Below are positions 1 through 64,000 of a stretch of 64,000 nucleotides of DNA, in pieces. Source of the stretch: an uncultured beta proteobacterium. GTDB taxonomy: Bacteria; Pseudomonadota; Gammaproteobacteria; Burkholderiales; Burkholderiaceae_C. The position numbers and the translations under genes are program-made. Location: NCBI GenBank assembly GCA_963840805.1, contig CAWJAJ010000016.1, positions 290,609-354,608 on the forward strand. Reading direction: 5' to 3'. Within the stretch, counting starts at the first letter, position 1, and the number at the start of each line of letters is the position of its first letter. Below the pieces are notes generated by a model, which had not been told where the DNA came from, searched no databases, and worked only from the letters and a program-made list of their open reading frames with translations.

Positions 1-290
1 GCAAGGCCGTACGCGAGGAACTGACGGGCTCGACGATCACGATCACCAGCCTGGGCCGGCTCGGCGGCATCGTCTCGACGCCGGTCATCAACCACCCCGA
101 GGTGGCGATCGTCGGCGTCAACCGCATCGCACTGCGGCCGGTGATGCGCGATGGCGCGGTCGTCGCGCGGCAGATGATGAACCTGTCGTCGTCGTTCGAC
201 CACCGCGTCGTCGATGGCGCGCACGCGGCGGCCTTCGTGCAGGCGCTGCGCGATCATCTCGAGCACCCGGCAACGCTGTTCATCGAGTAG
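1..290 (+). CDS. 2-oxoacid dehydrogenase E2 (dihydrolipoamide acyltransferase), C-terminal end; 5' end lies outside the window
   Basis: Frame is open from the window edge. Translation ...TITSLGRLGGIVSTPVINHPEVAIVGVNRI...SFDHRVVDGAHAAAF... carries the E2 catalytic DHRxxDG motif. Stop TAG at 288-290. Confidence 0.85.
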   Translation, partial: KAVREELTGSTITITSLGRLGGIVSTPVINHPEVAIVGVNRIALRPVMRDGAVVARQMMNLSSSFDHRVVDGAHAAAFVQALRDHLEHPATLFIE

Positions 291-312
291 CCGCGAGCGC
301 CGGCGGCCAGCG

Positions 313-2094
313 CTACATCGACAGCGATCCTTCGCGGAACGCCGTCTTGTCGAGCCAGACGTTGACCAGCACGGCCTTGCCGCTGCGTGCCAGCGTGCGT
401 GCTCGCGCCAGTGCGGCGGGCATCTCGGCCATGCGCGTCACCAGCAGCCCCTCGGCGCCGAAACCGGCCGCGACCGCGTGGTATGCCGTGCGCGCGAGCA
501 CGGTGGCGACGTCGTCGTGCAGCATCTTCACCTGCTCGCGCGCGATCTGCGTCCAGCCGGCGTCGTTGCCGACCACGCGCGATGACCGGGATGCCATGGC
601 GCACGAAGGTGTCGAACTCGGCCAGGCTCTAGCCGCAGGCGCCGTCGCCGAAGACGATCCAGACCTCGCGGCCCGGGTGCGCCAATGCGGCGCCGAGCGC
701 GAAACCCGCGCCGACGCCCAGCGTGCCGAAAGCGCCGGGATCGAGCCAGCTGAGTGGCGCGCGCGGATGCAGCACATAGGCGGCGGTGGCGACGAAATCG
801 CCGCCATCGGCGACCAGCAGTGCGTCGGCGGCGGCCTCGCGCTCGACGGCGCGCAACAACGCGATCGGGTTCACGAATTCGCCGTGCTCTGCGGCCTGGC
901 GGTCGATCTCGGCTTCGCGCTCGGCGTCGCGCGCTCGCAATTGCGTGGTCCAGGCGGCCCAGCGCGAGGCGGCGTCCGCCGCCGGCGGTGCGGCGTCGGC
1001 CAGCGCCCGCAGGAACCGGCCCGCGTCGCCGATGGCGGCGATATCGGGCCGGCGGTTCAGGCGCGCGTCCTTGGCGCTGCGATTGGCGGCGATCAGCGTC
1101 GCGCTGCGGCGCACATGCTTGCCGTAGTCGAGCCGGAAGTCGCACGGCACGCCGGCCAGCAGCACGCAATCGGCCTCGCGCAGTGCCTGGCGCCGCTGGT
1201 GCCGCATCTGCAGCGGATGCTCGCGCCCGAGCAGGCCGCGCGCCATGCCCGACAGGTACACCGGGATGCCGAGCCGCGCGACGGCGTCGGCCAGCGCCGC
1301 GGCTTCGGCGGCCTCGGCCAGCGCCTGGCTGCCGATCACCAGCAGCGGCCGCTCGGCGCGGCCGCAGCGCGGCCCGGGCTGCCTGCACGCGCGCGCCGCG
1401 GCCGCGCGCGGCGCATCGACCGCCGGCTACCAGCGGCGCGGCGGGCGCGTGGCTGCCCGCGAACATCCGGTTCGACGTGGCGGTTCAGGTACCAGCGCAG
1501 CGCCCGATCGGCCAGCGCATGTGCCCTTGCCGGCGGCGTCGGCGTACCACTGCCGGATCGATCGCCTCGTCGTAGAGCAGATCGACCGGGCACTCGATGA
1601 ACACCGGGCCCGGCACGCCGGCCTGCGCCAGCGCGAACGCCGCGTCGACCGCCGGGCCGAGATCGCGCACGCGGCGGATCTTCATGAAGCGCTTGACATG
1701 CGGCGCCACCAGCGGGCGCTGGTCGATGTCCTGCAGCGCGCCGCGGCCTTGCAGCGCGGTGGGTGCGGCGCCGCCGAGCAGCATCAGCGGCGACTGCGCC
1801 AGCTGCGCGTTCTTCAGCGCGGTGATGGTGTTGGTGATGCCGGGGCCGGCGGTGACGGCGGCCACGCCCGGCACGCCGGTGAGCCGCGCGGTGGCATCGG
1901 CGGCGAACACCGCGGTGGCCTCGTCGCGCACATCGACGATGCGCATGCCCGCGCGCCTTGGCGGCACTGAGGATCGGCGAGATGTGGCCGCCGCAGAGCG
2001 TGAAGACGCAGCGCACGCCATGCGCCTGCAGCGCCTCGGCGATGCGGTCGCCGCCGTGGCGCGGCCGGCGGCGCCGGCGTCCGCTCAGGCCCAC
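313..2094 (-). pseudogene. Thiamine-pyrophosphate enzyme (acetolactate synthase / oxalyl-CoA decarboxylase-like), multiply frame-disrupted as assembled
   Basis: N-terminal TPP domain ([36 protein letters not shown]), middle domain ([10 protein letters not shown]...GIPVYLSGMARG) and the C-terminal GDGACG...VVGND TPP motif lie in different minus-strand frames (ORFs 1485-2021, 629-1339, 313-807). Start (GTG ~2094) is uncertain. Confidence 0.7.
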
Positions 2095-3771
2095 AGCACC
2101 GATCCGCGCGCGGCGTACCAATCCTGCACCTGCGGCGCGACGGCGCCTTCGATGCGGCTGCGCCGGATCTTCATCGTCGGCGTCAGGCAGCCGTTCTCGA
2201 TCGACCAGGGCTCGCGCGCCACCACGATCATGCGCAGCCGTTCGTAGTCGGGCCGCTGGCCGTTCACCTCCTGCAGCAGATGCTCGAGTTCGCCCTGCAC
2301 CTGCGCGCGCACGGCCGCATCGCCGACGCGCGGGCGCAGGCTTTCGGCCAGCACGACGATGGCGTAGGCCGACGGCTGGCCGACGCCGGAGACCATCGAC
2401 AGCTCGACCATCGGATGGGCGTTGAGTTCGTTCTCGATCGGCGCCGGCGCGACGTACTTGCCTTTGGCGGTCTTGAACAGTTCCTTGGCGCGGCCGGTGA
2501 TCTTCAGCAGCCCGTCGGGCCTGCGCTCGCCGAGGTCGCCGGTGCGGAAGAAGCCGTCGTCGGTGAACGACGGCGGCCGTCAGTTCCGGCTGCTTGTAGT
2601 AGCCGCTGAACTGCCCCGGCGACTTGATCAGGATCTCGCCGCTCTCGCTGAGGCGCACCTGCACGCCGGGCAGCGGCACGCCGACATAGCCCGGCGCGTT
2701 GAACTGGTCGTTGGAGGTGTGCGAGTACGAGCTGTCCTCGGTCATGCCATAGCCCTCGAACAGCTTCAGCCCGAGGCGGCGGTACCAGGCGATCAGCTCG
2801 GCCGGGATCGGCGCCGAGCCGCTGCCGGCCAGTTGCACCTGGTCCAGCCCCAGGCCCTTGAGCACCTTGCGCGCGACGATGCGCCCGAGCGATCGGGATG
2901 CCCAGCAGCCGGTCGAGCTTGGCCGGCGGCATCTTGGCGAACACGCCCTGCTGGAACTTCAGCCACAGCCGCGGCACCGAGATGAACAGCGTCGGGCGCG
3001 CGCGCTGCAGGTCCTGCAGGAAGGTGTCGAGCGATTCGGCGAAGAACACGTGCATGCGCGCCGTCGACCAGCGACGCCGCCTCGACCCACGAGCGCTCGA
3101 AGCTGTGCGCCAGCGGCAGGTACGACAGCATGCGGCAGCTCTGCACGCTGCCCAGATGCGCGCTGCTGGTAGCCGACGATGCCCTCGCCGGCGCGCGTGA
3201 AGGCGCCGAAGCTCACCATCACGCCCTTGGGCTGGCCGGTCGAGCCGGAGGTGTAGATCAGCATCGCCAGTTCGTCGGCGCCGCGGCTGGCGCGGCCGGC
3301 GAGCGGCGGCGTGCGCGCGACGATCGCGTCCCAGGTCTCGAACATCGGTGCGCGGCGCGAGCGGCAAGGCGATGCGCGGCAGGCCGGCCGGCACGCCCGG
3401 CTGCCTGCTGCGCCCAGTTGTCGAGCTTGCCGACGAACAGCAGGCTGGCCTCGCTGTGCTGCAGCACGAAGCGCACCGTCTCGGCCGTCTCGGTCGGGAA
3501 GATCGCCACCGTGGTGTAGCCGGCCATCCAGATCGCCAGCTCGGCCATGAAGAAGTGGGCGCAGTTCTTCGACAGGATCGCGATGCGCGCACCGCGCTCG
3601 AAGCCGCGGCCCTGCAGGTGCGCCGCCATGCGGCTGCGCCTGGTCGAGCACCTGCGCCCAGGTGTAGTCGACGACCTGCCCGCCGCCCACCGGCTGCGTC
3701 AGGAAGACCTGGTCCGGCTGCGCAGCGGCGTGGTCGTGGATGTAGTCGAGGATCAGCTTCGGTGCGGGCAT
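2085..3771 (-). pseudogene. AMP-dependent acyl-CoA synthetase/ligase (long-chain-fatty-acid-CoA-ligase-like), multiply frame-disrupted as assembled
   Basis: ATG at 3771 (MPAPKLILDYIHDH...). AMP-binding motifs IYTSGSTGQPKGV and EGYGMTE, and the C-terminal KIRRSRIEG, are spread over at least 6 minus-strand frame segments. Stop at 2085. Confidence 0.8.
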
Positions 3772-4406
3772 CGTTTCCTTCTCGGCGCAGGCACGCCACG
3801 CGGCGCGGCTGCCCACTGTGCGGGTCGGACGCGCTGCCGTCACACGGGGTTTTCCTTGGGGGCAACGGCGCGTGCCGGCTCGGCTTCGGTAGCGCACCGC
3901 ACCAGTCACGAGGCATTGCTCGTGCGGGACGCCGGAGCAGCCGACGGCAGCCGACCCGTCTTGTGAGTTCGACTCCACCTCAGCGAACGTCGGCGAAGTC
4001 ACCTCGAGCGGACCGCTTCAGACTGATCCCGGCCACTCGTGATCAATGGCCCGGACAGCGGCTGTCGCAATCACCCGTCGATCGAGGACGTCGGCCTCGA
4101 TCGACGGCTGCACCTTCGTCACCGGTCACTCGACCGTGGCCGGCCGGGTGGAGGTTCGCGAATGACTCCTTGCGCCCGCGGTGATCGGCTGTACCCGACC
4201 CTGAGCCGACGTCCGCTGCCCTGAAATCGGCGCCCTACAGCGGTCGGTCGGACCTGCATCGTCGCGGACAGGGGTGCGGCACCAGTTGGAGCCGGAACGG
4301 GCTACCCTTGCGCGCTGGCCCGGGACCACTTGCCTGGGCGCCCACGGCGCTGCGTCAAACGCCCGTTTTGGCGCACCCCACGTCCAGGTGCGGGTCGCGC
4401 CGCTGT

Positions 4407-4775
4407 TCAGGCCTTCACTTCGACCACCTGTTCGAAGCCGCCAAAGATCATGCGCTTGCCGTCGAAGGGCATGGGCGGATTGCCGGGTGTGGACGGGTCC
4501 ATGCGCGGGTCTTCCACCATCTTCTTCATGGCGGCGTCGCGCGTGGCCTTGTCCGGCCATTCGACCCACGCAAAGGCCACCGTTTCCTCGGCCGTGGCCT
4601 GGACCGCGCGGCGGAAATCGGTGACTTTGCCGTCGGGGACATCGTCGCCCCATCCCTCGATCACACGGATCGCGCCCAACTCGATGAATAGCGGGTCGAA
4701 ATGACGCGCGTGCTCGATGAACTTCTGCTTGTTGGCGGTGGGAACCGCGATCACGAAACCGTCGATGTAGGACAT
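4407..4775 (-). CDS. DUF1428 family protein
   Basis: 122 aa, MSYIDGFVIAVPTANKQKFIEHARHFDPLFIELGA...; typical DUF1428 N-terminus and length. ATG at 4775. Confidence 0.75.
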   Translation of the reverse strand: MSYIDGFVIAVPTANKQKFIEHARHFDPLFIELGAIRVIEGWGDDVPDGKVTDFRRAVQATAEETVAFAWVEWPDKATRDAAMKKMVEDPRMDPSTPGNPPMPFDGKRMIFGGFEQVVEVKA

Positions 4776-5165
4776 GCCTTGACTCCTGTTGGGTTGACCG
4801 GTCGACGCACCCGCCTGAGTGCGCCTCGTACCTCGACGACGAACGGAAGTAAGCCGATTCGACATTGTCTGCCCGGTGCGCGAGCGCGCGTCCTGTGGCG
4901 GCGCTGGCTCGCCCGAGCCTGCCTTTCGACAACATCCGCTGCTGGCCGACTGTGACCATGCTTGGATGGTCCATTTGCCACAACACAACGGCAACGTCTG
5001 CTGACCGGCTTGCAGGCCGCAACCCCAAGGCACTGCCCTCCGATCGCCGCGCCCTTGGTCGACCGATCATCACGCATTCAGACGGCAGATCGCGTCCTAC
5101 AGGGTCAACGTGTCCAGCGGCGAGGCTCAGGCACTGCCACGCCTCCTTGCCCGCAGGCCGAGTCG

Positions 5166-5591
5166 TCAGCCCTGCATCTGCAAGAGGATGGTGCGCTCGA
5201 GGCCCGCGTAGCGATGGACCAGTGCCTCGCGATACGCGGCGTCGGCCATCATCGCGAGGAAGTGCTGGCGGCTCGGGTAGCGGACCAGCAGGCACTTGTC
5301 CCAGTCCTGGCTGGCATCGCCGATGAAGGGTCTGTCGATCTTCCCTTCCCACACCACCTCGGCACGGCTCACGTCGCCCACGGTTTCCACGAATGCCGTC
5401 TGGTACCTGCGGTAGGCCTCGGCACCCGAGCAGGGCGGATGGGGAGACCCTGCGGGGTAGTTCGCTTGCTCGCGGAATTTCAGAAGATTGAGCATCACCA
5501 CCGGGCCGTCGGGGCCGGCATCACGCAACGCGCGCACCTGATCGGCCGTGGGGTCGATGGACGGATCGAAATTAGCGGGACGGAAGGTCAT
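5166..5591 (-). CDS. DUF1330 domain protein
   Basis: MTFRPANFDPSIDPTADQVRALRDAGPDGPVVMLNLLKFRE...; DUF1330-like. Internal ATG at 5591 chosen over the upstream start of the ORF track. Confidence 0.7.
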   Translation of the reverse strand: MTFRPANFDPSIDPTADQVRALRDAGPDGPVVMLNLLKFREQANYPAGSPHPPCSGAEAYRRYQTAFVETVGDVSRAEVVWEGKIDRPFIGDASQDWDKCLLVRYPSRQHFLAMMADAAYREALVHRYAGLERTILLQMQG

Positions 5592-5714
5592 GGGTTCGGC
5601 CCTTTCTGATGCCGCGCGGTGCATGCGCGAACCGCATTGTCGGCGCGGGCAGGATTGCAGCGATGCAAGAGAGGCCGCCCTTCAGCCTTCTATGGACCGA
5701 CGTACGGGCGGCCC

Positions 5715-5822
5715 TCAGCGTGCCTCGATCAGATCGCCGTACTGACGCGTGCCCAAGTGCGGCGAATCGTGAATGCGGCTCGGGAATAGGAAGTCGTCGG
5801 ACTTCAGCCCCGCGAGCTTGAT
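5715..5822 (-). pseudogene. Remnant (~35 codons) of a tyrosine recombinase/integrase
   Basis: The minus-frame translation IKLAGLKSDDFLFPSRIHDSPHLGTRQYGDLIEAR* resembles the mid-region of phage/ICE-type integrases (..FLFPSR....HLGTRQY..). It is bounded by stops on both sides and no catalytic C-terminus is present. Confidence 0.5.
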
Positions 5823-5828
5823 TCACGA

Positions 5829-6479
5829 TCACCCGGCTGCATCCGCCTCTATGGCCTTCATGACGAGATCGGCCATCGCCGCGGCCTCGTCGCAAGTCTC
5901 CTTGTGCAGCCCTCGAACCGTGCCGAGCCTGTCCTGCATCGCTTCGTCCTGGCTGGCCTTGAGCTTGCCTTCCAGTCGATCGATCGGTATCTCGATGCCG
6001 ACGATGGCGCGCATCAGCTTGTCGATGAACAACGAAGGCGCGTCGCCGACGGACCACGGCACCGACCGACGAGCCTCGTGAACGTCGGTGAGTCGGTTCA
6101 GCATGTCGAGCATCCAATCGCGGTCCTCGATCGCGCGCGCAACACCATGTGCGTGCGCCACCATGTAGTTCCAGGTGGGAACGACCTGGCCGTGCTCCGC
6201 CTTGCTCGGGTACCAGCCTGGAGTGATGTAGGCCTGCGGCCCCTGGAACATCACCACAGACGAAGTTGCCGCGCCGAGTTCGCGCCAGACGGTGTTGGCT
6301 CGAGAGACGTGCCCGATCAACGTGCCGAGAGGTCCCCGGCTGCGATCCAGAAGAAAGGGCACATGGTTCGCGATGAGACCCTCGCGGCCGTGGCACACCC
6401 AAGCGCCCAGCGGGTGGTGCGCCATCAGCGAGTTGAGGGCCTCGCGATCCGTGAGTTGGTGCAACGGGTTCACGTACAT
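5829..6479 (-). CDS. FMN-binding negative transcriptional regulator (PaiB family)
   Basis: MYVNPLHQLTDREALNSLMAHHPLGAWV...NHVPFLLD...WYPSK...VPTWNY; PaiB-like over the full length. Confidence 0.8.
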   Translation of the reverse strand: MYVNPLHQLTDREALNSLMAHHPLGAWVCHGREGLIANHVPFLLDRSRGPLGTLIGHVSRANTVWRELGAATSSVVMFQGPQAYITPGWYPSKAEHGQVVPTWNYMVAHAHGVARAIEDRDWMLDMLNRLTDVHEARRSVPWSVGDAPSLFIDKLMRAIVGIEIPIDRLEGKLKASQDEAMQDRLGTVRGLHKETCDEAAAMADLVMKAIEADAAG

Positions 6480-6489
6480 GAAGGGCGCC

Positions 6490-7137
6490 TCAGATTCCAA
6501 CGAGAGCGTGACGCACCAGCAGCGCCGACAGCACGAACATGGTCACGCCAATCAGGCCGTCCAGCACCTGCCAGGCCCTTGGCCGGCCAAACCAGGGCGC
6601 CAGCCAACGAGCCCCAAATCCGAGCAGCGCAAACCAGAACAGGCTGGCACTGCTGGCCCCTGCAATGAACCAGCCGCGGAGCGCCGCCGGTTGCTGAGCG
6701 CCGATGCTGCCCACCAACAGCACGGTGTCCAGGTAGACATGGGGATTGAGCAGCGTGAAGGCGGCTGCCTGCGCCACCGCCGCACTCCGTCTCAGACCCG
6801 CACCGCCCTCGGCCGCATTCAGTTGATGCGCCTGCCGCGCGCGGCGCAGGGCCTGCCATCCATACACCGCCAGGAAGAGGGCACCGGCCAATGCCAGTGC
6901 CCGCGCCAGGCCAGGGCTCTGCCCCAGGGCCTGGGCCATGCCCAGGACACCCGCCGCGATGAGGACGGCGTCTGCCACCGCGCAGAACAGCACCACGCTG
7001 CCCACATGCTCACGGTGCAGGCCCTGGCGCAGTACGAATGCGTTCTGCGCGCCGATGGCCACGATGAGTCCGAGGCTCAAGGCCAGGCCTTGGACGAAGA
7101 CCGGGAAGGCGAGCGCAGCGGTTGCTGTCAGGGTCAT
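6490..7137 (-). CDS. argO: LysE/ArgO family basic amino acid exporter
   Basis: Multi-TM protein, FVQGLALSLGLIVAIGAQNAFVLRQG..., LysE family. Divergent from a LysR/ArgP gene, as in argO-argP pairs. Confidence 0.75.
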   Translation of the reverse strand: MTLTATAALAFPVFVQGLALSLGLIVAIGAQNAFVLRQGLHREHVGSVVLFCAVADAVLIAAGVLGMAQALGQSPGLARALALAGALFLAVYGWQALRRARQAHQLNAAEGGAGLRRSAAVAQAAAFTLLNPHVYLDTVLLVGSIGAQQPAALRGWFIAGASSASLFWFALLGFGARWLAPWFGRPRAWQVLDGLIGVTMFVLSALLVRHALVGI

Positions 7138-7212
7138 GGTGCGCCGAGCTTGCCAGCCTCGGCGCATGAAGACAAACTAAACTGACTAAGGTCGATGAAG
7201 TACAACTAAATC

Positions 7213-7865
7213 ATGCTGGACTACGCTGCGCTCTCCGCTCTGGCTGCGGTCATTCGAGAGGGCAGTTTCGAGCGCGCGGCTATCGCGCTTCATGTGACGC
7301 CTTCGGCTGTGTCTCAGCGTATTCGCTCGCTGGAAGAGCGGGTGGGCTGCGCGCTGGTGGTGCGTGGTCAGCCCTGCTGCGCAGTGGAGCAGTGATTGCC
7401 GCCGTGACCGGCACAGGCCGTCCTGCCGCTGGCTGCAACAGCCGACCGTTGGGCGCCATGCGCTATCTCGCGGCCGCCAGCCCGGTCTTCGTGGCGCGCC
7501 ATTTCGCCAGCGGCATCGGTGCGGGCAGCCTGGCGCGAGCGCCCAGCCTGGTCTTCAACACGAAGGACGATTTGCAGGCCCGCTGGGTGCGGCGCCTGTG
7601 CCACAGAGATGTGGAACTGCCTCGGCATACTGTTCCCTCACCCCATGCGTTCGTAACCGCAGCCATGGCCGGCATGGGTTGGGGCCTGCAACCTCAGGCG
7701 CTGATCGCTTCTCACCTGCATGACGGCTCGTTGGTCGAGCTGGTGCCCGATAGCCCACTGGACGTGTCACTGTACTGGCAGCACGCGCGCGCCGCGTCAA
7801 CGTTGCTCGATGGGCTGAGCCGCGAGGTTCTGGCTGCCGCCGCTCGTGCCCTGTTGCCCCCATGA
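7213..7865 (+). pseudogene. argP: LysR-type regulator ArgP/IciA with a ~80-codon internal deletion plus a frame change
   Basis: The N-terminal HTH (MLDYAALSALAAVIREGSFERAAIALHVTPSAVSQRIRSLE) joins directly, out of frame at ~7375, to LRSGAVIAAVTG...PLGAMRYLAAASPVFVARHF. Total is ~217 codons versus ~297 in E. coli ArgP. Confidence 0.75.
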
Positions 7866-8192
7866 CTCGCGTTCGGCCGAGTGCTTGTGCTCGGTGTCGG
7901 GCGCTGTCTGCTTGTGGAAGTTGACGACTGATCCGAACGACCGGTATCGCTGGTCTGGAGCGGCAGCAGTGGGTCGGCAGTTGCCAGCCGACCCACGCGG
8001 CCACGGGTCGTCTCTCGGCGAGTGCGCCGACCTTCATCTCGCGCGTCGACGGTGACTCGATGGCCGGCACGGCCGGCCAACGCTCCGACCGCCGCGAACA
8101 CCGCACCGCAGCTCGACGGGATCGACGCCGCGCGCTCCCGCCGAACGACGTCGCGCGAGGCGGCTGTCCGGTCGATCGGACGCCGCCCCGTC

Positions 8193-9355
8193 TCAGGCGG
8201 CTGCGCGCGCCGACACCTTGGTGCCGAGGATGCGCGCGAGCGCGCGATCCAGGTTGGCCAGCGTGCGGTCGGGGTGGTGCAGCTTGTCGAGGCCGAACAG
8301 GCCGAGGCGGAAGGTCTTGAAGTCGGGCCCCTCGTCGCATTGCAGCGGCACGCCCGCGGCCGATCTGCAGGCCTTCGGCGAGGAAGGCCTTGCCGCTGTG
8401 CAGGCCGTCGTCGTCGGTGTAGCTGACGACGACGCCGGGCGCCTGGAAGCCCTCGGCGGCCACGCTGCGCGAAGCCCTTGGCGGTCGAGCAGCGCGCGCA
8501 CGCGGCGCCCGAGCTTCGATCTGCTCGGCGCGCAGCTTGTCGAAGCCGTAGTGCGCGCGTCTCCAGCATCACGTCGCGCGTGCGCGTCAGCGCGTCGGTC
8601 GGCAGCGTCGCGTGGTAGGCGTGGCCGCCGCCTTCGTAGGTTTCCATGATCTGCAGCCACTTCTTCAGGTCGGCGGCGAAGCTGGTGCTGGTGGTGCCGT
8701 CGATGCGCGCGCGCGCGCGCTCGCCGAGCATCACGAAGGCGCAGCAGGGCGAGCCGCTCCAGCCCTTCTGCGGCGCGCTCACCAGCACGTCGACGCCGGT
8801 GGCCTGCATGTCGACCCACATCGCGCCGGAGGCGATGCAGTCGAGCACGAACAGGCCGCCCACCTCGTGCACGGCGTCGGCCACCGCGCGCAGGTAGGCG
8901 TCGGGCAGCATCATGCCGGCCGCGGTTTCGACGTGCGGCGCAAACACCAGCGCGGGCCGCTGCGCGCGGATCGTGGCAACGACCTCCTCGATCGGCGCCG
9001 GCGCGAACGCGGCCTGGCGGCCCGGCGCGACGCGGCGCGCCTTCAGCACGGTGTGCTCCGACGGGATGCTGCCCCATCTCGAAGATCTGCGTCCAGCGGT
9101 AGCTGAACCAGCCGTTGCGGATCACCAGCGCCTTGCGGCCGGTGGCGAACTGGCGCGCCACCGCTTCCATGCCGAAGGTGCCGCTGCCCGGCACGACGAT
9201 CGCCGAGCGCGCGTGATAGACCTCCTTCAGCACGCCCGAGATGTCGCGCATGACCGCTGGAACTTCTGCGACATGTGGTTCAGCGCGCGGTCGGTGTAGA
9301 CCACCGAGTACTCGAGCAGGCCGTCGGGATCGGGTTCGGGCAGCAGGCCGGGCAT
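8193..9355 (-). pseudogene. Class V aminotransferase (PLP-dependent), multiply frame-disrupted as assembled
   Basis: ATG at 9355 (MPGLLPEPDPDGLLEYSVVY). The segments GSGTFGMEAVARQF, VLVSAPQKGWSG (PLP lysine), GVVVSYTDDDGLHSGKAF and FRLGLFGLDKL lie in at least 4 different minus-strand frames. Confidence 0.75.
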
Positions 9356-9439
9356 GTGTTTTCCTTCGCGGCAGTGGGATCATTACCTGCGCGGATTATC
9401 GCCGCGCACCCTCGTGCCGGCCGGCACGGGGGGATTGCG

Positions 9440-10186
9440 TCAGGCGGCGGCCGGTGCCGGCGCGTGCGCGCCGCCGAGGAACAGGCGCTCGATGTTCGGA
9501 TCGGCGAGCAGCTCGTCGGCGCGCTTGTGCAGCACCAGGCGGCCCGATTCGAGCGCGATCGCCTCGTCGGCCATCTTCAGCGCGCTCTTCACGTTCTGCT
9601 CGACCATCAGCACCGTCGTGCCGGCGTCGGCCAGCTTGCGCAGCAGGCGGAACACGTCCTGCACGACCAGCGGCGACAGGCCGATCGACGGCTCGTCGAT
9701 CAGCAGCACCTTGGGCCGCAGCAGCAGCGCGCGGCCGACCTCGAGCTGCTTCTGCTCGCCGCCCGACAGCGTCGACGCCGCGCTGTGCAGGCGCTCCTTG
9801 ACGCGCGGGAACAGCTCGAGCATCTCCGGGATGCGCTCGTGCGTGGTCTTCATGCCCAGCGTGATGCCGCCGAGCTCGAGGTTCTCGATCACGGACAGCT
9901 GGCCGAACAGGTTGCGCCCCTGCGGCACGAAGGCGATGCCGTGCTGCGTCAGCAGCTCCTTGGCGCTCGCGCCGGTGATGTCCTGGCCCTCGAGCGGATG
10001 TGGCCCTGGCGCACCTTGAGCAGGCCGAACAGCGTCTTCAGCACCGTGGTCTTGCCCGCGCCGTTGGGGCCGAGCAGCAGCGTGATCTTGCCGTGCTTGG
10101 CCTTGAAGCTCAGGTTGTTCAGGATCATGAACTCGCCGTAGCCGGCGACCACGTCGTCGAACTCGATCGCGATGGTGTCGGCTCAT
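9440..10186 (-). pseudogene. Branched-chain-amino-acid-type ABC transporter ATP-binding protein (LivF-like), frame-disrupted
   Basis: Walker A GPNGAGKTT (ORF 9949-10152) and signature LSGGEQKQL / Walker B LLIDEP (ORF 9440-10186) are in different frames. There is a further shift right after the ATG. Confidence 0.8.
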
Positions 10187-10190
10187 GGCA

Positions 10191-10939
10191 TCAGTTCCCC
10201 AGGTAGGCGTCGAGCACCTGCTTGTTGGCGCGGATCTCGGCCGGCGTGCCGATGGCCATCACCTGGCCCTCGACCATCACCAGGATGCGGTGGCACAGGT
10301 CCATCACGAAGTCCATGTTGTGCTCGATGACGACGAAGCTGCCGCCTTGCGCGTCTTGTTCAGCTCCATCAGCAGCGCGCTGATGCCGCCGACCAGGCTC
10401 GGGTTGACGCCGGCGCAGGGCTCGTCGAGCAGCACCAGGCCGGGCTCGCTCATGAACGCCATCGCGATGTCGATCAGCTTCTGCTGGCCGTAGCTCAGCT
10501 CGCCGGCCTTCTTGTCGGCGACATGGCGGATGCGGAACTGCTCGATCAGCGCGTCGGCCTTCGCGCCGAGCCCCGAGTCGCCGGGCGCGAACATGCGGCT
10601 CCACATCGTGCCCTTGTACTCCTGCGCCGCGACGATCAGGTTGTCGCGCACCGACATCTTGCCGAACACCTGCAGCGTCTGGAACGTGCGGCCGACGCCG
10701 CGCTGGTTGAGCTGCAGCGGGCACATGCCGGTGATGTCCTCGCCGTTCAGCTCGATGCTGCCGGCGTCGGGCTTGATCTGGCCGAGCACGCTGTTGAACA
10801 GCGTCGTCTTGCCCGAGCCGTTGGGGCCGATGACGCCGAAGATCTCGCCCGGCATGACCTCGAAGGACACGCCGTCGACGGCCTGGATCGCGCCGTAGGC
10901 CTTCTTCAGGTCGGTGACCTCGAGCAGGGGGCTGGTCAT
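10191..10939 (-). pseudogene. ABC transporter ATP-binding protein (LivG-like), one frame shift near 10330
   Basis: MTSPLLEVTDLKKAYG..GPNGSGKTT..LSYGQQKL..LLDEP, then the reading switches frame to ..FVVIEHNMDFVMDLCHRILVMVEGQV..AYLGN*. Confidence 0.8.
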
Positions 10940-11928
10940 CGCTGCACCTCGCCGAGCTGGGCCGCCGCGGCCGAACGCGCCGCCGAGGCTTCCTTCGCGT
11001 GCCGGCGCGCCTTGATGCGATCCGGAATGCTGAGCAAGCCATCGGGCAGCCACAGCATCAGCATCACCACGGCGGTGCCGAAGACGAACAGGTACCAGCC
11101 CTGCGCGAAGCGCAGCCACTCGGGCAGCAGCACGACGACCGCCGAGCCGAGCAGCGGGCCGAAGAAGTAGCCCGAGCCGCCGACGACGACCATCAGGTAC
11201 ATCATGATCGACGCGCCGACCGTGAACGGCGCCGGCTCGATGAACTCGACCAGCGACGCGAACAGCGCGCCGGCGATGCCGGCATAGGCCGCGCCGATCG
11301 CGAACGCCAGCAGCGTGTAGGCCTTGATGTTGACGCCCAGGCTCTCGGCGCGGATCGGGTTGTCGCGCAGCGCGGTGAAGGCCTGGCCCCACGGCGAGCG
11401 CAGCAGCCTCCACAGCAGCGCACCGAGCAGGATCGTCATGCCGAGGATGAAGTAGAAGTAAGACAGCGCGCCGTCGAGCGTCCAGCCCGAACAGGCTCGG
11501 GCCGCGCGATGTTGTTGATGCCGAAGGTGCCGCCGGTGAGCCACTCCTCGTTGCGCATCACCAGCCAGACGGCGGTGTTGAAGCCGAGCGTCGCGAACGC
11601 GAGGTAGATGGTCTGCACGCGCAGCGCCGGAAAGCCCAGCGCCAGGCCGATCGCGAAGCAGCCGAGCATCGCCACCGGCAGGCCGAACCAGAAGCTGAAG
11701 CCGGCCTTCATCAGGATCGCGACGGTGTAGGCGCCGATGCCGAAGAACGCCGCCTGGCCGAGCGACATCTGCCCGGCGTAGCCGACCGTCAGGTTCAGGC
11801 CCATCGTGGCCATCAGGAAGACCAGCCAGTAACTGAACAGGTAGATGCCGTAGTTCTTCAGGAACGGCGGCACGGCGCAGCAACACCAGCAGGACGACGG
11901 CGGCAATGATGAGGTGCGTCTTCTTCAT
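10936..11928 (-). pseudogene. ABC transporter permease (LivM-like), two frame shifts
   Basis: MKKTHLIIAAVVLL.. -> (frame 2) FLKNYGIYLFSYWLVFLMATMGLNLTVGYAGQMSLGQAAFFGIGAY.. -> (frame 1) GWTLDGALSYFYF..RDNPIRAESLGVN.. ATGA overlap with the LivG-like start. Confidence 0.8.
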
Positions 11929-11930
11929 GT

Positions 11931-12805
11931 TCAGACCTTGCGCTCGACCTTCTTGCCCAGCAGGCCCTGCGGCTTGAACAGGATCACGGCCATGAAGAGC
12001 ACCAGCGCGACCCCGTCCTTGTAGGCCGGCGAGATGTAGGCCGCCGCCAGGTTCTCGCAGACGCCGACGAGCACGCCGCCGAGCAGCGCGCCGCGGCTGT
12101 TGTTGAAGCCGCCGATGATGGCGGCGAAGAAGGCCTTGGTGCCGATCGAGTCGCCCATGTCGAACTTGGCCAGGTAGGTCGGCGTGACCAGCAGCGCCGC
12201 GGCGCAGGCCAGCACCGCATTGATCGCGAAGGTGTAGAGGATCATGCGCTGCACGTTGATGCCGAGCACGGTGGCGCTTTCGGTGTTCTGCGCCACCGCC
12301 TGCATCGCGCGGCCGGTGACCGTCTTGTTGAGGAAGGCCTGCGTGCCGAGCACCAGCAGCAGCGCGAAGACGAGCGTGCCGACGTCGGCCAGCGTGATCG
12401 TGACGCCGGCGATGTTGAACAGCTTGTCGGCGAACAGGCTCGGGAACGGGTGCGCCTCGGCGCTGTAGCCGGCGCGGATGCCGTTGCGCGCGGCGATCGA
12501 CAGGCCGAGGGTCGCGACCACGAGCGGCATCAGGCCGAACTTGATCAGCGGGTCGGCGATGCCGCGCTTGAAGGCCCAGCCGAGCACGACCACGGCGACG
12601 ACGCAGGTCAGCACGAAGCGACCAGCAGCGGCGCGCCGAATGCCGCGAACGCCAGCATCGCGAAGGCCGGCAGCATCACGAACTCGCCCTGCGCGAAGTT
12701 GATCGTGCCCGAGGCCTGCCACAGCAGCGTGAAGCCCAGCGCCGCCAGCGCGTAGATGCTGCCGGTGGCGAAGCCGGAGAAGACGAGTTGGAAGAAGTCG
12801 GTCAT
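11931..12805 (-). pseudogene. ABC transporter permease (LivH-like), one frame shift near 12620
   Basis: MTDFFQLVFSGFATGSIYALAALGFTLLWQASGTINFAQGEF.., then the frame switches to ..GLMPLVVATLGLSIAARNG..AMQAVAQNTESATVLGINV.. Confidence 0.8.
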
Positions 12806-12837
12806 GGCATGCCTCGGGAGGGGGCGCTCTGCGCGGC

Positions 12838-13988
12838 CTACTTCTTGCCGAGCGGCCGGCAGGACTTCCTTGACGACCTGCTTGCCGTCCTTGACCTCGA
12901 CCAGGAAGCTCTCGCGGTCGAGGTCGCCCTTGTCGTCGATGCGACACGTCGAGGATCACGCCGGGGTGCGTCGCGGCCTTCAGGTTGAGGCCGTGCAGCG
13001 CCGCCGCCACCGCCTTGCGGTCGAGCTTGCCGGCCTTCTCGATCGCGGCCTTGAGCATGTACACGCCGGTGTAGCCCTTGATGCCGTTGTGGTCGCAGAA
13101 GTACTTGTACTCCTGGTAGAACTTGGCCTTGAACTTGAGCATCAGCGGGTTCGGCGCATCGACCGTCAGGCCCACGTGGCCGACGGCGCCGTTGGCCGCG
13201 TCGCCGGCCAGCTCGATCACCTTCTGCCCGGTCAGCGTGGTCTCGCCGACGATCGGCTTGTCGTAGCCCTGCTTGCGCAGCTCGCGCAGCGCGCGTGCCG
13301 ATTCTTCCTCGTTGGTGTAGACGAACAGCGCGTCGGCGTTGGCGCCCTTGGCCTTCAGCACCGGCGCCGAGAAGTCGACCTGGCCCGAATCGGTGGAGAT
13401 GTCGGCGACGACCTTGACGCCGACGTCGGTCAGCGCCTTGGTGATCGCATCGCGGCCGCCCTTGCCGAAGTCGTTGTTGACATACATCACGGCGACGTTC
13501 TTGGCCTTCAGGTTGTTGGCCAGGTAGCGCGCCACCTTGGGCATCGCCGTCTCCTGCGTGAAGCTGGTGCGGAAGATGTACGGGTTGCCCTGCTTGGTGA
13601 TCGCCGCGGCCTCGCCGCCGGTGAAGTTGGGTACCTCGGCGCGCCGGGTCTCGGCCATGCTGACCATGATCGAGCCCGAGAACACCGGCCCGAAGATCGC
13701 CAGCACGCCGTCGTCGACCGCCTTGGTGGCCAGGCCCTTGGCCACGCCGGGGTTGGATTGCGTGTCGGAGATCGAGTGCTCGATCTTCTTGCCCAGGATG
13801 CCGCCGGCGGCGTTGATCTCCTTGACCGCCAGCGCGACGCCGTCCTTGAAGTTCGTGCCCGACGTGGCGCCGGCGCCCGACAGCTCGTACAGGCCGGCGA
13901 TCTTGATCGCCTGGGCCTGGGCCAGCGTGGCGCCGGCCAGCGCGAAGGCGCAGGCGGTGGTGATGAGGGTGCGGCGAAGGATGGTCAT
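12838..13988 (-). pseudogene. ABC transporter periplasmic substrate-binding protein (LivK/Leu-Ile-Val-binding family), two single-base insertions near the 3' end
   Basis: Signal peptide plus IKIAGLYELSGAGATSG... About 70% identical by eye to the intact paralog at 28149-29291. The tail ..DVS[+c]IDDKGDLDRESFLVEVKDGKQVVKEVLP[+g]PLGKK* is only recovered after removing 2 bases. Confidence 0.8.
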
Positions 13989-14030
13989 GGGATTTCCTCG
14001 GTGGGACAGGGTCAAGGGGAGCGAGTGACT

Positions 14031-14885
14031 CTAGGCGGCTTCGACCAGCCGGCGCAATTCGGACGGATCCTCATCCAGCACGCGAGCGACCTCGTGCATG
14101 CCGAAGAACGCCAGGTAGTCGGCGGTCTGCTGGATCAGCATCTCGTAGCCCGGGTACACCGCCACGCCGCGGGCCTGGCAGGCGCGCAACAGCGGCGTGG
14201 GCTGGTTCTTCATCAGGATGTCGACCACCGCGGCACCGGCATCGACGCGCGCCGGATCGAACGGCAGCGGGTCGCCGGCGTTCAGGCCCAGCGGCGTCGC
14301 ATTGACGACGAGGTCGAAACCGGCCGGGTCGGCCGCGGCGGCGCTTGCCACGTCGAGCGCGGGCATCGCCGCGCGAAGGCGGGCCGCAGCCTCGGCGGCG
14401 CGCGCCGTGTCGAGGTCGACCAGCGCCAGACGGGCGACGCCGCGTTCGGCCAGCGACGCGGCGATCGCCACCCCGCTGCCCCCGGCACCGACGACCAGCG
14501 CGCGGGCGCCTCGCGTCGCAATACCGAAGTGGTCGAGCGCCTTGACGAAACCGACACCGTCGAACAGCGCGCCCTCGATCGACCCGTCGGCGTTGCGGCG
14601 CACGGCGTTGACCGCCTGCGCGAGCGAGCCGAGGCGGTCGCAGCGGTCCAGCAGCGGCACGATCGCCGCCTTGTGCGGGATCGTCAGCCACAGGCCGTCG
14701 ATGTTGCCGGCCAGCAAGACGTGGCGCGCGAAGGACGCCAAATCGTGCGCCGCCACCTGTGCGGGCACCAGCACTGCATCGACGCCGTGGCGCGCGAACA
14801 GGTGGTTGAACTGCTCGGGCGCACGAACCTGGGCGACGGGGTCGCCCAGGATCATGAAGACGCGCGTGCGGCCGGTGATGTGCAT
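14031..14885 (-). CDS. Shikimate/quinate dehydrogenase family protein (AroE-like)
   Basis: 284 aa with the TIPHK catalytic-lysine motif, LFDGVGF and the VGAGGSG Rossmann motif. ATG at 14885. The long N-terminal part of ORF 14031-15872 is antisense to iclR and was discarded. Confidence 0.8.
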   Translation of the reverse strand: MHITGRTRVFMILGDPVAQVRAPEQFNHLFARHGVDAVLVPAQVAAHDLASFARHVLLAGNIDGLWLTIPHKAAIVPLLDRCDRLGSLAQAVNAVRRNADGSIEGALFDGVGFVKALDHFGIATRGARALVVGAGGSGVAIAASLAERGVARLALVDLDTARAAEAAARLRAAMPALDVASAAAADPAGFDLVVNATPLGLNAGDPLPFDPARVDAGAAVVDILMKNQPTPLLRACQARGVAVYPGYEMLIQQTADYLAFFGMHEVARVLDEDPSELRRLVEAA

Positions 14886-14984
14886 GGGGTGCGGGGTTCG
14901 GATCGCTGCGCCGGCATCGGATCCGGCAATGGGCGCAACGATAGGAACGCGCCACCCCTGCGACAAGCATTTTCCGAGGCAGGC

Positions 14985-15010
14985 GCGCGATAATCGCGCA
15001 CATCGTGCGC
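14985..15010. promoter_or_regulatory. Two overlapping perfect palindromes in the divergent aroE-like/iclR promoter region (candidate operator)
   Basis: GCGCGAT-A-ATCGCGC (14985-14999) and GCGCAC-ATC-GTGCGC (14996-15010), about 30-55 bp upstream of the iclR ATG. Confidence 0.3.
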
Positions 15011-15038
15011 TCACCGTTCGCTTCGAGGGTTTGTTCTG

Positions 15039-15815
15039 ATGCCTGCGCGAACCGCCGAAACCATCGACCGCCGCGACTTGATCGAAGGCCTGGGCAAGGG
15101 CTTGCGCGTGATCGAGGCCTTCGACGACGACCATCCGCGCCTGACCGCCAGCGAGGCCGGCGCGCTGGCCGGCATCACGCGCACCGCGGCACGCCGACAC
15201 CTGCTGAGCCTGGTGCACTTCGGCTACGCCGCCACCGACGGCAAGCAGTTCTGGTTGGCGCCACGCGTGCTGCGGCTGGGCCAGAGCTACCTCGGCGCGG
15301 CGCGCCTGCCGCGGCTGGTGCAACCGTTCATCCAGCGCGTGTCGATGGCCAGCGGCGAGACCATCAACGCCAGCGTGCTCGACGGCCACGAGGTGGTCTA
15401 CGTGGCGCGCAGCAGCCCGCCGCGCTGGGTCTCGATCGGCTACCAGGTCGGCGTGCGCGTGCCGGCCCATGCCGTGACGCCGGGCGTCGTGATCCTGGCC
15501 TCGCGACCCGACGACGAGATCGACGCATGGGTCGACGCACACGACTTCGCCGCCTTCACGGCCCACACGGTGACCGACAAGGCGCACTTTCGCGCCGAGG
15601 TGCGCATCGCGCACGTGCAGGGCTACTGGGCCACCGGCCAGCAACTCGATCCCGCGCTGCGCGGCATGTCGGTGCCCCTGCTCGACCGCAAGGGCGTTTG
15701 CAAGGGCGCCATCGGCGCCACCACGCCCGCGGCCAGCTACACGCAACAGCAGTTGATCGACAAGCTGTTGCCGCCGCTGCGCGACGCGGCCCAGGCGCTG
15801 CAGCCGCTGCTGTAG
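15039..15815 (+). CDS. IclR family transcriptional regulator (PcaR/PcaU-like)
   Basis: 258 aa, LIEGLGKGLRVIEAF...LTASEAGALAGITRTAARRHLLSL (wHTH) plus an IclR effector domain. Confidence 0.85.
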   Translation: MPARTAETIDRRDLIEGLGKGLRVIEAFDDDHPRLTASEAGALAGITRTAARRHLLSLVHFGYAATDGKQFWLAPRVLRLGQSYLGAARLPRLVQPFIQRVSMASGETINASVLDGHEVVYVARSSPPRWVSIGYQVGVRVPAHAVTPGVVILASRPDDEIDAWVDAHDFAAFTAHTVTDKAHFRAEVRIAHVQGYWATGQQLDPALRGMSVPLLDRKGVCKGAIGATTPAASYTQQQLIDKLLPPLRDAAQALQPLL

Positions 15816-15873
15816 CACAGGCACGCCGGGCGCGGGCTTGCCGCGTACAGATAATCTGGTACAGTGGCCCATA

Positions 15874-15890
15874 GTGGAATGCTATTCCAC
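15874..15890. promoter_or_regulatory. Perfect inverted repeat GTGGAAT-GCT-ATTCCAC, candidate IclR-type operator
   Basis: Lies 31 bp upstream of the FAD dehydrogenase ATG. The same TGGAA-N5-TTCCAC core recurs at 28041-28056. Confidence 0.4.
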
Positions 15891-15920
15891 TTTTGATTGC
15901 CACCGCGGGAAGTGCGCCTC

Positions 15921-17690
15921 ATGACAAACCCTATGCCCCTGCCGATCGCCGCATTGCGCGACGACGAGGCCTTCGATGTCGTCGTCGTCGGTGCCGGCGG
16001 CGCCGGCATGTCGGCGGCGGTGTTCGCGGCCATCGATGGCGCACGCGTGCTGCTGGTCGAATCGACCGAGTTCGTCGGCGGCACCACCGCCCTCTCCGCC
16101 GGCACGACCTGGATCCCGGGTACGCACCTGGCGGCCGGCGTCAACCCCGACGACACGCTGGCCAATGCGGCCACCTTCCTCGACCACGCCGTCGGCACGC
16201 GCGCCGAGCGCAGCCTGCGCGAGGCCTTTCTGGCGCATGGCGCCGCCGCGGTGGCCAAGGTCGAGCAGCACTCGCGCCTGAAGTACCGTGCACGGCCGTT
16301 GCACCCCGACTACCTGTCGGAACTGGAAGGCTCGACGCTGTGCGGCCGCGCGATCGAACCCCTGCCCTTCGACGGCCGACAACTCGGCGAACTCTTCTCG
16401 CTGGTTCGCCCGCCGATCCCCGAGTTCACGGTGCTGAAAGGCATGATGGTCGACCGCGACGACATCTTTCACCTGCTCAGGGTGCGGCAGTCGTTCACGT
16501 CTTTCCTCCACGCGACGCGCATCGTGCTGCGCCATCTGGCCGATCGCTTGCGCTACCCGCGCGGCACGCGGCTGCTGATGGGCAACGCGCTCATCGGCCG
16601 CCTGCTGCTGTCGCTGCGAGAGCGCGGCGTGGCGCTGATGCTGCGCACGACGGTGACCGCACTGGCACGCGACGCCGATGGCGCCGTATCGTCATTGACG
16701 CTCGAGCAGGACGGACAGAGGCGGCGCGTGCACGTGCGCGGCGGCGTGATCCTGGCCAGCGGCGGCTTCAACCGCCACCCGCAACGCCGCGCCGAGCGCC
16801 TGCCCGGCATCGATGCGGCCTGGTGCCCCGGCGCGCCCGGCCACACCGGCAGGATGCACGAGCTGGCCGAACGCCTCGGCGCCCACTATGGCGCCACCGG
16901 CCTGTCGGATTGCTTCTGGGCCCCGGTGTCGACGCGCAAGCGCCCTGACGGCTCGACGGCGGTGTTCCCGCACTTCGTGTTCGACCGCGCGAAGCCGCAC
17001 ATGGTGACGGTCGATTCGAGCGGCCATCGATTCGTCAACGAATCGACCTCCTACCACCTGATGGGCCTGGCGATGCAGGCGGCGAACCAGCGCACGCCGT
17101 GCATCCCGGCGTACCTGATCACCGATGCGCAGGGCATGAAGAAGTACGGCCTGGGCATGGTGCGCCCCGGCGGCATGGGCCTGGCATCGGCGCTGGCCGA
17201 CGGCTACGTGATCCGTGCCGACACGCTCGCCGCGCTGGCGTCGAAGCTCGGCCTGCCGGCCGGCAATCTGGAGCCCACGGTCGCGCGGCTGAACGGCTTT
17301 GCTGCCGCAGGCATCGACAGCGACTTCGGCCGCGGCACCACCGCCTACCAGCGCGCCAACGGCGATGCCAGCTGGAGCGGCAAGAACCCGAGCCTCGGTC
17401 CGATCGAGCAGGCGCCGTTCTATGCGGTCAAGCTCTACCCCGGCGACATCGGTGCCTCGACCGGTTTCGCCACCGATACGGACGCGCGCGCGCTCGATAC
17501 GCAGGGCCGGCCGATACCCGGCCTCTATGCCATCGGCAACGACATGCACTCGGCGATGGGCGGCGTGTACCCGGCGCCGGGGATCACGATCGGGCCGGGG
17601 CTGGTGTTTGCGTACCTGGCGGCGAAGGACGCGGTGGCGCGAGGCACTCCGTCGTCCAGCGCACATGAAGGCCAAGCGCCTGGCTATTGA
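15921..17690 (+). CDS. FAD-binding dehydrogenase (FAD_binding_2 / KstD-fumarate reductase flavoprotein-like), paralog 1
   Basis: 589 aa, intact. DVVVVGAGGAGMSAAVFAA..ESTEFVGGTTALSAGTTW, C-terminal GLYAIGND..GGVYPAPGITIGPG. Confidence 0.85.
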   Translation: MTNPMPLPIAALRDDEAFDVVVVGAGGAGMSAAVFAAIDGARVLLVESTEFVGGTTALSAGTTWIPGTHLAAGVNPDDTLANAATFLDHAVGTRAERSLREAFLAHGAAAVAKVEQHSRLKYRARPLHPDYLSELEGSTLCGRAIEPLPFDGRQLGELFSLVRPPIPEFTVLKGMMVDRDDIFHLLRVRQSFTSFLHATRIVLRHLADRLRYPRGTRLLMGNALIGRLLLSLRERGVALMLRTTVTALARDADGAVSSLTLEQDGQRRRVHVRGGVILASGGFNRHPQRRAERLPGIDAAWCPGAPGHTGRMHELAERLGAHYGATGLSDCFWAPVSTRKRPDGSTAVFPHFVFDRAKPHMVTVDSSGHRFVNESTSYHLMGLAMQAANQRTPCIPAYLITDAQGMKKYGLGMVRPGGMGLASALADGYVIRADTLAALASKLGLPAGNLEPTVARLNGFAAAGIDSDFGRGTTAYQRANGDASWSGKNPSLGPIEQAPFYAVKLYPGDIGASTGFATDTDARALDTQGRPIPGLYAIGNDMHSAMGGVYPAPGITIGPGLVFAYLAAKDAVARGTPSSSAHEGQAPGY

Positions 17691-17883
17691 TTGACTAAGA
17701 TGGCGTGAGTTCGCAGCCGAGCCCGTAAGCTGTCCTTCGAGGCGGGGGCCTGATGCCGCAAAGGCCACTTTCGGCAAGCACGGGGTCATGCCGATCGGCT
17801 TGTTTGCGCCAGCGCAAACGAGGTCGAAATGATGCATCCAGTACGCCGCAGTGCCAGGCAATGCATTTGTCGAGCGCGATAGA

Positions 17884-17900
17884 ATGTTGCGGTGCAACAT
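17884..17900. promoter_or_regulatory. Perfect palindrome ATGTTGC-GGT-GCAACAT just upstream of the SDR-phaC pair (candidate operator)
   Basis: Located 17 bp upstream of the ATG at 17917, in a locally AT-richer spacer. A second palindrome, GTTTGCGC-CA-GCGCAAAC, lies at 17802-17819. Confidence 0.3.
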
Positions 17901-17916
17901 AAGTGCCGGAGGCTCT

Positions 17917-18732
17917 ATGGATCTATCGAAAAGAGTTGCGGTCATCACCGGCGGCGGAAGCGGCATCGGCCGCGCGGTTGCCGCCGCGATGGCGCCGCGC
18001 GGGGTGGCAGCCGTGGCGCTGGTCGACGTGAGCGAGGCGATCGAAGACGTCGCCGAGAAGCTCAATGCGGAGGCGGGACGCACGTTCGCGATCCCGTTCC
18101 ACGGCAACACGACCGATGAAGGCTTTCGTGCATCGGTCTTCGATGCGATCAGCGGCAAGTACGGCCGGGTCTCGCTGTGCGTGCCGGCCGCGGGTATCAC
18201 CCGCGACGATCTGGCCGTGCGCGTCGACAAGATGACGGGCAAGGCCCGCATCTACCCGCTCGAGCAGTTCAAGCTCGTCGTCGACGTGAACCTCATCGCC
18301 CCCGTGTATTGGGCGCTGGAGATGATCGGGCGCATCGCCGAGGATCGCGCCGCCAAGGGCAAGAAGCGTTGGACGCCCGACGAGGGCGTGCAAGGCTCGG
18401 TGGTGTTCATCGGCTCGATCTCGTCGCAGGGCAACCGTGGCCAGATCTCCTATGCGAGCACCAAGGCCGGTCTCGAGGGCGCCGCCGCGACGATCATGAA
18501 GGAGGCGATGTTCTACGGCGTGCGTTGCAGCGTCATCCACCCCGGCTTCACCGACACGCCGATGGTGCGGGCGATGGGCGTGGACTACGTCGCGAAGAAC
18601 ATCCTGCCGTTCACGCAGCTCGGCCGGCTGATCGCGCCGGAGGAGATCGCCGATGCGATCTGCTTCATGCTCACGAACTCGGCCGTCAGCGGCGAGCTTT
18701 GGGTCGATGCCGGCTGGCACGCCCCGGCCTAG
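17917..18732 (+). CDS. SDR family oxidoreductase (possible 3-ketoacyl-CoA/ACP reductase)
   Basis: TGGGSGIGRA Rossmann motif and YASTK catalytic motif. GGAGG Shine-Dalgarno 5 nt upstream. Confidence 0.8.
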   Translation: MDLSKRVAVITGGGSGIGRAVAAAMAPRGVAAVALVDVSEAIEDVAEKLNAEAGRTFAIPFHGNTTDEGFRASVFDAISGKYGRVSLCVPAAGITRDDLAVRVDKMTGKARIYPLEQFKLVVDVNLIAPVYWALEMIGRIAEDRAAKGKKRWTPDEGVQGSVVFIGSISSQGNRGQISYASTKAGLEGAAATIMKEAMFYGVRCSVIHPGFTDTPMVRAMGVDYVAKNILPFTQLGRLIAPEEIADAICFMLTNSAVSGELWVDAGWHAPA

Positions 18733-18790
18733 CGCAGGAACGGGACCGACACGCCGGAGACAGCTTCACCCATCGCATCGAGTTGCAGCC

Positions 18791-20536
18791 ATGGCCAAGA
18801 CGAACAAGCCCGCCCCCACCACCCAGGATATCGATCGGGATTTCCGCGCCCAGGTGGCGCAGATGACCGCCGGGCTCGCCCCGACGGCATTCACCACCGC
18901 CTGGGCCGACTGGATCACGCACCTGGCCCTGTCGCCGTCCAAGCGCCGCGAAATGCAGCGCAACGCGATGGTGCGCGCGAGCGACACCGGGGTGTTTGCG
19001 CTGCGGGCCCTGGCCGGGGCGCCCGTCTCGCCCGCCGAGGGCCTGGCAGGAGACCCCGATCGACGCTTCGCCGCGGAAGCCTGGTCGCAGTTTCCGTTCA
19101 ACGTCTTCGCACGCGCCTACCAGAACAACCTGGCGCTGATGAAGGAGGCCGTGCGCGACGTCAGCGGCGTGAGCGACTATCACGCCCAGTTGCTGGAGTT
19201 CGCGGTGCGCATGCTCGTCGATGCGACATCGCCGTCGAACTATCTGGCGTCGAACCCCGAACTGCTGGCGCTGACGCAGGCGGAACAGGGACAGAACCTG
19301 GTGCGCGGGTTCCAGAACGTGATCGAGGATCTCGGGCGCACGCTGAAGGGCAGCGCACCGGCAGGCACCGAGGAATTCGAGGTCGGCAGGAATGTCGCCG
19401 TGACGCCCGGCAAGGTCGTCTTCCGCAACGAGCTGATCGAGCTGATCCAGTACGAACCGGCGACCAAGGACGTCCACGCCGAACCGGTGCTGATCGTGCC
19501 GGCCTGGATCATGAAGTACTACATCCTCGACCTGAGCCCGCGCAATTCGATGGTGAAGTACTTGGTCGAACAAGGCCACACGGTGTTCATGATGTCGTGG
19601 AAGAACCCCGACGAGAACGACCGCGACCTCGCCATGGACGACTATGTCGAGAAGGGCTTCCGTGCCGCGGTCGACGCCGTCGCCGCCATCGTGCCCAAGC
19701 GCAAGATCCAGGCCGTGGGCTACTGCATCGGCGGGACCTTGCTCGCCATCGGTGCGGCGGCGCTGGCGCGCGACAAGGACGAGCGGCTGGCGTCCGTCAC
19801 GATGTTCGCCGCGCAGACGGATTTCTCCGAGCCGGGCGAGCTGGCCTTCTTCATCAATCCGAGCCAGTTGGCGATGCTCGAAGCCACGATGCACAAGAAG
19901 GGCGTGCTCGAGAGCAAGCAGATGGGCGGCGCGTTCGCGATGCTGCGCGCCCAGGACCTGCTGTGGCAGCCGATCGTCAACCAGTACCTCAAGGGCCAGC
20001 GCGATCGCATGATCGACCTCATGGCCTGGAATGCCGACGGCACGCGCATGCCATGGCGCATGCATTCGGAGTATCTCTATCGCCTCTACCTCGACAACGA
20101 GCTCGCCACGAACCGCTTGCCGGTCGGCGGCAAGCTGATCCGGCTGTCGGACATCAGCGTGCCGATGTTCGTGGTGGGCACCGAAGCCGATCACGTCGCG
20201 CCGTGGAAGTCGGTCTACAAGGTGGACAACCTCGTCCGCTCGGACGACCTCACTTTCCTGCTGACCGCCGGCGGCCACAACGCAGGGATCGTGGCCGGCC
20301 CCGTCCATCCGAAACGCCACTACCGCATCCGCACGCGCCGGCTTGCCGACCCGCATCTGGCACCCGAGGATTGGATGGAAGCCGCGACGAAACACGACGG
20401 CTCCTGGTGGCCGGCATGGCAGCGGTGGCTCGCGGCACATTCCGGCGGCAAGAGCAAACCGCCCGCGATGGGGGCTCCGCGCAACGGTTATCCCGTCATC
20501 GACGACGCACCCGGCGAGTACGTGCGGCAGCGGTAG
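18791..20536 (+). CDS. phaC: Class I poly(3-hydroxyalkanoate) synthase
   Basis: 581 aa, intact. Lipase-box GYCIGG with the catalytic Cys, WNADGTRMP (Asp) and GGHNAGIV (His). PhaC N-terminal domain FPFNVFARAYQ. Confidence 0.9.
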   Translation: MAKTNKPAPTTQDIDRDFRAQVAQMTAGLAPTAFTTAWADWITHLALSPSKRREMQRNAMVRASDTGVFALRALAGAPVSPAEGLAGDPDRRFAAEAWSQFPFNVFARAYQNNLALMKEAVRDVSGVSDYHAQLLEFAVRMLVDATSPSNYLASNPELLALTQAEQGQNLVRGFQNVIEDLGRTLKGSAPAGTEEFEVGRNVAVTPGKVVFRNELIELIQYEPATKDVHAEPVLIVPAWIMKYYILDLSPRNSMVKYLVEQGHTVFMMSWKNPDENDRDLAMDDYVEKGFRAAVDAVAAIVPKRKIQAVGYCIGGTLLAIGAAALARDKDERLASVTMFAAQTDFSEPGELAFFINPSQLAMLEATMHKKGVLESKQMGGAFAMLRAQDLLWQPIVNQYLKGQRDRMIDLMAWNADGTRMPWRMHSEYLYRLYLDNELATNRLPVGGKLIRLSDISVPMFVVGTEADHVAPWKSVYKVDNLVRSDDLTFLLTAGGHNAGIVAGPVHPKRHYRIRTRRLADPHLAPEDWMEAATKHDGSWWPAWQRWLAAHSGGKSKPPAMGAPRNGYPVIDDAPGEYVRQR

Positions 20537-20544
20537 CGAGGATC

Positions 20545-20891
20545 GAGCGTGGCTCGGATTCGGCTCGCCGAATGTCCGGGCGCGAGACAACCCACCCCTT
20601 GCGCGGCCGGTCATTCGCGTCGTGATCTTGCCGAGGCTTGAGCGACCGGCAATGGCCGCAGACGGCACCGCGACGACCACAAGGCGTACCGGGCTCGCGT
20701 GACGGAACCCTTCGTTCGGCTCGACGCATCCCGCATCCCGCAGCCTGGAGTCGGATGGCGTGGGCCTGGGCTTGGCGATCGTGCGCGATGCGGCGGCCCA
20801 CCACGGAGGGCAGTTGATCCTGGAGAGCCGCGGATCGGGCGGCTTGCGCGCAAGCCTGAGGCTTCCGCGATCGCGGGTGCCCGGCATCTGA
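20545..20891 (+). pseudogene. 5'-truncated, frame-shifted remnant of a sensor histidine kinase (HATPase_c end only)
   Basis: ..YRARVTEPFVRLDASR.. then (frame shift ~20750) GVGLGLAIVRDAAAHHGGQLILESRGSGGLRASLRLP..*. No HisKA or sensor region lies upstream; it starts right after the phaC stop. Confidence 0.5.
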
Positions 20892-20940
20892 CCGGCAGGA
20901 CGGGCCGCGGTGCCCGCCCTGCCGACGTGAAGACCGACCT

Positions 20941-21756
20941 TCAGGCTGGCAAACGCCTGCCGAGCACCTCTCCGTCACGCACCACGACCAGTTCGCCTTC
21001 GGACAGCGGCCGCCAAGCGTCGTCAGTGAGCGGAACGCTCGCGATCAACACAACAGACCGCTCGCCTGGGCCGATCGACACACTACCGTTGCAATCGGGC
21101 GCAGGGTCGCCGGGCTTGCAATGCCGCTGCAGCAACCACAACCCCGGGGGAGCGATCTGACCGGTCGTGCCCTGTATGCGTCGATTGCCGTGCGCGAAGA
21201 GTGCATCGCCGTCGGCGTAAAGGAAGTTGGCGGGCCCGAGCGGGCGCAGGTCGGCGGCAAATGTGGCCAACAGCGATGCGCGCGCATCCAGAGACGGTGG
21301 GTCAGCCCCGGCCCACAACACGCTCAGTCGGGCGAGCAGCGCGCACAGGGCGAGTTCGGAATCGGTCTGCCCGACCGGTCGGTACCGACCAGGCGTCAGC
21401 ACGCCACTGTCTTCGATGCCGGTCAGGTTGCCGTTGTGCGCGAACACGTGCATGCGGCCGCCGAGTTCGCGCGCGAAGGGTTGGGTGTTGGCGAGCGTCA
21501 CTGCTCCGCGCGTGGCATGGCGGATGTGCGAGATCGCCAGCTTCGTGCTCGGCCCGTGGGACTCGAGGTAGCGCACGAGGTCGCTGTCACCTGCGGCAAA
21601 CGGTTCCCGGAACAGGGCGACGTCGATGTCCTGATAGAAGGCGACACCCCAGCCGTCACGGCTGCTCATGCCCTGGCCTCCACGCGCCGCCAGGGTGTGC
21701 AGAGAGAAGGTCAGATGCTCGGGCTGCGAACTCGACAAGGCCAGCAGTTCACACAC
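20941..21756 (-). CDS. Class II glutamine amidotransferase (YafJ-like)
   Basis: GTG start followed by the Cys2 nucleophile (M)CELLALSS. ..DGWGVAFY..SHIRHATRG..NTQPF..FAHNGNL. Confidence 0.8.
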   Translation of the reverse strand: MCELLALSSSQPEHLTFSLHTLAARGGQGMSSRDGWGVAFYQDIDVALFREPFAAGDSDLVRYLESHGPSTKLAISHIRHATRGAVTLANTQPFARELGGRMHVFAHNGNLTGIEDSGVLTPGRYRPVGQTDSELALCALLARLSVLWAGADPPSLDARASLLATFAADLRPLGPANFLYADGDALFAHGNRRIQGTTGQIAPPGLWLLQRHCKPGDPAPDCNGSVSIGPGERSVVLIASVPLTDDAWRPLSEGELVVVRDGEVLGRRLPA

Positions 21757-22116
21757 GATGCGGCTCGCCAGTCAGTACGTCACCGAGACAGGGTGGCAGG
21801 GAACCCGAAGGCATCGACTTGGCCCAAGACTCTGCCTGCGAGAAGCGCCCCCTGAAGGATCGCGCTGCCAGTCGGATGAACGGCAAGCAAACGACTCGCT
21901 GCCGGCGTCGTCCGTGCGTGCTTGAACTGTCATGCGGATCGCCTCGGGATCAGGATACGCCCTCTCCACGTGTCGCGCGATCAAGGGAGCCGCGGACCGC
22001 ACACGGCCGAGATGGGGCAAACGGGGTTGGCATTCGCCGGACGGGTACGGAGACACCGATTGCGGCATGCCGACGGTGACGACGTGCTGCACGAACCAAT
22101 CGGATCACCCTGACCA

Positions 22117-22281
22117 ATGGGGTCCGTTGTGCAAGTTCTCAAAGAGCTGTTCACGACCGACGCGGGGCTCAGCAGCGCGGCCGGGATCGTGTTCATGCTC
22201 GGCATGGTTGCGTTCTTCGTCCGCCACTGTCTCGAGCACCTCCAGGACGACTCGGCGCGTGGGGCATGGGCGAAGGTTTGA
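22117..22281 (+). CDS. DUF3149-like small membrane protein (54 aa; below the ORF-track cutoff)
   Basis: MGSVVQVLKELFTTDAGLSSAAGIVFMLGMVAFFVRHCLEHL...; single TM segment. Pattern KxLFTTDxGL..IVFMLGM is typical of DUF3149. Confidence 0.55.
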   Translation: MGSVVQVLKELFTTDAGLSSAAGIVFMLGMVAFFVRHCLEHLQDDSARGAWAKV

Positions 22282-22379
22282 CACCGGCAGGCACGACACC
22301 CATCAAGGCGTGCCTTGACCTGGGTCATGCCACCTTTGCGGAACAGAAGGATGATGACGCCGTTTTCAAGGAGCAAGTC

Positions 22380-22586
22380 ATGGTGCACAACGTCGGTACT
22401 GTCGATCGTGTCATTCGCATCGTTGCCGGTCTGGCCTTGATCGCAGGCAGCCTGCTCGGCTACATCGGCCTGTGGGGTTGGATCGGTGTCGTGGTCCTGG
22501 CAACGGGCCTGTTTCGCTTCTGTCCCGCTTACCTGCCTTTCGGCTTTCGCACCTGCGCCGCAGGTGCCGACAAGGCCCAACCGTAG
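22380..22586 (+). CDS. DUF2892 (YgaP-like) membrane protein
   Basis: MVHNVGTVDRVIRIVAGLALIAGSLLGYIGLWGWIGVVVLATGLFRFCPAY; AAGGAG Shine-Dalgarno upstream. Confidence 0.7.
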   Translation: MVHNVGTVDRVIRIVAGLALIAGSLLGYIGLWGWIGVVVLATGLFRFCPAYLPFGFRTCAAGADKAQP

Positions 22587-22604
22587 GCCCATCGGGAGCG
22601 AGCA

Positions 22605-22967
22605 TTGTCCAATCCATCAGTCGACTACCGTGACCTGACCCATTCGATATCGGCAGGCCTGTCGACGTTGAGGTCCAGCACGCCCGAGGTCATGAAGAGC
22701 TTCAGCGACCTCGGGCGTGCCGCTACCGCCGACGGCGTTCTCGACAAGAAGACGAAGGAGTTGATCGCGCTCGCACTCAGCGTGGCCGCGAGGTGCGATC
22801 CGTGCATCGGCTTTCACATGCAGACGCTCGTCAAACTGGGCGTGACGCGGCAAGAGATCGACGAGACGCTGGGGGTGACCACCTACATGGGCGGCGGTCC
22901 ATCGTTGATGTACGCGGCCAGCGCGATTGCCGCCTTCGACGAATTCTCGCGCGGCGCGTCCGCGTAA
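22605..22967 (+). CDS. Carboxymuconolactone decarboxylase / AhpD-like family protein
   Basis: 120 aa, TTG start. KTKELIALALSVAARCDPCIGFH contains the CxxC motif of the CMD family. Confidence 0.8.
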   Translation: MSNPSVDYRDLTHSISAGLSTLRSSTPEVMKSFSDLGRAATADGVLDKKTKELIALALSVAARCDPCIGFHMQTLVKLGVTRQEIDETLGVTTYMGGGPSLMYAASAIAAFDEFSRGASA

Positions 22968-23109
22968 GGTTGCACGATCGTCGATCACCGCCCCGGCACA
23001 CGCCGGTGCCCGACTGGCTGGGGTGCCACCGCAGCCATGATGTGACCGGTGGTGCCACCGTTGCACGCCGCCGCGGATCGATGACGAACTCGATGTCCTG
23101 GCCGACCTG

Positions 23110-23595
23110 GTGCCGCTGGCGGGGCGGTACATCGTCGAGCTGGGCTGCGGTGCTGCGCACCTGTCACGTGCCTTGCTCACACGCCATCCGGACCGCGGCG
23201 TGACAGCGCTGGAGGTCGACATACGCCAGCACGCCAAGAACCTGGCCGCTCCACAAACGGGCCTGGCGTTCGTCGCCGCTGGCACACAGGCGATCCCGTT
23301 TCCCGATGCGCGTTTCGATCAGGCATTGATGCTGAAGCCGCTGCACCACGCGCCATTGCCCTTGCTGTCCCAGGCCTTGCGCGAAGTGGCCCGGGTGCTG
23401 CGCCCTGGCGGTCATCTCTACGTGTCGGAGCCGGTCTATGGCGGCCCGTTCAACGAGGTGATCCGCGTCTTCAACGACGAAGGTGCGGTGCGCGCCGCGG
23501 CACAGGCCGCGCTGGACGCGGCACTGCGCACCGGTGCGTGGACGCAGGTGGCTGGGCGTGGGACTGTTGCTGATCGGCGCCGGGGAAAGTTCGCA
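23110..23595 (+). pseudogene. Class I SAM-dependent methyltransferase, probably 3'-truncated (true end undefined)
   Basis: Motif I IVELGCGAAHL, ..VLRPGGHLYVSEP.. Recognisable similarity stops at ~23545. The frame then runs without a stop into the antisense of the next gene. Confidence 0.4.
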
Positions 23596-24405
23596 TCAAC
23601 CCTCGCGCAGAACGTCGAGCGTCGCCGCCTTCGCCCGCCGCGCCCATTCGCGGTAGCCCATCGCCGGCGCACGGCTGTCGCTCGGAATCTCGATGCTGAT
23701 GGCGATGTCGGGCGGCAGCCGCGCGAACAAGGCGTGCAGGTCGATGCCGCCCTCGCCCGGCAGCAGCCGCTCGCAGCGCGCGTCGTGGATCAGGCCCTCG
23801 GTGGTCGTCGGGCCGGGCACGGCACCGTCGCACATCTGCGCGTAGTGCAGCCACTCGCGCGGCATGTCGTCGAGCTGGGCCAGTGTGCTGCCCGAGCGCG
23901 CGAAATGCAGCGCATCGACCAGGACGCCGGCGTTCGGCCGCGCCGCCGCGGCGACCACGCGCTTGGCCGTGGCCAGGTCCCTGCACGGCGTCCACGGCAT
24001 GAATTCGAGGTCGGCCGTCAGCCCATAGGGCCGCAGCACGTCGCACAGGGCGGCAAAGCGTTCGGTGAGCCTTGCTTCGTCGGGATCGTCGCCGGCCACC
24101 AGCACATGCGCTGCACCGAGCTGCGCACCGACGTCGAGAAACGGCAGGTACTCGCGCGCGTCGAATGCCGCCCCGATGCGGATGATCTCGAGATCGAGCA
24201 CCTTGACCCCGGTGCCGGCCATCACCGCCAGCGTTTCGCGGAGCATCGGCGCGTTGTCCATCAAGCGGTGCGCGATGCCGCCGGGCGCGGCCGGCAGGAG
24301 GCGCAGGCCGGCCGCAGCACAGCCGGTGTCCGCCGCCAGCTGGATCAATTGCGGCGGGGTGTAGGGCAACGCCATCAGCGCGGCCAGCGAATAGGTGCGT
24401 GTCAT
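23596..24405 (-). CDS. Sugar phosphate isomerase/epimerase (xylose isomerase-like TIM barrel)
   Basis: 269 aa, ATG at 24405. ..VLDLEIIRIG..AHVLVAGDD..DLEFMPWT..VLVDALHFARSG.. pattern of the AP_endonuc_2 family. Confidence 0.75.
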   Translation of the reverse strand: MTRTYSLAALMALPYTPPQLIQLAADTGCAAAGLRLLPAAPGGIAHRLMDNAPMLRETLAVMAGTGVKVLDLEIIRIGAAFDAREYLPFLDVGAQLGAAHVLVAGDDPDEARLTERFAALCDVLRPYGLTADLEFMPWTPCRDLATAKRVVAAAARPNAGVLVDALHFARSGSTLAQLDDMPREWLHYAQMCDGAVPGPTTTEGLIHDARCERLLPGEGGIDLHALFARLPPDIAISIEIPSDSRAPAMGYREWARRAKAATLDVLREG

Positions 24406-26133
24406 TGGGGTGGGTCCTGTGTCGGCGCGGGCAGGCCCGCGGCATGGTGAGCGAGGAGATAGCCGAAGGTCAGCGCCGGGCCGAGCGTGATGCCGCCGCT
24501 GGGGTAATGGCCGCCCATCACGCTGGCCATGTCGTTGCCGGCAGCGTAGAGGCCGTCGATCGTGCGTCCTTCGGCGTCGAGCGCCTGCGCGTGTTGATTG
24601 GTGGCGATGCCGGCGAAGGTGCCGAGGCTGCCCGGCAGGATGCGCACGGCGTAGAACGGCGCGCGCACCAGCGGCGCGACGCAGGGGTTCGGGCCGTCGT
24701 GCTCGGCGTCGCCCTGCATGCGGTCGTACGGCTTGCCGCCGCGATCGAACTGCGGGTCGCGGCCTTCGGCCGCATGGACATTGAAGGTGGCCACGGTCTG
24801 CGCCAGCGCCGACGCATCGATGCCGCAGGCGCGCGCGAGTTCGTCGATCGTGCGGCCGCGTTTCAGGTAGCCGCTGCGCAGCCACGGCCCGAGCGGGAAC
24901 GGCCGGGGCTTGGCATGGCCGAGACCGAAGCGGCGCTGGAAGCGGTGGTCGACGACCAGCCAGGCCTGCACCGGCTCGCCCGGCAGGCGTTGCGCGCAAT
25001 GCGCGAGCAAGCCACGCATGAAGCTGTGATAGTCGCCCGCCTCGTCGACGAATCGGCGGCCGTCGCGCGCCACCGCGATCAGGCCCGGCTTGCCGCGCTC
25101 GACCAGGTGCGGGAACACGCCGACGCTGCCGTCTCGGCGCGGCACCAGCGACACCGGCGCCCAGGCGCCGGCCTCGGCGCCGACGGCAATGCGCGCGCCG
25201 ACGGCCTCGCCCAGGCGCAGCCCGTCACCGTTGTTCTCTTCCGGCGCGGCCGACCAGTGCTCACGCCCGCTCGGCGCGTGCCCGAACAACGCGCGCCTGC
25301 GCTCGGTGTCCTGCGGAAACCCCCCGGCGGCGAGCACCACGCCGCGTCGCGCACGGATCGACCGCACACCGCTCGGCGTGGCGATTTCGGCCCCGGCAAC
25401 CCGCCCGCCCTCGACCAACAAACGCGTCGCACCGTGCGACGCGAACAGCTTCACGCCGCGATCGAGCGCCGATTGCAGCAGCGCCGCGGCCAGCGCATTG
25501 CCGCCCATCAGCACCGTGCCGCGGCCGTGGCGCACGACGTCGAAGGCGTGCCGTGCGATGCGTCGCGCGACATAGGCGAAGGAATCGGCCGCGCGGCTCG
25601 CGCGCAGGAAGTGACGCAGGTCGGCGCCGCCGCCGATGCCCATGCCGAGGAAGGACAGCAGGTCGCGCGGCGCGCGCAGCGTTGCCAGGTGCGGGCCGAG
25701 GCGGCGGCCGTCGAACGGCGCCGCGCAGACCGAGCGGCCGCCGCTGCGGGCCCCCGGCGCGTGGCCGTGGAAATCGGGGATCGCGTTGCCGTCGATGAAG
25801 CGCAGCGCGGTGTGGGCGAGATGGAACTGCACCATCGCCGGCGCGTGGGCCAGGAACGCGTCGACGCGGGCCGGGTCGTACTGCGCGCCGAGCAGATGGC
25901 GCAAATAGGTGCGCGGCGCCGTCGAGGCCCTCGACGATGCCGGCCGCCACCGCCAACGGGTTGCGCGGCAACCACATCCAGCCGCCGGACCAGGCCGTCG
26001 TGCCGCCGAACTGGCTGTGCTTCTCGACCACCACCACGTCGAGGCCGAGGTGCGCGGCGGTGACCGCCGCACCCAGACCGCCGGCGCCGGAGCCGACGAC
26101 CAGCAGGTCGCAAGTCGCCGGCAGATCGCTCAC
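24402..26133 (-). pseudogene. FAD-binding dehydrogenase, paralog 2; one frame shift near 25915
   Basis: GTG at 26133 (VSDLPATCDLLVVGSGAGGLGAAV..EKHSQFGGTTAWSGGWMW). After ..GIVEGLDGA the reading switches frame to RTYLRHLLGAQYDP... up to ..GLYAAGND..GGHYPSGGITLGPA. Confidence 0.8.
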
Positions 26134-26921
26134 GAGGCGACGTAGGCGCGGTTGAACAGCGGCGACGAGCCTGCGGCGTTGGCAATGTCGGCCGCGGCGG
26201 CCAGCAGATCCGGCACCAGCGACTGCATCTTTTCCTCGGTCAGGCGCACCGACGGCCCGGAGATCGCAAGCACGCCGACAGCCCCGCTGTGGCGCGGCAG
26301 GATCGGTGCGGCGATCGCCGACACGCCCTGGCCATAGGTGTCGAAGGTCATCGCATAGCCCTGCTTCCTGGCCTGGCGCAGTGCCTTCAACAGCGCGTTC
26401 GGCGTGGTCGGCGCGTTCGGGCCGTACTCGCTCGGCTTGGCGAAGCCCTGCTTGGCAACGAGCTGCAGCGCATCGCTTTCCGACAGCGTCGACAGCCAGG
26501 CGTGGCCCGACGAAGTGCACGACAGCCGCGCATCGATGCCCTGGTCGGGGTCGTAGCGCAGGCCGGCGCGCGCGCCTTGCGACAGCGAGACCCAGGTGAT
26601 GTGATCGACGTCGACGACGCCCAGGCGCACCAGCTCGCCCGCGGTTTCGGCCAGGCGATCGAGGATCGGCTGGCTCAGGTCGACGACGCCGGAGCGCTTC
26701 AGGTAATTCAGCCCGAGCGACACCACCTTGGTCGTCAGCATGTAGTCGCCGCGCTCGCGCGACTGGCGCACGTAGCCCTGGTCTGTCAGCTCCAGCAACA
26801 GGCGGTGCGCCGCACTGCGCGGGATGTTCAACTCGTCGGCCAGCGTCGCCAGCGGCAGGCCTTCGACGCTCTCGGCCAGTCGCTCGAGGATCGCCAGGGT
26901 TCGTTGCATCACACCGGACAT
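26130..26921 (-). CDS. IclR family transcriptional regulator
   Basis: 263 aa. MQRTLAILERLAES..LPLATLADELNIPRSAAHRLLLEL plus an effector domain. Its stop overlaps the downstream GTG (GTGA). Confidence 0.85.
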   Translation of the reverse strand: MSGVMQRTLAILERLAESVEGLPLATLADELNIPRSAAHRLLLELTDQGYVRQSRERGDYMLTTKVVSLGLNYLKRSGVVDLSQPILDRLAETAGELVRLGVVDVDHITWVSLSQGARAGLRYDPDQGIDARLSCTSSGHAWLSTLSESDALQLVAKQGFAKPSEYGPNAPTTPNALLKALRQARKQGYAMTFDTYGQGVSAIAAPILPRHSGAVGVLAISGPSVRLTEEKMQSLVPDLLAAAADIANAAGSSPLFNRAYVAS

Positions 26922-26952
26922 CGGGAGCCTCCTCGTGGGTGATTCTTCGTTG

Positions 26953-28005
26953 TCACGCGGCCAGCATCACCGGCCGCTGCGTGCGCGCCGACTCGTGCAC
27001 CGCCAGCGTGGCGGCCAGCGTGCGCAGGCCGTCGCGGCCCGAGCAGCGTGGCTGTTCTGCGCCTTCGGCGACGGCGCGGAAGTGCCGCAGCTGCTCGAAG
27101 TACGGATCGGCCACGTGCAGCGCGGCGTGCTCCTGCGTCAGCTCTTCGTGCCAGCCGCGTGCGCCCTTGTAGCGCCAGACTTCGAGGCGCGGCAGCGTCA
27201 GGGACGCCTCGGTGCCGCAGAGGCAGTGAGAGTTCACCGCCTGCTGCGGGTAGTGCGCCGCCTCGCCAGCCGCGAGATCCCAGTGCCAGGGCGCGACGGC
27301 GGCATCGCTGACCGTCACCGTGCCGAGCGCACCATTGGCAAAGCGCAGCAAGACCGCGGCCGTGTCTTCGACCTCGTGGCCGCGCACGGCGTTCGACGTC
27401 ATCGCCTGGACCGAGACGATCTCGCCGAGCAGGTGGCGCAGCAGATCGATGTCGTGGATCAGGTTGATCAGCACCGTGCCGGCGCCGGCCTGGCGACGCC
27501 AGGCGACATCGAAGTAGCTGTCCGGCTTGAGCCAGGTGGCCATCGCGTTCACCGCCACCGGCCGGCCCAGCAGGCCGTCGTCGATCATCGCCTTGGCGCG
27601 GCGGATGATCGCGTTGTGTCGGCGCTGGTGGCCGACCATCAGCGGCACGCCGGCCGCCTCGGCCGCGGCGCACAGGCGCTCGGCGTCGGCCACGTTGTCG
27701 GTGATCGGCTTTTCCATCAGCAGCGGCAGGCCGCCGGCGATGCAGTCGAGGCCGACCGCCAGGTGCGTCGCATTCGGCGTCGCGACGATCACGGCGCCCA
27801 GGCCCGGTTGCGACAGCAATGCGTGGTGGCCGGCAAACCACGGCACGCCGATCGATTCGGCGAAGGCGCGGCCGGCGTCGGTCGGGTCGGCGATGCCCGC
27901 CAAGTGGACGCGGTCGTGGCGCTGGCAGCGCTCGGCGTGCATGCGGCCGATGGCGCCGACACCGACCAGGCCGATCGGGAACGTGGCGGTGGCAGGGCGG
28001 GTCAT
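26953..28005 (-). CDS. Gfo/Idh/MocA family oxidoreductase
   Basis: IGLVGVGAIGRMH Rossmann motif, LMEKPIT motif, GRPVAV..; ATG at 28005. Confidence 0.8.
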   Translation of the reverse strand: MTRPATATFPIGLVGVGAIGRMHAERCQRHDRVHLAGIADPTDAGRAFAESIGVPWFAGHHALLSQPGLGAVIVATPNATHLAVGLDCIAGGLPLLMEKPITDNVADAERLCAAAEAAGVPLMVGHQRRHNAIIRRAKAMIDDGLLGRPVAVNAMATWLKPDSYFDVAWRRQAGAGTVLINLIHDIDLLRHLLGEIVSVQAMTSNAVRGHEVEDTAAVLLRFANGALGTVTVSDAAVAPWHWDLAAGEAAHYPQQAVNSHCLCGTEASLTLPRLEVWRYKGARGWHEELTQEHAALHVADPYFEQLRHFRAVAEGAEQPRCSGRDGLRTLAATLAVHESARTQRPVMLAA

Positions 28006-28040
28006 GTGGCAGGGTTCCATCCGAGGGTTAGCCATCATTA

Positions 28041-28056
28041 TGGAACATCATTCCAC
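28041..28056. promoter_or_regulatory. TGGAA-CATCA-TTCCAC inverted repeat in a divergent promoter region (candidate IclR-type operator)
   Basis: Lies 36 bp upstream of the Gfo/IclR/FAD operon start and 93 bp upstream of the substrate-binding protein (SBP) gene. Same core as 15874-15890. Confidence 0.4.
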
Positions 28057-28148
28057 TATTGAACAAGGGCCCGGTTTGCTGTTAGCATGCGCGCCGAGCG
28101 GCACCGGCTGTCCCGGCCGCCACCCCACCCAACGAGGAGACCCGCCCC

Positions 28149-29291
28149 ATGCGCTCGCTGAAATTTCTCCCTTTCGCCGCCGCGCTCGCGCTGGCCGGCG
28201 CCCCCTTCGCCACCCAGGCCCAGGATGTGATCAAGATCGCCGGCATCTATGAACTGTCGGGCGCAGGCGCCAGCGCCGGCACCTACTTCAAGGACGGCGT
28301 CGAACTCGCCGTGAAGGAAATCAACGCTGCCGGCGGCATCCTCGGCAAGAAGATCGCGACCACGGTCGCCGACACGCAGACCCAGCCCGGCGTGGCCAAG
28401 GGCCTGGCTGCGAAGGCCGTCGACGAAGGCGCGTTCGCCGTCTTCGGCCCGGTGTTCTCGGGCTCGATCATGGTCAGCATGACCGAGACGCGCCGCGCCG
28501 AGATCCCCAACTGGACCGGTGGCGAGGCCGCGGCGATCACTGCCCAGGGCAACCCCTACATCTTCCGCACCGCGTTCGGCCAGTCGGCGTCGTTCCCCAA
28601 GCTCGCGCGCTACATCAACGGCAAGGCCAAGACGCTGGCGGTGATCTACCAGAACAACGACTTCGGCAAGGGCGGGCGCGACACGCTGGTCAAGCTGCTC
28701 GATGGCGGCCCGACCAAGATCATCGCCGAGGTCGCCACCGACCAGGGCCAGATCGACTTCTCGGCGGCGGTGCTGAAGGCCCGGCAGGCCAACGCCGACG
28801 CACTGTTCGTCTACCTGACTGAAGAAGAGTCGGCGCGCGCGCTGCGCGAGATCCGCAAGCAAGGCTACGACAAGCCGATCATCGGCGAGACGGTGCTGAT
28901 CAGCCAGAAGGTGATCGAGCTCGCCGGCGATGCCGCCAACGGCGTCACCGGCCACGTCGGCCTGACGGTCGATGCGCCGAGCCCCGAGATGCTGGCCTTC
29001 AAGGGCAAGTTCTACCAGGCCTACAAGTACATCCCCGACCACAACGGCATCAAGGGCTACATGGGCGTGTACTCGATGAAGGCCGCGATCGACAAGGTCG
29101 GCAAGCTCGACCGCAAGGCGGTGGCCGCGGCGATGCATGGCCTGGAGATCAAGAAGGCCAAGTACCCCGGCATCATCATGGACGTGAGCTTCGACAAGAC
29201 CGGTGAGATCGACCGCGAAAGCTTCATCGTCGAGGTCAAGGGCGGCAAGCAGGTCGTCGTCGCGACGCTGCCGCCGCTGGGCAAGAAGTAA
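28149..29291 (+). CDS. ABC transporter periplasmic substrate-binding protein (Leu/Ile/Val-binding family); no cognate permease or ATPase adjacent
   Basis: 380 aa, intact, with signal peptide. Paralog of 12838-13988. Confidence 0.85.
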   Translation: MRSLKFLPFAAALALAGAPFATQAQDVIKIAGIYELSGAGASAGTYFKDGVELAVKEINAAGGILGKKIATTVADTQTQPGVAKGLAAKAVDEGAFAVFGPVFSGSIMVSMTETRRAEIPNWTGGEAAAITAQGNPYIFRTAFGQSASFPKLARYINGKAKTLAVIYQNNDFGKGGRDTLVKLLDGGPTKIIAEVATDQGQIDFSAAVLKARQANADALFVYLTEEESARALREIRKQGYDKPIIGETVLISQKVIELAGDAANGVTGHVGLTVDAPSPEMLAFKGKFYQAYKYIPDHNGIKGYMGVYSMKAAIDKVGKLDRKAVAAAMHGLEIKKAKYPGIIMDVSFDKTGEIDRESFIVEVKGGKQVVVATLPPLGKK

Positions 29292-29306
29292 CCTGGCAGG
29301 TGCCGC

Positions 29307-30101
29307 GTGTTCGAGGACTTCAGCGGGGCGACCCGCGTCATCTTCATCGTCGGTGATCCGATCGCGCAGGTGAAGTCCCCGGCCGGCGTGACCGAGATGC
29401 TGCGCGCGCGTGGCGCCGACGCGATCGTCGTTCCGGCGCATGTGCTGCCGGTGGACCTGCCGGTATGGATCGCGGCCACCACGCGCATGCGCAACGTCGA
29501 CGGCATCATCGTCACGGTGCCGCACAAGTTCGCCGCCGCGCACCTGTGCAACGAGACCAGCGCGCAGGCCCGCTCGATCGGCGCGGTCAACGTGATGCGG
29601 CGCCATGCCTCGGGCGGCTGGTACGGCGACATGCTCGACGGCGCCGGCTACGTGGCCGGGTTGCGCCAGGCGGGCTGCGGGTTGCAGGGCCGAAGGGCGC
29701 TGCTGGTGGGTGCCGGTGGCGCGGGCTCGGCGATCGCGCACGCGCTGGTCGATGCGGGCATTGCGGGACTGGCGCTGCACGAGGCCGACGACGATCGTCG
29801 CGAGGTGCTCGCGCACAAGCTGGCGCTCTACGGTGCCGTGAAGCCGGCGCGCGGTTCGGCCGACCCGACCGGCTACGACCTGGTCATCAACGCCACGCCG
29901 ATGGGCATGAAAGCCGACGACCCGCTGCCGATCGAGGTCGAGAAGCTTTCCGCCGCGACCTTCGTCGGCGACGTGGTGACGATGCCGGCCGTGCCGCCGC
30001 TGATTGCCGCCGCGCGCGCGCGTGGCTGCGCGACGATGACCGGCGCCGGCATGTTCGAGGCCGTGCGCGATCGCATGGTCGACTTTTTCCTGGAGAGATG
30101 A
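29307..30101 (+). CDS. Shikimate/quinate dehydrogenase family protein (AroE-like), second copy
   Basis: GTG start. TVPHK, MLDGAGY and VGAGGAGSA motifs. Roughly 40% identical by eye to 14031-14885. Confidence 0.8.
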   Translation: MFEDFSGATRVIFIVGDPIAQVKSPAGVTEMLRARGADAIVVPAHVLPVDLPVWIAATTRMRNVDGIIVTVPHKFAAAHLCNETSAQARSIGAVNVMRRHASGGWYGDMLDGAGYVAGLRQAGCGLQGRRALLVGAGGAGSAIAHALVDAGIAGLALHEADDDRREVLAHKLALYGAVKPARGSADPTGYDLVINATPMGMKADDPLPIEVEKLSAATFVGDVVTMPAVPPLIAAARARGCATMTGAGMFEAVRDRMVDFFLER

Positions 30102-30103
30102 TG

Positions 30104-30178
30104 CCCCCACGCTCACTTTCGTTCGCTGCCCCCCGTGGGGGCGCAGGCCTCCCTTGGGGCGGCCCGGCGGGAGGCCTG
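30104..30178. repeat. REP-like palindromic intergenic repeat (same family as 61290-61358 and 63201-63360, opposite orientation)
   Basis: CCCCCACGCTCACTTTCGTTCGCTGCCCCCCGTGGGGGCGCAGGCCTCCCTTGGGGCGGCCCGGCGGGAGGCC aligns with the reverse complement of the 63.2-kb units. It fills the aroE-like/acyl-CoA dehydrogenase spacer. Confidence 0.7.
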
Positions 30179-30180
30179 TG

Positions 30181-31368
30181 ATGCACTTCAGCCTCAGCGA
30201 CGAACAGAAGATGATCATCGACACGGTGCGTCGATTCATCAAGGAAGAGCTCGAGCCGCTCGAAGACGAGGTCGAGGACAGCGGCCGGCTCGACGTGGCC
30301 AAGGCGCAAGCCGTCCACGCGCACGCGAAGTCGCTCGGGCTGTACGCACTGAACATGCCGGCCGAACTCGGCGGCGGCGGTCTCAGCGTGGTCGACCGCA
30401 TGTTGTGCGAAGAGCAGTTCGGCCACACCACCGACATCCTGATCCGCCGCGCCTTCGGCAACGTCTACGAGCCCCTGCTCGAATGCAAGGGCGCGCAGAT
30501 CGAGCGCTGGCTGAAGCCGAGCGTGCGCGGCGAGCGCACCTGCGCCATCGCCATCACCGAGCCCGGCGCCGGCTCCGACGCGCAGGGCATCAAGACCCAC
30601 GCGAAGAAGACCGAAACCGGCTGGGTGCTCAACGGCAGCAAGCATTTCATCAGCGACGGCGAGTGGAGCGACTTCTTCCTCGTCTCGGCCAAGACCGGCA
30701 CCGCCACCGAAGGGGGCGCCCGTGGCGCCGGACAGATCTCGATGTTCATGGTCGACAAGGGCCTGCCCGGCTTCACCGTCGGCAAGGACCAGAAGATGAT
30801 GGGCATCCGCGGCACGCCGCACGTCGAGCTGTTCTTCGACAACGTGCCGCTCGAACCGCTGGCGCTGCTCGGCGAGGAAGGCCAGGGCTTCAAGCTGGCG
30901 ATGGGCGCCCTCAACGTCGTGCGCCTGGGCCAGGTCGGCGCGCGCGCGGTCGGCAAGGCCACGCACGTGCTCGAACTGATGACGGCCTACGCCAACGAGC
31001 GCAAGCAGTTCGGCAAGCCGATCGGCGACTTCCAGATGGTGCAGCAGATGCTGGCCGACAGCGTCATCGAGATCAACGCCGCGCGCCTGATGGTGCTGCA
31101 CGCCGCCTGGATGCTCGATGCCGGCCTGGATGCCCGCGACCACATCGCGATGGTCAAGGTGCACGCCGCCGAAACGCTGGGCCGCGTGGTCGACCGCGGC
31201 GTGCAGGTGTTCGGCGGCATGGGCTTCTGCAAGGAGCTGCCGATCGAGCGCTACTACCGCGATGCGCGCATCTACCGCATCTTCGACGGCACCTCCGAGA
31301 TCCACCGCACGGTGATCGCGCGCAGCGTGATGAAGAAGGGCGCTGCACTCTTCGACCTGCATCGATGA
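30181..31368 (+). CDS. Acyl-CoA dehydrogenase
   Basis: 395 aa, intact. ..AITEPGAGSD.., ..YRDARIYRIFDGTSEIHR.. Confidence 0.9.
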   Translation: MHFSLSDEQKMIIDTVRRFIKEELEPLEDEVEDSGRLDVAKAQAVHAHAKSLGLYALNMPAELGGGGLSVVDRMLCEEQFGHTTDILIRRAFGNVYEPLLECKGAQIERWLKPSVRGERTCAIAITEPGAGSDAQGIKTHAKKTETGWVLNGSKHFISDGEWSDFFLVSAKTGTATEGGARGAGQISMFMVDKGLPGFTVGKDQKMMGIRGTPHVELFFDNVPLEPLALLGEEGQGFKLAMGALNVVRLGQVGARAVGKATHVLELMTAYANERKQFGKPIGDFQMVQQMLADSVIEINAARLMVLHAAWMLDAGLDARDHIAMVKVHAAETLGRVVDRGVQVFGGMGFCKELPIERYYRDARIYRIFDGTSEIHRTVIARSVMKKGAALFDLHR

Positions 31369-32946
31369 AATCGAAATTCGTCTCTGCCGACGAGGCCGCC
31401 GCCCTCGTCAATGACGGCGACACGCTGGCCCTGATGGGCGGCGGCGGCGGCCTGATGGAAGCCACCGGCCTGTTCCAGGCCATCGAGCGCCGCTTCCTCG
31501 GCACGCAGCGGCCGCGCGATCTGACGCTGGTGCACGCGCTGGGCATCGGCGACAAGAAGACGCGCGGCATGAACTGCTTCGCCTACGAAGGCCTGGTCAA
31601 GCGCGTGATCGGCGGGCACTGGCCCTGGTCGCCGCGCATGCAGCAGCTGGCGCTGGAGGACAAGATCGAGGCCTACATCCTGCCCGGCGGCGTGTCGTCC
31701 CAGCTGCTGCGCGAGATCGGCGGCGGCCGGCCGGGCCTGTTCACGCACGTCGGGCTGGGCACGGTGTGCGACCCGCGCCTGGGCGGCGGGCGCATGAACG
31801 CCCGCGCGAAGGACGACCTGGCCGAGGTCGTCACGGTCGACGGCCGCGAATTCCTGCGCTACAAGCCCTACGCGGTGAACGTGGCCCTGGTGCGCGCTTC
31901 GGCGGCCGACGAGGACGGCAACATCAGCTTCGAGCACGAGGCGGCCAATCTCGATGCCACCGCCATCGCGCTGGCCGCACGCACCAGCCGCGGCAAGGTG
32001 ATCGTGCAGGTCAAGGAGCGGCTGCCGCGTGGGGCGCTGAAGGCGCGCGAAGTGCGCATCCCTGCCGCCTGGGTGGACGCCATCGTCGTCGATCCCGGCC
32101 AGCGCACCAGCTACGACATCCCCTTCGACGCCACGCTGTCGGGCGAGTTGACGGGGCCGCAGCGCTTCGCGGCCGACGTGCACGGCGCGCCGGACGACGA
32201 GCCGTTCAACGAGCGTCAGGCCGTGGCGCGGCGCGCGGCCTGCGAGCTGTTCGAGGGCGCCGTCGTCAACTACGGTGTCGGCGTGCCGGATGCGGTGGCC
32301 AAGCTGGTGGCGCGGCGCGGCGAGCTCGACCGCATCTACCAGACCATCGAACATGGCACCTATGGCGGCAGCCTGCTCGATGGCGTGCTGTTCGGCTACG
32401 CGAGCAACGCCAGCGCGATGCTCGACGCACCGACGCAATTCGACTTCTACGCCGGCGGCGGCCTCGACCTGGCCTTCCTCGGCTTCGGCGAGTTCGACGC
32501 CGAGGGCAACGTCAACGTGTCCCGGCTCGGCGGCCTGACGGTCGGGCCGGGCGGCTTCATCGACATCGCGCAGAACGCGCGCAAGGTCGTGTTCTGCGGC
32601 ACCTTCGCCGCCAAGGGCGTGAAGCTCGAAACCGGCGACGGCACGCTGCGGGTACTGAAGCAAGGCGCCGTGCGCAAGCTGGTGCCGCGGGTCGAGCAGA
32701 TCACCTTCAGCGGGCCGCAGGCGCTGCGGCGCGGCCAGCGCGCGCTGTACCTGACCGAGCGCGCGAGCTTCCGGCTCACGCCGCAAGGCATGGAACTGTT
32801 CGAGATCGCCCCCGGCATCGACCTGCAGCGCGACGTGCTCGACCAGATGGACTTCGTGCCGCGGCTGGCACCGACGCATCGCCGTGATGCCGGCGTCGCA
32901 CTTCCGTCGCGACGACGACCGGCTCGGCGCCCTGGCCACGCGATGA
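31365..32946 (+). pseudogene. Acyl-CoA:acetate/3-ketoacid CoA-transferase (YdiF-like), one frame shift near 32872
   Basis: ATGA overlap with the acyl-CoA dehydrogenase stop. MKSKFVSADEAAALVNDGDTLALMGGGGG... The last ~25 codons (RIAVMPASHFRRDDDRLGALATR*) are in another frame and end in an ATGA overlap with the next gene. Confidence 0.8.
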
Positions 32947-33826
32947 AGGCCCTGATCACCGGCGGCGGGTTCCTCGGCCGGCGCCTCGCGCATGCGCTGC
33001 GCGCACGGGCCATCGCGGTCCGGATCCTGGACGTGGCGCCGGCACCCGAGGCCATCGAGGCTGCCGGCATCGAGTGGCAGCAGGGCGATGTGTCCACGCC
33101 CGACGACGTGTCGCGCGCCTTGCGCGGCTGCAGCCAGGTCGTGCACCTGGCTGCGCTGCTGACGCCCGCCTGCGCCGCGCAGCCGCTGCGCGGCGCGCAG
33201 GTCAATCTGCTCGGCACGCTGAACGTGTTCGAAGCGGCGCGTGGCGCCGGCCTCGGGCACGTGGTCTATGCCAGCAGCGCCGGCGTCTACGGGCCCGACG
33301 ACGCCACGCAACCGCGGCCGACCACGCTGTACGGCACCTGGAAGCTCGCCGCCGAAGGCATCGCGCGGGCCTACTGGGCCGACCACGGCATCGGCAGCGT
33401 CGGCCTGCGGCCCTTCGTCGTCTACGGCGCCGGGCGCGAGGTCGGCCTCTCGAGCGGCCCGAGCCTGGCCTGCCGCGCCGCCGCGCGCGGCGAGGCCTAC
33501 ACGATCCCGTTCACCGGACGCACCGGTCTGGTCTACGTCGACGATGTCGTGCGCGCCTTCGCCGCGGCGCTGACACCGGCGCAAGGTGGCGCCTTCGCCT
33601 TCGACCTGCCCGGCGTGGTCGCATCGATGGACCAGCTGATCGCCGAGATCCGCCGGCAGGTGCCCGCGGCCCGCATCGACGCGAAGGGCCCGCCGCTGCC
33701 GATCGCCGCCGACATCGCGATGCCGGACACGAGCGCCGTGCTCGGCAGCGCAACCCGATCACCCCGCTCGCCGACGGCGTCGCCGCCACGCTGGCGGCCT
33801 GCCGAACGAACGGCCCGACCGCCTAG
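32943..33826 (+). pseudogene. NAD-dependent epimerase/dehydratase family protein, one frame shift near 33750
   Basis: MKALITGGGFLGRRL (GxxGxxG), YGTWK (YxxxK). The C-terminal tail RNPITPLADGVAATLAACRTNGPTA* is in a different frame. Confidence 0.8.
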
Positions 33827-33834
33827 GAATCGCC

Positions 33835-34449
33835 ATGCCCATCGTCCACGAACTCACCACGCTGGAGATCAAGGTCTTCAGCAACGCCAATGTTTATGCC
33901 GCGCTCGAGAAGAGCCTGCCGGCCGCCGGCGGCAAGCTGCTCGGTGCCTTCGCGTCCGACATCGGCGAGTTGAGCCGTGTGTTGGTGCTGCGCGAGTTCG
34001 CCAGTGCCGATGAGCTGGCCGACGCGCGCCTGGCGATGCTGATGGCAGACAACCCGCTCGGCGTCGGCGAGTGGCTGGTCAAGCTGCAAAGCGAGAGCTA
34101 TGCGCTGTTCCCGTTCCTGCCGCCGGTGCAGACCGGCGCGGTCGGCAAGTGGTACGAGTTCCGCACCTACAGCATCCGCCAGGGCGTGCTGGCGCAGACC
34201 ATCGACGCCTGGCGGGACGCCGTGCCGAAGCGCACCGTGCTGTCGCCGATGATCGGCGCGTTCACCGCGCTCGACGGCGAGCAGCCGCGCTTCCTCAACA
34301 TCTGGGCCTACCAGAGCGTCGACGAGCGCGCGCGGATTCGCGCCGAGGCCGTCAAGCTGGGCGTCTGGCCGCCGCAGGGCGGGCCGGCGAACCTGACGAA
34401 GATGACCTCGACCTTGTGCGCGCCGGTGCCGTTCTCGCCCATGAAGTAG
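33835..34449 (+). CDS. NIPSNAP family protein (two tandem NIPSNAP-like halves)
   Basis: 204 aa. ..LRVLVLREFASADE.. and ..YEFRTYSIRQG..FLNIWAYQSVDERARIR.. Confidence 0.75.
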   Translation: MPIVHELTTLEIKVFSNANVYAALEKSLPAAGGKLLGAFASDIGELSRVLVLREFASADELADARLAMLMADNPLGVGEWLVKLQSESYALFPFLPPVQTGAVGKWYEFRTYSIRQGVLAQTIDAWRDAVPKRTVLSPMIGAFTALDGEQPRFLNIWAYQSVDERARIRAEAVKLGVWPPQGGPANLTKMTSTLCAPVPFSPMK

Positions 34450-34537
34450 CGCTGTCGCCTGTCCGGGGCCGGCGATGCTGCGCCAGAATGACCGGTCCGC
34501 CAACTCCCGACCGCGGCACGAGACGCGGGCACCTGCC

Positions 34538-35606
34538 ATGCCGACCACCACCGCCCCGCGCCGTCCGCTGCACATCGGCATCCTCGGCTGCGCCAACATC
34601 GCCAAGCAGTTTTCGCGCGACGTGGCGCCGAGCCCGGCGGTGCGCATCGTCGCGGTGGCCAGCCGCAACGCCGACACGGCAGCGGCCTTCGCCGCGGCGC
34701 AAGGCATCGGCCGCCATCACGGCAGCTACGAGGCCCTGCTGGCCGACGCCGACGTCGATGCCATCTACCTGCCGCTGCCCAACAGCCTGCACGCCGAGTG
34801 GGCGATCAAGGCCGCCGCGAGCGGCAAGCATGTGCTGTGCGAGAAGCCGCTGGCGCTCGGCCACGCCGAGGCGCAAGGCGATGTTCGACGCCGCGCGGCG
34901 CCATCGCGTGATGCTGCTCGAGGCCTACCCGTACTACTTCCAGCCGCAGACCGGCGCGCTGGTGGCGCTGTTGAACGAAGGCGCCATCGGCACGGTGCGC
35001 TCGATGCAGTCGTGCTTCGGCTTCACGGTGTCCAACCCGCAAGCCAACATCCGCATGAAGCCCGAACTCGGCGGCGGTGCGCTGCTCGACGCCGGCAGTT
35101 ATGCGCTGAGCGTGATCCGGCTGGTGATGGGCTGCGCGCCGCAGCGCGTGCGGGCCGATGCCACCTGGGCCGACAGCGGCGTGGACATCAGCCTGATGGC
35201 GACGCTGTACTTTGCCGACGGCCGCCGCGCGCAGCTGTCGTGCGCGATGGATGCGGCCAACCACCGCCGCGCCACCATCGTCGGCAGCGCCGGCACGATC
35301 GAGACCGAATACTTGAACCACACCGGCGCGCTGGCCGGCGGCCGACCGGACAACGCCTACGGCTACCTGCCCAGCCAGTTGCGCGTGCGCCGCGGCACCG
35401 CCAACACGATCCCGTTCGAGGACATCCAATGCGGCAGCGGCAGCGGCTTTCGCTTCGCGGCCGAGGCCTTTGCCCGGGTGGTCGCCGAAGCGGACTTCGC
35501 GGCCATCGAGCGCGCGGCGCAGGCCAGCCTGGACATCGCCGCCACGCTGGAGGCGCTGGCGCGCAGCGCGCGGCTCGGGCATGCGGTGGACGTGGCGGCC
35601 GACTGA
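34538..35606 (+). pseudogene. Gfo/Idh/MocA family oxidoreductase (second copy), one frame shift near 34870
   Basis: LHIGILGCANIAKQF.., HVLCEKPLAL, then the frame switches to ..MFDAARRHRVMLLEAYPYYFQP... Confidence 0.8.
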
Positions 35607-35816
35607 CGCGGTTTCGTCTTCGAACAGGGGCGCTCAGGTGTCCCAAAACCCTTGACAGTAGCGGCCGGTGAATGGGCACGGTGATCGGGCTGCCGCGCGG
35701 CCAGCTCACACTGACCCGGCGCGCCGCAGTGCGGGCATTGAGCATTCGCAATCGGCGTAGGAGCGCCGCTGCAATGATCCCTGAACCGGGCGACCGGCGG
35801 TGTCAGCGGGGCGGAA

Positions 35817-36818
35817 ATGAAGATGCATGCAGGATGCGAGCGCGGAAGACTGGCCGCGGCGGCGCTTGCAGTGGCGGGTTTGCTGGTGGCCGGCTGCGGC
35901 ACGACACCGGGCAGAGACAAACCGCTCGAAGCCATCTTTGAGGCCGTGGCCTCTCCCGACGGCAGGCTGATTGCCGCATCGACGATCTATGACGAGGTGG
36001 CCCTGTTCGATCGCGCGCCGCTCAGGTTCGCAGCGATGCTCTCGCGGGAGACCGACCGGCACGAGTGGCGTGCGAAAGATCCACAGAAGAGACCGTTTCC
36101 CCACTTCTCGAGCCCCCTGCTGGCGTTCACGCCCGATGGAACGACGCTCGTGGCCGCCGGGATTGCGGGGCGACTCGTGGCCTGGGACCTGACCTCGCGC
36201 ACGGAGAAGTACCGCGTCGAGGTGGGCGACGGCGTGCTCGCGATGGCGGTCACGCCCAACGGGCTGGAGATCGTGACCGCTGGACCGGACACGGTTGTCT
36301 GGAGCGCGAAGAATGGTTCGCGGACGGGGCAGCTCACGCTTCCAGCCGGCACGCAGGCCATGTCAGTCGCGGTCTCTCCCGATGGACGGGTCGCGCTGGT
36401 CGGGCTCTCTGACGGGCGCATCGCAGTGTTCGAAGTGGCGTCCCGGCAACTGCTGCGGACGCTGCCGGGGCACTCGATGCCGGTGTATGGCGTGGCCTTC
36501 TCGCCCGACGGGTCGATGTTTGCGAGCACTGCGGGGCAGTACGACCCACGGGTCTGGAAGGCCGACCCGATGGGCGAGTTCACGACCGGCGAACGGGCTG
36601 CGGCACCGGCCGCGGCCGGCGAGGGTTGTTGCTCCGGTGCGAATGCTGGCAAGGAGCACTTGGCCACGACCGTGCCACTCAGACGGACTTGCGTTCGATC
36701 GCAATGGGTCGTCCGCCTGCGCGTGCCGAGGCAGTGGCGGTTTGCACCCGGCGTTGGCGCCGACCGAAATCAATTGGCGACGACGCGGAGCAGCAGCCAC
36801 ACCGGCAGGCCGAGGTAG
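35817..36818 (+). CDS. WD40/beta-propeller-repeat lipoprotein; 3' end uncertain
   Basis: Lipobox LLVAGCG. Repeated ..SPDG..L(V/I)A.. blades (VASPDGRLIAAS, AFTPDGTTLVAAG, AVTPNGLEIVTAG, AVSPDGRVALVG, AFSPDGSMFAST). The last ~60 codons look non-protein-like and overlap the convergent gene. Confidence 0.6.
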   Translation: MKMHAGCERGRLAAAALAVAGLLVAGCGTTPGRDKPLEAIFEAVASPDGRLIAASTIYDEVALFDRAPLRFAAMLSRETDRHEWRAKDPQKRPFPHFSSPLLAFTPDGTTLVAAGIAGRLVAWDLTSRTEKYRVEVGDGVLAMAVTPNGLEIVTAGPDTVVWSAKNGSRTGQLTLPAGTQAMSVAVSPDGRVALVGLSDGRIAVFEVASRQLLRTLPGHSMPVYGVAFSPDGSMFASTAGQYDPRVWKADPMGEFTTGERAAAPAAAGEGCCSGANAGKEHLATTVPLRRTCVRSQWVVRLRVPRQWRFAPGVGADRNQLATTRSSSHTGRPR

Positions 36819-39199
36819 AGCGCCGCGAGGCCGAGGCGCTCGAGCCAGCGCCGGGTGCCAATGGCCTGTCCGGGGCGCAGCAGCACCGCCACCAGCGTGC
36901 CGGCTTCGATCGCCGCGCGCAACGCCGCGGCGCACAGCACGACGCCGATCGCCCAGGCGGCCCACCAGAGCGCAAAGGTCGTGAGGTAAGCCAACAGGCC
37001 GAACGTGTAGTACTCGCCAAAGGCGCTGCCGTACGCGATGTGCTGGTGCAGGCGGAACGCCGGAATTGCGAGCGCGAACGGGAACAGGACGAATTTCGCG
37101 AGCGGTTGGTCAAGGCGCCCGCGCCGGATGGCCTGCCGGGCTTGCGCATACGTCGTCGCGCGCGAGGGCGTGCTTGCCTGCGCCGCGGCGCCACCGGCCG
37201 CGGCCAGCGCCCGGGCCAAGGCCGTGGGATCGGCGTGAGCGAGCCCGTACCGCCAGCGCTCGCCGGAGGCCAGCCGCAGCCAGGCGCCGGGGCCGGGGAT
37301 GGGCACGCGCCACGGCTCGACGGCGACGATGTCCCGCACCGCGAGTTCGAGACGCCGCGCGCCGCGTGTGAGCACGAGCGCGCCATTTTCGATGGAGGCC
37401 CGCGCGGCAAAGGCGAGCAGCACGCACCACGCGGCGGCCTCGGGGGCCAGAAAGAGGGCGGCGAAAGTGCGTATTTGGACGAGCGTGTTCGACTGCAAGG
37501 AACCATCGCCTCGCAGTGCCGCCGCGGCCATCCAGAGCAGGCTGCCGCGCGCGAAGGCACGCAGCAGGCCTGCAGCGAGGCGGGCGGCGGGCGGCAGCAC
37601 GGCGACGTCGGCAGGGACGCCTGCGGCAACGACCGATGCCGACGCTTCTTCCGCGTTTCGAGTGCGCCACATGCGCAACGCCGCCGTCGCAGCCAGCAGC
37701 ACGAGGAACGCCGTGCCGGCGCGCCCGACCCAATCGCCCCAGGCCACCATCAGCGTGCGCGGCGGCTCCTGCACCGGTACCTCCCCGACCACCAGCGTGC
37801 GTTCGCCCATGCGCGTCGCGGCGATCACGCTGCCGGTCGCATCGATCACGGCGCTGTAGCCGTTCGTGGTGACGCGGAATTGGGGCAGGCGCGTTTCGAT
37901 GCTGCGGAACGCCGCCGCGGCCTGGTGCAGTTCAGCACCCTGCGGGTCGGCGGTGAACCAGGAGTCGTTCGACAGGGTCAGGATGGCCTGCCCGCCCAGC
38001 CGGGCCCCGTCGATGACGAGGCCGGTATCCATGTCGTCGAGGCAGATCAACGGAATCACCGGGATCTCGCGGCCGTCTGCGAGGCGCAGCGGGAACACGC
38101 GCGCGCCGGTGCCCGGCCGCCAGGTGCCGGCCCACGGCAGCCAACGCCGGAGCGTCGGCCCGTCGAGCCACGCGGGCACATGCTCGGTGAGCGGGAAGAC
38201 GCGCGTCTTGCGATAGAAGCCGAGCAGGCCCGTGCCGGGCGCCACGAACGCGGCGGCGTTGTATTCGCCGGCCGCATCGCGGTCGTAGGTGCCGAACACG
38301 AACGGCACCGCGGCGGCATTGACGATGCCCAGGATCTCGCGGTCGAGTTCGGCGCCGGCCTCGCTCTTGGGCTGGCCGAAGGTGGTGGGGTACACCGTCT
38401 CCGACCACAGCACTGCGTCCGCGTGCTGCCGCTCGACGGCGTCGTAGCTCATCGCGTAGTGCGTGTCGAGCACTTCGCGAACGACCGCGCCGGCGCCCTT
38501 CTCCCGGCGCAGGCGCTCGTAGTCGACGATGTTCGACTGCACCAGTCCCATGCGCAGGGGCTTGCCGCCCGGCGCGGGCGTGGCTGAGAGCACGGCGAGG
38601 CCGTAACCCGCCAGCAGCAGGGGCACCAGCGCGGCAAGCGCCAGCGGCGTCGCCATCGCGCGGACGCCGTCAGCCCGTCGCGCGAGCGCCGCCGAGATGC
38701 CTTCGTTGGCCAGCAGCAGCAGGACCGTGAGGCCCGCCGCGCCGCCGACATCGGCGGCCTGGCGCAGCAGTCGAGACGGATAGAGCCCGTAGCCGAGCGT
38801 GTCGCCGAGGAGCCTGGGCACGAGCCATTCCGTCGCGACCCATGCCGCGGCGCCGGCGAGCGCGCGCAGCACGGTGCCGTGCCGTTGGCCGGTGACGTGG
38901 CGCACCAGCGCGAAGGCGAGGAATTGCGGCTGGAACAGCGGCGCGGCAAGGAGCAGTACCGCCAGGCCTGCGGCAGTGCCGAGCTGCGTGTAACTGCCGA
39001 TCGCGGTGCCGAACCAGGCGAAGACCGCCGCCGTGTAGGCGACCGACATCGCGCAGGCGCTGAGGAGCGTGCCCGCGAGCGTTCGGTTCGCGTCGAGTGT
39101 GCGCAACCACGGCACGAGGGCTACGAAGCCGAGCAGCCAGCCGGCGCCGCCGCGGGCGTACAGGAACGACAGGAACGCGCTGGCGAGAATGCCAGCCAA
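36770..39199 (-). CDS. Apolipoprotein N-acyltransferase (Lnt)-like CN-hydrolase membrane protein with a ~295-aa C-terminal multi-TM extension
   Basis: Multi-TM N-terminal domain. CN-hydrolase triad candidates are VLWSETV (Glu), FYRKTRVFPLTEHVP (Lys) and IPLICLDD (Cys). A canonical terminal TM is followed by 295 further residues. Start uncertain (TTG 39199 or CTG 39241). Confidence 0.7.
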   Translation of the reverse strand: MAGILASAFLSFLYARGGAGWLLGFVALVPWLRTLDANRTLAGTLLSACAMSVAYTAAVFAWFGTAIGSYTQLGTAAGLAVLLLAAPLFQPQFLAFALVRHVTGQRHGTVLRALAGAAAWVATEWLVPRLLGDTLGYGLYPSRLLRQAADVGGAAGLTVLLLLANEGISAALARRADGVRAMATPLALAALVPLLLAGYGLAVLSATPAPGGKPLRMGLVQSNIVDYERLRREKGAGAVVREVLDTHYAMSYDAVERQHADAVLWSETVYPTTFGQPKSEAGAELDREILGIVNAAAVPFVFGTYDRDAAGEYNAAAFVAPGTGLLGFYRKTRVFPLTEHVPAWLDGPTLRRWLPWAGTWRPGTGARVFPLRLADGREIPVIPLICLDDMDTGLVIDGARLGGQAILTLSNDSWFTADPQGAELHQAAAAFRSIETRLPQFRVTTNGYSAVIDATGSVIAATRMGERTLVVGEVPVQEPPRTLMVAWGDWVGRAGTAFLVLLAATAALRMWRTRNAEEASASVVAAGVPADVAVLPPAARLAAGLLRAFARGSLLWMAAAALRGDGSLQSNTLVQIRTFAALFLAPEAAAWCVLLAFAARASIENGALVLTRGARRLELAVRDIVAVEPWRVPIPGPGAWLRLASGERWRYGLAHADPTALARALAAAGGAAAQASTPSRATTYAQARQAIRRGRLDQPLAKFVLFPFALAIPAFRLHQHIAYGSAFGEYYTFGLLAYLTTFALWWAAWAIGVVLCAAALRAAIEAGTLVAVLLRPGQAIGTRRWLERLGLAALYLGLPVWLLLRVVAN

Positions 39200-39237
39200 C
39201 AGCCGACCGCCGCGCAGAGGAAATGACGCGGTGGTGG

Positions 39238-39973
39238 TCAGCTCCCGGGTCTCCCCGGTTCGGTCGGCGCAGGGATCACGATGCGTCGGATCGGCAAGCC
39301 GGGCGGGGCGAGCTCCGGCGGCACGACGCGGTCCTTCGGGATCGCGATCGGTTGGTTGGCGGCGTCGAAGAATTGGTGGTCCGGGCGAGTACATCAGGAT
39401 CGGCTCGATGCGCTGGCCGTCGTCGGTCGCCTGGTAATGACGGACGTAGCCTTCGGGGAGCACGAAATCCTCGGGCACCGCGAGCCCGACCAGGGGCGGG
39501 CGGGTGCCGGGCGGTGAGAAGGCGCCGAGGCCGGAATGGACGCCGGCCTGGTGCAGGCGCTCGATCACCTCGGCCATCGTCGGTCGCTCGCCCTTGTTGA
39601 CGAAGTCGGAGATGTCAGGCGTCAAGTCGCCGTCCGGGTCGCGCGTGCGCGATATCTGCTGCGTCGCGGCAGGAGCCGGACCGCTCGCTGCAGCCACTGG
39701 CCGTGCCGGGGCGGCGGGAGCCGCGCTGCTCGCCGCGGCCGCTGCGCTTACCGGCGCGGCGGCCGTCGCACTGCTCGCCGCGACCGCCAACGTTGCCTGG
39801 GTTGCGGTGTCGTCGGCGACCGACACCGGCGTCCGGGACGACAACAATCCATAGGCGAGGCCGCCTGCGACGATCGCCAGCGCGATGGCGAGGTAGCCCA
39901 GAGACGGGCGCCACGGCCGACTTCCGGCGACCGGATCGGTCGGCGTCGGGCCAGAACGACGCGGCCCGTCCAT
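39238..39973 (-). pseudogene. Hypothetical membrane-anchored (N-in, single TM) protein with an Ala/Pro-rich linker; one extra base near 39385 fuses it to the downstream gene in the ORF track
   Basis: MDGPRR..LGYLAIALAIVAGGLAYGLL (TM). Globular part is DISDFVNKGERPTMAEVIERLHQAGV... Removing one G restores ..MYSPDHQFFDAANQPIAIPKDRVVPPELAPPGLPIRRIVIPAPTEPGRPGS*. Confidence 0.6.
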
Positions 39974-39991
39974 GGAATGGCCTGCCGTGCC

Positions 39992-41082
39992 TCAGGGCGC
40001 CGCCGGGTTGGAGGTCGACACCGCCCAGCCCATGCGCTCGTGCCCGTACTGGTTCCAGATCGGGTTCTTGCCGCCCGGTGAACGAGGTGTAGCGTGGCGC
40101 GCCCGAGCCGGTGGTGCCGCCGAACAGGCCGGCGCTGACGGTGCCGCCGGTGTAGGTCGGGTGGGTGTTGTCGGACTGGATGTAGTCGTAGCTGCTGCTC
40201 GAGGACACGAAGTGCGTGTTGGCGTCGCGTAGCGTCGACCGCAGCGTCGACGGTGATGCGGGTGACGTAGCTCGACTCGCTCTCGCCGGCGACGTAGCGC
40301 AGCGCGTCGGAGTCGACCTGCCCGTCGCCGTTGCGGTCGTAGTCGGCGCCCATGTACTGGGCGAAGTTGTCCGCGCACTTGAAGCCCTTTTGCCGCGCGT
40401 ACTCGCACATCCAGTAGTTCATCGTGGCGAGCTTGGGCAGGAACGTGCTCTGCAGGTTGACCGTGGCGCCGGTGCCGGCGTCCGTGCACGAGCTCTGCAC
40501 GTTGTCGGCGGCGTAGCCCGGGTAGTGCAGGTTCGAGATGATCTTCACCTTGGTGCCGGCGTAGGCGTTGGCGTTGATGTAGTCCATCGCGGCCGCGACG
40601 TAGGTCTTGCAGTTGTTCACGGCCGTGTTCATGCCGGCGTAGTTGCAGGTGCCGGTCTGGCTCTTGAAGCTCGAGCGCGCCTGCAGCCCGTCGTTGCCGC
40701 ACATCTCGAAGGTCACCACGCGGGTGGAACTGGCCTGCATGTACGAGCGTTCGGCGACGATCTTGTTGTTGTAGATGTCCGACGCCACCGCGCCGGACTT
40801 GGCGCGCCGGACGCTCTCGATGTCGGTGCTCCACAGCGCGGAGAGGTATTCGGCGTCGACCGTGGGCGCCGCGTACTTGGCCGCGTTGCTGATGGAGCCG
40901 TTGTAGCCGGCGTAGATCGAATCGCCGTAGGCGACCAGGCGGTACTTGGTCGCGGTGTCGGCCCGGTTGATGGTCCAGGAGACGTTCTGGGTCAGCGTGT
41001 TGGCGGCCGCCTCCGAACCGAGGGCCAGCAGGGCCAGGGTGGGCAACAGCGTGCGCAACGCGGCACGAAACAGGGTGCTCAT
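39992..41082 (-). pseudogene. Secreted SGNH/GDSL hydrolase (lipase/acyltransferase-like), at least two frame shifts in the 3' third
   Basis: Signal peptide MSTLFRAALRTLLPTLALLALGSEAAA. Block I VAYGDSIYAGY. DYDRNGDGQVDSD Ca-binding-like loop. The tail ..SSSSSYDYIQSDNTHPTYTGG.. and ..GGKNPIWNQYGHERMGWAVSTSNPAAP* lie in other frames. Confidence 0.7.
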
Positions 41083-41454
41083 GTCCAGACTCCTCTTGAG
41101 TGGCTTCGCCGCGGCACCGGCGCTGCGGGAAGCGAAACGCATGTGACGCGCGAGCACGATCCACGCTGCGAGGGAAATGCAAGTCGTCATCCGTGTCTCC
41201 CTCGGGCTAGGGGACAGAGCGTCCGAATCCGCAGGGTTGCCTGAGTGCAGCGGCAGTGTGGACCAAAACCAATGCGAGCCCAAGGGGGCGCAGTCCGGAG
41301 AATCCCTAGGTGCGAAATTGCAGTGAACACCCAACCCCTCGCCAGCTGTGGGGTCGACCGTGAAGATCAGCGCGACCCATTGCGGCACGCCGCACGCGGA
41401 AGCGAGCGCGCCCCCGCGTCCACGTTCAGCGCCTGGTGGTGCACGATCGAAGAG

Positions 41455-41474
41455 CGGTGGGCCCCGGCCCACCG
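41455..41474. terminator. GC-rich hairpin downstream of osmC (candidate terminator)
   Basis: CGGTGGGC-CCCG-GCCCACCG, an 8-bp stem with a tetraloop, 13 bp after the osmC stop. No clear U-tract. Confidence 0.35.
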
Positions 41475-41486
41475 GCGGCCGAGGCC

Positions 41487-41915
41487 CTACTTGAGCGTCG
41501 CGTGGAACGCGAGTTCGGGAATGCTCGCCAGGGCCTTGGAGATCGGGCAGTTCTTCTTGGAGAAGTCGACCTTCTCGTTGAAGACCTCGGCGCTGACGCC
41601 CGGCACGACGGCTACGGTCTCGAGTTCGATCTTTGTGACGGTGGGTCCCGCGCCCAGGTGTACCGTGGCCGTTGTCTCGATGCTGGTCGGAGGATGGCCC
41701 GCATTGGTGAGCTGGGCGGCCAGGAACATCGAGAAGCAGCCCGCCTGAGCCGCGCCGATCAACTCTTCCGGATTCGTGCCGCCCGCCGCGCCCTCAAATC
41801 GCGTGGCGAATGTGTAGGGTGCATTCAAGTGCCCCGAGGCGCCCGACATCGAGCCGGCCCCCTCCTTGAGCGTTCCCGTCCACTTCGCGTGAGCTTTCGC
41901 AGTGGCCATGCTCAT
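41487..41915 (-). CDS. osmC: OsmC family peroxiredoxin
   Basis: 142 aa. Both conserved cysteines are present (AQAGCFSM and KNCPISK). Confidence 0.8.
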   Translation of the reverse strand: MSMATAKAHAKWTGTLKEGAGSMSGASGHLNAPYTFATRFEGAAGGTNPEELIGAAQAGCFSMFLAAQLTNAGHPPTSIETTATVHLGAGPTVTKIELETVAVVPGVSAEVFNEKVDFSKKNCPISKALASIPELAFHATLK

Positions 41916-42013
41916 ATCTCCTCGTGTGGTTGAAGTGACGCCTAGGCCTTGACTGTACAAGCGTCGTCATGATCGCGCACAGCGCTGCTGCCCCGCTGCG
42001 TCCAGCAAGGCGA

Positions 42014-42904
42014 TCACCTCCGCTGCCGCCACGCGCTGGGCGTGCGGCCGGTGCTGCGCTGGAAGAAGCGTGTGAAGTAGGCGGCGTCGGCAAACCCCAG
42101 GCCGATGCCGATCTGCTTGATGCTCATCGCGGTGTAGGCCAGTTCGCGCTGGGCCTCGAGCACCAGGCGCGCATGCAACACCTCGAGGGCGCCACGCCCG
42201 AGCACGCGCCGGCAGACGCGGTTCAACTGCGTCGGCGTGATCGCCAGCGCCTGCGCGCAGGCGGCCACCGACGGTTGCTCGCGGTAGCGGCGTTCGACCA
42301 GGCCGCGGTAACGCTCCACGTGCGCCAGCGCGCGCCCGCCGGCGGCGCCGTCGCGGGCGGCGTCCGCACGCGGCAGCCGCGCCACCGCGACGAGCAACTG
42401 CAGCAGCGCGGCATCGAGCGTGCGGGCGCGCCAGCGCCGCAGGCCGTGGAACTCGTCCTGCAGCGTCGCGCAGGCCTGCCGCAGCGCGCGGGCGCCTTCG
42501 TCGCGCAGCGGCGCGACGCGCGCAGCGAACGCCTGGGCCACGAGGGCCGCGTCCTGCCCCAGCACGCTGCGCACATGCGCTTCGGCCGCCGTCACCACCA
42601 GCCCCTCGACGCCCGGCGTGAAACGGAAGCCGTGCACGGACAACGGCGGCACCACCACCACGCAGGGGCCCCGCATCGATTGCGCAAGGCCCTCGGCCAG
42701 CGCCTCGCCGCGCCCCTGCCGCAAGTACAGAATTTGCAGCAGCGCCGCATGGCGGTGGGGCCGGATCTCCCACTCGTGCAGGACGCTGCGCTCGGCGATC
42801 GATTCGCAGTGCAGCCAGTCGAATCCCTCATCGGCATCGGGCTCGCCGTAGAGTGAGTAGGTCGGCAGCAGCGCCGGCGTCGCGGCGCGGGTGGGCTGGC
42901 GCAT
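42014..42904 (-). CDS. pobR: AraC family activator of 4-hydroxybenzoate hydroxylase
   Basis: Cupin-like N-terminal half plus a C-terminal AraC HTH (..IKQIGIGLGFADAAYFTRFFQRSTGRTPSAWR). Divergent from pobA. Confidence 0.8.
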   Translation of the reverse strand: MRQPTRAATPALLPTYSLYGEPDADEGFDWLHCESIAERSVLHEWEIRPHRHAALLQILYLRQGRGEALAEGLAQSMRGPCVVVVPPLSVHGFRFTPGVEGLVVTAAEAHVRSVLGQDAALVAQAFAARVAPLRDEGARALRQACATLQDEFHGLRRWRARTLDAALLQLLVAVARLPRADAARDGAAGGRALAHVERYRGLVERRYREQPSVAACAQALAITPTQLNRVCRRVLGRGALEVLHARLVLEAQRELAYTAMSIKQIGIGLGFADAAYFTRFFQRSTGRTPSAWRQRR

Positions 42905-42911
42905 GATGTTC

Positions 42912-42925
42912 GAATTGTGCAATTC
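42912..42925. promoter_or_regulatory. Palindrome GAATTG-TG-CAATTC in the pobR-pobA intergenic region (candidate PobR operator)
   Basis: Perfect 6-bp arms, 8 bp upstream of the pobR start and 82 bp upstream of pobA. Confidence 0.35.
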
Positions 42926-42946
42926 AAGGTCCGATCCGTCCATTGA

Positions 42947-44191
<1,245 letters not shown>

Positions 44192-44218
44192 ATCGTGACG
44201 CCTCGAGGCCTCCGCCCG

Positions 44219-44261
44219 GCGCCGATTCCGGCGCGCCGAGCGCCAGCCAGCCACCGTCGGC
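44219..44261. repeat. 43-bp copy (39/43 identical) of the 3' end of the SDR gene at 45289-45331; direct repeat flanking the AEC transporter gene
   Basis: The minus strand encodes ADGGWLALGAPESA, matching the last codons of the SDR at 45281-46039. No upstream SDR body is present. Confidence 0.7.
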
Positions 44262-44269
44262 GGCAGCCC

Positions 44270-45226
44270 TCACAGCGCCGATTGCCGGAGCAACCAGAGC
44301 AGCGCGCTGAGCGAAAAGAATGAACCGATGGTCGTGACCAACACCGCGGCCGAACTGAAGTCTTCCTGTCCGTAAGCCTGGGCCAGGATGGAATAGATGC
44401 CCATCATCGGCATCGCTGCCATCAGCACGGCCGCCATGCGCAGCGACGGATCCAGCGCCGGCAGACCGATCATCGGCAGCGCGAGAACAGCCAGCAGTAC
44501 GGCCGCCGGGTGAAAGACCAGTTTGCCGAGCACGATGGGCATGACCCGGCGCCCCATGCCCTGCATCGGAAGCCCGACCAGCGTGCCGCCGATGACAAAC
44601 AGCGAAAGTGCCCCGCTGGCCATCGCGAACATCGTGACCGTGCGGGCCATCCACTGCGGCAATGCCCCGCCCGACAGCGACACGGCCAAGCCGGCGAGCA
44701 AGCCGATGATCAGCGGATTGGTGGCCAGGCGCGCCAATGCCTGGCCGAGTTGACGGTGCCACGTTCCTGCGCGAGAGCGGCTTCGCTCGGCCAGGGTCAG
44801 CAGCAGCGGAATCATGATCACGTTCTCGACGATCATGTTCAGCGCCAGCGCCACGCCAGCCACCGGCGCCATCATCAGCAGCAGGATCGGATAGCCGACG
44901 AATCCGCTGTTCGAGCAGGTCATGCCCATGACGTAGATCGTGCTGGTCGTTGCGTTCAAGCCCGCAATGCGCCGGCACCACAGAAGGCCGAGCCCCAGCA
45001 CGGCGAGGGACCCGGCCAGATAGGCCAGCAGGTAGCCGACATCGAGAATCTCGAGAATCTGCCGTTGGGCCACGGCGCTGAAGACCAGCGATGGCAGCGC
45101 CAGTTTGATGACGAACTTGCCGAAGACCCGCATCTCCACCTGGGTGAACCAACCGGCGCGGGTGGTCAGGAACCCGATCAGGATGACAAGGTAGATCGGG
45201 CCTGTGACGCTGAGAACTTCGAGCAT
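44270..45226 (-). CDS. AEC (auxin efflux carrier) family transporter
   Basis: 318 aa, ~10 TM. MLEVLSVTGPIYLVILIGFL..., intact. Confidence 0.8.
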   Translation of the reverse strand: MLEVLSVTGPIYLVILIGFLTTRAGWFTQVEMRVFGKFVIKLALPSLVFSAVAQRQILEILDVGYLLAYLAGSLAVLGLGLLWCRRIAGLNATTSTIYVMGMTCSNSGFVGYPILLLMMAPVAGVALALNMIVENVIMIPLLLTLAERSRSRAGTWHRQLGQALARLATNPLIIGLLAGLAVSLSGGALPQWMARTVTMFAMASGALSLFVIGGTLVGLPMQGMGRRVMPIVLGKLVFHPAAVLLAVLALPMIGLPALDPSLRMAAVLMAAMPMMGIYSILAQAYGQEDFSSAAVLVTTIGSFFSLSALLWLLRQSAL

Positions 45227-45280
45227 TGGGCAGGGGCGCGAAAATCGGATTGCCTTCGGCAGCCGTCACCGCCAGACGTG

Positions 45281-46039
45281 TCAGTCGAGCGCCGACTCCG
45301 GCGCACCCAGCGCCAGCCAGCCGCCGTCGGCATTCAGCGTCGCGCCGGTGACGAAACTGGCCTTTGCCGACGCCAGGAAGGCGATCACCTCGGCGATCTC
45401 GGCCGGCTGCGCCAGGCGTGCCATCGGCGTGCGCCGCACGATGGCCGCGGTGTCGAGCGCGCCCTTGCGTTCGAGCTCGTCGACCAGCGCGGTGCGCACG
45501 TAACCCGGTGCCACCGCATTCACGCGCAGGCCGCTGCGCGCCCATTCGCAGGCCATCGCACGCGTCATCGCGGCGATGCCGGCCTTCGCGGCGCCGTAGG
45601 CATTGCGCATCGGGATGCCGGCCTGGCCGGCGATCGAGGCGATGTTGACGATCGCGCCGCTGCGCTGCACGAGCATCGCTTTCGCCACTTCGCGGCTCAT
45701 CAGGAAGGTGCCGCGCAGGTGCACGTCGAGCACGCGGTCGAAGGCGTCGACGTCCTGATCGACGGTGGGCGCGGCCTGCTCGCCGATGCCGGCGTTGTTG
45801 ACGAGGATGTCGATGCGGCCGAAGCGCTGCATCACCGCGGCCACGGCGGCGCTGACGCTGGCGGCGTCGGCGACGTCGCAGCCGAGCCCGACATGCGCCG
45901 GGCCGAGCTCGGCCGCGCGCTGCACGGCGGCAGGTTCGCGCAGGTCGAGCAGCGCGACATGGTCGACATCGGCCGCGAGCCGCTGCGCGGTGGCCCAGCC
46001 GATGCCGTCGGCCGCGCCGGTCACGATCGCGACGCTCAC
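45281..46039 (-). CDS. SDR family oxidoreductase
   Basis: GTG start in a GTGA overlap with the upstream stop. VTGAADGIGWA, NNAG and YGAAK motifs. Confidence 0.8.
   Translation of the reverse strand: MSVAIVTGAADGIGWATAQRLAADVDHVALLDLREPAAVQRAAELGPAHVGLGCDVADAASVSAAVAAVMQRFGRIDILVNNAGIGEQAAPTVDQDVDAFDRVLDVHLRGTFLMSREVAKAMLVQRSGAIVNIASIAGQAGIPMRNAYGAAKAGIAAMTRAMACEWARSGLRVNAVAPGYVRTALVDELERKGALDTAAIVRRTPMARLAQPAEIAEVIAFLASAKASFVTGATLNADGGWLALGAPESALD
45289..45331. repeat. Partner of the 44219-44261 direct repeat (inside the SDR 3' end)
   Basis: GCGCCGACTCCGGCGCACCCAGCGCCAGCCAGCCGCCGTCGGC versus GCGCCGATTCCGGCGCGCCGAGCGCCAGCCAGCCACCGTCGGC. Confidence 0.7.
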
Positions 46040-46395
46040 AGCCACCCCACCACGCTGGGCAATTCGACGCGCCGGATCAATCGCGTCTCCTGCGCGACGA
46101 TCAGATGCTCCGATGCCGCGAGGTATTTCGGAAAGTCCGGGTGCGTGTCGCGTGCGTGGCAACGCTGCTCGTAGTCGGCCAGGCTGTCGTAGCCCCACAG
46201 GTGCACGAACTGGTTCTGCGGCCCGACATGGCTGGTCCAGAAGCCCAGCGGCGACCCCAGCGTGGCCAGCAGGATCGGCATCGCCAGGCGGTCGAAGACT
46301 TCGACGAACTCACCCATCTTGCGCAGCCGGATGGTGTAGGTGCGGTGATCGACGATCGGCTTGCCGCTGGCCGCGACGATCGCTTCAGGCCGCAT
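46036..46395 (-). CDS. NIPSNAP family protein (single domain)
   Basis: 119 aa. ..HRTYTIRLRKMGEFVEVF..FVHLWGYDSLADYEQ.. Confidence 0.7.
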   Translation of the reverse strand: MRPEAIVAASGKPIVDHRTYTIRLRKMGEFVEVFDRLAMPILLATLGSPLGFWTSHVGPQNQFVHLWGYDSLADYEQRCHARDTHPDFPKYLAASEHLIVAQETRLIRRVELPSVVGWL

Positions 46396-48109
46396 GGCGC
46401 TGCTCTCCGGTGGTCGCCTGCGCTGCGGCGGCGATGTGGCGGCCGGTGAGCCAGCCGAAGGTCATGTTCGGGCCCAGCGTGATGCCGGCGGCGGGGTAGT
46501 TGCCGCCCATCATGCTGGCGCGGTCGTTGCCCACGGCATAGAGGCCCTCGACCACCGTGCCGCGCCGCGTCAGCACCTGGCCGGCGACGGTGGTGCGCAG
46601 GCCGTCGAAGGTGCCGAGGTCGCCCATCAACAGCTTCACCGCGTAGTACGGCCCGCTGCCGATCGGCGCGACACACGGGTTGGGCTTGTGCTCGTGGTCG
46701 GCGAGGTAGCGGTTGAAAGACGTGCTGCCGCGGCCGAATTGCAGGTCCTGGCCGTTGACCGCGCCGACGTTGTACTCGCGTACGGTTTGTTCGAGCGCCG
46801 CGGCGTCGACACCGGCCTTCGACGCCAACTCGGCGAGCGTCGCGCCCTTGATCAGGTAGCCGCTGCGCTCCAGCGCGCCGGTCGGCATCGGTGCCGGCTT
46901 GGCGTAGCCGAGGCCGTACTTGGCGAGCGTCGCCTGGTCGCAGACCAGCCACGCGGCGGTCTCGGCCTCGCCTTCGCAGGAGCGGATCATCGCGGCGCCG
47001 ACGTCGTGGTACGACTCCGATTCGTTGCAGAAACGCCGGCCCTTGCGCGTGACGCCGATGACACCCGGCTTGTAGCGGTCGAGCAGGTGCGGGAACACGC
47101 CCGTTTCGCCGTTCGCAAACACGACCTTCGACACCGGCATCCACGCCGACGCCGAGGGGAAGCGGATGTCGAACTGGCCGCCGGCGTCTTCGGCCATGCG
47201 AATGCCGTCGCCGGTGTTGCCGGTGGGCACCGGCGACAGGTGCTCGCCGCCGCGCTTCAAGTGCGGGTAGGCAGCGCGGATGCGCTCGATGTCGTGCGGA
47301 AAGCCACCGCAGGCGAGCACCACGCCGTGGCGTGCGTTGACCTGCACGTCGACGCCGTCGCGCGCGACGACCGCACCAAGCACGGCGGTGGCCTCGCTGA
47401 CCAGGCGCCGCGCCGGCGACGAGGTCCAGATCGGGATGCCGAGGTCGAGCGCCGATTTCGCCAGCCGCGCCGCGAGCGCGTTGCCGCTGGTGACGTTGAT
47501 GCCGCGCCGGTACAGCAGCAGTTCCTTGACGTGGTGGGCCAGGCGCTTGGCGACGTAGATGAACGACGTCAGCGACTTGGTCGCGTTGAAGAAGTGCTTC
47601 AGGTCGGCGTTGGACGAATTGAACATCATGCCGATGAAGGTGATGGTCGCGAGTGGCGGGCGCAGCCGCGCCATGTCGGCGCCGAGGCCGCGGATGTCGA
47701 AGGGCGCGGCCAGGATCGAGCGCCCGATGTCGACGCCGCCCGCCACGGTGGGGTGGTAGTCGGGGTACAGCGTCGGCACGAACTTGACGCTGGTCTCGCG
47801 CTCGAACCACTCGACCATCGCCGGCGCGTTGTCGAGGAAGGCATCGACAGCGGCCTCGTCGAAGAAGGCACCGGTCTCGTTATTCAGGTACTCGCGTGCG
47901 GCCTCGCGCGTGTCGGCGACGCCGTTGGCCTTGGCGTGCGGGTTGCCCGGCATCCACAGCACGCCGCCGCTGAACGCGGTGGTGCCGCCGAACACCGGCT
48001 CCTTCTCGGCGACGATGACGTCCAGCCCGGCCTTGCGTGCGGCGATCGCGGCCGCGAGGCCACCGGCGCCCGAGCCGACCACCAGCACATCGCATTCGAT
48101 GGTGTTCAC
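46385..48109 (-). CDS. FAD-binding dehydrogenase, paralog 3
   Basis: 574 aa, intact. GTG in a GTGA overlap with the upstream SDR stop. DVLVVGSGAGGLAAAIAA..EKEPVFGGTTAFSGGVLW.., C-terminal GLYAVGND..GGNYPAAGITLGPN. Confidence 0.85.
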   Translation of the reverse strand: MNTIECDVLVVGSGAGGLAAAIAARKAGLDVIVAEKEPVFGGTTAFSGGVLWMPGNPHAKANGVADTREAAREYLNNETGAFFDEAAVDAFLDNAPAMVEWFERETSVKFVPTLYPDYHPTVAGGVDIGRSILAAPFDIRGLGADMARLRPPLATITFIGMMFNSSNADLKHFFNATKSLTSFIYVAKRLAHHVKELLLYRRGINVTSGNALAARLAKSALDLGIPIWTSSPARRLVSEATAVLGAVVARDGVDVQVNARHGVVLACGGFPHDIERIRAAYPHLKRGGEHLSPVPTGNTGDGIRMAEDAGGQFDIRFPSASAWMPVSKVVFANGETGVFPHLLDRYKPGVIGVTRKGRRFCNESESYHDVGAAMIRSCEGEAETAAWLVCDQATLAKYGLGYAKPAPMPTGALERSGYLIKGATLAELASKAGVDAAALEQTVREYNVGAVNGQDLQFGRGSTSFNRYLADHEHKPNPCVAPIGSGPYYAVKLLMGDLGTFDGLRTTVAGQVLTRRGTVVEGLYAVGNDRASMMGGNYPAAGITLGPNMTFGWLTGRHIAAAAQATTGEQRHAA

Positions 48110-48985
48110 TGCTTGTCTCCTGCGACTTGCGCCGTGTCGTTGTAGCCGGGCCGGGGCACCATGTCCATCAGCATGCAGTCGAGGCCGCCGTCGACCACCA
48201 GTTCGGTGCCGTTGACGTAGCCCGCGCGATCGCTGAGCAGGAACAGCGCGGGCTCGGCGATGTCGATCGGCTCGCCGACGCGCCGGCTCGCGGTGACCGC
48301 CGCGCGCTTGGCCTCGAAGCCCGGCACCTCGTAGAACTTGGCCGACAGCGCGGTGCGGATCATGCCCGGGCAGATGGCGTTGCTGCGCACGCCGCGCGGG
48401 CCCCACTCGGCCGCCAGTTGCTTGTTCAACAGCAGCACGCCGGCCTTGCTGGCGCTGTAGGCGCCGCTGCGCGTCTGCGGATGCAGCGACGAGATCGATG
48501 CCACGTGCACCAGGCTGCCGCGGCCCCGCGCCAGCATGTCGCGGCCGAACTCGCGTGCGCACAGCAGGTAGCCGGTGAGGTTGACCGCCAGCACCGCGTT
48601 CCAGTCGGCCAGGCTGACTTCGTCGAGCGCGCCCGGGCGCAGCAGGCCGGCGTTGTTGACCAGGCCGTCGATCGGGCCGAGCTCGGACCGCGCCCGCGTG
48701 GCGGCAGCGCACACCGCGGCTTCGTCGCCGATGTCGCATTCGATGCCGACGGCCGCGGCGCCGGTGCCCGCGATCTGCCGCTGCCGCCTGCTGCACGGCG
48801 TCGCCGTTGCGGTCGATCAGCGCGACGCGCGCTCCGACGCCGGCCAGCGCGTCGGCGATCGCGCGCCCGATGCCGCTCGCCGCGCCGGTGACGGCCACCG
48901 TGCGCCCGGCCAGGCCCAGCCAGTGCGCGCCGCCGGCCCCAGACGAATCGGGCCTGCGTGGGTTGTCTGCGGTGCTCGGGCTCAT
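48106..48985 (-). pseudogene. SDR family oxidoreductase, one frame shift near 48780
   Basis: The N-terminal part TVAVTGAASGIGRAIADAL.. (frame of ORF 46385-49045) joins ..GPIDGLVNNAG..YSASK.. (ORF 48106-48714). Confidence 0.8.
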
Positions 48986-49104
48986 CGTCGAAACTCCCCT
49001 ATGGCGTCGGTTGCGCATCGTAGGAACGGCGGGCCGCGGCGGCAATTCAAAAAGGCCGCGTAGGGCAGGACAATTCGTGCATCCACGATCCCGGCAATCC
49101 GACG

Positions 49105-50028
49105 ATGGCGACCCACATCCCCAACTATGCGCTGTACGGCGACAAGGTGCAGCCCGCGTGGCTCGACATGGTGCATTTCGAGTGGATCCACGAGCGCTCG
49201 TCGCTGTTCGACTACGAGATCGCGCCGCACTTCCACGACGGCCAGATCCAGTTGCTGTACATCACGCAGGGCGGCGGCGAGGTCTTCATCGACGGCGCGA
49301 AGTGGCCGCTCGCGCCGCGCACGCTGGTCGTGGTGCCGGCGCGCCACGTGCACGGTTTTCACTTCCTGCCCGACATCGACGGCCCGGTGGTGACGGCCGC
49401 GCAGCGCCCGCTCGAATCGCTGGCCGCCGTGGCGGCGCCCGACGTGCTGCCGCATCTGCGCCGACCCCTGGTACTGACCGTGCCCGACCCGGTGCGCCAT
49501 GCCGACGCACTGATGCCGCTGTTCGAGGCCATCGCACGCGAGAGCCGCGCGCATTCCAGCGGCGACGTCGCGGCGGGCAGCGCGCTGCTGCTGGCGGTGT
49601 TCGTGCAGATCGCGCGCATCGCCAAGGCCTTGCAGGTCAACGGCGACGACGGCGGCGGCGATGCCGCGGCGCGTTCACGCAAGGCGGTGCAGGTCGAGCG
49701 ATTCCGTGCGCTGGTCGATGCGCGCTTTCGCGAGCGCTTGCCGGTCGAGGCCTATGCCGCGGCGGTGGGCCTGAGCGCGGGCCAGTTGTCGCGCCTGTGC
49801 CGCGACACGCTCGGCCGCTCGGCGCTGGCGGTGATCAACGCGCGCGTGGTGCACGAGGCCGAGCGCGAACTGGTGTATTCGACGCTCACCGTGAAGCAGA
49901 TCGCCGGCCTGCTCGGCTTTGCCGACGAGGCCTACTTCGGCCGCTTCTTCAAGCGCCAGACCGGCCGTACGCCGACCGACTTCCGCGACGCGGCGCGGCG
50001 GCGCCTCTCGCCGGCTCACAAGGCGTAG
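49105..50028 (+). CDS. AraC family transcriptional regulator (PobR-like paralog)
   Basis: 307 aa. Same architecture and clear similarity to pobR (IPNYALYGD../PTYSLYGE..; ..FADEAYFGRFFKRQTGRTPTDFR). Confidence 0.8.
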   Translation: MATHIPNYALYGDKVQPAWLDMVHFEWIHERSSLFDYEIAPHFHDGQIQLLYITQGGGEVFIDGAKWPLAPRTLVVVPARHVHGFHFLPDIDGPVVTAAQRPLESLAAVAAPDVLPHLRRPLVLTVPDPVRHADALMPLFEAIARESRAHSSGDVAAGSALLLAVFVQIARIAKALQVNGDDGGGDAAARSRKAVQVERFRALVDARFRERLPVEAYAAAVGLSAGQLSRLCRDTLGRSALAVINARVVHEAERELVYSTLTVKQIAGLLGFADEAYFGRFFKRQTGRTPTDFRDAARRRLSPAHKA

Positions 50029-50057
50029 GCCGCGGCGCGTGCGGGCTCGCCGCCAAC

Positions 50058-51660
50058 TCAGACGCGTTCGATCCTCGCCCTGCCCGACTGGACGGCAAAC
50101 CTCGCCAGTGTCGCGATCGCCGTGTCCCTGGCGGTCACGTCGTCGACCACGCGCAACGACACGCTCAGCTGCTGCGGCGTGATGTCGGCAATGCCGTAGC
50201 CCTTGCGTTCGGCGTCGGCGAAGACGAAGTGCGGGTTCTCGGCCAGCAGCTCAGCGGTCTTGGCGTTGCCGCCGGACCGTGACGTGATGCCGGTGCCGCA
50301 GAACTCGACGCCGACGCTTGCGCTGGTAGCGTCGGCGTAGTCGGCCAGCACATGGCCGACCCAGTTCTCGTGCACGTCGCCGCCGAGCAGCACCGGGTTG
50401 GCCACGCGATGCTTGCGCAGCGCATCGACCAGCCGCAGGCGCGCCGGCGCGTAGCCGTCCCAGCCGTCGTTCCACAGGCTCTGCCCGGCACCCGCCTTGA
50501 AGTCACGTGGGCCGAACAAGGTGGTCTGGCCGAGCAGGTTCCAGCCGCCCTCGCCGGCGCCGCGGCCGAAGCTGTCGGCGAGCCAACGCTCCTGTTCGGT
50601 ACCCAGCATCGTGCGCGCCGGGTCCATCCAGGGGGCGCAGGTGGCTGGGATCGACGGTGCTGGAGCCGGGCCGGCCGCCGCGCGTGCAGGCATGGGGGCC
50701 GCGGTACTGGCGTGCGTCGAGCAGGTGCATCGTGGCGAGGTGGCCGAAGCGCACCTGACCATAGATGCGCATCTCTGCCCCCGTGGCCAGCCCGGCCAGC
50801 GCGCGCGTGAGTACGCTCGCGCGCAGCGGCATGTGCTCGTAGAAGGCCTGGTAGGCGGCGGCGCGCCGGGCCGCGAAATCGGCCACCGGCGGGCCGCTGT
50901 CGCCAGCGGTGAGCCCGGCGTAGTCGTTCTGCACTTCATGGTCGTCCCACACCACGAACCAGGGGCAGGCGGCGTGGGCGGCCTGCAGATCGGCGTCACC
51001 CTTGTACAGCGCGTAGCGCTTGCGGTAGTCATCCAGCGTCAGCGCCCAGGTGCCCGTGCCCTGGCGCACGGCATTGACCGCACCGGGGTATTCGTAGATG
51101 TAGTCGCCGAGGAACACCACCGCATCCGGCTGGTCGGCGACAAGATGCCGCCAAGCGCCGAAGTAGCCGTGTTCCCAGCGCTGGCAGGAGGCGTAGGCCA
51201 GGCGCAGGGCCGCGGGCTTGGCGTCGGGCGCGGGCAAGGTGCGGGTGCGACCCGGCGCACTGACCCAGTCGTTGCCGTCGCCCCCGACCATGAAACGGTA
51301 GAAGTAGCTGCGCTCACTGTCCAGCCCGCCCACTTCGACATGCACGCTGTGGCCCAGCGCGGGCAGCGCCTGCGCCTGGCCCTTCTGCGCAATGCGCGCG
51401 AAGGCCTCGTCGTGCGCCAGTTCCCAGCGCACGGTGATCGGTGTGTCGGGCAGGTTCGAACCACCGAACAGGCCCGTCTGCACCAGCCGCGTCCACAGCA
51501 CCACGCTGTCGTGCAGCGGCGAGCCACTGGCGACGCCGAGCGAGAAGGGGTTGTTGCGCAGACGCGGCTGACTCCATGCGCTGCGCGGCAAGCACAGCGT
51601 GCCGGCAGTGGCAGCGGCCAGGCGCAGCAGGTGGCGGCGGTCGGTGCGGGATGGGTGCAT
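50058..51660 (-). pseudogene. phoD: Alkaline phosphatase D family (PhoD-like) with Tat signal, frame shift near 50670
   Basis: Twin-arginine signal MHPSRTDRRHLLRLAAATAG. ..VVFLGDYIYEY.., ..VVWDDHEVQNDY.. The C-terminal half ..WNDGWDGY..LGGDVHENW.. is in another frame. Confidence 0.8.
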
Positions 51661-51771
51661 ATGGGCGCTGGTGTCGGGCGAAGACGGTCAGCGTGAAGAA
51701 TACGCCGGGGGTGACGGAGTCGACGCATCGTGCTGCCGTTCGCCTGAGCCGTGAAGCGCCCCCGCACCGCG

Positions 51772-52218
51772 ATGCTGCGCCCGGCCCATGCGCAGGAAGC
51801 GCGGGCGGCGGCCGAGATGTCGCGCGCGTTGATCGAGGCCGGGCTCGGCCGGCGCGGCGCGCCGCGGTGAATGGCGTCACTGATCAGCCACACCGACACC
51901 GTGGCGTTGGTCGCCCATGACGCTCGCGCATCGAGGGCTTTGCCGTGATGCAGTTCGGCAACGAGCATGCGCATCTCGTGCTGCTGTGCGTGCAACCGCT
52001 AGCGCGGCATCGGGGCATCGGCAGGCGCCTGACCGAGTGGCTGGTCGAGTCGGCCCGGGTCGCCGGCATCCAACTGATTCGGCTCGAACTGCGCGCTGAC
52101 AACGCAGCGGCCCTGGCCTTCTATCGCAGGCTCGGCTTCACCGAGACGCAACGGGTGCCGGGCTATTAACGACGGCCTGATCCCGGCACGGCGCATGATG
52201 CTGCGGCTGCGCGCATGA
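51772..52218 (+). pseudogene. GNAT family N-acetyltransferase with an in-frame TGA and two frame shifts
   Basis: MLRPAHAQEARAAAEMSRALIEAGLG..R*MASLISHTDTVALVAHD.. / ..FAVMQFGNEHAHLVLLCVQPLARHRGIGRRL..FYRRLGF.. / ..NDGLIPARRMMLRLRA*. Confidence 0.65.
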
Positions 52219-52402
52219 CGCTGCAGCAGACGATGCGCCGTCAAGCGTCGCCGGGCCGCGCTCGTCACCCGGTTCGCAGGCCAGATCGGCGCAGCGTCCT
52301 TGCGATCGCTGTCAGGCATCGCCTACGCCGGATCCACCGCTCGTCCGATGGTGCGATCGGGGCCGCGCGGCAAGGATCCACCCTCACACCAAGGAGATTC
52401 CC

Positions 52403-52732
52403 GTGAACACCAAGATCCTGACCGCATTCTTCGTTGCTGCAACCATGCTGGCGCCCCTTGCGGCCCGTGCCGCGGATGGCGATGCCGACCGCAAGAACCC
52501 CGTGGCGTTCGTCAAGGACTCCGTCATCACCACCAAGGTCAAGACCAAGCTGGCGGCGGAGAAGATGAGCAGCCTGGCGAAAATCAGCGTCGATACCGAC
52601 CGCAACGGCATGGTGGTTCTGAGCGGCACCGCCAGGACACAGGACGCCGTGGACAAGGCGGAGGCGATCACGCGCGACACCGAAGGCGTCGTCTCGGTGC
52701 AGAACAACATCAAGGTCAAGAAGGACGACTGA
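52403..52732 (+). CDS. BON domain-containing periplasmic protein (OsmY-like)
   Basis: GTG start, signal peptide. ..DSVITTKVKTKLAAE..VVLSGTARTQDAVDKAEAITRDTEGVVSVQNNIKV. Confidence 0.8.
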   Translation: MNTKILTAFFVAATMLAPLAARAADGDADRKNPVAFVKDSVITTKVKTKLAAEKMSSLAKISVDTDRNGMVVLSGTARTQDAVDKAEAITRDTEGVVSVQNNIKVKKDD

Positions 52733-52742
52733 ACTCGGGCTT

Positions 52743-52768
52743 CGACGGCGTCGCACGCGACGCCGTCG
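52743..52768. terminator. Strong hairpin between convergent genes (candidate bidirectional terminator)
   Basis: CGACGGCGTCGC-AC-GCGACGCCGTCG, perfect 12-nt arms, 11 bp after the BON gene stop. Confidence 0.45.
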
Positions 52769-52822
52769 CCCGGCCAAACCCGGGCCCGCGGGCTCGGGCC
52801 CGCACCCGTACGAGCCCAGCGC

Positions 52823-53674
52823 TCAGCGGCCGCGCCAGCCGCGGCCGTAGTGCCGGCCGTAGCCGTAGTGAGCCCCGTAGCCGATCAGGGCGCCCAGCAC
52901 CAGGCCCGTCCCGAACTGCGGATAGGCCGGCTCGTAGTACACGGGGGCGGGCACCGGGTAGCTTTGATACACCGGCTCGGCAGTGCCCTGGTACACCGGC
53001 TCGCGATAGCCTTGATACACCGGCCGTTCGACATACACCGGTGGCGGCCGCGAAGACACGGGCGGGCCGCTGCGCGTGCGGGGCGGCGGGGCGTATTGCG
53101 GTTGTGCGTACTGCGGCGACGCGATCTCGCCCTCGGGGGCAGCCTGCACTTGCACTTGCACGTAGCGCCCCGGGTCCTGGCGCATCTGCGTCGTGTATTG
53201 CCTGCCGCCGTACTCGTAGACCACGCTGTACGCCGTCGTGCGGTCCTCGTAGGTGTTCTGCGTCGTGCAGCGGCGCACGCTCTGAGACTGGCCCGCCTGG
53301 CCCCCGGACTCGATGTTGTTGCCGACCACCGCGCCGCCGAACACACCGAGTGCAGTCGCCGCGGCCCGCCCTGCGCCAGCACCGACGGCGTTGCCCATCG
53401 CGCCACCCGCGATGGCACCGATCAGCGCCCCGGCGCCGGAGGGCTGCCGCCCAACCGCCACCAGCTCGTCACTGCAGGCCTGGCGCGGCACCACCACCTG
53501 CTGGACGATCGGCGTAACGGAAACGACAGTGCCGCGATCGGTTTCATGGGGAGCCGGCGGCACCGACGGACTCGCTTCGTACGGCCGGCCGCGCGACGGC
53601 GTTTGCGCCCAGCTCGAACTTGCCAGGGCCAAAGCGGTCAGGACCAGCGTGGATGCAACGGCAATGGTCTTCAT
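52823..53674 (-). CDS. Glycine-zipper 2TM domain protein with a Pro/Tyr-rich repetitive C-terminus
   Basis: Signal peptide MKTIAVASTLVLTALALASSSWA. GALIGAIAGGAMGNAVGAGAG glycine zipper. Repeats of (E/R)PVYQ. Confidence 0.7.
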   Translation of the reverse strand: MKTIAVASTLVLTALALASSSWAQTPSRGRPYEASPSVPPAPHETDRGTVVSVTPIVQQVVVPRQACSDELVAVGRQPSGAGALIGAIAGGAMGNAVGAGAGRAAATALGVFGGAVVGNNIESGGQAGQSQSVRRCTTQNTYEDRTTAYSVVYEYGGRQYTTQMRQDPGRYVQVQVQAAPEGEIASPQYAQPQYAPPPRTRSGPPVSSRPPPVYVERPVYQGYREPVYQGTAEPVYQSYPVPAPVYYEPAYPQFGTGLVLGALIGYGAHYGYGRHYGRGWRGR

Positions 53675-54117
53675 GGCAATCCCCTCGCAAGGCGTTGGGA
53701 ACCCCGTCGGGTTCATGCAGCGATGGTACGCGCCACGCCTTCGCCCTGGCGTTGCCCCTTGGTAAAGCCGTGAAGCCAAGTGCAACGGTCACCGCGCGAT
53801 GGCGCGACAGCGACGATCTCGCCGGAGGGCACTTTGCGCGTGACGCCGGCCGTCGATAGAGGATCGACCCGCCGCAGGCCATGTCTGTTCGCCATCGCAC
53901 AGACCTGTGCTGACGTTGGCCAGACACTCGTTGACGAACGGGCCGTTGCCGCATGCGTGGCGTTGCGTCGCCGCCGGCCCCGGAAGTTGCAGCACGGCGC
54001 GGTTGCCGGGTGTGTGACTCGTCGGGTGCCCGCGACGCGCAACCCATGCTTGCCCGCATGGCACCCGTGGACATCATCGACCCGCAATCAGGGTCTCAAC
54101 CGCGAAAGGACAAGATC

Positions 54118-54321
54118 ATGACCGTCGCACGAATCACCGAAATCAGCAGCGTCAGCGGGGTGAGTTTTCAGGACGCGATCGCCCAGGGTGTGGAGCGTGC
54201 CAACAAGACGCTGAAGAACGTCAAGGGCGCCTGGGTGAAGGACCAGGAAGTGACCATCGACAACGGCAAGGTGACGGGATACAAGGTCATCCTGAAGGTG
54301 ACATTCATCCTGTCGGATTGA
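54118..54321 (+). CDS. Dodecin family protein
   Basis: 67 aa. MTVARITEISSVSGVSFQDAIAQGVERANKTLKNVKGAWVKDQEV..KVTFILSD; dodecin-like pattern and length. Confidence 0.7.
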   Translation: MTVARITEISSVSGVSFQDAIAQGVERANKTLKNVKGAWVKDQEVTIDNGKVTGYKVILKVTFILSD

Positions 54322-54453
54322 GCAAAGCCTTGCCGCGACCGTGCCCGGCCGGGGCATGGCAACGGGGCATCAACCACCCCGCCACAGCCATGCCTCGGTC
54401 ATCGCGCACGGCGTCTCGGTGACGCCGCAGCTGGCGGCGCGACATCCACGGCC

Positions 54454-55425
54454 ATGACGAGCATCATCGACAGCGTTGCCTACCGGAATGGCCAGCGCCT
54501 GGGCGACATCGCCATCGACGACGTCAGCGAAGTCATCGCGCAGCCCGAGACGTTCGTGTGGCTCGGGTTGCACGAGCCGGACGACAAGCTGTTGCGAAAG
54601 GTCCAGGAAGAGTTCGGCCTGCATGAACTCGCGATCGAAGACGCCCACCACGCCCACCAGCGGCCCAAGATCGAGGCCTACAGCAACTCCATCTTCATCG
54701 TGCTGAAGACGGCGCAGTTGGTGCAAGGGCAGGTCGTCTATGGCGAGACCCATCTCTTCGCCGGTTCGAACTTCCTGGTGTCCGTGAGGCACGGCGCCTC
54801 GTCGAGCTATGCCCAGGTGCTCGATCGCCCCGCGGAGAGCACGATGGCGCTTGCCAAGGGCCCAGGCTTTGCCCTTTATGCGGTGCTGGACTTCGTGGTC
54901 GACAACTACCAGCCCATCGTGACGCAGTTCGAGAAGGACTTCGAGGCGATCGAAACGGACATCTTCAAGGATCAGTTCGACAGGCTGGTCATCGAACGGC
55001 TCTATGACCTCAAGCGCCATCTGCTGGCGTTGCGCAACGCGGCGCTACCCGTGGCCGACATCAGCGCCGAATTGATTCGTCTCCACGAAGACCTGATCCC
55101 GAAGGAGCTGCGAGCCTATTTCCGCGACGTCCAGGACCATGTGTCGCGGCTGGTGGGCCTGCTCGACGGCATGCGCGAGATGTTGACCACCGCGATGCAG
55201 GTGAACCTCGCGCTGGTGGCCAACAACCAGAACGAGGTCGTCAAGCGCCTGGCCGGCTGGGGCGCGATCCTGGCCATTCCGACCGTCACGTTCAGCCTGT
55301 ACGGCATGAACTTCGCGTGGATGCCGGAGTTGAAATGGACGCCGGGATATCCGATGGCCGTGGCCATGACGTTGCTGGGGTGCGTCTTCGTTCACCGCCG
55401 CCTGCGCCGGGCTGGATGGGTCTAG
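54454..55425 (+). CDS. corA: Magnesium/cobalt transporter CorA
   Basis: 323 aa. YGMNF (GMN motif) before the last TM segment. The acidic N-terminal domain is typical of CorA. Confidence 0.9.
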   Translation: MTSIIDSVAYRNGQRLGDIAIDDVSEVIAQPETFVWLGLHEPDDKLLRKVQEEFGLHELAIEDAHHAHQRPKIEAYSNSIFIVLKTAQLVQGQVVYGETHLFAGSNFLVSVRHGASSSYAQVLDRPAESTMALAKGPGFALYAVLDFVVDNYQPIVTQFEKDFEAIETDIFKDQFDRLVIERLYDLKRHLLALRNAALPVADISAELIRLHEDLIPKELRAYFRDVQDHVSRLVGLLDGMREMLTTAMQVNLALVANNQNEVVKRLAGWGAILAIPTVTFSLYGMNFAWMPELKWTPGYPMAVAMTLLGCVFVHRRLRRAGWV

Positions 55426-55462
55426 ACCTCGCCACGAGCCCGCTCGGCACCTGTGCCGGTCT

Positions 55463-55753
55463 TCAGCGCCGTGGCCGCAGCGGCAGATCGTTCTCGCGCA
55501 ACATCACCGGCTCGATCGAGCCGCCGTTCACGCGGCGCATGACGGCAGCGTCGATTTCGCTGCGATTGGCCTCGTACGTGGCGACGGCGTCGCTGCCATC
55601 CGGTTGGGCGTCGAACCGGTAATGAAGCACCTGCTTCGACAGACTCGCACCGATCGGCTGGCCCGCAGGCATCGCCACCCAGAACCGCACGGCACCCGAG
55701 TCCGGATGGAACGACGGTGGCGGCAACGGGCCGCGGGCGACTTCGTCGCTCAC
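55463..55753 (-). CDS. DUF1488-like hypothetical protein
   Basis: ..AVRFWVAMPAGQPIGASLSKQVLHYRF..YEANRSEIDAAVMRRV.. GTG start is a guess. Confidence 0.45.
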   Translation of the reverse strand: MSDEVARGPLPPPSFHPDSGAVRFWVAMPAGQPIGASLSKQVLHYRFDAQPDGSDAVATYEANRSEIDAAVMRRVNGGSIEPVMLRENDLPLRPRR

Positions 55754-55817
55754 CGCGCCGTGCCTGAGGTCTTGCGGTCGCGCGACGGGGCCATGCCGAC
55801 CTGCCGGATCGTCGCAG

Positions 55818-55952
55818 TCACTTCTTCGCCAACGCAGGTTTGGGGCTGCTCGGAGGCGTCGGCGTTCCGCCACCCGTGGTTGGCGCCATCGGCGCCGGCT
55901 TCACCTGCTTCGGCTTCTTGGCTTCCTTGTTGCCGCGGTTCCCCTTGCTCAT
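55818..55952 (-). CDS. Small (44 aa) lysine/proline-rich hypothetical protein
   Basis: MSKGNRGNKEAKKPKQVKPAPMAPTTGGGTPTPPSSPKPALAKK; GAGGAGA Shine-Dalgarno 5 nt upstream of the ATG. Confidence 0.5.
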   Translation of the reverse strand: MSKGNRGNKEAKKPKQVKPAPMAPTTGGGTPTPPSSPKPALAKK

Positions 55953-56365
55953 CTCGGTCTCCTCGATGGTCTTGCCGGCACCTTGTTGTGCAGGCTGAAT
56001 TGACATCCTGTGCGCCGCTGGCCATCGCGTCGGTGCGCTGACGCACACATCGGCGTGGAGATGGGCCCTGGCGCGCAACGTGCATGAACGGCCCTGGCAC
56101 CGCCAGGAACCTACCTGCAGTTGCGCCGGTCACACAGCACTGGACAGATCTCTTCTTTCCCACGGATCACCCGTGCCGCAGGTGTTGTGGCAGCTATGCT
56201 CGGCGCTTCAACGCCCAGAGGAAGCGATGACTCCGCAAGGCGGCCGCAGCGACCCCGGTTCTCTGCCACAGGGCAAGCGCCACATGAGTTTTGCGCTGCG
56301 CATCAGCGCGGTCGGGCCCGCACATCGCGGCGAGCGGCGCTGCGAGCAGCGGTGAGTGTCGCGAC

Positions 56366-57476
56366 ATGCCGCTCACGCAGACCATCCGCTTTACCAGCAG
56401 CTTCGACGGCGACGCGCATTGCCTATGCGACCGCGGGCCAGGGACCGCCACTGGTGAAGGCGCCCAACTGGCTGAGTCATCTGGAGTACGAGTGGCGCAG
56501 CCCGATCCTGCACCACTCGGTGGCGGAACTCAGCCGGCATCACACGCTGGTGCGCTTCGACCAGCGCGGCTGTGGCATGTCCGACTGGGACGTTGCCGAT
56601 CTAGGTTTCGAGGCCTGGGTGCGTGACATCGAAGCCGTGGTCGACACGCTGGGCTTGACGCGTTTTCCGCTTTTCGGCAAATCGCAAGGCGCCGCGATCT
56701 CGATTGCCTATGCCGTGCGGCATCCCGAGAAGGTGAGCCACCTGATCCTGTTCGGCTCGTACTGCCGGGGAATCCTGCACCGGGGCCTGCCGCAGCGCAA
56801 CCTGGATGAAGCCAATGCGCTGCTGACGCTGCTGGAATTGGCCTGGGGCACCGATAACCCGGCATTCCGCCGCGTCTTCAGCACCCAGCTGATGCCCGGC
56901 GCGTCGCTCGACGACTTGCGCAACTTCGAGGAGTTGCAGCGCATGGCGACCTCGCCGCGCAACGCGGTGCGCTTCCTGCAGGAGGTGTTCCGATGCGACG
57001 TGCGCGAGCTGGCGCCCAAGGTGCGTTGCCCGACCCTCGTGCTCCATTCGCGCCACGATGCCCGGGAATCGTACGAAGAGGGCAAGCTGACCGCATCGCT
57101 GATCCCGGGGGCACGCTTCGTTACCCTGGAAAGCGCCAACCACATCCTGATGGAGGATGAACCGGCCTGGGCCGAGTTCGTCGCCGCGCTGCGCGATTTC
57201 CTGCCCTTGCCCGCGCCCGCGGCCGATGCCATCGGCAGCGGCGCGGCGGGCCTGCCCGCACTGTCTGCGCGCGAGCGGGAGGTGCTGGAACTGATCGCGC
57301 ACGGCCTCGGCAACGACGAAATCGCAGCGCATCTCTTCCTCAGCACGAAGACCGTGCGCAACCACATCACGCGCATCTTCGCCAAGGCCGACGTGACGAC
57401 CCGCGCCCAGGCCATCGCCCGGGCGCGAGACGCCGGGTTCGCCCGCGAACCGCTGGCCGCGCGCAAGCGCGACTAG
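56366..57476 (+). pseudogene. Alpha/beta-hydrolase domain fused to a LuxR-type HTH; one extra base near 56410
   Basis: [15 protein letters not shown][+1][15 protein letters not shown]... Nucleophile elbow FGKSQGAA. C-terminal [42 protein letters not shown]. Confidence 0.75.
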
Positions 57477-57628
57477 GTCCGCGGCCCTGGTCGCTGCGCC
57501 CTGCGCGCGGCCGCAGCGCGCAAATGGGGGCTGGCGCCTCACGACACCGGCACATCGCCCTGATCGAATGGCTGCACATCGGACACCCGCATCCTTGCGG
57601 GCTCCGGTGCTGGCCAACGGAGGCGATC

Positions 57629-58012
57629 ATGACCCGACAATCATTCCCGACCCTTGCGGGTGCGAGCCTTGCCGCCGCGTGCGCGCTGGTGTCTGCGGCC
57701 GCGCTGGGCCAGACCCTGACCGGGGCGAGCGCGTGGAGCGATCGCGAGCGGCTGTTTGCGCACTTCGAACGCGCCACCGAGGGTCATCTCAAGGCGCTGT
57801 ATCTGCGCTGCGCGCGTGATTCGAGCGAACGCCTGCTCTCCTTCGACGAGGCTGCCCGCTGCTCGATTGCCGGCGAAGCCCTGAAGGCGCGCAGCTTCGG
57901 CGGCGATTTCAACGCGCTGCTCGCATGGTGGCGGCAGCACCGCGATGACCCGCTCGACGAACCGACCGATGAGCGCACGCCGGTGGTGGAGGCGGCACGC
58001 AGAAACCCCTGA
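57629..58012 (+). CDS. Hypothetical secreted protein
   Basis: Signal peptide MTRQSFPTLAGASLAAACALVSAAALG. GGAGG Shine-Dalgarno. No family recognised. Confidence 0.5.
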   Translation: MTRQSFPTLAGASLAAACALVSAAALGQTLTGASAWSDRERLFAHFERATEGHLKALYLRCARDSSERLLSFDEAARCSIAGEALKARSFGGDFNALLAWWRQHRDDPLDEPTDERTPVVEAARRNP

Positions 58013-58053
58013 CGGAGCGGCCGGCCCCGTGCGCCGCGCCGGAGCGTGGACCG

Positions 58054-58794
58054 TCAACCGCCGCGGCGACCCAGAAACCATTGCAGCATGCCGGGGCGTG
58101 CCGAATGGTGTGCGCGGCTGACGATCAGATTCGAGGCCAGGTACAGGCCGTTGAGCAGGCGACTCGCGCGCTCGATGCTCATGCCGGGCCAGCTGGCGAT
58201 CTTTCGCAGCGGCGCCGACTCCTTGCGCAAGCGCTCGATGGCAGGCCCCAGTGCACCCGGTGTGGCCAGGCCCTGCGTTGCCGGGTTGCGCAACGCACGA
58301 TACGCGGCCGTGCCGGCAATCTCGTTCAACAAGTCGACGCGCGGGCCATGCAGCGCCAGCGTCCACAGAGCCGGCGCGAGGGGGTGATACGCATCGGCGT
58401 CGGCGATGCGTTCGTGCATCCAGTGCCCCGGCGGGCGAACGCCAGGCGGTTCGACTTCGAGGGTCTTCAAGCTGCCCAGCGCGCGCACAGTGCCGCGCAC
58501 GATGCTGCGCGGTGAGTGGTAGAGCATCTGCTCGGGAAACAGGGTGACGGGCCAAACCCCTTCATCACACTGCAGATAGACCAGCGCCGACTCGCGAAGC
58601 CGCACGCAAGCCGCCACGGTCTCCAAGGCATCGGCACCTTCGCGCCGCCGCTCCAACACACGCAGTTCGCCCTGCAGGGTGGTCGAGAGGATGGTTTGAC
58701 GCCGCAACCCGGCGTGCGCAGCGGTGGCTGCCTGGTGGCGAAGAGCGTCGAATGCGCTGACGCGCCATAGCGTAGGTTCTGCGATTTCTTGCAT
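58054..58794 (-). CDS. Hypothetical protein
   Basis: 246 aa from MQEIAEPTLWRV... Protein-like composition but no family recognised. Confidence 0.45.
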   Translation of the reverse strand: MQEIAEPTLWRVSAFDALRHQAATAAHAGLRRQTILSTTLQGELRVLERRREGADALETVAACVRLRESALVYLQCDEGVWPVTLFPEQMLYHSPRSIVRGTVRALGSLKTLEVEPPGVRPPGHWMHERIADADAYHPLAPALWTLALHGPRVDLLNEIAGTAAYRALRNPATQGLATPGALGPAIERLRKESAPLRKIASWPGMSIERASRLLNGLYLASNLIVSRAHHSARPGMLQWFLGRRGG

Positions 58795-58983
58795 CGTTGT
58801 CACGTGAGCGGAGAGCCGCGCCAGTGTAGGCAGGCCTGTCGCCGCAGATGCAGCGAGTGGCAACCAACTGCAACGATCCACTTACAAGACCGGTCGCGGC
58901 TCGTGCGCGCGGCCGCTGCGGCCGGCCCACGCCGATCAGCGGCCCTGCAGCGCGCTGCCCACCAGCTATGGATCAAGCCGGTG

Positions 58984-60102
58984 TCATGCCCCGTCCAGTG
59001 CGGTGCGTACCCGCTCGCCGATCGCCAGCGCCGCAGTAAGCCCCGGCGACTCGATGCCGAACAGGTTGGCGAGCCCCGGCACGCCGTGCACGTCGGGGCC
59101 GTCGATGGCGAAGTCCTGCGCCGTTTCGCCCTGGCGGCTGAGCTTCGGACGCACGCCGCTGTAGTCGGGCTGCAGGCTGCCGTCGGGCAGGCCCGGCCAG
59201 TAGCGGCGGATCGCAGCGTAGAAACTCTCGCCGCGCGCGGCGTCGACGCCGTAGTCGATCGCTCCGTCATCGGGCAGCCACTCGGTGTCGGGGCCGAAGC
59301 GGCCCTGGCCGGCAAGGTCGAGCGTCAGGTGCACGCCCAGGCCCGCCGCCTCGTGCAGCGGGTAGATCAGGCGCGAGAACGGCGCGCGCACCCCGCTCAA
59401 CGTGAAGTAGTTGCCCTTGCAGCGGTGCGTGCGGCGCACGTGTTGCGGCGCCAGGCCCTCGATGCGCGCGGCGACCGCGCTGGCCGCCAGCCCGGCCGCG
59501 TTGACGAGGCAGCGTGACTGCAGGCGCATCGGCTCGGCGCCGCCGACGTCGAGCACGAAACCGCCCTGCACCACCCGTGCGGCCACGAGCGGGCACTTCA
59601 GCGCCAGCGCCGCGCCATGGTCCTCGGCCTCGCCGAGCAGGCTCTGCATGAAGCCGTGGCTGTCGACGACGCCGGTGACGCTCGAATGCAAGGCCGCGGT
59701 CGCGTGCAGCGCCGGCTCGAGCGCGCGCGCGGCGGCAGCGTCGATCAGCCGCAAGCCTTCGACGCCGTTGGCCTGGGCATTGCGCGCCAGCTGCTCGAGG
59801 GCCGGAAGCTGGTCGTCGTGCGTGGCCACCAGCAACTTGCCGCAGAGGCGGTGTGCGATGCCATGCGTCTCGCAATACGGGACCAGCAGGCGGCGGCCCT
59901 CGACGCACAGCCGCGTCTTCAGCCAGTCGGCCTGCGAATACAGCCCGGCGTGGATGACCTCGCTGTTGCGCGCGCTGGTGACGCTGCCGATCGCACCCTC
60001 CGCTTCGACGATCACCACCTCGTGGCCGGCCCGCGCCAGCGCACGCGCGATCGCCAACCCGACGACGCCGGCGCCGACGACGACGCAGCCGACGCGCTCC
60101 AT
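58984..60102 (-). CDS. FAD-dependent oxidoreductase (DAO family; L-2-hydroxyglutarate oxidase-like)
   Basis: 372 aa. VVVGAGVVGLAIARALA..., ..NLFGIESPGLTAALAI.. Confidence 0.8.
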   Translation of the reverse strand: MERVGCVVVGAGVVGLAIARALARAGHEVVIVEAEGAIGSVTSARNSEVIHAGLYSQADWLKTRLCVEGRRLLVPYCETHGIAHRLCGKLLVATHDDQLPALEQLARNAQANGVEGLRLIDAAAARALEPALHATAALHSSVTGVVDSHGFMQSLLGEAEDHGAALALKCPLVAARVVQGGFVLDVGGAEPMRLQSRCLVNAAGLAASAVAARIEGLAPQHVRRTHRCKGNYFTLSGVRAPFSRLIYPLHEAAGLGVHLTLDLAGQGRFGPDTEWLPDDGAIDYGVDAARGESFYAAIRRYWPGLPDGSLQPDYSGVRPKLSRQGETAQDFAIDGPDVHGVPGLANLFGIESPGLTAALAIGERVRTALDGA

Positions 60103-60104
60103 GC

Positions 60105-60749
60105 TCAGGCACTCACGGCGGCGGCTGCCCGCGCGCGGCGCCTGCGCGCCGCCGCGGCCGGCGGGCTGACGGCCGGCAAGCCGCCGAAGAACAGCTCGGC
60201 AACGATCGGCGCCAGCGTGTCGTGGCTCAGCGTGCCGCCGGGCTTCATCCAGGTGAAGGTCCAGTTGATCATGCCGAACAGCAGCATCGCCAGCGGCGTG
60301 GCCAGCGGCGCCAGGTCGGGCCGCACGCGCGTGATCGCTGCGGCGAAGGCCGCCACGACGCGGCGCTGGCCCGCTTCGACCTGCGCGCGCTCGGCGTCGT
60401 GCAGGAACTTGACGTCTTCGGTGAGCACGCGGTGCGCATGTTGCGCATCGGCATACGCCGCGGTGAAGCGGCGCAGCAGCGCATCGAGCTCGGCCGCCGG
60501 TGGCAGCCCTTCGGCCTTCACCGCGGCGACCAGCGCTTCGAGCCGCGCCACGTGGTCGCCGGCGATCTGCGCCAGCAGCGCATGCTTGTCGCGCACATAG
60601 TGGTACAGCGTGGCCTTGCTGACCGCACTGGCCGCGGCGACCTCGTTCATCGACGCCGCGGTGTAGCCGCGCCGCGCGAACAGCTCGGCGGCGCGCCGCA
60701 GGATCAGCGCGCGCTGGTCGTCGTAGCTGGCGGCACGGGTGCGGGACAT
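60105..60749 (-). CDS. TetR family transcriptional regulator (downstream of paaE; possible paa regulator)
   Basis: HTH FARRGYTAASMNEVAAASAVSKATLYHYV; 214 aa. Confidence 0.8.
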   Translation of the reverse strand: MSRTRAASYDDQRALILRRAAELFARRGYTAASMNEVAAASAVSKATLYHYVRDKHALLAQIAGDHVARLEALVAAVKAEGLPPAAELDALLRRFTAAYADAQHAHRVLTEDVKFLHDAERAQVEAGQRRVVAAFAAAITRVRPDLAPLATPLAMLLFGMINWTFTWMKPGGTLSHDTLAPIVAELFFGGLPAVSPPAAAARRRRARAAAAVSA

Positions 60750-60766
60750 GACCGGGTGCCGCCGCG

Positions 60767-61921
60767 TCAGCGTTCGTCGAACGACAGCACGACGCGGTCG
60801 GTCAGCGGGTGGGCCTGGCAGGTGAGCACGAAGCCGCTGGCGACCTCGGCCTTGTCGAGCGCGAAGTTGCGCTCCATGCGCACCTGGCCTTCGACGACCT
60901 TGGCGCGGCAGGTGCCGCAGACGCCCGAGGTGCAGGAGAACGGCACCTCGAGCCCGGCCGCAGAGGCGCAGTCGAGGATGCTGGCCTGGTCCTTGCGGAA
61001 CGCGATCTCGCGCCGCAGGCCGTCGCGCACGATGACGACGCGCGCGTTGTCGGCGTCGCCCGGCAGCGCCTGGTGCACCACGGCACCGCCGGCCTGTGGC
61101 GCGAGGCCGAAGCGTTCGATGTGGATGCGGTCTTCGGGCACACCGGCGGCCAGCAGCGCCGCCTCGGCCTCGTCGTTCATCTGGAACGGCCCGCAGACGT
61201 AGACATGGTCGATGCCCGCTGCCGGCACCACGCTGGCCAGGAACTCGGCGATCTTGTCGCGGTTCATCGGGCCCCTGTTCAGCGGCGCGTCCGGGCGCCG
61301 GGCCGCCCCAAGCCCGGACAGCACCCCCTCGGGGGGCGCGAGCGCAGCGAGTTGGGGGTCCACACCCTCGGTGACTTCGTCGGAGAACACGTGGTGCAGC
61401 ACCAGCCGCGTCATGGTGCGGTTCTTCAGGTCCTCGAGTTCCTCCTTGAACATCGTCGACTGCAGCCGGCGGTTGCCGTAGATCAGCGTGAAGCGGCTCG
61501 CCGGTTCGCGCGCCAGCACGGTCTTCATGATCGACAGGATCGGGGTGATGCCGCTGCCGCCGGCGATGCCGACGTGGTGCCGGTGCGCGGCGGCGTCCAG
61601 CGGCACGAAGAAGCGGCCCTGCGGCGCCATCACGCCGATCGTGTCGCCGGGCTGCAGCCGTTCGTTGATCCAGTTCGAGAACAGCCCGCCCTTGACCTGG
61701 CGCACGCCGACACGCAGTTCACCGTCGTCGACGCCGGCGCAGATCGAGTACGAACGCCGCAGGTCCTGGCCGTCGATGGTCTTGCGCAGCGTCAGGTACT
61801 GGCCCTGCGTGAAGCCGAAGACCTCGCGCAGCGCCGGTGGCACGTCGAAGCTGACGATCACCGCCTCGGCAGTGTCGGGTTCGATGCGGCGCACCGTCAG
61901 GTCGTGGAACAGGCTCGACAT
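60767..61921 (-). CDS. paaE: Phenylacetyl-CoA 1,2-epoxidase reductase subunit
   Basis: 384 aa. RSYSI FAD motif, GGSGITP NAD motif, C-terminal 2Fe-2S CTSGVCGTCRAKV. Carries a repeat-derived insert (see 61290-61358). Confidence 0.88.
   Translation of the reverse strand: MSSLFHDLTVRRIEPDTAEAVIVSFDVPPALREVFGFTQGQYLTLRKTIDGQDLRRSYSICAGVDDGELRVGVRQVKGGLFSNWINERLQPGDTIGVMAPQGRFFVPLDAAAHRHHVGIAGGSGITPILSIMKTVLAREPASRFTLIYGNRRLQSTMFKEELEDLKNRTMTRLVLHHVFSDEVTEGVDPQLAALAPPEGVLSGLGAARRPDAPLNRGPMNRDKIAEFLASVVPAAGIDHVYVCGPFQMNDEAEAALLAAGVPEDRIHIERFGLAPQAGGAVVHQALPGDADNARVVIVRDGLRREIAFRKDQASILDCASAAGLEVPFSCTSGVCGTCRAKVVEGQVRMERNFALDKAEVASGFVLTCQAHPLTDRVVLSFDER
61290..61358. repeat. REP-like element copy lying in-frame inside paaE
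   Basis: CCGGGCGCCGGGCCGCCCCAAGCCCGGACAGCACCCCCTCGGGGGGCGCGAGCGCAGCGAGTTGGGGG aligns along its length with the 63.2-kb units. It is translated as ..VDPQLAALAPPEGVLSGLGAARRP.. Confidence 0.6.
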
Positions 61922-61932
61922 CGTGCGTGCCT

Positions 61933-62425
61933 TCAGATCGGCTTGAAGTGCTCGAATGGCTCGCGGCAGTCCAGGCAGCGGTGCAAGGCCTTGCACGCGG
62001 TCGAGCCGAACGCCGACAGCCGCTCGGTGTGGGCGCTGCCGCAGCGTGGGCAGGCCAGCGCCTCGGCACGGCGCAGGATGCGGATCGGCGAACCCTGCCC
62101 TGGCGGCACCGGGCCCGGCGGCGCGATGCCGTACTCGCGCAGCTTGCGCTTGCCGGCCTCGCTGATCCAGTCGGTGGTCCAGGCCGGCGCGCGCTGCAGT
62201 CGTCACCCGCGTCGGGCCCAGGCCGGCGGCGTCGAGCGCGTCGATGACGCTGCGCTGGATGACTTCGGTGGCCGGGCAACCGCTGTAGGTCGGCGTCAGC
62301 ACGACCCGCAGGCCGCCGCCATCGGCGCACACGTCGCGCACGATGCCCAGGTCGCGCAGCGACAGTGCCGGCAGCTCGGGGTCGGGCACCTGGTCCAGCA
62401 CGGCCCAGGCGGCTTGCACGTTCAC
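61933..62425 (-). pseudogene. paaD: Phenylacetate-CoA oxygenase subunit PaaD, frame shift near 62200
   Basis: DUF59 part VLDQVPDPELPALSLRDLGIVRDV..LTPTYSGCPA.. The C-terminal Cys-rich tail ..CPRCGSAHTERLSAFGSTACKALHRCLDCREPFEHFKPI* is in another frame. GTGA overlap with paaC. Confidence 0.8.
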
Positions 62426-63207
62426 CACGCGCCTCCCGGAAAACTGCGCTGCAGGCACTGCATCTCGGCCAGCAGGCGGCCCATGTGCTCGCTGTGCACG
62501 CCCAGCGAGCCGGTGCTGCGGAAGGCGCCTTCGGCCGGTATGCGCAAGCCCGCCGCGTCGAACACCGCGGCGATCTCGGCCTGCCAGGCTTCGCGCAGCG
62601 CGCTGCGCGCCGGGCCCAGGCCGCTGGCCACGGCCGCCGCATCGACCTCATCGGCGGCGAACATCTCCGGCACGAAGCGCCACAGTTCGGCCAGCGCCGT
62701 CTCGACGCGCCGGCGCGATTCGTCGGTGCCGTCGGCCAGCCGCACGACCCAGTCGGCCGCGTGCTGCTGGTGGTAGCGCGCCTCCTTGACGGCCTTGCCG
62801 GCGATTGCAGCCAGCTCGGCATCGCCCGAGTGCTGCAGCCGGTCCCAGTGCAGCTCGAGCCAGGTGGCGAGCATCAGGTTGCGCAACACCGTGAAGGCGA
62901 AATCGCCGCGCGGCAGCTCGGCGATCGTCAGGTTGCGGTAGTCGCGCTCGTCGCGCAGGAAGGCGAGTTGGTCCTCGTCGAACGTGCGATCCCTGCCCTG
63001 GCCCTCGATCTGGCCAGCCCGCGTCAGCAACGCGCGCGTCTGGCCGATCAGGTCGAGCGCGACATTGGCCAGCGCGATGTCCTCCTCGAGCACCGGCCCG
63101 TGGCCGCACCACTCGCCCAGCCGCTGGCCGAGGATCAGGCAGGTGTCGGCGAGGCGCAGCAGGTACTGCACCTGCGGCGTGAAGTCGAGCGAGATCGAGG
63201 CGGTCAT
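62422..63207 (-). CDS. paaC: Phenylacetyl-CoA 1,2-epoxidase subunit PaaC
   Basis: 261 aa. MTASISLDFTPQVQYLLRLADTCLILGQRLGEWCGHGPVLEEDIALAN... Confidence 0.88.
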   Translation of the reverse strand: MTASISLDFTPQVQYLLRLADTCLILGQRLGEWCGHGPVLEEDIALANVALDLIGQTRALLTRAGQIEGQGRDRTFDEDQLAFLRDERDYRNLTIAELPRGDFAFTVLRNLMLATWLELHWDRLQHSGDAELAAIAGKAVKEARYHQQHAADWVVRLADGTDESRRRVETALAELWRFVPEMFAADEVDAAAVASGLGPARSALREAWQAEIAAVFDAAGLRIPAEGAFRSTGSLGVHSEHMGRLLAEMQCLQRSFPGGAW

Positions 63208-63360
63208 CTCAGGCCAGCGCCGGGCCGCTCCCAAGCGGCCTGAGCTCCCCTCGGGGGACGCGAACGAAGTGAGCTGGGGGCGGAGATCTCAGGCCAGCGC
63301 CGGGCCGCTCCCAAGCGGCCTGAGCTCCCCTCGGGGGACGCGAACGAAGTGAGCCAGGGG
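63201..63360. repeat. Two tandem 80-bp REP-like units filling the paaB-paaC spacer
   Basis: 63206-63274 is identical to 63286-63354 (69/69). Each unit has hairpins GGCCGCT-CCCA-AGCGGCC and CCCC-TC-GGGG. Confidence 0.85.
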
Positions 63361-63369
63361 TCGTCATGA

Positions 63370-63663
63370 CTACATGTGGTCGACTTCGGCCGGCAGCTTG
63401 TAGAAGGTCGGGTGGCGGTAGACCTTGTCTTCCATCGGGTCGAAGTACATCGCCTTGTCGGCCGGGTCGCTGGCCACGATCTGGTCGGAGCGCACGACCC
63501 ACACGCTGCAGCCCTCCTGGCGCCGCGTGTAGACGTCGCGCGCGAGCTGGATCGCCAGCTTCGCGTCGGCCGCGTGCAGGCTGCCGCAGTGCTTGTGGTC
63601 CAGGCCGGCCCTGGTGCGCACGAAGACTTCCCACAGCGGCCATTCGGTGCTCGTCACGCTCAT
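63370..63663 (-). CDS. paaB: Phenylacetyl-CoA 1,2-epoxidase subunit PaaB
   Basis: 97 aa. MSVTSTEWPLWEVFVRTRAGLDHKHCGSLHAAD..DVYTRR..; ATGA overlap with paaA. Confidence 0.9.
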   Translation of the reverse strand: MSVTSTEWPLWEVFVRTRAGLDHKHCGSLHAADAKLAIQLARDVYTRRQEGCSVWVVRSDQIVASDPADKAMYFDPMEDKVYRHPTFYKLPAEVDHM

Positions 63664-64000
63664 GCGGCCTCCTTCATCGACTGTTTGCCGGCATGGGCCA
63701 GCGCGGCTTCGCGCACCCAGGCGCCGTCTTCCCAGGCCTTGACGCGGGCGGCCAGGCGTTCGCGGTTGCAGGCCCCATCGCCGCCGACGACGCGCCAGAA
63801 CTCCGGCCAGTCGATGGCGCCGTGATCCCAGTGCCCGCGCGCGTCGTTCCAGCGCAGCTCGGCGTCGGGCAGCGTCACGCCGAGCACCTTGGCCTGGTCG
63901 ACCGCGGCGTCGATGAACTTCTGGCGCAGCGTGTCGTTGGAGACGCGCTTGATGCCCCAGCGCATGCCCTGCGCCGAGTTCGGGCTCTGGTCGTCGGGCG
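63660..64000 (-). CDS. paaA: Phenylacetyl-CoA 1,2-epoxidase catalytic subunit PaaA, C-terminal part (5' end outside the window)
   Basis: Frame open to the window edge. ..PDDQSPNSAQGMRWGIKRVSNDTLRQKFIDAAVDQAKVLG.. Confidence 0.85.
   Translation of the reverse strand, partial: PDDQSPNSAQGMRWGIKRVSNDTLRQKFIDAAVDQAKVLGVTLPDAELRWNDARGHWDHGAIDWPEFWRVVGGDGACNRERLAARVKAWEDGAWVREAALAHAGKQSMKEAA

Follow-up and report, generated by a model that had tools for sequence, protein, structure and literature searches.

The 12-kb gene cluster at positions 23,596 to 35,606 of the window (the whole 64,000-nucleotide stretch analysed here) probably serves to degrade a cyclic plant acid akin to quinate or shikimate. 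On balance, comparative sequence evidence favours reading the region as a pair of divergent, IclR-controlled catabolic operons, composed of two modules, A and B, whose substrate would be an alicyclic or hydroaromatic carboxylic acid of quinate/shikimate type. No cluster protein scores above the cut-off of any characterised NCBIfam equivalog, and we therefore infer each reaction; the substrate class and the product are inferred as well. A full-text literature search brought up no publication describing a cluster like this.

Gene content and reading frames

The first-pass annotation listed eleven genes on the two strands, and Pfam recovers all of them at these positions:

23596-24405, minus strand: AP_endonuc_2 TIM barrel, xylose-isomerase-like (Pfam; module A)
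24402-26133, minus strand: KstD-like FAD dehydrogenase, FAD_binding_2 (Pfam; module A)
26130-26921, minus strand: IclR-family regulator (Pfam HTH_IclR and IclR_C; module A)
26953-28038, minus strand: Gfo/Idh/MocA oxidoreductase 1, Gfo1 (three Gfo/Idh/MocA Pfam domains; module A)
28041-28055, no strand: palindrome TGGAACATCATTCCA in the divergent promoter gap, putative IclR operator
28149-29291, plus strand: periplasmic solute-binding protein, LIV family (Pfam Peripla_BP_6; variable member of module A)
29307-30101, plus strand: AroE-like dehydrogenase, 4k28 subfamily (Pfam Shikimate_dh_N; module A)
30104-30178, no strand: dispersed repeat of ~75 bp, BRE-like, in the gap between the AroE-like and ACAD genes
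30181-31368, plus strand: acyl-CoA dehydrogenase, ACAD (three ACAD Pfam domains; module B)
31365-32946, plus strand: fused family-I CoA-transferase, YdiF-like (Pfam CoA_trans; module B)
32943-33826, plus strand: NAD epimerase/dehydratase, extended SDR (Pfam Epimerase and 3Beta_HSD; classed as a local addition)
33835-34449, plus strand: two-domain NIPSNAP protein (Pfam NIPSNAP, two stretches; module A)
34475-35606, plus strand: Gfo/Idh/MocA oxidoreductase 2, Gfo2 (Pfam, N- and C-terminal domains in two frames)

The cluster is a genuine pair of operons with tightly packed genes. Four-base overlaps join IclR to FAD (GTGA) and FAD to TIM (ATGA) on one strand, and ACAD to CoA-transferase and CoA-transferase to epimerase (both ATGA) on the other. 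The ACAD gene starts at ATG 30181; the true start of Gfo1 is likely Met-12 (28005), as the alignment of its relatives begins at residue 20. The repeat in front of ACAD has a word depth of 224-1022 against ~15-30 in its flanks and 37 more copies in the genome, one of them overlapping a paaE repeat; a joint 30092->30178 occurs in short-read contigs X3 and X10.

In the raw window, the frame switches within the flavoprotein, the C-termini of the CoA-transferase and the epimerase, and Gfo2. The FAD_binding_2 domain is thereby divided between two frames in Pfam, and the CoA-transferase and epimerase run together as a single ORF of 1292 aa. The frames were compared with short-read Logan contigs from four metagenome runs belonging to four studies. 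The contigs are shorter by one base at 25918 (flavoprotein; omitted in X1, X3, and X10), one at 32876 (CoA-transferase; omitted in X1 and X2), two within 33747-33758 (epimerase), and one at 34874-34878 (Gfo2). By phase arithmetic, these losses (1, 1, 2, and 1) equal the numbers that restore each frame. Since the short-read contigs lack exactly the surplus bases, the shifts are errors of this assembly, and all four genes are intact in nature.

The surroundings are rich in aromatic genes, as had been pointed out for pob and paa. PobA (42947-44188; 678 bits against TIGR02360, cut-off 538.7) lies ~7 kb from the cluster, and PaaA/C-type genes occupy 62425-63998.

Conservation of two separable modules

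The cluster is common to many freshwater and soil Burkholderiales, with a sparse distribution in the family (11 of 300 family genomes encode a CoA-transferase of at least 77% identity). Related loci were collected as 80 CoA-transferase orthologues of 74-86% identity, 49 of them flanked by 8 kb or more on either side; as these loci are kin, their counts are not independent. In the 49 full-flank loci, ACAD is present in 49, the TIM barrel in 37, IclR in 36, the AroE-like gene in 35, the FAD flavoprotein in 29, and NIPSNAP and Gfo1 in 28 each. The first-pass annotation had proposed conserved synteny as a check, and the core genes do stay together through several gene orders. In Comamonadaceae the usual order is AroE-like on the minus strand, divergent from Gfo-IclR-FAD-NIPSNAP-TIM-ACAD-CoA-transferase; in Sphaerotilus and Ideonella it is TIM-FAD-(IclR) on the minus strand, divergent from AroE-like-ACAD-CoA-transferase-NIPSNAP. 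Variovorax and Cupriavidus have further orders with the genes still adjacent, and NIPSNAP mostly lies directly 3' of the FAD gene.

The promoter gaps of the cluster share an IclR-type palindrome, TGGAA-N5-TTCCA, a putative operator. The 64-kb window has two copies, at 28041 and at 15875, the latter between the paralogous IclR and FAD genes. Across 1.42 Mb of related loci there are 12 copies, against ~0.3 predicted by base composition. All 12 lie in gaps by AroE-like, IclR, Gfo, or TIM genes or directly upstream of ACAD (the latter in loci L022, L030, and L076); none was found in five congener loci.

The 12 kb do not, however, form a single conserved unit. The epimerase is found in 3/49 full-flank loci, at a distance, the binding protein in 3/49 of this CoA-transferase-anchored set, and Gfo2 gave no tblastn match in the 80 related or the 5 congener loci; from this distribution, the three are regarded as local additions. 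The rest of the cluster is a composite of two separable modules. Of five congener loci retrieved, four show module A, with AroE-like, NIPSNAP (68-69% identity), Gfo, IclR, FAD, and TIM genes and the binding protein (86-87%), while ACAD, CoA-transferase, and epimerase are found in 0/5. Module B in turn stands alone with a divergent LysR gene in 8/49 full-flank loci (e.g. L018, L019, L021, and L071). Thus, the CoA steps need not share the compound of module A, and the CoA dependence claimed earlier for the whole route becomes optional. Additionally, identity across loci is 75-86% for ACAD and CoA-transferase (ACAD 75-85%) and ~50-70% for module A, which suggests a partly independent history.

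Such a pattern might also arise from two unrelated neighbours, with ACAD and the YdiF-like CoA-transferase performing general activation and oxidation of short-chain acids (propionate, butyrate, or acrylate type) and module A alone forming a ring-acid pathway. This possibility, which we regard as unlikely, draws on the solitary pair, its better conservation, its absence from congeners having module A, and the presence of ACAD in 49/49 CoA-transferase loci versus 28-37 for module A genes. Against it, the pair stays next to module A through several rearranged orders, and both here and in Sphaerotilus and Ideonella it sits between AroE-like and NIPSNAP in one operon with overlapping codons. Moreover, the cluster palindrome lies immediately 5' of ACAD in the three loci named above, and loci without module A often have quinate/shikimate rather than fatty-acid neighbours. 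Quinate/shikimate markers occur within 10 kb in 19/49 full-flank loci, including type I dehydroquinase or a QuiC1-like dehydratase in 11/49, and a QuiC1-like gene directly adjoins module A in one congener (G009).

Module A and known hydroaromatic pathways

The TIM barrel is a putative dehydratase or isomerase. In profile searches against PDB its nearest solved relatives are Lmo2234 (2e-15), IolI (2e-8), and 5hmq (1.5e-7), and its model (pLDDT 93.8) gives Foldseek TM-scores of 0.81-0.83, 0.81, and 0.79-0.81, respectively. The entry 5hmq, a TIM-barrel/HPPD fusion, is presumably the QuiC1 dehydroshikimate dehydratase. The AroE-like protein contains Shikimate_dh_N and no SDH_C in Pfam, and every NCBIfam AroE/YdiB model remains under cut-off. 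Its profile match to PDB 4k28, a 'shikimate dehydrogenase family protein' (217 bits, 3e-63), shares the subfamily, PIAQVKSP, and the Lys/Asp positions; PIAQVKSP, VTVPHK, and D-x-x-DG are invariant. We take 4k28 to be RifI2 of Pseudomonas putida and know of no physiological substrate for it. The first Ser of the canonical carboxylate-binding motif is missing from QVKSP, so the substrate need not be a carboxylate.

Classical qui/qsu pathways convert quinate and shikimate to protocatechuate by quinate/shikimate dehydrogenase, dehydroquinase, and a QuiC1/QsuB/AsbF dehydratase, often under IclR control. They likewise combine an SDH-family enzyme with a xylose-isomerase-like TIM barrel akin to the 5hmq fusion. 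However, no dehydroquinase is found within 23.6-35.6 kb, the AroE-like protein is of 4k28 type, without SDH_C and the first Ser, and the TIM barrel has ~20% identity to 5hmq and no HPPD-like domain. Furthermore, classical qui/qsu has no place for the flavoprotein, the Gfo enzymes, NIPSNAP, ACAD, or CoA-transferase.

By its matches, the flavoprotein is KstD-like and related to the ChcC2 model of 4-oxocyclohexenecarboxylate dehydrogenase (406.5 bits, cut-off 900, 1.5e-121); its 503-aa fragment scores 713.5 bits with PRK06134. In the chc pathway, presumably of Sinomonas cyclohexanicum, a ring alcohol dehydrogenase and KstD-type desaturases take hydroxycyclohexanecarboxylate to 4-hydroxybenzoate, which then passes to PobA. 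The comparison used NCBIfam models NF053676, NF053677, and NF053701 (ChcB dehydrogenases and ChcC1/ChcC2 desaturases). The ChcC2 match and the nearby PobA recall this pathway, but the scores are far under the equivalog cut-offs (406.5 of 900 and 249 of 1000), and the cluster has a single flavoprotein, no P450, and no SDR. Its dehydrogenases are of AroE-like and Gfo types, with the TIM barrel and CoA chemistry as extras. Another module in the window, at 46-50 kb, is nearer to chc (569 bits) than the cluster is.

The best solved relative of the flavoprotein is 7p18, a 3-oxosteroid 1-dehydrogenase (profile, 3e-125), and the epimerase-family protein matches 3Beta_HSD. Together with ACAD, these could form part of a pathway that degrades steroid or terpenoid rings. 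This is highly improbable, as the KstD equivalog models stay far under cut-off for the flavoprotein fragment (374/789 and 351/788), PDFH replaces the PDYY motif in 22/22 aligned members, Pfam detects no other steroid-degradation families within 20.9-40 kb, and the epimerase-family gene is not co-conserved with the cluster.

A route for a non-carboxylate cyclitol or keto-sugar (inositol-like, deoxy-inositol-like, or 3-keto-sugar) also seems improbable. It would suit Gfo1, whose best NCBIfam model is IolG, inositol 2-dehydrogenase (154 bits, cut-off 355), the IolI match of the TIM barrel, the partly lost carboxylate motif, and the presence of 5-ketofructose reductase (7cok) in the shikimate-dehydrogenase family. 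However, Pfam finds no kinase, aldolase, or sugar-type transporter in the cluster, the binding protein is of LIV/organic-acid type, CoA-transferase and ACAD require a carboxylate, and relatives have quinate/shikimate and protocatechuate genes as neighbours. Of the earlier label 'hydroaromatic/cyclitol-like', the cyclitol part is less well supported than a hydroaromatic carboxylate. The IclR regulator reaches no NCBIfam equivalog. No permease gene adjoins the binding protein; a 72% identical paralogue (12924-13955) adjoins ABC permease and ATPase genes.

Module B and the proposed route

The CoA-transferase matches E. coli YdiF (2ahu, profile 1.6e-127; 42% identity over 499 residues), with a Glu aligned to YdiF residue 333. 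In E. coli K-12, b1692-b1695 (ydiB-aroD-ydiF-ydiO) also place an SDH paralogue, a fused family-I CoA-transferase, and an ACAD side by side, and in relatives the module B pair likewise has a type I dehydroquinase for a neighbour, like aroD in E. coli. The ACAD is 30% identical to YdiO and the AroE-like protein 25% to YdiB; the E. coli run lacks the KstD-like flavoprotein, NIPSNAP, TIM barrel, and IclR and instead has ETF-like ydiQRST and fadK. To our knowledge, its physiological role is not settled.

The links of ydiO and fadK to anaerobic fatty-acid oxidation would suit a short-chain role for the pair, as would its best NCBIfam models, acryloyl-CoA reductase AcrC and Staphylococcus FadX, both under cut-off. 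All the best models of the ACAD are under cut-off (AcrC 283/640). The ACAD carries Asp at the canonical catalytic-Glu position, with FDGT/YDGT in 74/75 orthologues where five solved ACADs have YEGT; this conserved change separates it from the solved short-chain enzymes. The same substitution was also counted against the ring-acid reading.

CoA routes for cyclohexanecarboxylate include bad/ali in Rhodopseudomonas and Aromatoleum, and a CoA-transferase with two ACADs in Geobacter (cf. PMC9795900). In these routes, a CoA thioester is formed on the ring carboxylate, followed by 1,2-desaturation by ACAD. The cluster ACAD matches two cyclohexane-1-carbonyl-CoA dehydrogenase models, both under cut-off (241/650 and 173/575; 1.7e-71 and 9.8e-51). 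Unlike bad/ali-type routes, the cluster has no hydratase, hydroxyacyl-CoA dehydrogenase, or ring hydrolase, and its transferase is of family I (YdiF type).

Owing to the co-conservation, the shared palindrome, the lack of any equivalog, and the recurrent quinate/shikimate neighbours, the undescribed hydroaromatic route of the first-pass annotation is a fair reading. In the ring-acid route, module A would take up the acid, oxidise ring hydroxyls to ketones, desaturate beside the ketone, and dehydrate or isomerise the ring towards an aromatic compound, for instance protocatechuate or 4-hydroxybenzoate. This product may be handled by the nearby PobA and by LigB-type dioxygenases, which are encoded elsewhere in the genome. 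Module B, which lies here inside the plus-strand operon with the epimerase-family gene, would offer an optional thioester route, placing CoA onto the ring carboxylate, introducing a C1=C2 double bond, and recycling CoA. If so, module B would open the pathway to fully saturated analogues, for instance dihydroshikimate-type or dihydroxycyclohexanecarboxylate-type acids.

Gene content and reading frames

The cluster at 23596-35606 consists of two divergent operons. The eleven genes proposed in the first-pass annotation were all recovered by ORF listing, codon-position GC and Pfam scan, and their gene models were corrected.

Genes of the cluster (coordinates in the window, strand, product as assigned by Pfam)
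23596-24405, minus, AP_endonuc_2 TIM barrel
24402-26133, minus, FAD_binding_2 flavoprotein
26130-26921, minus, IclR regulator (HTH_IclR and IclR_C)
26953-28038, minus, Gfo/Idh/MocA protein (Gfo1)
28149-29291, plus, Peripla_BP_6 binding protein
29307-30101, plus, Shikimate_dh_N protein (AroE-like)
30181-31368, plus, acyl-CoA dehydrogenase (ACAD)
31365-32946, plus, CoA_trans protein (CoA-transferase)
32943-33826, plus, NAD epimerase/dehydratase-family protein (epimerase)
33835-34449, plus, two-domain NIPSNAP protein
34475-35606, plus, second Gfo/Idh/MocA protein (Gfo2)

Four junctions within the cluster have a 4-base start/stop overlap, and the remaining intergenic gaps measure 8-31 nt, save for the repeat-bearing gap between the AroE-like and ACAD genes. 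This dispersed repeat of about 75 bp (30104-30178) has 37 further copies in the genome, one of which overlaps the repeat inside paaE (61290-61358). It is missing from some strains, as metagenome contigs X3 and X10 join 30092 to 30178. The flanks of the cluster are unrelated to it: upstream lie a GATase, a CMD protein and a methyltransferase, downstream a WD40 protein and an Lnt-like protein. The long N-terminus of the Lnt-like ORF (36770-39973, 1067 aa; LNT_N from residue 277, CN_hydrolase from 505) is either a true extension or comes from a reading frame called too long in high-GC DNA. The aromatic-gene neighbourhood described earlier is borne out by PobR/PobA and paa genes farther along the window.

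In the raw window, the reading frame changes in the flavoprotein gene, at the C-termini of the CoA-transferase and the epimerase, and in Gfo2, so that the CoA-transferase and epimerase run as one ORF of 1292 aa. In the flavoprotein gene, the FAD_binding_2 profile is matched in two frames (profile positions 1-62 and 61-414). Logan contigs X1, X2, X3 and X10, from four metagenome runs of four studies (freshwater, sediment), were aligned to 25800-35700 and cover it at 92-99+% identity; they represent close relatives and perhaps also the source sample. The base at 25918 (flavoprotein) is missing from X1, X3 and X10, the base at 32876 (CoA-transferase) from X1 and X2, two bases within 33747-33758 (epimerase) from X1, X2 and X3, and one base at 34874-34878 (Gfo2) from the contigs of all four runs. 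The codon phases flanking the four switches demand the removal of exactly 1, 1, 2 and 1 bases. As this matches the contig gaps, the shifts are attributed to surplus bases of the assembly, and the genes are taken to be intact in natural populations. Strain-specific mutation is an unlikely cause, given coincidence at four sites out of four. Real pseudogenes were rejected because, at each of the four places where the frame changes, contigs from the four studies are free of the extra bases. A CoA-transferase-epimerase fusion was rejected too: without the additional base near 32876, the CoA-transferase ends in a TGA that overlaps the start codon ATG of the epimerase. Elsewhere in the window, many more genes are broken up or merged across frames (e.g. 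632-1426, 9443-14030, 46388-49261 and 60770-62647), as would be expected if the assembly often carries inserted single bases. Pseudogenes and fusions will be over-reported when genes are called on this genome.

Conservation and modular composition

A CoA-transferase scan with one genome per species gave 296 relatives, and the best 80 (74-86% identity) were examined. These 80 are all Burkholderiales, among them named isolates of Variovorax, Curvibacter, Limnohabitans, Polaromonas, Hydrogenophaga, Pseudacidovorax, Sphaerotilus, Ideonella, Rubrivivax, Xenophilus and Cupriavidus. Cultured carriers are, for example, Sphaerotilus mobilis DSM 10617, Ideonella livida TBM-1, Variovorax sp. 770b2, Pseudacidovorax intermedius DSM 21352, Polaromonas jejuensis NBRC 106434, Hydrogenophaga aromaticivorans D2P1 and Cupriavidus sp. 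TMH.W2. When the window proteins were searched by tblastn against those 49 of the 80 loci having at least 8 kb on each side, the ACAD was present in 49/49, the TIM barrel in 37, IclR in 36, the AroE-like protein in 35, the flavoprotein in 29, NIPSNAP and Gfo1 in 28 each, the binding protein and the epimerase in 3 each and Gfo2 in 0, counts that overstate independence because the related loci are kin. Among the best 80, the cluster genes remain adjacent in differing layouts. Most commonly, a minus-strand AroE-like gene diverges from Gfo, IclR, flavoprotein, NIPSNAP, TIM barrel, ACAD and CoA-transferase genes. In Sphaerotilus mobilis and Ideonella livida, TIM barrel, flavoprotein and (IclR) genes on the minus strand diverge from AroE-like, ACAD, CoA-transferase and NIPSNAP genes within unrelated flanks, and Variovorax and Cupriavidus provide additional gene orders. 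In all-against-all ORF clustering, every further family was confined to at most 13 of the 80 loci. The synteny anticipated at first reading thus exists for the core genes, which are co-conserved and adjacent across these Burkholderiales loci. The CoA-transferase orthologue is nevertheless sparse, occurring at 77% identity or more in 11/300 evenly drawn family genomes. The AroE-like protein was found at E <= 1e-40 in 1/399 other genomes of an even class-wide draw, a figure that says little about its range since the draw contains only two family genomes.

Within the genus, the best CoA-transferase matches in 24 sampled congeners reach only 47-51% identity, and the 48% paralogue has no ACAD, AroE-like, TIM barrel or other cluster genes nearby. 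TIM barrel homologues of 64-67% identity occur in 9/29 congeners. Absence of the cluster from the genus, as the CoA-transferase matches would imply, was rejected, since congeners hold clusters of what is here called module A (AroE-like protein, Gfo1, IclR, flavoprotein, NIPSNAP and TIM barrel, with or without the binding protein) that are devoid of module B (ACAD and CoA-transferase). The orthologous cluster lacks ACAD, CoA-transferase and epimerase in 4 of the 5 congener loci examined, and 3 of those 4 carry module A in full. In congener G045, minus-strand TIM barrel, flavoprotein and IclR genes diverge from binding protein, AroE-like, NIPSNAP and Gfo1 genes; in G009, a QuiC1-like gene is followed by minus-strand Gfo1, NIPSNAP, AroE-like and binding protein genes, divergent from IclR, flavoprotein and two TIM barrel genes. 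The fourth locus (G007) has NIPSNAP, AroE-like, flavoprotein and TIM barrel genes only, and the fifth (G017) is degraded in appearance. The tandem TIM-barrel pair after the flavoprotein gene is seen in G009 (locus L107, 9163-10730) and in G023 (locus L108, 9466-10967), with copies 64% and 52-59% identical to that of the window.

In other loci, the ACAD-CoA-transferase pair stands by itself after a divergent LysR gene or has a Gfo gene as its sole companion. Together with the A-only congener clusters, this identifies the window's cluster as module A with inserted ACAD, CoA-transferase and epimerase genes (30181-33826), the insertion falling between the AroE-like and NIPSNAP genes. Gfo2 has no counterpart in any relative examined, whether among the best 80 of the 296 related loci or the congener loci. 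Eleven genes acting as one unit, as initially supposed, cannot be upheld, three of the eleven being local additions. A reading in which modules A and B sit side by side with no shared function would suit their separate occurrence and would leave their recurrent adjacency unaccounted for; it is considered unlikely.

Two further modules lie in the window. The paralogous module at 9440-18729 has ABC ATPase/permease, binding protein (SBP2) and AroE-like (AroE-like2) genes on the minus strand and regulator (IclR2), flavoprotein (FAD2) and SDR genes on the plus strand. SBP2 is 72% identical to the binding protein at 28149-29291, AroE-like2 (14103-14879, minus) is 37% identical to the AroE-like protein at 29307-30101, and IclR2 (14994-15812, plus) is followed by FAD2 (15897-17687, plus; 38% identity) and the SDR. 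The orphan binding protein at 28149-29291 may use the transporter of this module as its partner. The other module, at 46039-50025, contains NIPSNAP, KstD-like flavoprotein, SDR and AraC regulator genes and adjoins a Mem_trans carrier and PobR/PobA (42017-45265). Its flavoprotein scores 569 bits with the ChcC2 model (cut-off 900) and its SDR 130 bits with the ChcB2 model (cut-off 350), so that it looks like a candidate hydroxycyclohexanecarboxylate-to-4-hydroxybenzoate module and stands nearer to the chc pathway than does the cluster at 23596-35606.

Enzyme families and catalytic motifs

In an NCBIfam search, no cluster protein reached an equivalog cut-off, and no cluster enzyme has a characterised orthologue, in keeping with the novelty first claimed. 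The CoA-transferase is, by sequence, a family I enzyme of the fused YdiF/Pct type and a full-length YdiF homologue. It matches Pfam CoA_trans, is colinear with fused YdiF (2ahu; 1.6e-127 over residues 6-503) and is 42% identical to E. coli YdiF over 499 residues. Its T-I-E-H-G aligns with T-V-E333-T-G of YdiF, thus keeping the glutamate that we take to be catalytic (Glu333).

The ACAD has PF02771, PF02770 and PF00441 all over cut-off and reads IFDGTSEI where five solved ACADs read IYEGTSE, placing Asp at the Glu position. This Asp (FDGT/YDGT) is present in 74/75 orthologous ACAD HSPs (window 30181-31368 and related loci L018-L097). The Glu of the YEGT motif is the catalytic base in MCAD/SCAD, and the Asp could serve as base instead. 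Equivalogs scored against the ACAD, including cyclohexane-1-carbonyl-CoA dehydrogenase and acryloyl-CoA reductase, all stayed below cut-off (NF043006 241/650, TIGR03207 173/575, NF042972 283/640), and a PDB search placed it roughly equidistant from many solved ACADs.

The flavoprotein is KstD-like as judged by profile and motif, and is related also to the ChcC2 model. It carries an N-terminal GxGxxG (VVGSGAGG), and its ortholog profile matches the KstD structure 7p18 at 3e-125. Presumably, the active-site tyrosines of KstD1 are Tyr119, Tyr318 and Tyr487; two of these three are kept, in L-P-Y-D-Q-F and P-F-Y-A, and the PDYY position of KstD is PDFH, invariant in 22/22 sequences. Steroid or terpenoid ring degradation, which this kinship might suggest, is very improbable: the 503-aa fragment falls below the KstD equivalog cut-offs (NF009478 374/789, NF005882 351/788), as do the intact flavoprotein paralogues. 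Against NF053677 (ChcC2, 4-oxocyclohex-2-ene-1-carboxylate 5-dehydrogenase), the fragment scored 406.5, short of the cut-off of 900.

The AroE-like protein has Shikimate_dh_N (PF08501), and its VTVPHK and D-x-x-DG motifs, invariant in 26 sequences, align with S-M-P-N-K and N-T-D-G of YdiB; the Lys/Asp pair presumably represents functional residues of shikimate/quinate dehydrogenases. An invariant A-Q-V-K-S-P replaces the canonical H-S-x-S-P, Pfam finds no SDH_C, unlike in the canonical copies of related loci, and the best AroE model gives 126.5/295, below the equivalog cut-off. Its closest solved relative is 4k28 (217 bits, 3e-63), which has G-S-P-I-A-Q-V-K-S-P, and this match and the shared motif place it clearly in the 4k28-type shikimate-dehydrogenase subfamily.

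The predicted model of the xylose-isomerase-like TIM barrel (267 aa, pLDDT 93.8), compared with 3-dehydroshikimate dehydratases of the QuiC1/AsbF type among others, is nearest to Lmo2234, IolI and then the TIM/HPPD fusion 5hmq (TM 0.79-0.81 at 20% identity), with AsbF (3dx5) at rank 29 (TM 0.74); the 267-aa protein has no HPPD-like domain. The flavoprotein-NIPSNAP complex prediction scored 0.00 and is counted neither for nor against. A protein atlas search with NIPSNAP returned NIPSNAP clusters only, with no functional lead, and a PDB search with the binding protein returned generic Leu/Ile/Val-type binders only (1e-13 to 6e-19), with no ligand lead.

Regulation, hydroaromatic context and a proposed route

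The palindrome TGGAACATCATTCCA lies at 28041-28055, in the divergent promoter gap, and presumably resembles the E. coli IclR box. Its pattern TGGAA-N5-TTCCA has 2 copies in the window, this one and another at 15875 in the gap separating IclR2 from FAD2, and 12 copies in 1.42 Mb of related loci against about 0.3 expected from base composition. All 12 are in gaps, beside AroE-like, IclR, Gfo or TIM barrel genes or directly upstream of the ACAD (loci L022, L030 and L076). This recurrence supports a putative IclR operator and one regulon able to include module B. The five congener loci yielded no copy, which leaves room for a variable operator. A promoter scan gave 0 promoter-like sites, and a terminator scan gave 9 terminator-like sites where shuffled sequence gave 5.3 +/- 2.3.

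Recurrent accessory neighbours in the best 80 of the 296 related loci include type I dehydroquinase, a QuiC1-like AP_endonuc_2+HPPD protein, canonical SDH_C shikimate/quinate dehydrogenases, TRAP and TctC transporters and LigB/LigC-type genes. Among the 49 full-flank loci of this set, 19 have at least one quinate/shikimate marker within 10 kb and 11 have a dehydroquinase or QuiC1-like gene within 10 kb. Several Limnohabitans loci have a canonical dehydrogenase gene immediately after that of the CoA-transferase. E. coli K-12 has ydiN-ydiB-aroD-ydiF-ydiO in a row. The classical qui/qsu quinate pathway has a dehydroquinase, whereas the cluster is without one: no DHquinase domain was found in 20.9-40 kb, and a DHQase I query had no match in the window. 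A cyclitol or keto-sugar route, to which the IolI-like fold and the Gfo proteins might point and the quinate/shikimate markers do not, is rated as decidedly improbable. The genome encodes LigB-type dioxygenases, and its PcaH-type match is below cut-off. Elsewhere in the genome, an AroE-like paralogue lies directly behind LigB-type dioxygenase genes (C15:353722-357520), and a type I dehydroquinase lies beside two TIM-barrel paralogues of 40-43% identity (C16:405000-424856).

Tentatively, and with considerable doubt, modules A and B are proposed to encode an aerobic pathway, not described so far, by which reduced hydroaromatic acids (such as dihydroshikimate or 3,4-dihydroxycyclohexanecarboxylate) are turned back into an aromatic product, protocatechuate. 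Module A has the components to aromatise a hydroxylated cyclohexane- or cyclohexene-carboxylate: the AroE-like and Gfo proteins would oxidise ring hydroxyls in an NAD(P)-dependent manner, the KstD-like flavoprotein would introduce the ring double bond beside the ketone, as in the chc pathway, and the TIM barrel would dehydrate or isomerise the product, as does dehydroshikimate dehydratase or IolI. Alternatively, the double bond would be formed beside a CoA thioester by the Asp-type ACAD, fed by the YdiF-type transferase. Module B could load CoA onto the ring carboxylate and form the 1,2 double bond via the thioester, which would open the route to saturated analogues; with neither a hydratase nor a thiolase to follow, it is probably the transferase that recycles the CoA. 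Acids of the dihydroshikimate and dihydroxycyclohexanecarboxylate types are the candidate substrates. Dihydroshikimate and 3,4-dihydroxycyclohexanecarboxylate are known from older literature as reduction or fermentation products of quinate and shikimate by bacteria (lactobacilli). A literature search whose coverage did not extend to subscription papers and preprint supplements yielded nothing on the catabolism of such acids and nothing relevant to the cluster. Of the undescribed CoA-dependent hydroaromatic route first suggested, a conserved, uncharacterised and hydroaromatic-linked cluster stands; it is modular, and its CoA chemistry is optional, as the A-only congeners illustrate.

Plants supply soils, sediments and fresh water with abundant carbon in the form of quinate, shikimate and the reduced derivatives of both, and the metagenome runs holding this stretch come from soil, sediment and freshwater habitats. 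The cluster unites a 4k28-type dehydrogenase subfamily, a bacterial NIPSNAP, a non-steroid KstD-like flavoprotein, an Asp-ACAD and a YdiF-type transferase. Its recurrence in named isolates, with no characterised enzyme orthologue, suggests that hydroaromatic catabolism is incompletely mapped, and the existence of cultured carriers makes the question directly testable. If the proposed route is true, hydroaromatic metabolism would offer a testable function for the long-unexplained ydiB-aroD-ydiF-ydiO linkage of E. coli.

Follow-up and report, generated by a model that had tools for sequence, protein, structure and literature searches.

Does a gene for an Lnt-like enzyme that lies beside genes for a secreted esterase-like protein and a membrane-anchored protein belong to an envelope system of its own, or is it the housekeeping gene for apolipoprotein N-acyltransferase in unusual company? 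Lnt is the final enzyme in lipoprotein maturation and a drug target and, to our knowledge, little is known about the roles of its paralogs beyond AatD and the actinobacterial Ppm fusions. The question is raised by a locus in a 64,000-nucleotide stretch of DNA, referred to here as the window, which was initially annotated as an uncharacterised operon. That designation holds: the comparative evidence for conservation of the neighbouring genes is strong, and we found no description in the literature of the function of this gene set. Because the linkage is conserved and the function undescribed, the cassette is a promising candidate for a new system of acylation or lipid editing in the envelope.

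Layout of the cassette and its interrupted reading frames

The cassette consists of three minus-strand genes, denoted g1, g2 and g3, the last of which encodes two distinct modules. Its features in the window are the following:

39992..41082, minus strand: g1, predicted secreted SGNH/GDSL-type esterase or acyltransferase (corrected product 362 aa, mature protein about 335 aa)
41002..41082, minus strand: g1 signal peptide, residues 1-27, with the predicted SPase I site A-x-A / N-T-L-T-Q-N-V-S-W-T-I
39974..39991, minus strand: g1-g2 spacer, 18 bp, read from the sequence
39238..39973, minus strand: g2, bitopic protein (corrected length 244 aa)
39200..39237, minus strand: g2-g3 spacer, 38 bp if the TTG at 39199 is the start of g3, read from the sequence
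36770..39199, minus strand: g3 as a whole, intact ORF, 809 aa
37685..39199, minus strand: N-terminal part of g3, Lnt-like domain (8 TM helices and a periplasmic CN-hydrolase domain), from Pfam, TIGR00546 and alignment with E. coli Lnt
38399-38401, 38207-38209 and 38042-38044, minus strand: codons of the g3 triad residues E267, K331 and C386, respectively, from alignment with E. coli Lnt
36770..37684, minus strand: C-terminal extension of g3 (ext), residues ~506-809 and the stop codon, an independent 5-TM module
37199..37408, minus strand: PH-like beta-sandwich and helix, residues 598-667, predicted to be cytoplasmic (AF2 secondary structure)

The presence and coordinates of all three genes were verified in the window, and the gaps, originally given as 18 bp and about 0-40 bp, measure 18 and 38 bp. 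The second value depends on the start of g3: the ATG of its homologs reads CTG at 39200-39202 in the window, and the likely start is the next codon, TTG at 39199; in a Piscinibacter locus (L001) the corresponding spacer is 35 bp. Searches at the cassette yielded no sigma-70-like promoter, no Rfam family and no conserved upstream motif except the Shine-Dalgarno sequence, and the single terminator-like match, on the plus strand inside g3, is no more than shuffled sequences yield. A WD40 protein with a lipobox (VAGC) is encoded convergently to g3, as had been noted, and we dismissed it as a member of the system, given that it adjoins the cassette in no other locus. A role in anti-phage defence was likewise dropped, as none of g1, g2, g3 and ext matches the PADLOC defence models.

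Of the three genes, only g3 is an intact open reading frame in the window. Relative to intact homologs, the frame of g1 is broken by an extra base at each of two sites (near 40253 and within 40074-40076) and that of g2 by one (39383-39385), as established by tblastn with the intact homologs, which spreads g1 over three frames, and by DNA alignment. The coordinates and motifs of g1 were correctly recognized in the initial annotation, which did not mention the interruptions of g1 and g2 or the changed start codon of g3. The three frameshifts in g1 and g2, against none in the 2.4-kb g3, could mean that the cassette of the source organism is decaying, with g1 and g2 true pseudogenes and g3 alone functional. 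We consider this most unlikely. Single-base indels of the same kind disrupt many unrelated genes of the window, among them an acyl-CoA synthetase gene with about 7 frame switches, whose frames, once joined, translate into an uninterrupted Pfam AMP-binding match (3-384 of 384), and a GFO/IDH/MocA gene that is split at 34872. Moreover, all three events in the cassette are single-base insertions within G/C runs, and g1 and g2 contain neither stop codons nor larger lesions; once corrected, their products share 74-89% identity with intact homologs. An indel-free stretch of 2.4 kb is unremarkable given how often indels occur locally. Because unrelated genes throughout the window are frameshifted likewise, the interruptions of g1 and g2 are most likely assembly or sequence errors rather than marks of pseudogenes or gene decay.

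Domain composition of the cassette proteins

The corrected g1 product combines a signal peptide ending in A-x-A with a GDS block (AYGDSIYAG), a DYDRNGDGQVDSD loop and a DxxH block, in full agreement with its original description as an SGNH hydrolase with a signal peptide, a GDS block and a DxDxNGDGxxD loop. In the alignment of homologs, blocks I (GDS), II (KSGA), III (GND) and V (DxxH) are invariant, as are S28, G70, N103, D277 and H280 (Ser, Gly, Asn, Asp and His), six cysteines and the DYDxNGDGxxD loop; the blocks required for SGNH/GDSL membership are present, together with the Ser, Asp and His residues. The Pfam scores of g1 lie under the gathering cutoffs (24.6 versus 32.9 bits for PF13472, Lipase_GDSL_2, and 19.9 versus 23.6 bits for PF00657), only some of the homologs carry precomputed PF13472 matches, and neither single-sequence nor profile searches gave a meaningful relative in PDB. 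About 70 g1 loci share the junction A-x-A / [N/S/T]-T-L-x-Q-N-x-S-W-T-I-D-R, and in none of these is there a lipobox cysteine at the signal-peptide junction. Conservation within the cassette is highest in g1, whose homologs still share 60-71% identity when compared between phyla; to judge from this, it probably acts on a conserved, generic envelope substrate.

In the g2 protein, a cytoplasmic tail and one N-terminal transmembrane helix are connected through an Ala/Pro/Ser linker to a conserved C-terminal domain in the periplasm, about 100 aa long, with the consensus PGTxP...VPEDxxLPxGYVRHxQxTDDG...RVVPPELAPPGL, an organization that matches the membrane anchor, Ala/Pro linker and C-terminal domain attributed to it initially. 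Family searches retrieved no relative of g2 from Pfam, NCBIfam or PDB, and its AF2 model (pLDDT 56) gave no significant Foldseek match (best E-value 1.2).

The N-terminal part of g3 shares with Lnt (E. coli b0657; TIGR00546; PDB 5N6H, 5XHQ and 6NWR) the 8-TM LNT_N region, the periplasmic CN-hydrolase domain and the triad. It matches LNT_N (PF20154, 7e-13) and CN_hydrolase (PF00795, 1e-10) in Pfam and scores 186.9 bits with TIGR00546, above the equivalog cutoff of 132.9; the Lnt-like homologs of the split type (see below) score 203-216 bits. An alignment of 14 cassette sequences with E. coli Lnt, to which the g3 domain is 23% identical, shows the Glu-Lys-Cys triad (E. coli E267-K335-C387) to be invariant, together with E343, R352, N412, D413, W415 and F416 (E. 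coli numbering); the initial view of g3 as an Lnt paralog that keeps candidate Glu, Lys and Cys residues is thereby substantiated. Changed relative to E. coli Lnt are W237 (to R, Q or A), Y388 (to L) and E389 (to D), with Y388 kept as Tyr in the split-type proteins. From reported mutagenesis, we take W237, E343, Y388 and E389 to be essential in E. coli Lnt; only E343 is kept in the cassette. With g3 alone, phmmer matched no Lnt in PDB, and a profile attains only an E-value of 1e-7. E. coli Lnt structures are the top Foldseek matches of the g3 AF2 model, in which the Lnt part is of low confidence because the input alignment was shallow (at least 74% identity); the matches from both the profile and Foldseek include 6nwr, the E. 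coli Lnt thioester structure.

Sequence, architecture and context all set the Lnt-like gene of the cassette apart from housekeeping lnt. In E. coli, lnt (b0657) lies downstream of ybeZ-ybeY-ybeX (corC), whereas homologs of YbeX, YbeY and YbeZ were found neither in the window nor in the 166 collected loci, as anticipated by the initial remark that lnt normally accompanies ybeX/ybeY-type genes. Instead, g3 is linked to the genes for the SGNH enzyme and the bitopic protein, adds a 300-aa C-terminal 5-TM/PH-like module and has a patchy distribution with the appearance of horizontal spread. A second Lnt match is present neither inside the window nor in the collected cassette loci, and a plasmid tblastn search for lnt retrieved only sequences from Rhodobacterales, Deinococcus, Pseudomonas and similar bacteria, at less than 33% identity, and none from Burkholderiales.

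The C-terminal module, ext, consists of five transmembrane helices and a PH-like domain in about 300 aa; it carries a conserved motif, F-R-x-H-Q-H-I-A-Y-G-G-x-F-G-E-Y, as well as Glu and Arg residues that do not vary. The extension of the Lnt-like protein had been recorded merely as an extra domain; it is an independent protein family of 331 representative proteins, which occur either as fusions or as separate proteins of about 275-300 aa; in g3, the family is fused to the Lnt-like domain. Family searches detected no relative of ext in Pfam, NCBIfam or PDB, no match to Pfam bPH and no similarity to transporter, acyltransferase, MBOAT or AT3 families. The AF2 model has pLDDT values of 70-87 over g3 residues 530-809 and, in the PH-like region, shows a TM hairpin followed by 6 beta strands (598-654) and a helix (658-667), for which Foldseek returned weak PH matches (Rtt106, GRK2 and SSRP1; E-values 0.07-0.3, rmsd ~3.5 A over ~70 columns). 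From the alignment and the AF2 topology, conserved residues of ext are predicted on both membrane faces. The contexts of loci with ext only are uninformative; the neighbours in one of them (L125) are a monofunctional transglycosylase and two AMP-binding proteins.

Conservation and linkage of the modules

Linkage of the cassette genes is retained in about 100 loci, which belong to several bacterial phyla. In the fused form, with the Lnt-like domain and ext in a single g3 protein, g1-g2-g3 are collinear in 71 of the 83 genome loci from Burkholderiales and Lysobacterales; 11 of the other 12 run out at a contig end, and the exception (L026) has a truncated g3 and neither g1 nor g2 despite 8 kb of upstream flank. 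In the split form, present in Binatia, Acidobacteriota and delta-type MAGs, the linkage is retained with ext as a separate gene, convergent to g1 and near g2 and the unfused Lnt-like gene (g3N). When all four genes are present, the orders are g3N<-g2<- ext-> <-g1 and ext-> <-g1 <-g3N <-g2, both confirmed by independent gene calls, in one 7-Mb genome and one Binatia MAG. Moreover, g1 is always paired with ext, which lies adjacent and convergent to it in 57 of the 63 split loci where one or more partner genes are present, and g2 directly precedes the Lnt-like gene in fused and split cassettes alike. The fusion of ext with the Lnt-like domain is a Rosetta-stone link between the two modules. Three of the longer loci (L136, L164 and L130) contain ext and g1 and no Lnt-like gene nearby, and the Lnt-like enzyme may therefore be non-obligatory. 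The genes flanking the cassette vary between loci, and no other ORF family conserved around it was found.

The ext motif occurs in 224 of 185,579 species genomes, and the cassette is carried by the complete genomes of Piscinibacter sp. XHJ-5 (CP123228.1), Ramlibacter sp. MMS24-I3-19 (NZ_CP190017.1) and Noviherbaspirillum autotrophicum (JWJG01), as well as by the 7.0-Mb contig_1259 of ERZ25039588. Each component is represented by about 2,000-2,800 protein clusters, from Burkholderiales, Lysobacterales, Binatia, Acidobacteriota and others, and three of the four modules lie outside any named family. Across Burkholderiales families, the g3 proteins are 74-91% identical (the closest locus, a metagenome contig, at 91%), and such high values are unusual for lnt and suggest that the gene has spread horizontally. 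The present analysis defines a widespread four-module system that consists of an SGNH enzyme, a bitopic protein, an Lnt-like enzyme and ext.

Possible roles of the cassette and parallels with known systems

From the domain composition, catalytic residues, export signals and conserved linkage, gene fusion included, we infer the chemical steps, the acceptor and the direction of coupling, and view the cassette as a putative dedicated acyl-transfer or lipid-editing module. With moderate confidence, we propose that it is a self-contained accessory envelope module in which g1 edits the product of acyl transfer, rather than a housekeeping lnt locus. The four modules would cooperate at the periplasmic face of the inner membrane. 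By analogy with the mechanism of the family, the Lnt-like domain would take an acyl chain from a phospholipid onto its cysteine, as a thioester, and hand it to an amine acceptor, which may be other than, or in addition to, ordinary apolipoproteins. The ext module would dock g1 at the membrane and present lipid to it, and g1 would hydrolyse or edit the output of the acyltransferase, which could mean the co-product, lysophospholipid, or else an O-acyl group that the product bears. In this scheme, g2 could be a periplasmic adaptor or an acceptor-presenting partner of the Lnt-like enzyme. A parallel is offered by the membrane complex YbbAP-TesA, in which lipid is presented to an SGNH lysophospholipase in the periplasm, Lnt being named as a source of the lysophospholipid (PMC12646458). 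The cassette shares with this complex the combination of a periplasmic SGNH esterase with an inner-membrane component and the proposed lysophospholipid substrate; however, where that complex has a type VII ABC transporter, the membrane partner in the cassette is a 5-TM/PH-like protein fused to an Lnt-like enzyme, and g1 resembles TesA at the SGNH motif level only.

Acyl transfer would then come first and the esterase second, the opposite of the initial proposal, under which the secreted lipase cleaves lipids and so generates the acyl donor used by the Lnt-like enzyme. The one observation in favor of the lipase acting first is the co-occurrence of an esterase and an acyltransferase. Lnt, however, moves the sn-1 acyl chain directly from a phospholipid to the enzyme cysteine, with formation of a thioester; a free fatty acid lacks the activation that a donor needs, and we know of no ATP or CoA in the periplasm to activate it. 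Because the released fatty acid would be unusable in the periplasm without activation, this part of the initial annotation is hardly credible; the esterase, if coupled to the transferase at all, more plausibly acts after transfer, on lysophospholipid or the acylated product. It is also improbable that g3 is the housekeeping (or a redundant) apolipoprotein N-acyltransferase with accessory neighbours and an extension that only stabilises the enzyme. The intact triad, the TIGR00546 score above the equivalog cutoff and the NCBI/source annotation as apolipoprotein N-acyltransferase are compatible with such a role, and there is a precedent in the mycobacterial and corynebacterial Lnt-Ppm proteins (Ppm1/Ppm2), in which Lnt is fused (as with mycobacterial Ppm1) or operon-linked to a second module (PMC3850990, PMC3460810). 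In the cassette, however, the partner is not a GT2 polyprenol-phosphate-mannose synthase, and the hosts are diderm Proteobacteria, Binatia and Acidobacteriota. Furthermore, the patchy distribution (224 species genomes), the variable flanks, the missing ybeZYX context, the altered residues at presumably essential positions and the high identity across Burkholderiales families all argue against a housekeeping function, which would also leave unexplained the strict linkage to three other modules, split forms included.

Two further alternatives assign g1 a different part. In the Aat system, the N-terminal glycine of CexE/Aap, a non-cysteine acceptor, is N-acylated by the Lnt paralog AatD (10.1101/2020.09.23.310854); the substrate is encoded nearby (PMC7478709). 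By analogy, the Lnt-like enzyme could N-acylate the N-terminus of g1 freed by signal peptidase I, making g1 a non-cysteine lipoprotein retained at the membrane, with ext and g2 as docking factors, a possibility that deserves some, albeit limited, weight. The characterised Lnt-family enzymes all acylate protein N-termini, the start of mature g1 is strictly conserved after A-x-A in about 70 loci across phyla, and g1 is co-encoded with the other modules; in both systems, the Lnt paralog is part of a dedicated set of accessory genes that includes one for a secreted protein, and the substrate is, or would be, a non-housekeeping one. Nevertheless, the first mature residue of g1 varies (N, S or T), in contrast to the invariant Gly of CexE, conservation near the cassette extends to neither an AatPABC-type ABC transporter nor an outer-membrane secretion partner, some pairs of ext and g1 have no Lnt-like gene nearby, and g1 is itself an enzyme, with invariant catalytic residues that would remain unused. 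The cassette, moreover, is found in environmental diderm bacteria, whereas Aat resides on Enterobacterales virulence plasmids. Alternatively, the Lnt-like::ext protein could load a long acyl chain on the g1 serine, with g1 then acylating peptidoglycan, LPS or another polymer. As cited in PMC12345273, the pairing of a membrane-bound acyltransferase with an SGNH transferase in the periplasm is a design that recurs (PatA/PatB, OatA), and MBOAT-SGNH and AT3-SGNH systems (PatA/PatB, OatA, AlgI/AlgJ/AlgX) join a membrane component to an extracytoplasmic enzyme of SGNH fold, on which an acyl-Ser intermediate forms. The convergent adjacency of ext and g1 and the predicted placement of conserved ext residues on both membrane faces would suit such a relay. 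Still, we regard it as rather unlikely: ext has only 5 TM helices and is dissimilar to MBOAT and AT3, neither of which occurs in the cassette; transfer from an Lnt thioester to an SGNH serine is without precedent; the acyl source is likely a phospholipid, via the cysteine thioester, not acetyl-CoA; and genes for acceptor synthesis, polysaccharide and peptidoglycan genes included, are not linked to the cassette.

Beyond the accessory editing module that we favor, a bolder interpretation may be tentatively entertained, namely that the cassette is a new extracytoplasmic long-chain acylation machine, in which the Lnt-type enzyme passes phospholipid acyl chains to the N-terminus or the active-site serine of its obligate SGNH partner, the latter then modifies a universal envelope component, and ext and g2 are new dedicated factors. 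If true, N-terminal acylation of the SGNH partner would represent a new class of non-cysteine lipoproteins. Caution is due with automatic annotation, which tags such 810-aa proteins plainly as "apolipoprotein N-acyltransferase". The cassette provides a testable way into the non-apolipoprotein acceptors of Lnt-type enzymes and bears on the fate of the lysophospholipid produced at the outer face of the inner membrane; with ext, the role of a new family of PH-like-domain membrane proteins becomes approachable.

Reading frames and sequence errors across the window

In this DNA (G+C ~70%), translating the minus strand from 36700 to 41500 in three frames recovers the three products previously described, namely a secreted SGNH/GDSL-type enzyme (g1), a bitopic periplasmic protein (g2) and a protein related to apolipoprotein N-acyltransferase (Lnt-like, g3), with spacers of 18 bp and 38 bp. 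The spacers agree with the initial description. Of the three genes, only g3 is an intact ORF.

Features of the cassette, minus strand
41082 (ATG, MSTLFRAALR...) to 39994-39992 (TGA), minus: g1, SGNH/GDSL-type enzyme, two frame changes
39973 (ATG) to 39240-39238 (TGA), minus: g2, bitopic periplasmic protein, one frame change
39199 (TTG) to 36770-36772 (stop), minus: g3, Lnt-like protein with C-terminal extension, 809 aa, intact ORF

With intact Piscinibacter and Noviherbaspirillum homologs as tblastn queries, g1 is split over three frames and g2 over two, and DNA alignment with two intact loci places three single-base insertions at ~40253, 40074-40076 and 39383-39385, all within G/C runs. At 39200-39202, where the g3 homologs of two comparison loci (L001, L004) start with ATG, the window has CTG; the next codon, TTG at 39199, may be the start of g3, the alternative being another sequence error.

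A codon-usage Viterbi map shows frequent same-strand frame switches inside expected single genes throughout the window, and the frame-switched pieces were joined into conceptual translations and scanned against Pfam. An acyl-CoA synthetase (~2000-3816) needs ~7 frame switches, yet its AMP-binding match is unbroken (3-384 of 384), and in a GFO/IDH/MocA oxidoreductase broken at 34872 the PF01408 match (2-118 of 120) spans the junction. Since joined split genes give such continuous matches, the window appears to derive from an assembly rich in indels. The three insertions that interrupt g1 and g2 belong to the same class as indels elsewhere in the window, and these genes are probably not pseudogenes; that g3 (2.4 kb) lacks any indel is unremarkable at the window's indel rate. 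Frameshifted regions include 322-3816 (minus), 8194-9354 (minus) and 34475-35606 (plus), and a TPP-dependent enzyme and a class-V aminotransferase are split as well.

Convergent on g3 lies a WD40/beta-propeller lipoprotein gene (35817-36818, plus; lipobox VAGC), whose coding signal stops at ~36591 while the ORF continues into the 3' end of g3; its C-terminus may contain another frameshift. The gene is present as initially noted, but we reject it as a cassette partner because it is not conserved beside the cassette in other genomes. Upstream, the translations, judged by reading alone, suggest an OsmC/Ohr-like gene (41487-41960, minus) and an AraC-type regulator (42014-42943, minus) divergent from a 4-hydroxybenzoate 3-monooxygenase-like gene (42980-44191, plus), all unrelated to the cassette. 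Further away (59014-63210, minus), inspection of the joined translation by eye suggests genes for three phenylacetyl-CoA oxygenase subunits (PaaC-, PaaD- and PaaE-like), a TetR-type regulator and an FAD oxidoreductase.

Fused and split forms of a conserved gene set

The "extra domain" of the initial annotation is a separate family (ext, residues ~506-809 of g3), for which an exhaustive HMMER search returned 331 representatives: some are fused to the Lnt-like part (810-840 aa), and many others stand alone at 275-300 aa (30-45% identity). Scanning a single genome from each species for the ext motif gave 224 genomes, the best 80 of which belong to Burkholderiales and Lysobacterales. Neighborhood conservation, initially suggested as a check, is borne out: g1, g2, Lnt and ext are collinear in 71 of 83 loci (tblastn), and 11 of the remaining 12 are cut by contig ends. 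In the last, L026 (7104-8888), g1 and g2 are missing despite ample upstream flank (8 kb), the sole such case among the genome loci; here g3 breaks off at residue 213 next to unrelated sequence, perhaps as a result of an insertion or rearrangement. Clustering of all ORFs in the loci revealed no other conserved neighbor.

When metagenomes were scanned with stand-alone ext proteins as seeds, the split form emerged, in which ext abuts g1 convergently and an unfused Lnt-like gene (44-50% identity) lies immediately downstream of g2. It occurs in two gene orders, and the arrangement g1(+), ext(-), g2(+), Lnt(+) is present in both a 7.0-Mb genome and a Candidatus Binatia MAG with independent gene calls. 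By their source labels, homologs occur in MAGs of Binatia, Vicinamibacterales, Deltaproteobacteria and Thermodesulfobacteriota. In a minority of longer loci ext is accompanied by g1 only (L136, L164, L130), and in some it is alone (L125, L127). Given the split-form pairings and the loci with ext and g1 only, the gene set comprises two sub-modules, [ext-g1] and [g2-Lnt], usually found together and fused in the Burkholderiales/Lysobacterales form, which sequence comparison indicates to be the more derived lineage.

In the metagenomic locus L125 (7007-8825), the stand-alone ext gene follows two AMP-binding-type genes and overlaps a gene for a monofunctional transglycosylase (Pfam Transgly, 4e-47) at the 3' end of the latter, with no g1, g2 or Lnt gene nearby. 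Fused-type cassettes (51-86% identity) also occur in MAGs that carry the labels Smithella, Acidobacteriota and Chitinophaga pinensis (L006, L036, L065), where faulty binning or recent horizontal transfer is the probable cause.

Properties of the four protein modules

The initial assignment of the N-terminal part of g3 as an Lnt paralog stands: it matches Pfam LNT_N and CN_hydrolase, scores 186.9 bits against TIGR00546 (cutoff 132.9), and the top Foldseek match of the N-terminal half of its AF2 model is E. coli Lnt. Identity to E. coli Lnt is 23%, a profile of 28 g3 orthologs reaches the E. coli and P. aeruginosa enzymes at E ~1e-7 only, over the C-terminal half of the CN-hydrolase domain, and phmmer against all PDB chains found no match. 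E267, K335, C387, E343, R352, N412, D413, W415 and F416 of E. coli Lnt are conserved, whereas W237 is changed to R/Q/A, Y388 to L and E389 to D. Searches with E. coli Lnt reach unfused split-type genes (among loci L085-L166) at E 1e-21 to 1e-14, as against 1.5e-6 for the fused g3 of the window. The E. coli gene resides in a ybeZ-ybeY-ybeX context; homologs of these genes are absent from the window and 166 comparison loci. Across Piscinibacter, Albitalea, Roseateles, Ideonella, Rhodoferax and Noviherbaspirillum, g3 orthologs share 74-91% identity. This is unusually high for lnt and, together with the variable flanks, suggests horizontal spread. Given the patchy distribution, variable flanks and altered residues, g3 is more likely an accessory enzyme than the housekeeping Lnt.

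The ext family contains no Pfam domain. Its alignment shows an invariant core, F-R-x-H-Q-x-I-A-Y-G-G-x-F-G-E-Y, with an invariant Trp, two Glu and one Arg; AF2 (pLDDT 70-87) predicts a TM hairpin, a 6-strand beta domain capped by a helix and weakly matching PH domains in Foldseek, and three long TM helices. The positive-inside rule would place the PH-like domain and invariant Glu/Arg in the cytoplasm and the HQHIAYG motif in the periplasm.

Although g1 scores below the Pfam threshold for GDSL, SGNH blocks I, II, III and V, a DYDxNGDGxxD loop and six cysteines, which fit an oxidising compartment, are invariant among 25 diverse homologs. In ~70 loci it has a signal-peptidase I site (A-x-A) followed by [N/S/T]-T-L-x-Q-N-x-S-W-T-I-D-R, and no lipobox. 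Identity is highest for g1 (60-71%, even across phyla), compared with 44-50% for Lnt, 32-43% for ext and 41-61% for the g2 domain. This C-terminal domain, periplasmic in an N-in topology, is the only part of g2 kept between fused and split lineages; g2 has no relatives in Pfam, NCBIfam or PDB, and Foldseek with its poor AF2 model (pLDDT 56) returned nothing.

Proposed mechanism and alternatives

Architecture, catalytic residues and linkage are direct observations, from which we proceed to the chemistry by inference. Given its Lnt fold and intact triad, the Lnt-like enzyme would form a thioester acyl-enzyme from phospholipid and then transfer the acyl group to an amine; the initial suggestion that the lipase acts first, making the acyl donor, runs counter to the known Lnt mechanism. 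Lnt has been named as a lysophospholipid source, and YbbAP is a membrane complex on which TesA, a periplasmic SGNH esterase, docks and which is proposed to supply this esterase with extracted lysolipids (PMC12646458). By analogy with YbbAP-TesA, we favor a model in which ext would be a membrane platform for g1, which would process the lipid co-product, or edit the product, of the Lnt-like enzyme, the fusion serving to channel the co-product. Such a platform would explain the ext-g1 pairing, the occasional absence of the Lnt-like gene, the missing acceptor-specific neighbors and why g1 is so well conserved across phyla. Two more novel alternatives, both less likely, are AatD-like acylation of the g1 N-terminus by the Lnt-like enzyme, and a relay from the Lnt thioester to the g1 serine, which would resemble MBOAT-SGNH systems.

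As initially supposed, the gene set is not described in the literature we searched, and neither the locus nor its three unnamed modules gave a match in PADLOC, NCBIfam or Rfam. We regard the cassette as a probable dedicated system centered on an Lnt paralog, and there is a real chance that its chemistry is new.

Follow-up and report, generated by a model that had tools for sequence, protein, structure and literature searches.

Repeats that insert in frame into functional genes are a textbook oddity, for which Rickettsia is the main known source. The locus analyzed here raises the question of whether the paaE gene of a betaproteobacterium carries such an insertion and, if so, which kind of element it is, how it came there and what is conserved in it. 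The paaE coding sequence occupies positions 60767–61921 (minus strand) of the window, i.e., of the whole 64,000-nt stretch of DNA that was analyzed. Its ORF and translation (384 aa plus stop) bear out the protein length given in an earlier note on this DNA; the usual length of PaaE without the segment in question is 358–360 aa. The protein contains the Pfam domains FAD_binding_6, NAD_binding_1 and Fer2 (2Fe-2S ferredoxin), its fold matches that of phthalate dioxygenase reductase-type reductases, and its homologues are named PaaE or PaaK, with Aquabacterium sp. and Rubrivivax as the nearest named relatives by PaaE.

A repeat unit inside paaE and its counterparts in the window

Two profiles and one pattern single out the same segment. 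An nhmmer profile built from only the three intergenic units of the window (63205–63284, 63285–63364 and 30100–30185) matches paaE at 61295–61359 with E = 1.6e-4, the next best match in the window having E = 2.4. A family profile of 128 repeat copies, all from other genomes, matches 61294–61361 (minus strand) with E = 5.1e-8 and yields no window sites beyond the paaE copy and the three intergenic units. The pattern CCCCGWGGGGN{11,14}TTGGGN{1,2}CGGCCCGGCG, derived from the conserved core of the family, occurs in the window at exactly these four places (and in none of 100 shuffles). The similarity between paaE and the intergenic repeats that the earlier note had seen by eye is thus borne out by both profiles, and its estimate of roughly three quarters identity agrees with a mean column identity of 73% across the four window copies. 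The 128-copy profile also matches published repeats of Bordetella pertussis (2208359–2208448, 1164089–1164175 and 2703634–2703724, with E = 1.3e-10 to 1.3e-9; list S1 of PMC3110155). Since one profile finds both, the paaE segment is, by its sequence, a Beta-proteobacterial Repeat Element (BRE).

The BRE copy in paaE, delimited by the family profile and by comparison of filled with empty sites, extends over 61289–61369 (minus strand). The inserted block proper comprises 78 nt (61292–61369), or 26 codons (E185–P210), with boundaries ambiguous by up to 3 nt, and the 3' stem arm continues to 61289; the interval 61290–61358 proposed earlier was therefore right in location but not in its limits. Near the 5' end, a C-run at 61354–61358 (sense GACCCCCAAC) is the counterpart of the family head GCCCCCACGCT, according to the codon map and an alignment with 132 foreign copies. 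It is followed by a local hairpin (GCCCCC-CGA-GGGGGT, 61323–61337), which is predicted by folding and encodes the conserved ..PPEG.. peptide, and by the 5' arm of the main stem (GTCCGGGC, 61312–61319). This arm is the perfect complement of the 3' arm (GCCCGGAC, 61289–61296), which is delineated by folding, by the empty/filled comparison and by compensatory changes among orthologues. The two arms enclose the invariant BRE loop TTGGGGCGGCCCGGC (61297–61311), which is near-identical in ~130 copies from many genera and encodes ..LGAAR... All of these parts lie on the minus strand. The earlier view that the hairpin arms are degraded under coding constraint does not hold. All 8 bp of the main stem pair perfectly, folding shows the CCCCC-CGA-GGGGG hairpin unbroken, and compensatory changes are found among 15 orthologous inserts. 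The only weak part is the small inner hairpin, which is equally weak in the intergenic copies of the window. An Rfam scan of the window returned no family that reached its gathering score; a match of Atu_C4 to the tandem units was rejected as being at chance level (17 bits vs. a gathering score of 80).

As the earlier note had read it, the segment is read through in the paaE frame (..EGVDPQLAALAPPEGVLSGLGAARRPDA..) without a stop or a frame change. The encoded stretch is rich in Pro, Gly and Ala, and it lies in the NAD-binding domain between strand 173–179 and helix 221–230. Residue 182, at the start of the insert, is also where the Pfam NAD_binding_1 match ends, and BRE-derived peptides matched no family when compared with Pfam. 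Structure modeling, which had been suggested as a check on the insert site, gives an unstructured, low-confidence loop in the NAD-binding lobe: in the AlphaFold model residues 182–208 are coil with pLDDT < 50, and the insert is accordingly modeled as a disordered loop of this domain.

The intergenic copies include two tandem units at 63212–63367 (minus strand) with a period of 80 nt; the individual matches to the family profile are 63292–63367 (E = 1.4e-8) and 63212–63280 (E = 8.5e-8), both on the minus strand. They occupy the spacer between paaB (stop codon 63370–63372) and paaC (start codon 63205–63207), which in relatives without BRE is only ~10 nt long; in one relative (L001) this junction holds only a decayed unit. 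The first codons of paaC were considered as a remnant of a BRE head, an idea rejected because the same PaaC N-terminus is found in BRE-less relatives. Neighboring paaD contains an apparent frameshift near position 62200, which may reflect either a pseudogene or a sequencing error. The single unit at 30098–30178 (plus strand; profile match 30098–30173, E = 1.9e-12; fold z = -3.07) is flanked by two co-directional genes and has the same orientation to transcription as the other copies in the window.

Filled, empty and duplicated sites among PaaE relatives

The insert is present in 59 of 121 close PaaE sequences, and the remainder read ..SDEPT|DAPLN..; the segment is precisely absent from 61 of 120 close PaaE homologues and from 59 metagenome loci. 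The alignment of orthologues, proposed earlier as a check, hence shows a gap of 26 residues exactly at this segment in about half of the close PaaE sequences. Comparison with an empty-site orthologue that is 86% identical gives a length difference of exactly 78 nt (26 codons), as seen with L002 (90.5% DNA identity), and the flanks on both sides of the insert are collinear. Two orthologues have tandem duplications of the insert (78 and 81 nt), and paaE contains one or two units by lineage. At the insertion site only GA is repeated at the junction.

The same insert is found at the same site in dozens of independent assemblies (ENA, JGI, NCBI). Protein identity among carriers is 74–91%, with PPEG and GLGAARR nearly invariant in their inserts. 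Because the inserts are alignable throughout and have stem sequences in common, and because their divergence tracks that of the flanks (insert identity of 76–89% following flank identity of 79–90%), the insert is taken as homologous in all carriers and probably arose once. Its state requires at least seven changes on the PaaE tree. The neighbor-joining tree scatters the insert, and its internal branches are very short, which leaves the number of losses uncertain and means that recombination could explain the pattern. The precise absence of the insert in equally close relatives points to precise loss or to allelic replacement by recombination.

The BRE family and its likeness to other repeats

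The name BRE was given by Hot et al. (2011, BMC Genomics 12:207; PMC3110155), whose available text describes elements of 75–91 bp with a high G+C content in Alcaligenaceae, Comamonadaceae and Rhodocyclaceae. According to the same text, they are confined to Betaproteobacteria, lie on chromosomes, form tandem arrays of variable number and are mostly intergenic, some being "located entirely within coding sequences"; in B. pertussis a BRE overlaps the sRNAs BprJ1/BprJ2, i.e., it is transcribed. The paaE copy would of necessity be transcribed along with its host gene whenever the operon is expressed. Genes with internal BREs were counted at about nine by Delihas (2011; PMC3184786). The remark in the earlier note that in-frame insertions of this sort are rarely reported in Betaproteobacteria thus overlooked a family described in 2011 with copies inside coding sequences already noted (PMC3110155). 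The copies in the window and the family at large agree with this description in sequence, size, G+C content, taxa, tandem arrays and location. The intragenic phenomenon is not new, and paaE is a clear example of a kind reported since 2011. As far as the available part of the 2011 text goes, what is added here is the anatomy of invariant loops and locus-specific stems, the occurrence within genes in either orientation and in more than one frame, the paaE site, and compensatory change together with synonymous-site conservation inside an ORF.

Across ~130 copies, the family has the form of a composite of ~80 nt with three hairpins, in which invariant loops are combined with locus-specific complementary stems; the stems at different loci are essentially unrelated in sequence. 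Among the matches listed for the core pattern, taken as one genome per species, the taxa are Burkholderiales, Rhodocyclales, Thiobacillus and unclassified beta- or "Proteobacteria" MAGs. The sequence is visibly G+C-rich, tandem periods in other genomes are ~78–87 nt, and arrays of two to four units occur at four loci (L014, L016, L082 and L087). The sample used to assess generality comprised 119 loci. Of 131 copies sampled among the matches listed, 97 lie outside and 34 inside gene calls, the latter in both orientations (18 sense, 16 antisense), and approximately 15–25% of the 131 are in frame within genuine housekeeping genes of Burkholderiales and Rhodocyclales. At least 19 stringent spanning ORFs show coding GC3 on both flanks, and the ten hosts confirmed by Pfam are biotin carboxylase, GlmS, UvrA, GcvT, RadA, Pgi, PutA, UvrD, acyl-CoA synthetase and an RND pump. 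Host genes other than paaE read the element in other frames or from the other strand, yielding unrelated peptides. Insertion 3' of CTGA, as at IS200/IS605 targets, was considered and is not established: a CTGA direct repeat is seen in one clean empty/filled pair (L155 vs. L174), and CTGA is mildly enriched at BRE ends (16% vs. 5%). Terminal inverted repeats, a trait of MITEs, are absent from BREs, since the 5' GCCCCCACGCT and the 3' stem arm are not inverted copies and the palindromes are internal.

In behavior, BRE is analogous to the palindromic repeats of Rickettsia (RPEs), which the accessible sources describe as inserted in frame into many unrelated housekeeping genes (Ogata et al., 2000, 2002; PMC10969869). 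Both families enter many unrelated functional genes in frame, and RPEs are tolerated as extra surface segments. RPEs, however, are ~100–150 bp long, belong to Rickettsia (Alphaproteobacteria) and are mostly intragenic, whereas BREs are mostly intergenic and form tandem arrays; BRE would not belong to the RPE family, no sequence relationship being expected, and is set apart from it by host clade, size and consensus as described.

MIRUs, in the available part of the source, are G+C-rich repeats of 40–100 bp that form variable tandem arrays in intercistronic operon spacers (Supply et al., 1997; PMC3184786) and contain small ORFs that abut the neighboring genes at their stop and start codons (PMC3184786). 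A similar arrangement is seen for the window BREs in the paaB–paaC spacer and at 30.1 kb, as well as at two other loci (L155 and L181): in all of these a mini-ORF through the unit overlaps the flanking stop and start codons. MIRUs differ in belonging to another phylum and in having no sequence relationship to BRE, and the bridging mini-ORF is not a BRE-wide feature. It is found in 14 of 91 intergenic arrays vs. 10 in the antisense control, and the idea of BRE as a "translational coupling cassette", attractive for the window copies and for L155 and L181, was rejected as a general rule on this count.

REP sequences are characterized, in the part of PMC3733652 available, as single imperfect palindromes that measure 20–40 bp and have GTAG or CGTC as a conserved head. 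BRE shares with REP, BIME and REPIN elements the general character of short G+C-rich palindromes in many copies, often between co-directional or convergent genes. It differs from REP and REPIN as an ~80-nt composite that starts with GCCCCCACGCT and has three hairpins, and neither a GTAG nor a CGTC head is conserved across the aligned BRE copies. REP and REPIN elements are, in addition, linked to a RAYT (Y1 transposase) gene in the genome. The term "REP-like" applied earlier to the paaE segment holds as an analogy and fails as a class assignment, BRE lacking the single 20–40-bp palindrome and the conserved head that define REP.

Probable selection on the insert and what it would mean

Covariation was analyzed in 15 orthologous paaE inserts, with a structure derived from these same, related sequences. 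Stems are paired in 83.5% of cells, and 10 pairs are changed on both sides. The observed pairing was reached by none of 500 shuffles, a control that overstates significance because the structure comes from the same sequences and these are related; slid controls gave at most 0.092 vs. 0.198. The helix of the local C/G hairpin is 95% paired among the 15 inserts, and its fifth base pair covaries across the BRE family. At L128, paired substitutions preserve the stem while altering residues (e.g., G/P to E/S). The Leu codon of the loop motif is CTT in 11 of 14 inserts vs. 6 of 441 Leu codons elsewhere in paaE, and identity at 4-fold degenerate third positions is 84% in the motif vs. 69% in the flanks. 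Because paired substitutions change amino acids, and the loop is kept at synonymous sites with codons rare for the host, we infer that conservation of the paaE insert concerns a nucleic-acid element and not a peptide. The copy would thus still behave as a BRE, most likely as a hairpin structure that is recognized or required in the DNA or in the mRNA. A weak strand test gave an excess of G.U over A.C appositions (17 vs. 8 in paaE inserts and 84 vs. 38 family-wide, the latter by constrained folding); since intragenic copies occur in both orientations, an RNA role tied strictly to one strand is less likely. The PPEG/LGAARR peptide could be under some protein-level constraint too.

Several other explanations have to be weighed against these data. 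It could be that the 26-residue stretch was already a loop of ancestral PaaE and was lost elsewhere, and that its likeness to the repeat is a chance product of GC-rich sequence, as the presence of the segment in so many PaaE sequences (59/121) and its conserved peptide motif PPEG..GLGAARR would allow. This is highly improbable and already refuted by the profile, occurrence, codon and length tests: the profile matches are significant and unique in the window, the same element is found in intergenic DNA and unrelated genes of many genera, the motif codons (CTT) are rare for the host, 358–360 aa without the segment is the norm for PaaE, and units duplicated in tandem in two orthologues recall the intergenic arrays. 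An artefact of assembly or annotation, with a repeat wrongly joined into paaE, is hardly conceivable given the same insert at the same site in dozens of independent ENA, JGI and NCBI assemblies, an insert that is in frame and flanks collinear with those of the empty-site orthologue, even if the frameshift in paaD means that sequence errors are possible.

Recurrent independent insertions at a hot spot in paaE, as opposed to one insertion followed by losses, are rather unlikely. All 15 inserts sit at one codon position and align without large gaps, their divergence tracks that of the flanks, and they have a common stem core (CCGGGC/GCCCGG and variants one step away from it), in contrast to the essentially unrelated stems found from locus to locus. 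The at least seven changes of insert state would fit recurrent insertion, but they are counted on a tree with very short internal branches; stems that differ between clades also speak for it, and GACGCCCCGCTG, located just 3' of the site and faintly like the BRE 5' head, could mean that BREs preferentially land beside head-like sequences, as they do in tandem arrays. We also regard as quite improbable that the insert was co-opted as an adaptive surface loop of PaaE (e.g., for PaaABC docking) with selection on the peptide. Retention over substantial divergence (74–91% protein identity among carriers) and the near-invariance of PPEG and GLGAARR are in keeping with such a role, but conservation at synonymous positions is higher in the motif than in the flanks, and its codons match the BRE consensus instead of host usage. 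Moreover, the paired substitutions at L128 save the stem at the expense of the residues, the element specifies unrelated peptides from other frames or the other strand of other genes, sister lineages do without the insert, and the segment is modeled as disordered.

Overall, it is very probable that a BRE (~80 nt, G+C-rich, with several hairpins) was inserted in frame into paaE, is tolerated by the protein and is conserved as a nucleic-acid element. The copy entered paaE in an ancestor of a Burkholderiales subgroup (Aquabacterium/Rubrivivax-like) and persisted because its 78 nt amount to 26 whole codons without a stop in the reading frame concerned. It is read as a Pro/Gly/Ala-rich loop of the NAD-binding domain, modeled as disordered, which the protein would merely tolerate. 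The hairpin may, for instance, affect how paa operon mRNA is stabilized or processed, or serve to maintain the element itself. The single insertion would have been followed by precise loss or allelic replacement by recombination in close relatives. Many unrelated housekeeping genes have likewise been entered by the same family, in either orientation and in more than one frame.

A more far-reaching reading, which is possible but on balance doubtful, is that BRE is no decaying passenger: its hairpins and loop motif would be under purifying selection even within an ORF, and the element could be removed precisely, which would point to an active structure-dependent system. If true, the partner could be a transposase or recombinase that recognizes hairpins in single-strand DNA and excises them seamlessly, in the manner of IS200/IS605 and REP. 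Alternatively, a host protein that binds RNA or DNA may make use of the invariant loop CUUGGGGCGGCCCGGCG. Because its sites are filled, empty or duplicated among close relatives, the paa operon would lend itself naturally to tests of these ideas.

For genome annotation, BREs make proteins longer, give rise to mini-ORFs and false N-terminal extensions, and can lead gene callers as well as domain models astray (e.g., by splitting the NAD_binding_1 match). For the biology of the family, the case shows that a group of free-living Betaproteobacteria inserts the little-studied BRE into genes on a broad scale, as Rickettsia does with RPEs. At the paaE site, nature offers a clean series that runs from empty through single to tandem, and the retention of a nucleic-acid hairpin rather than a peptide would, if confirmed, offer a handle on the role and movement of BRE.

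Insertion of a known repeat in paaE

The paaE gene of the window (61921..60767, minus strand) encodes, as the earlier note had claimed, a product of 384 aa, in which a Pfam search finds FAD_binding_6, NAD_binding_1 and Fer2 domains; the NAD_binding_1 match stops at residue 182, and residues 185–210 (..E GVDPQLAALAPPEGVLSGLGAARRP D..) are encoded by the insert (61369-61292, minus strand). The claimed resemblance of this segment to the intergenic repeats is borne out: an nhmmer profile made solely from the three intergenic units matched 61295-61359 at E=1.6e-4 (runner-up in the window, E=2.4), and a degenerate core pattern found exactly four copies in the window and none in 100 shuffles, which speaks against a likeness no better than GC-rich chance. 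A family profile of 128 copies, all from genomes other than the window's, matched the paaE copy at 61294-61361 (minus; E=5.1e-8) as well as 30098-30173 (plus), 63292-63367 (minus) and 63212-63280 (minus), with no further window sites at E<=10.

Among the best 120 PaaE homologues (74–91% identity), a segment of 24–26 residues occupies exactly the same site in 58, as in the window's PaaE, and is missing from the rest, which read ..HHVFSDEPT/DAPLNMG.. and are 358–364 aa long; the gap of about 25 aa expected by the earlier note is therefore real. The insert is missing in 59 of the 67 paaE loci with the site located (four contig look-ups plus a metagenome scan). The empty site of one locus, L002, differs from the window's paaE by a single block of exactly 78 nt between flanks 90.5% identical at the DNA level. 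Judged by these alignments, the segment is an insertion; the observation of a repeat copy inside paaE is thus confirmed, and its core interpretation, that a repeat was inserted in frame, holds. In two orthologues the unit is present twice in tandem within paaE (78 and 81 nt), much as the window has a tandem pair with an 80-nt period in the paaB–paaC spacer; in relatives without the repeat these two genes are only ~10 nt apart.

The repeat family has already been described as the Beta-proteobacterial Repeat Element (BRE; Hot et al., 2011, PMC3110155). Published B. pertussis BREs (list S1 of Hot et al.) score at E ~1e-10 to 1e-9 against the same family profile, so that the window repeats, paaE copy included, are identified by sequence as BREs. 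A core-pattern scan (one genome per species) returned at least 119 stretches, and the named matches listed were all Betaproteobacteria: Comamonadaceae, the Rubrivivax/Ideonella/Roseateles group, Alcaligenaceae including Bordetella and Achromobacter, one Burkholderia, Methyloversatilis, Azonexus and Thiobacillus. Rfam holds no model for the family, and in the searched literature the name BRE occurs in Hot et al. (2011) and Delihas (2011; PMC3184786) only. Since the latter counted ~9 genes with internal BREs, the notion that intragenic repeats are rarely reported in Betaproteobacteria does not stand: the paaE element is a member of a known family with intragenic copies known before.

An AlphaFold2 model of PaaE (alignment of 79 sequences; mean pLDDT 75) places residues 182–208 as coil with pLDDT <50 between strand 173–179 and helix 221–230, and outside the insert resembles FNR-like reductases with a plant-type ferredoxin domain, its matches including phthalate dioxygenase reductase 2PIA and CYP116B reductase domains. 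From the model and from the gene being kept intact in many lineages, we infer that the loop is surface-exposed and harmless.

Anatomy and conservation of the element

Read 5'->3' on the sense strand (the paaE coding strand), a BRE comprises a conserved head GCCCCCACGCT, a variable inner hairpin of several subtypes, a local hairpin NCCCC-CGA-GGGGN', and a stem of 6–10 bp, whose complementary arms differ in sequence at nearly every locus, enclosing a near-invariant loop CTTGGGGCGGCCCGGCG. When folding had to leave the loop single-stranded, 123 of 130 distinct copies gave a stem across it of 3 bp or more, mostly of 8–10 bp. When arms were swapped between copies (gapless scoring), 57% of combinations mismatched at the first position and <2% reached 6 bp; stems are common to tandem units and unlike between separate loci of one genome (L043, L081, L096). 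The paaE copy retains this anatomy, with a perfect 8-bp main stem (GTCCGGGC/GCCCGGAC), an intact CCCCC-CGA-GGGGG hairpin and a single weak hairpin, the inner one, which is no stronger in the intergenic units of the window; the previous reading of the hairpin arms as degraded therefore finds no support.

In 15 aligned units from 14 paaE loci, 83.5% of cells in the three hairpins are paired, and 10 of 22 pairs (19 cells) changed on both sides; none of 500 shuffles reached these values, and the covariation score is 0.198 vs. <=0.092 with partners slid by 1–3 columns, these counts coming from a small sample of related sequences from which the structure itself was derived. Main stems from other loci include GTCCGGCC/GGCCGGAC (L125), GATCCGAGC/GCTCGGATC (L128), AGCCGGGC/GCCCGGCT (L208) and one lengthened to 10 bp (L140). 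Paired stem changes alter the encoded residues (e.g., G..P to E..S). Synonymous sites of the loop motif are conserved in this small, related set: 4-fold third-position identity is 84% in the motif vs. 69% in flanks, and for the Leu of GLGAARR 11 of the 14 inserts use CTT, which makes up 6 of 441 Leu codons in the remainder of these genes.

Neighboring elements in the window and in related paa operons

The intergenic BREs at 30090-30185 and 63205-63372 are spanned by stop-free mini-ORFs touching the neighbors' codons, an arrangement that is MIRU-like: the 30.1-kb junctions read ..AGATGATGCCCCC...CTGTGATGCAC, and the paaB/paaC mini-ORF has its ATG 2 nt past the paaB TAG and its TGA 1 nt ahead of the paaC ATG. 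As a BRE-wide rule the bridging mini-ORF was rejected (14 of 91 arrays vs. 10 antisense controls).

BREs have repeatedly entered the paa operon. Copies lie 3' of the paaE stop in relatives L138, L147, L155, L158, L176, L181, L183 and L205, and elsewhere in the operon in L004 (595-668, 1746-1823) and L206 (298-374). Directly 3' of this stop, L155 (filled, 4081-4160) and L174 (empty) form a clean pair, cgCTGA/TGG becoming cgCTGA/ATGAAGCCCCC...GGTACTGA/TGG, with 77 extra nt, a CTGA direct repeat at both ends and the overlap of paaE stop and TetR start restored at the far end; overall, CTGA at BRE ends is mildly enriched (16% vs. 5%). Some relatives' copies fall in frame in the called paaB (125–126 aa vs. 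~96) or paaD (up to 231 aa vs. 163), either as an extension at its 5' end or within it. A second, similar-looking repeat (..CCCCTCGAGGGGGCGCCGCCAGCGGCCCGGCAAAGCCGGTTCCGCGGCG..), which may be a BRE-related family with another loop, occurs 5' of paaC (L151, L185, L180, L149) and after paaE (L207). In L208, whose paaE insert bears an internal deletion (..DDPH-----PPEG..), an IS-type DDE transposase gene (DDE_Tnp_1; 1702-3027) lies directly downstream of paaE.

The window's paaD (61936-62425, minus) seems frameshifted at ~62199-62201, orthologous residues 1–75 aligning at 62425-62201 and residues 76–163, in a different frame, at 62199-61936, so that an ORF finder joins its N-terminus to paaE (60767..62458); paaD is a pseudogene here, or else the shift is a sequencing error. 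Two diverged duplicated pairs, 12945-13908 vs. 28229-29186 (inverted, 83%) and 24445-25352 vs. 46437-47335 (direct, 70–77%), are probably paralogous genes.

History, other host genes and orientation

On a neighbor-joining PaaE tree with the insert masked and very short internal branches, the insert state requires at least seven changes, and the window's PaaE and homologue P0001 fall among insert-less sequences. The inserts are alignable, with a common stem core, and their identity to the window copy (76–89%) is similar to that of the flanks (79–90%), which supports one old insertion inherited along with paaE. L002, no more distant from the window than the carrier L001, yet without exactly 78 nt, implies precise loss or allele replacement by recombination. 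A consistent target-site duplication was not found (GA at paaE, CTGA in the pair L155/L174).

Outside the window, 34 of 131 BRE copies lie within GC3-based gene calls (18 sense, 16 antisense). A stricter test, which required both sides of the insert to have 240 nt or more of ORF and a GC1/2/3 pattern typical of coding DNA, left 19 BRE-spanning ORFs, and Pfam domains flank the insert in ten host genes: methylcrotonyl/acetyl-CoA carboxylase alpha, GlmS, UvrA, GcvT, RadA, Pgi, PutA, UvrD, acyl-CoA synthetase and an RND pump with four tandem units. Intragenic BREs are read in several frames, sense (..PPEG..LGAARR.., ..PPEG..LGRPGG.. or ..PRGG..) and antisense (..AGPPQG.SAPSGGS.. or ..PGRPK.G.APSGG..). 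In-frame insertion into genes, the mode of the unrelated Rickettsia RPE, is thus the way of BREs too.

G.U pairs are about twice as frequent on the sense as on the antisense strand (84 vs. 38 across the family; 17 vs. 8 in paaE inserts), and BREs between co-directional genes are mostly sense to transcription (37 vs. 17), and the window's four copies are all sense; together these sequence features lean towards a role on the transcript, whereas intragenic copies in both orientations disfavor a strict orientation rule. Overall, the paaE case is a well-resolved example of an intragenic BRE and no new kind of system, the new descriptive points being the stem/loop anatomy, the occurrence in both orientations, the compensatory change and the synonymous-site conservation within an ORF.
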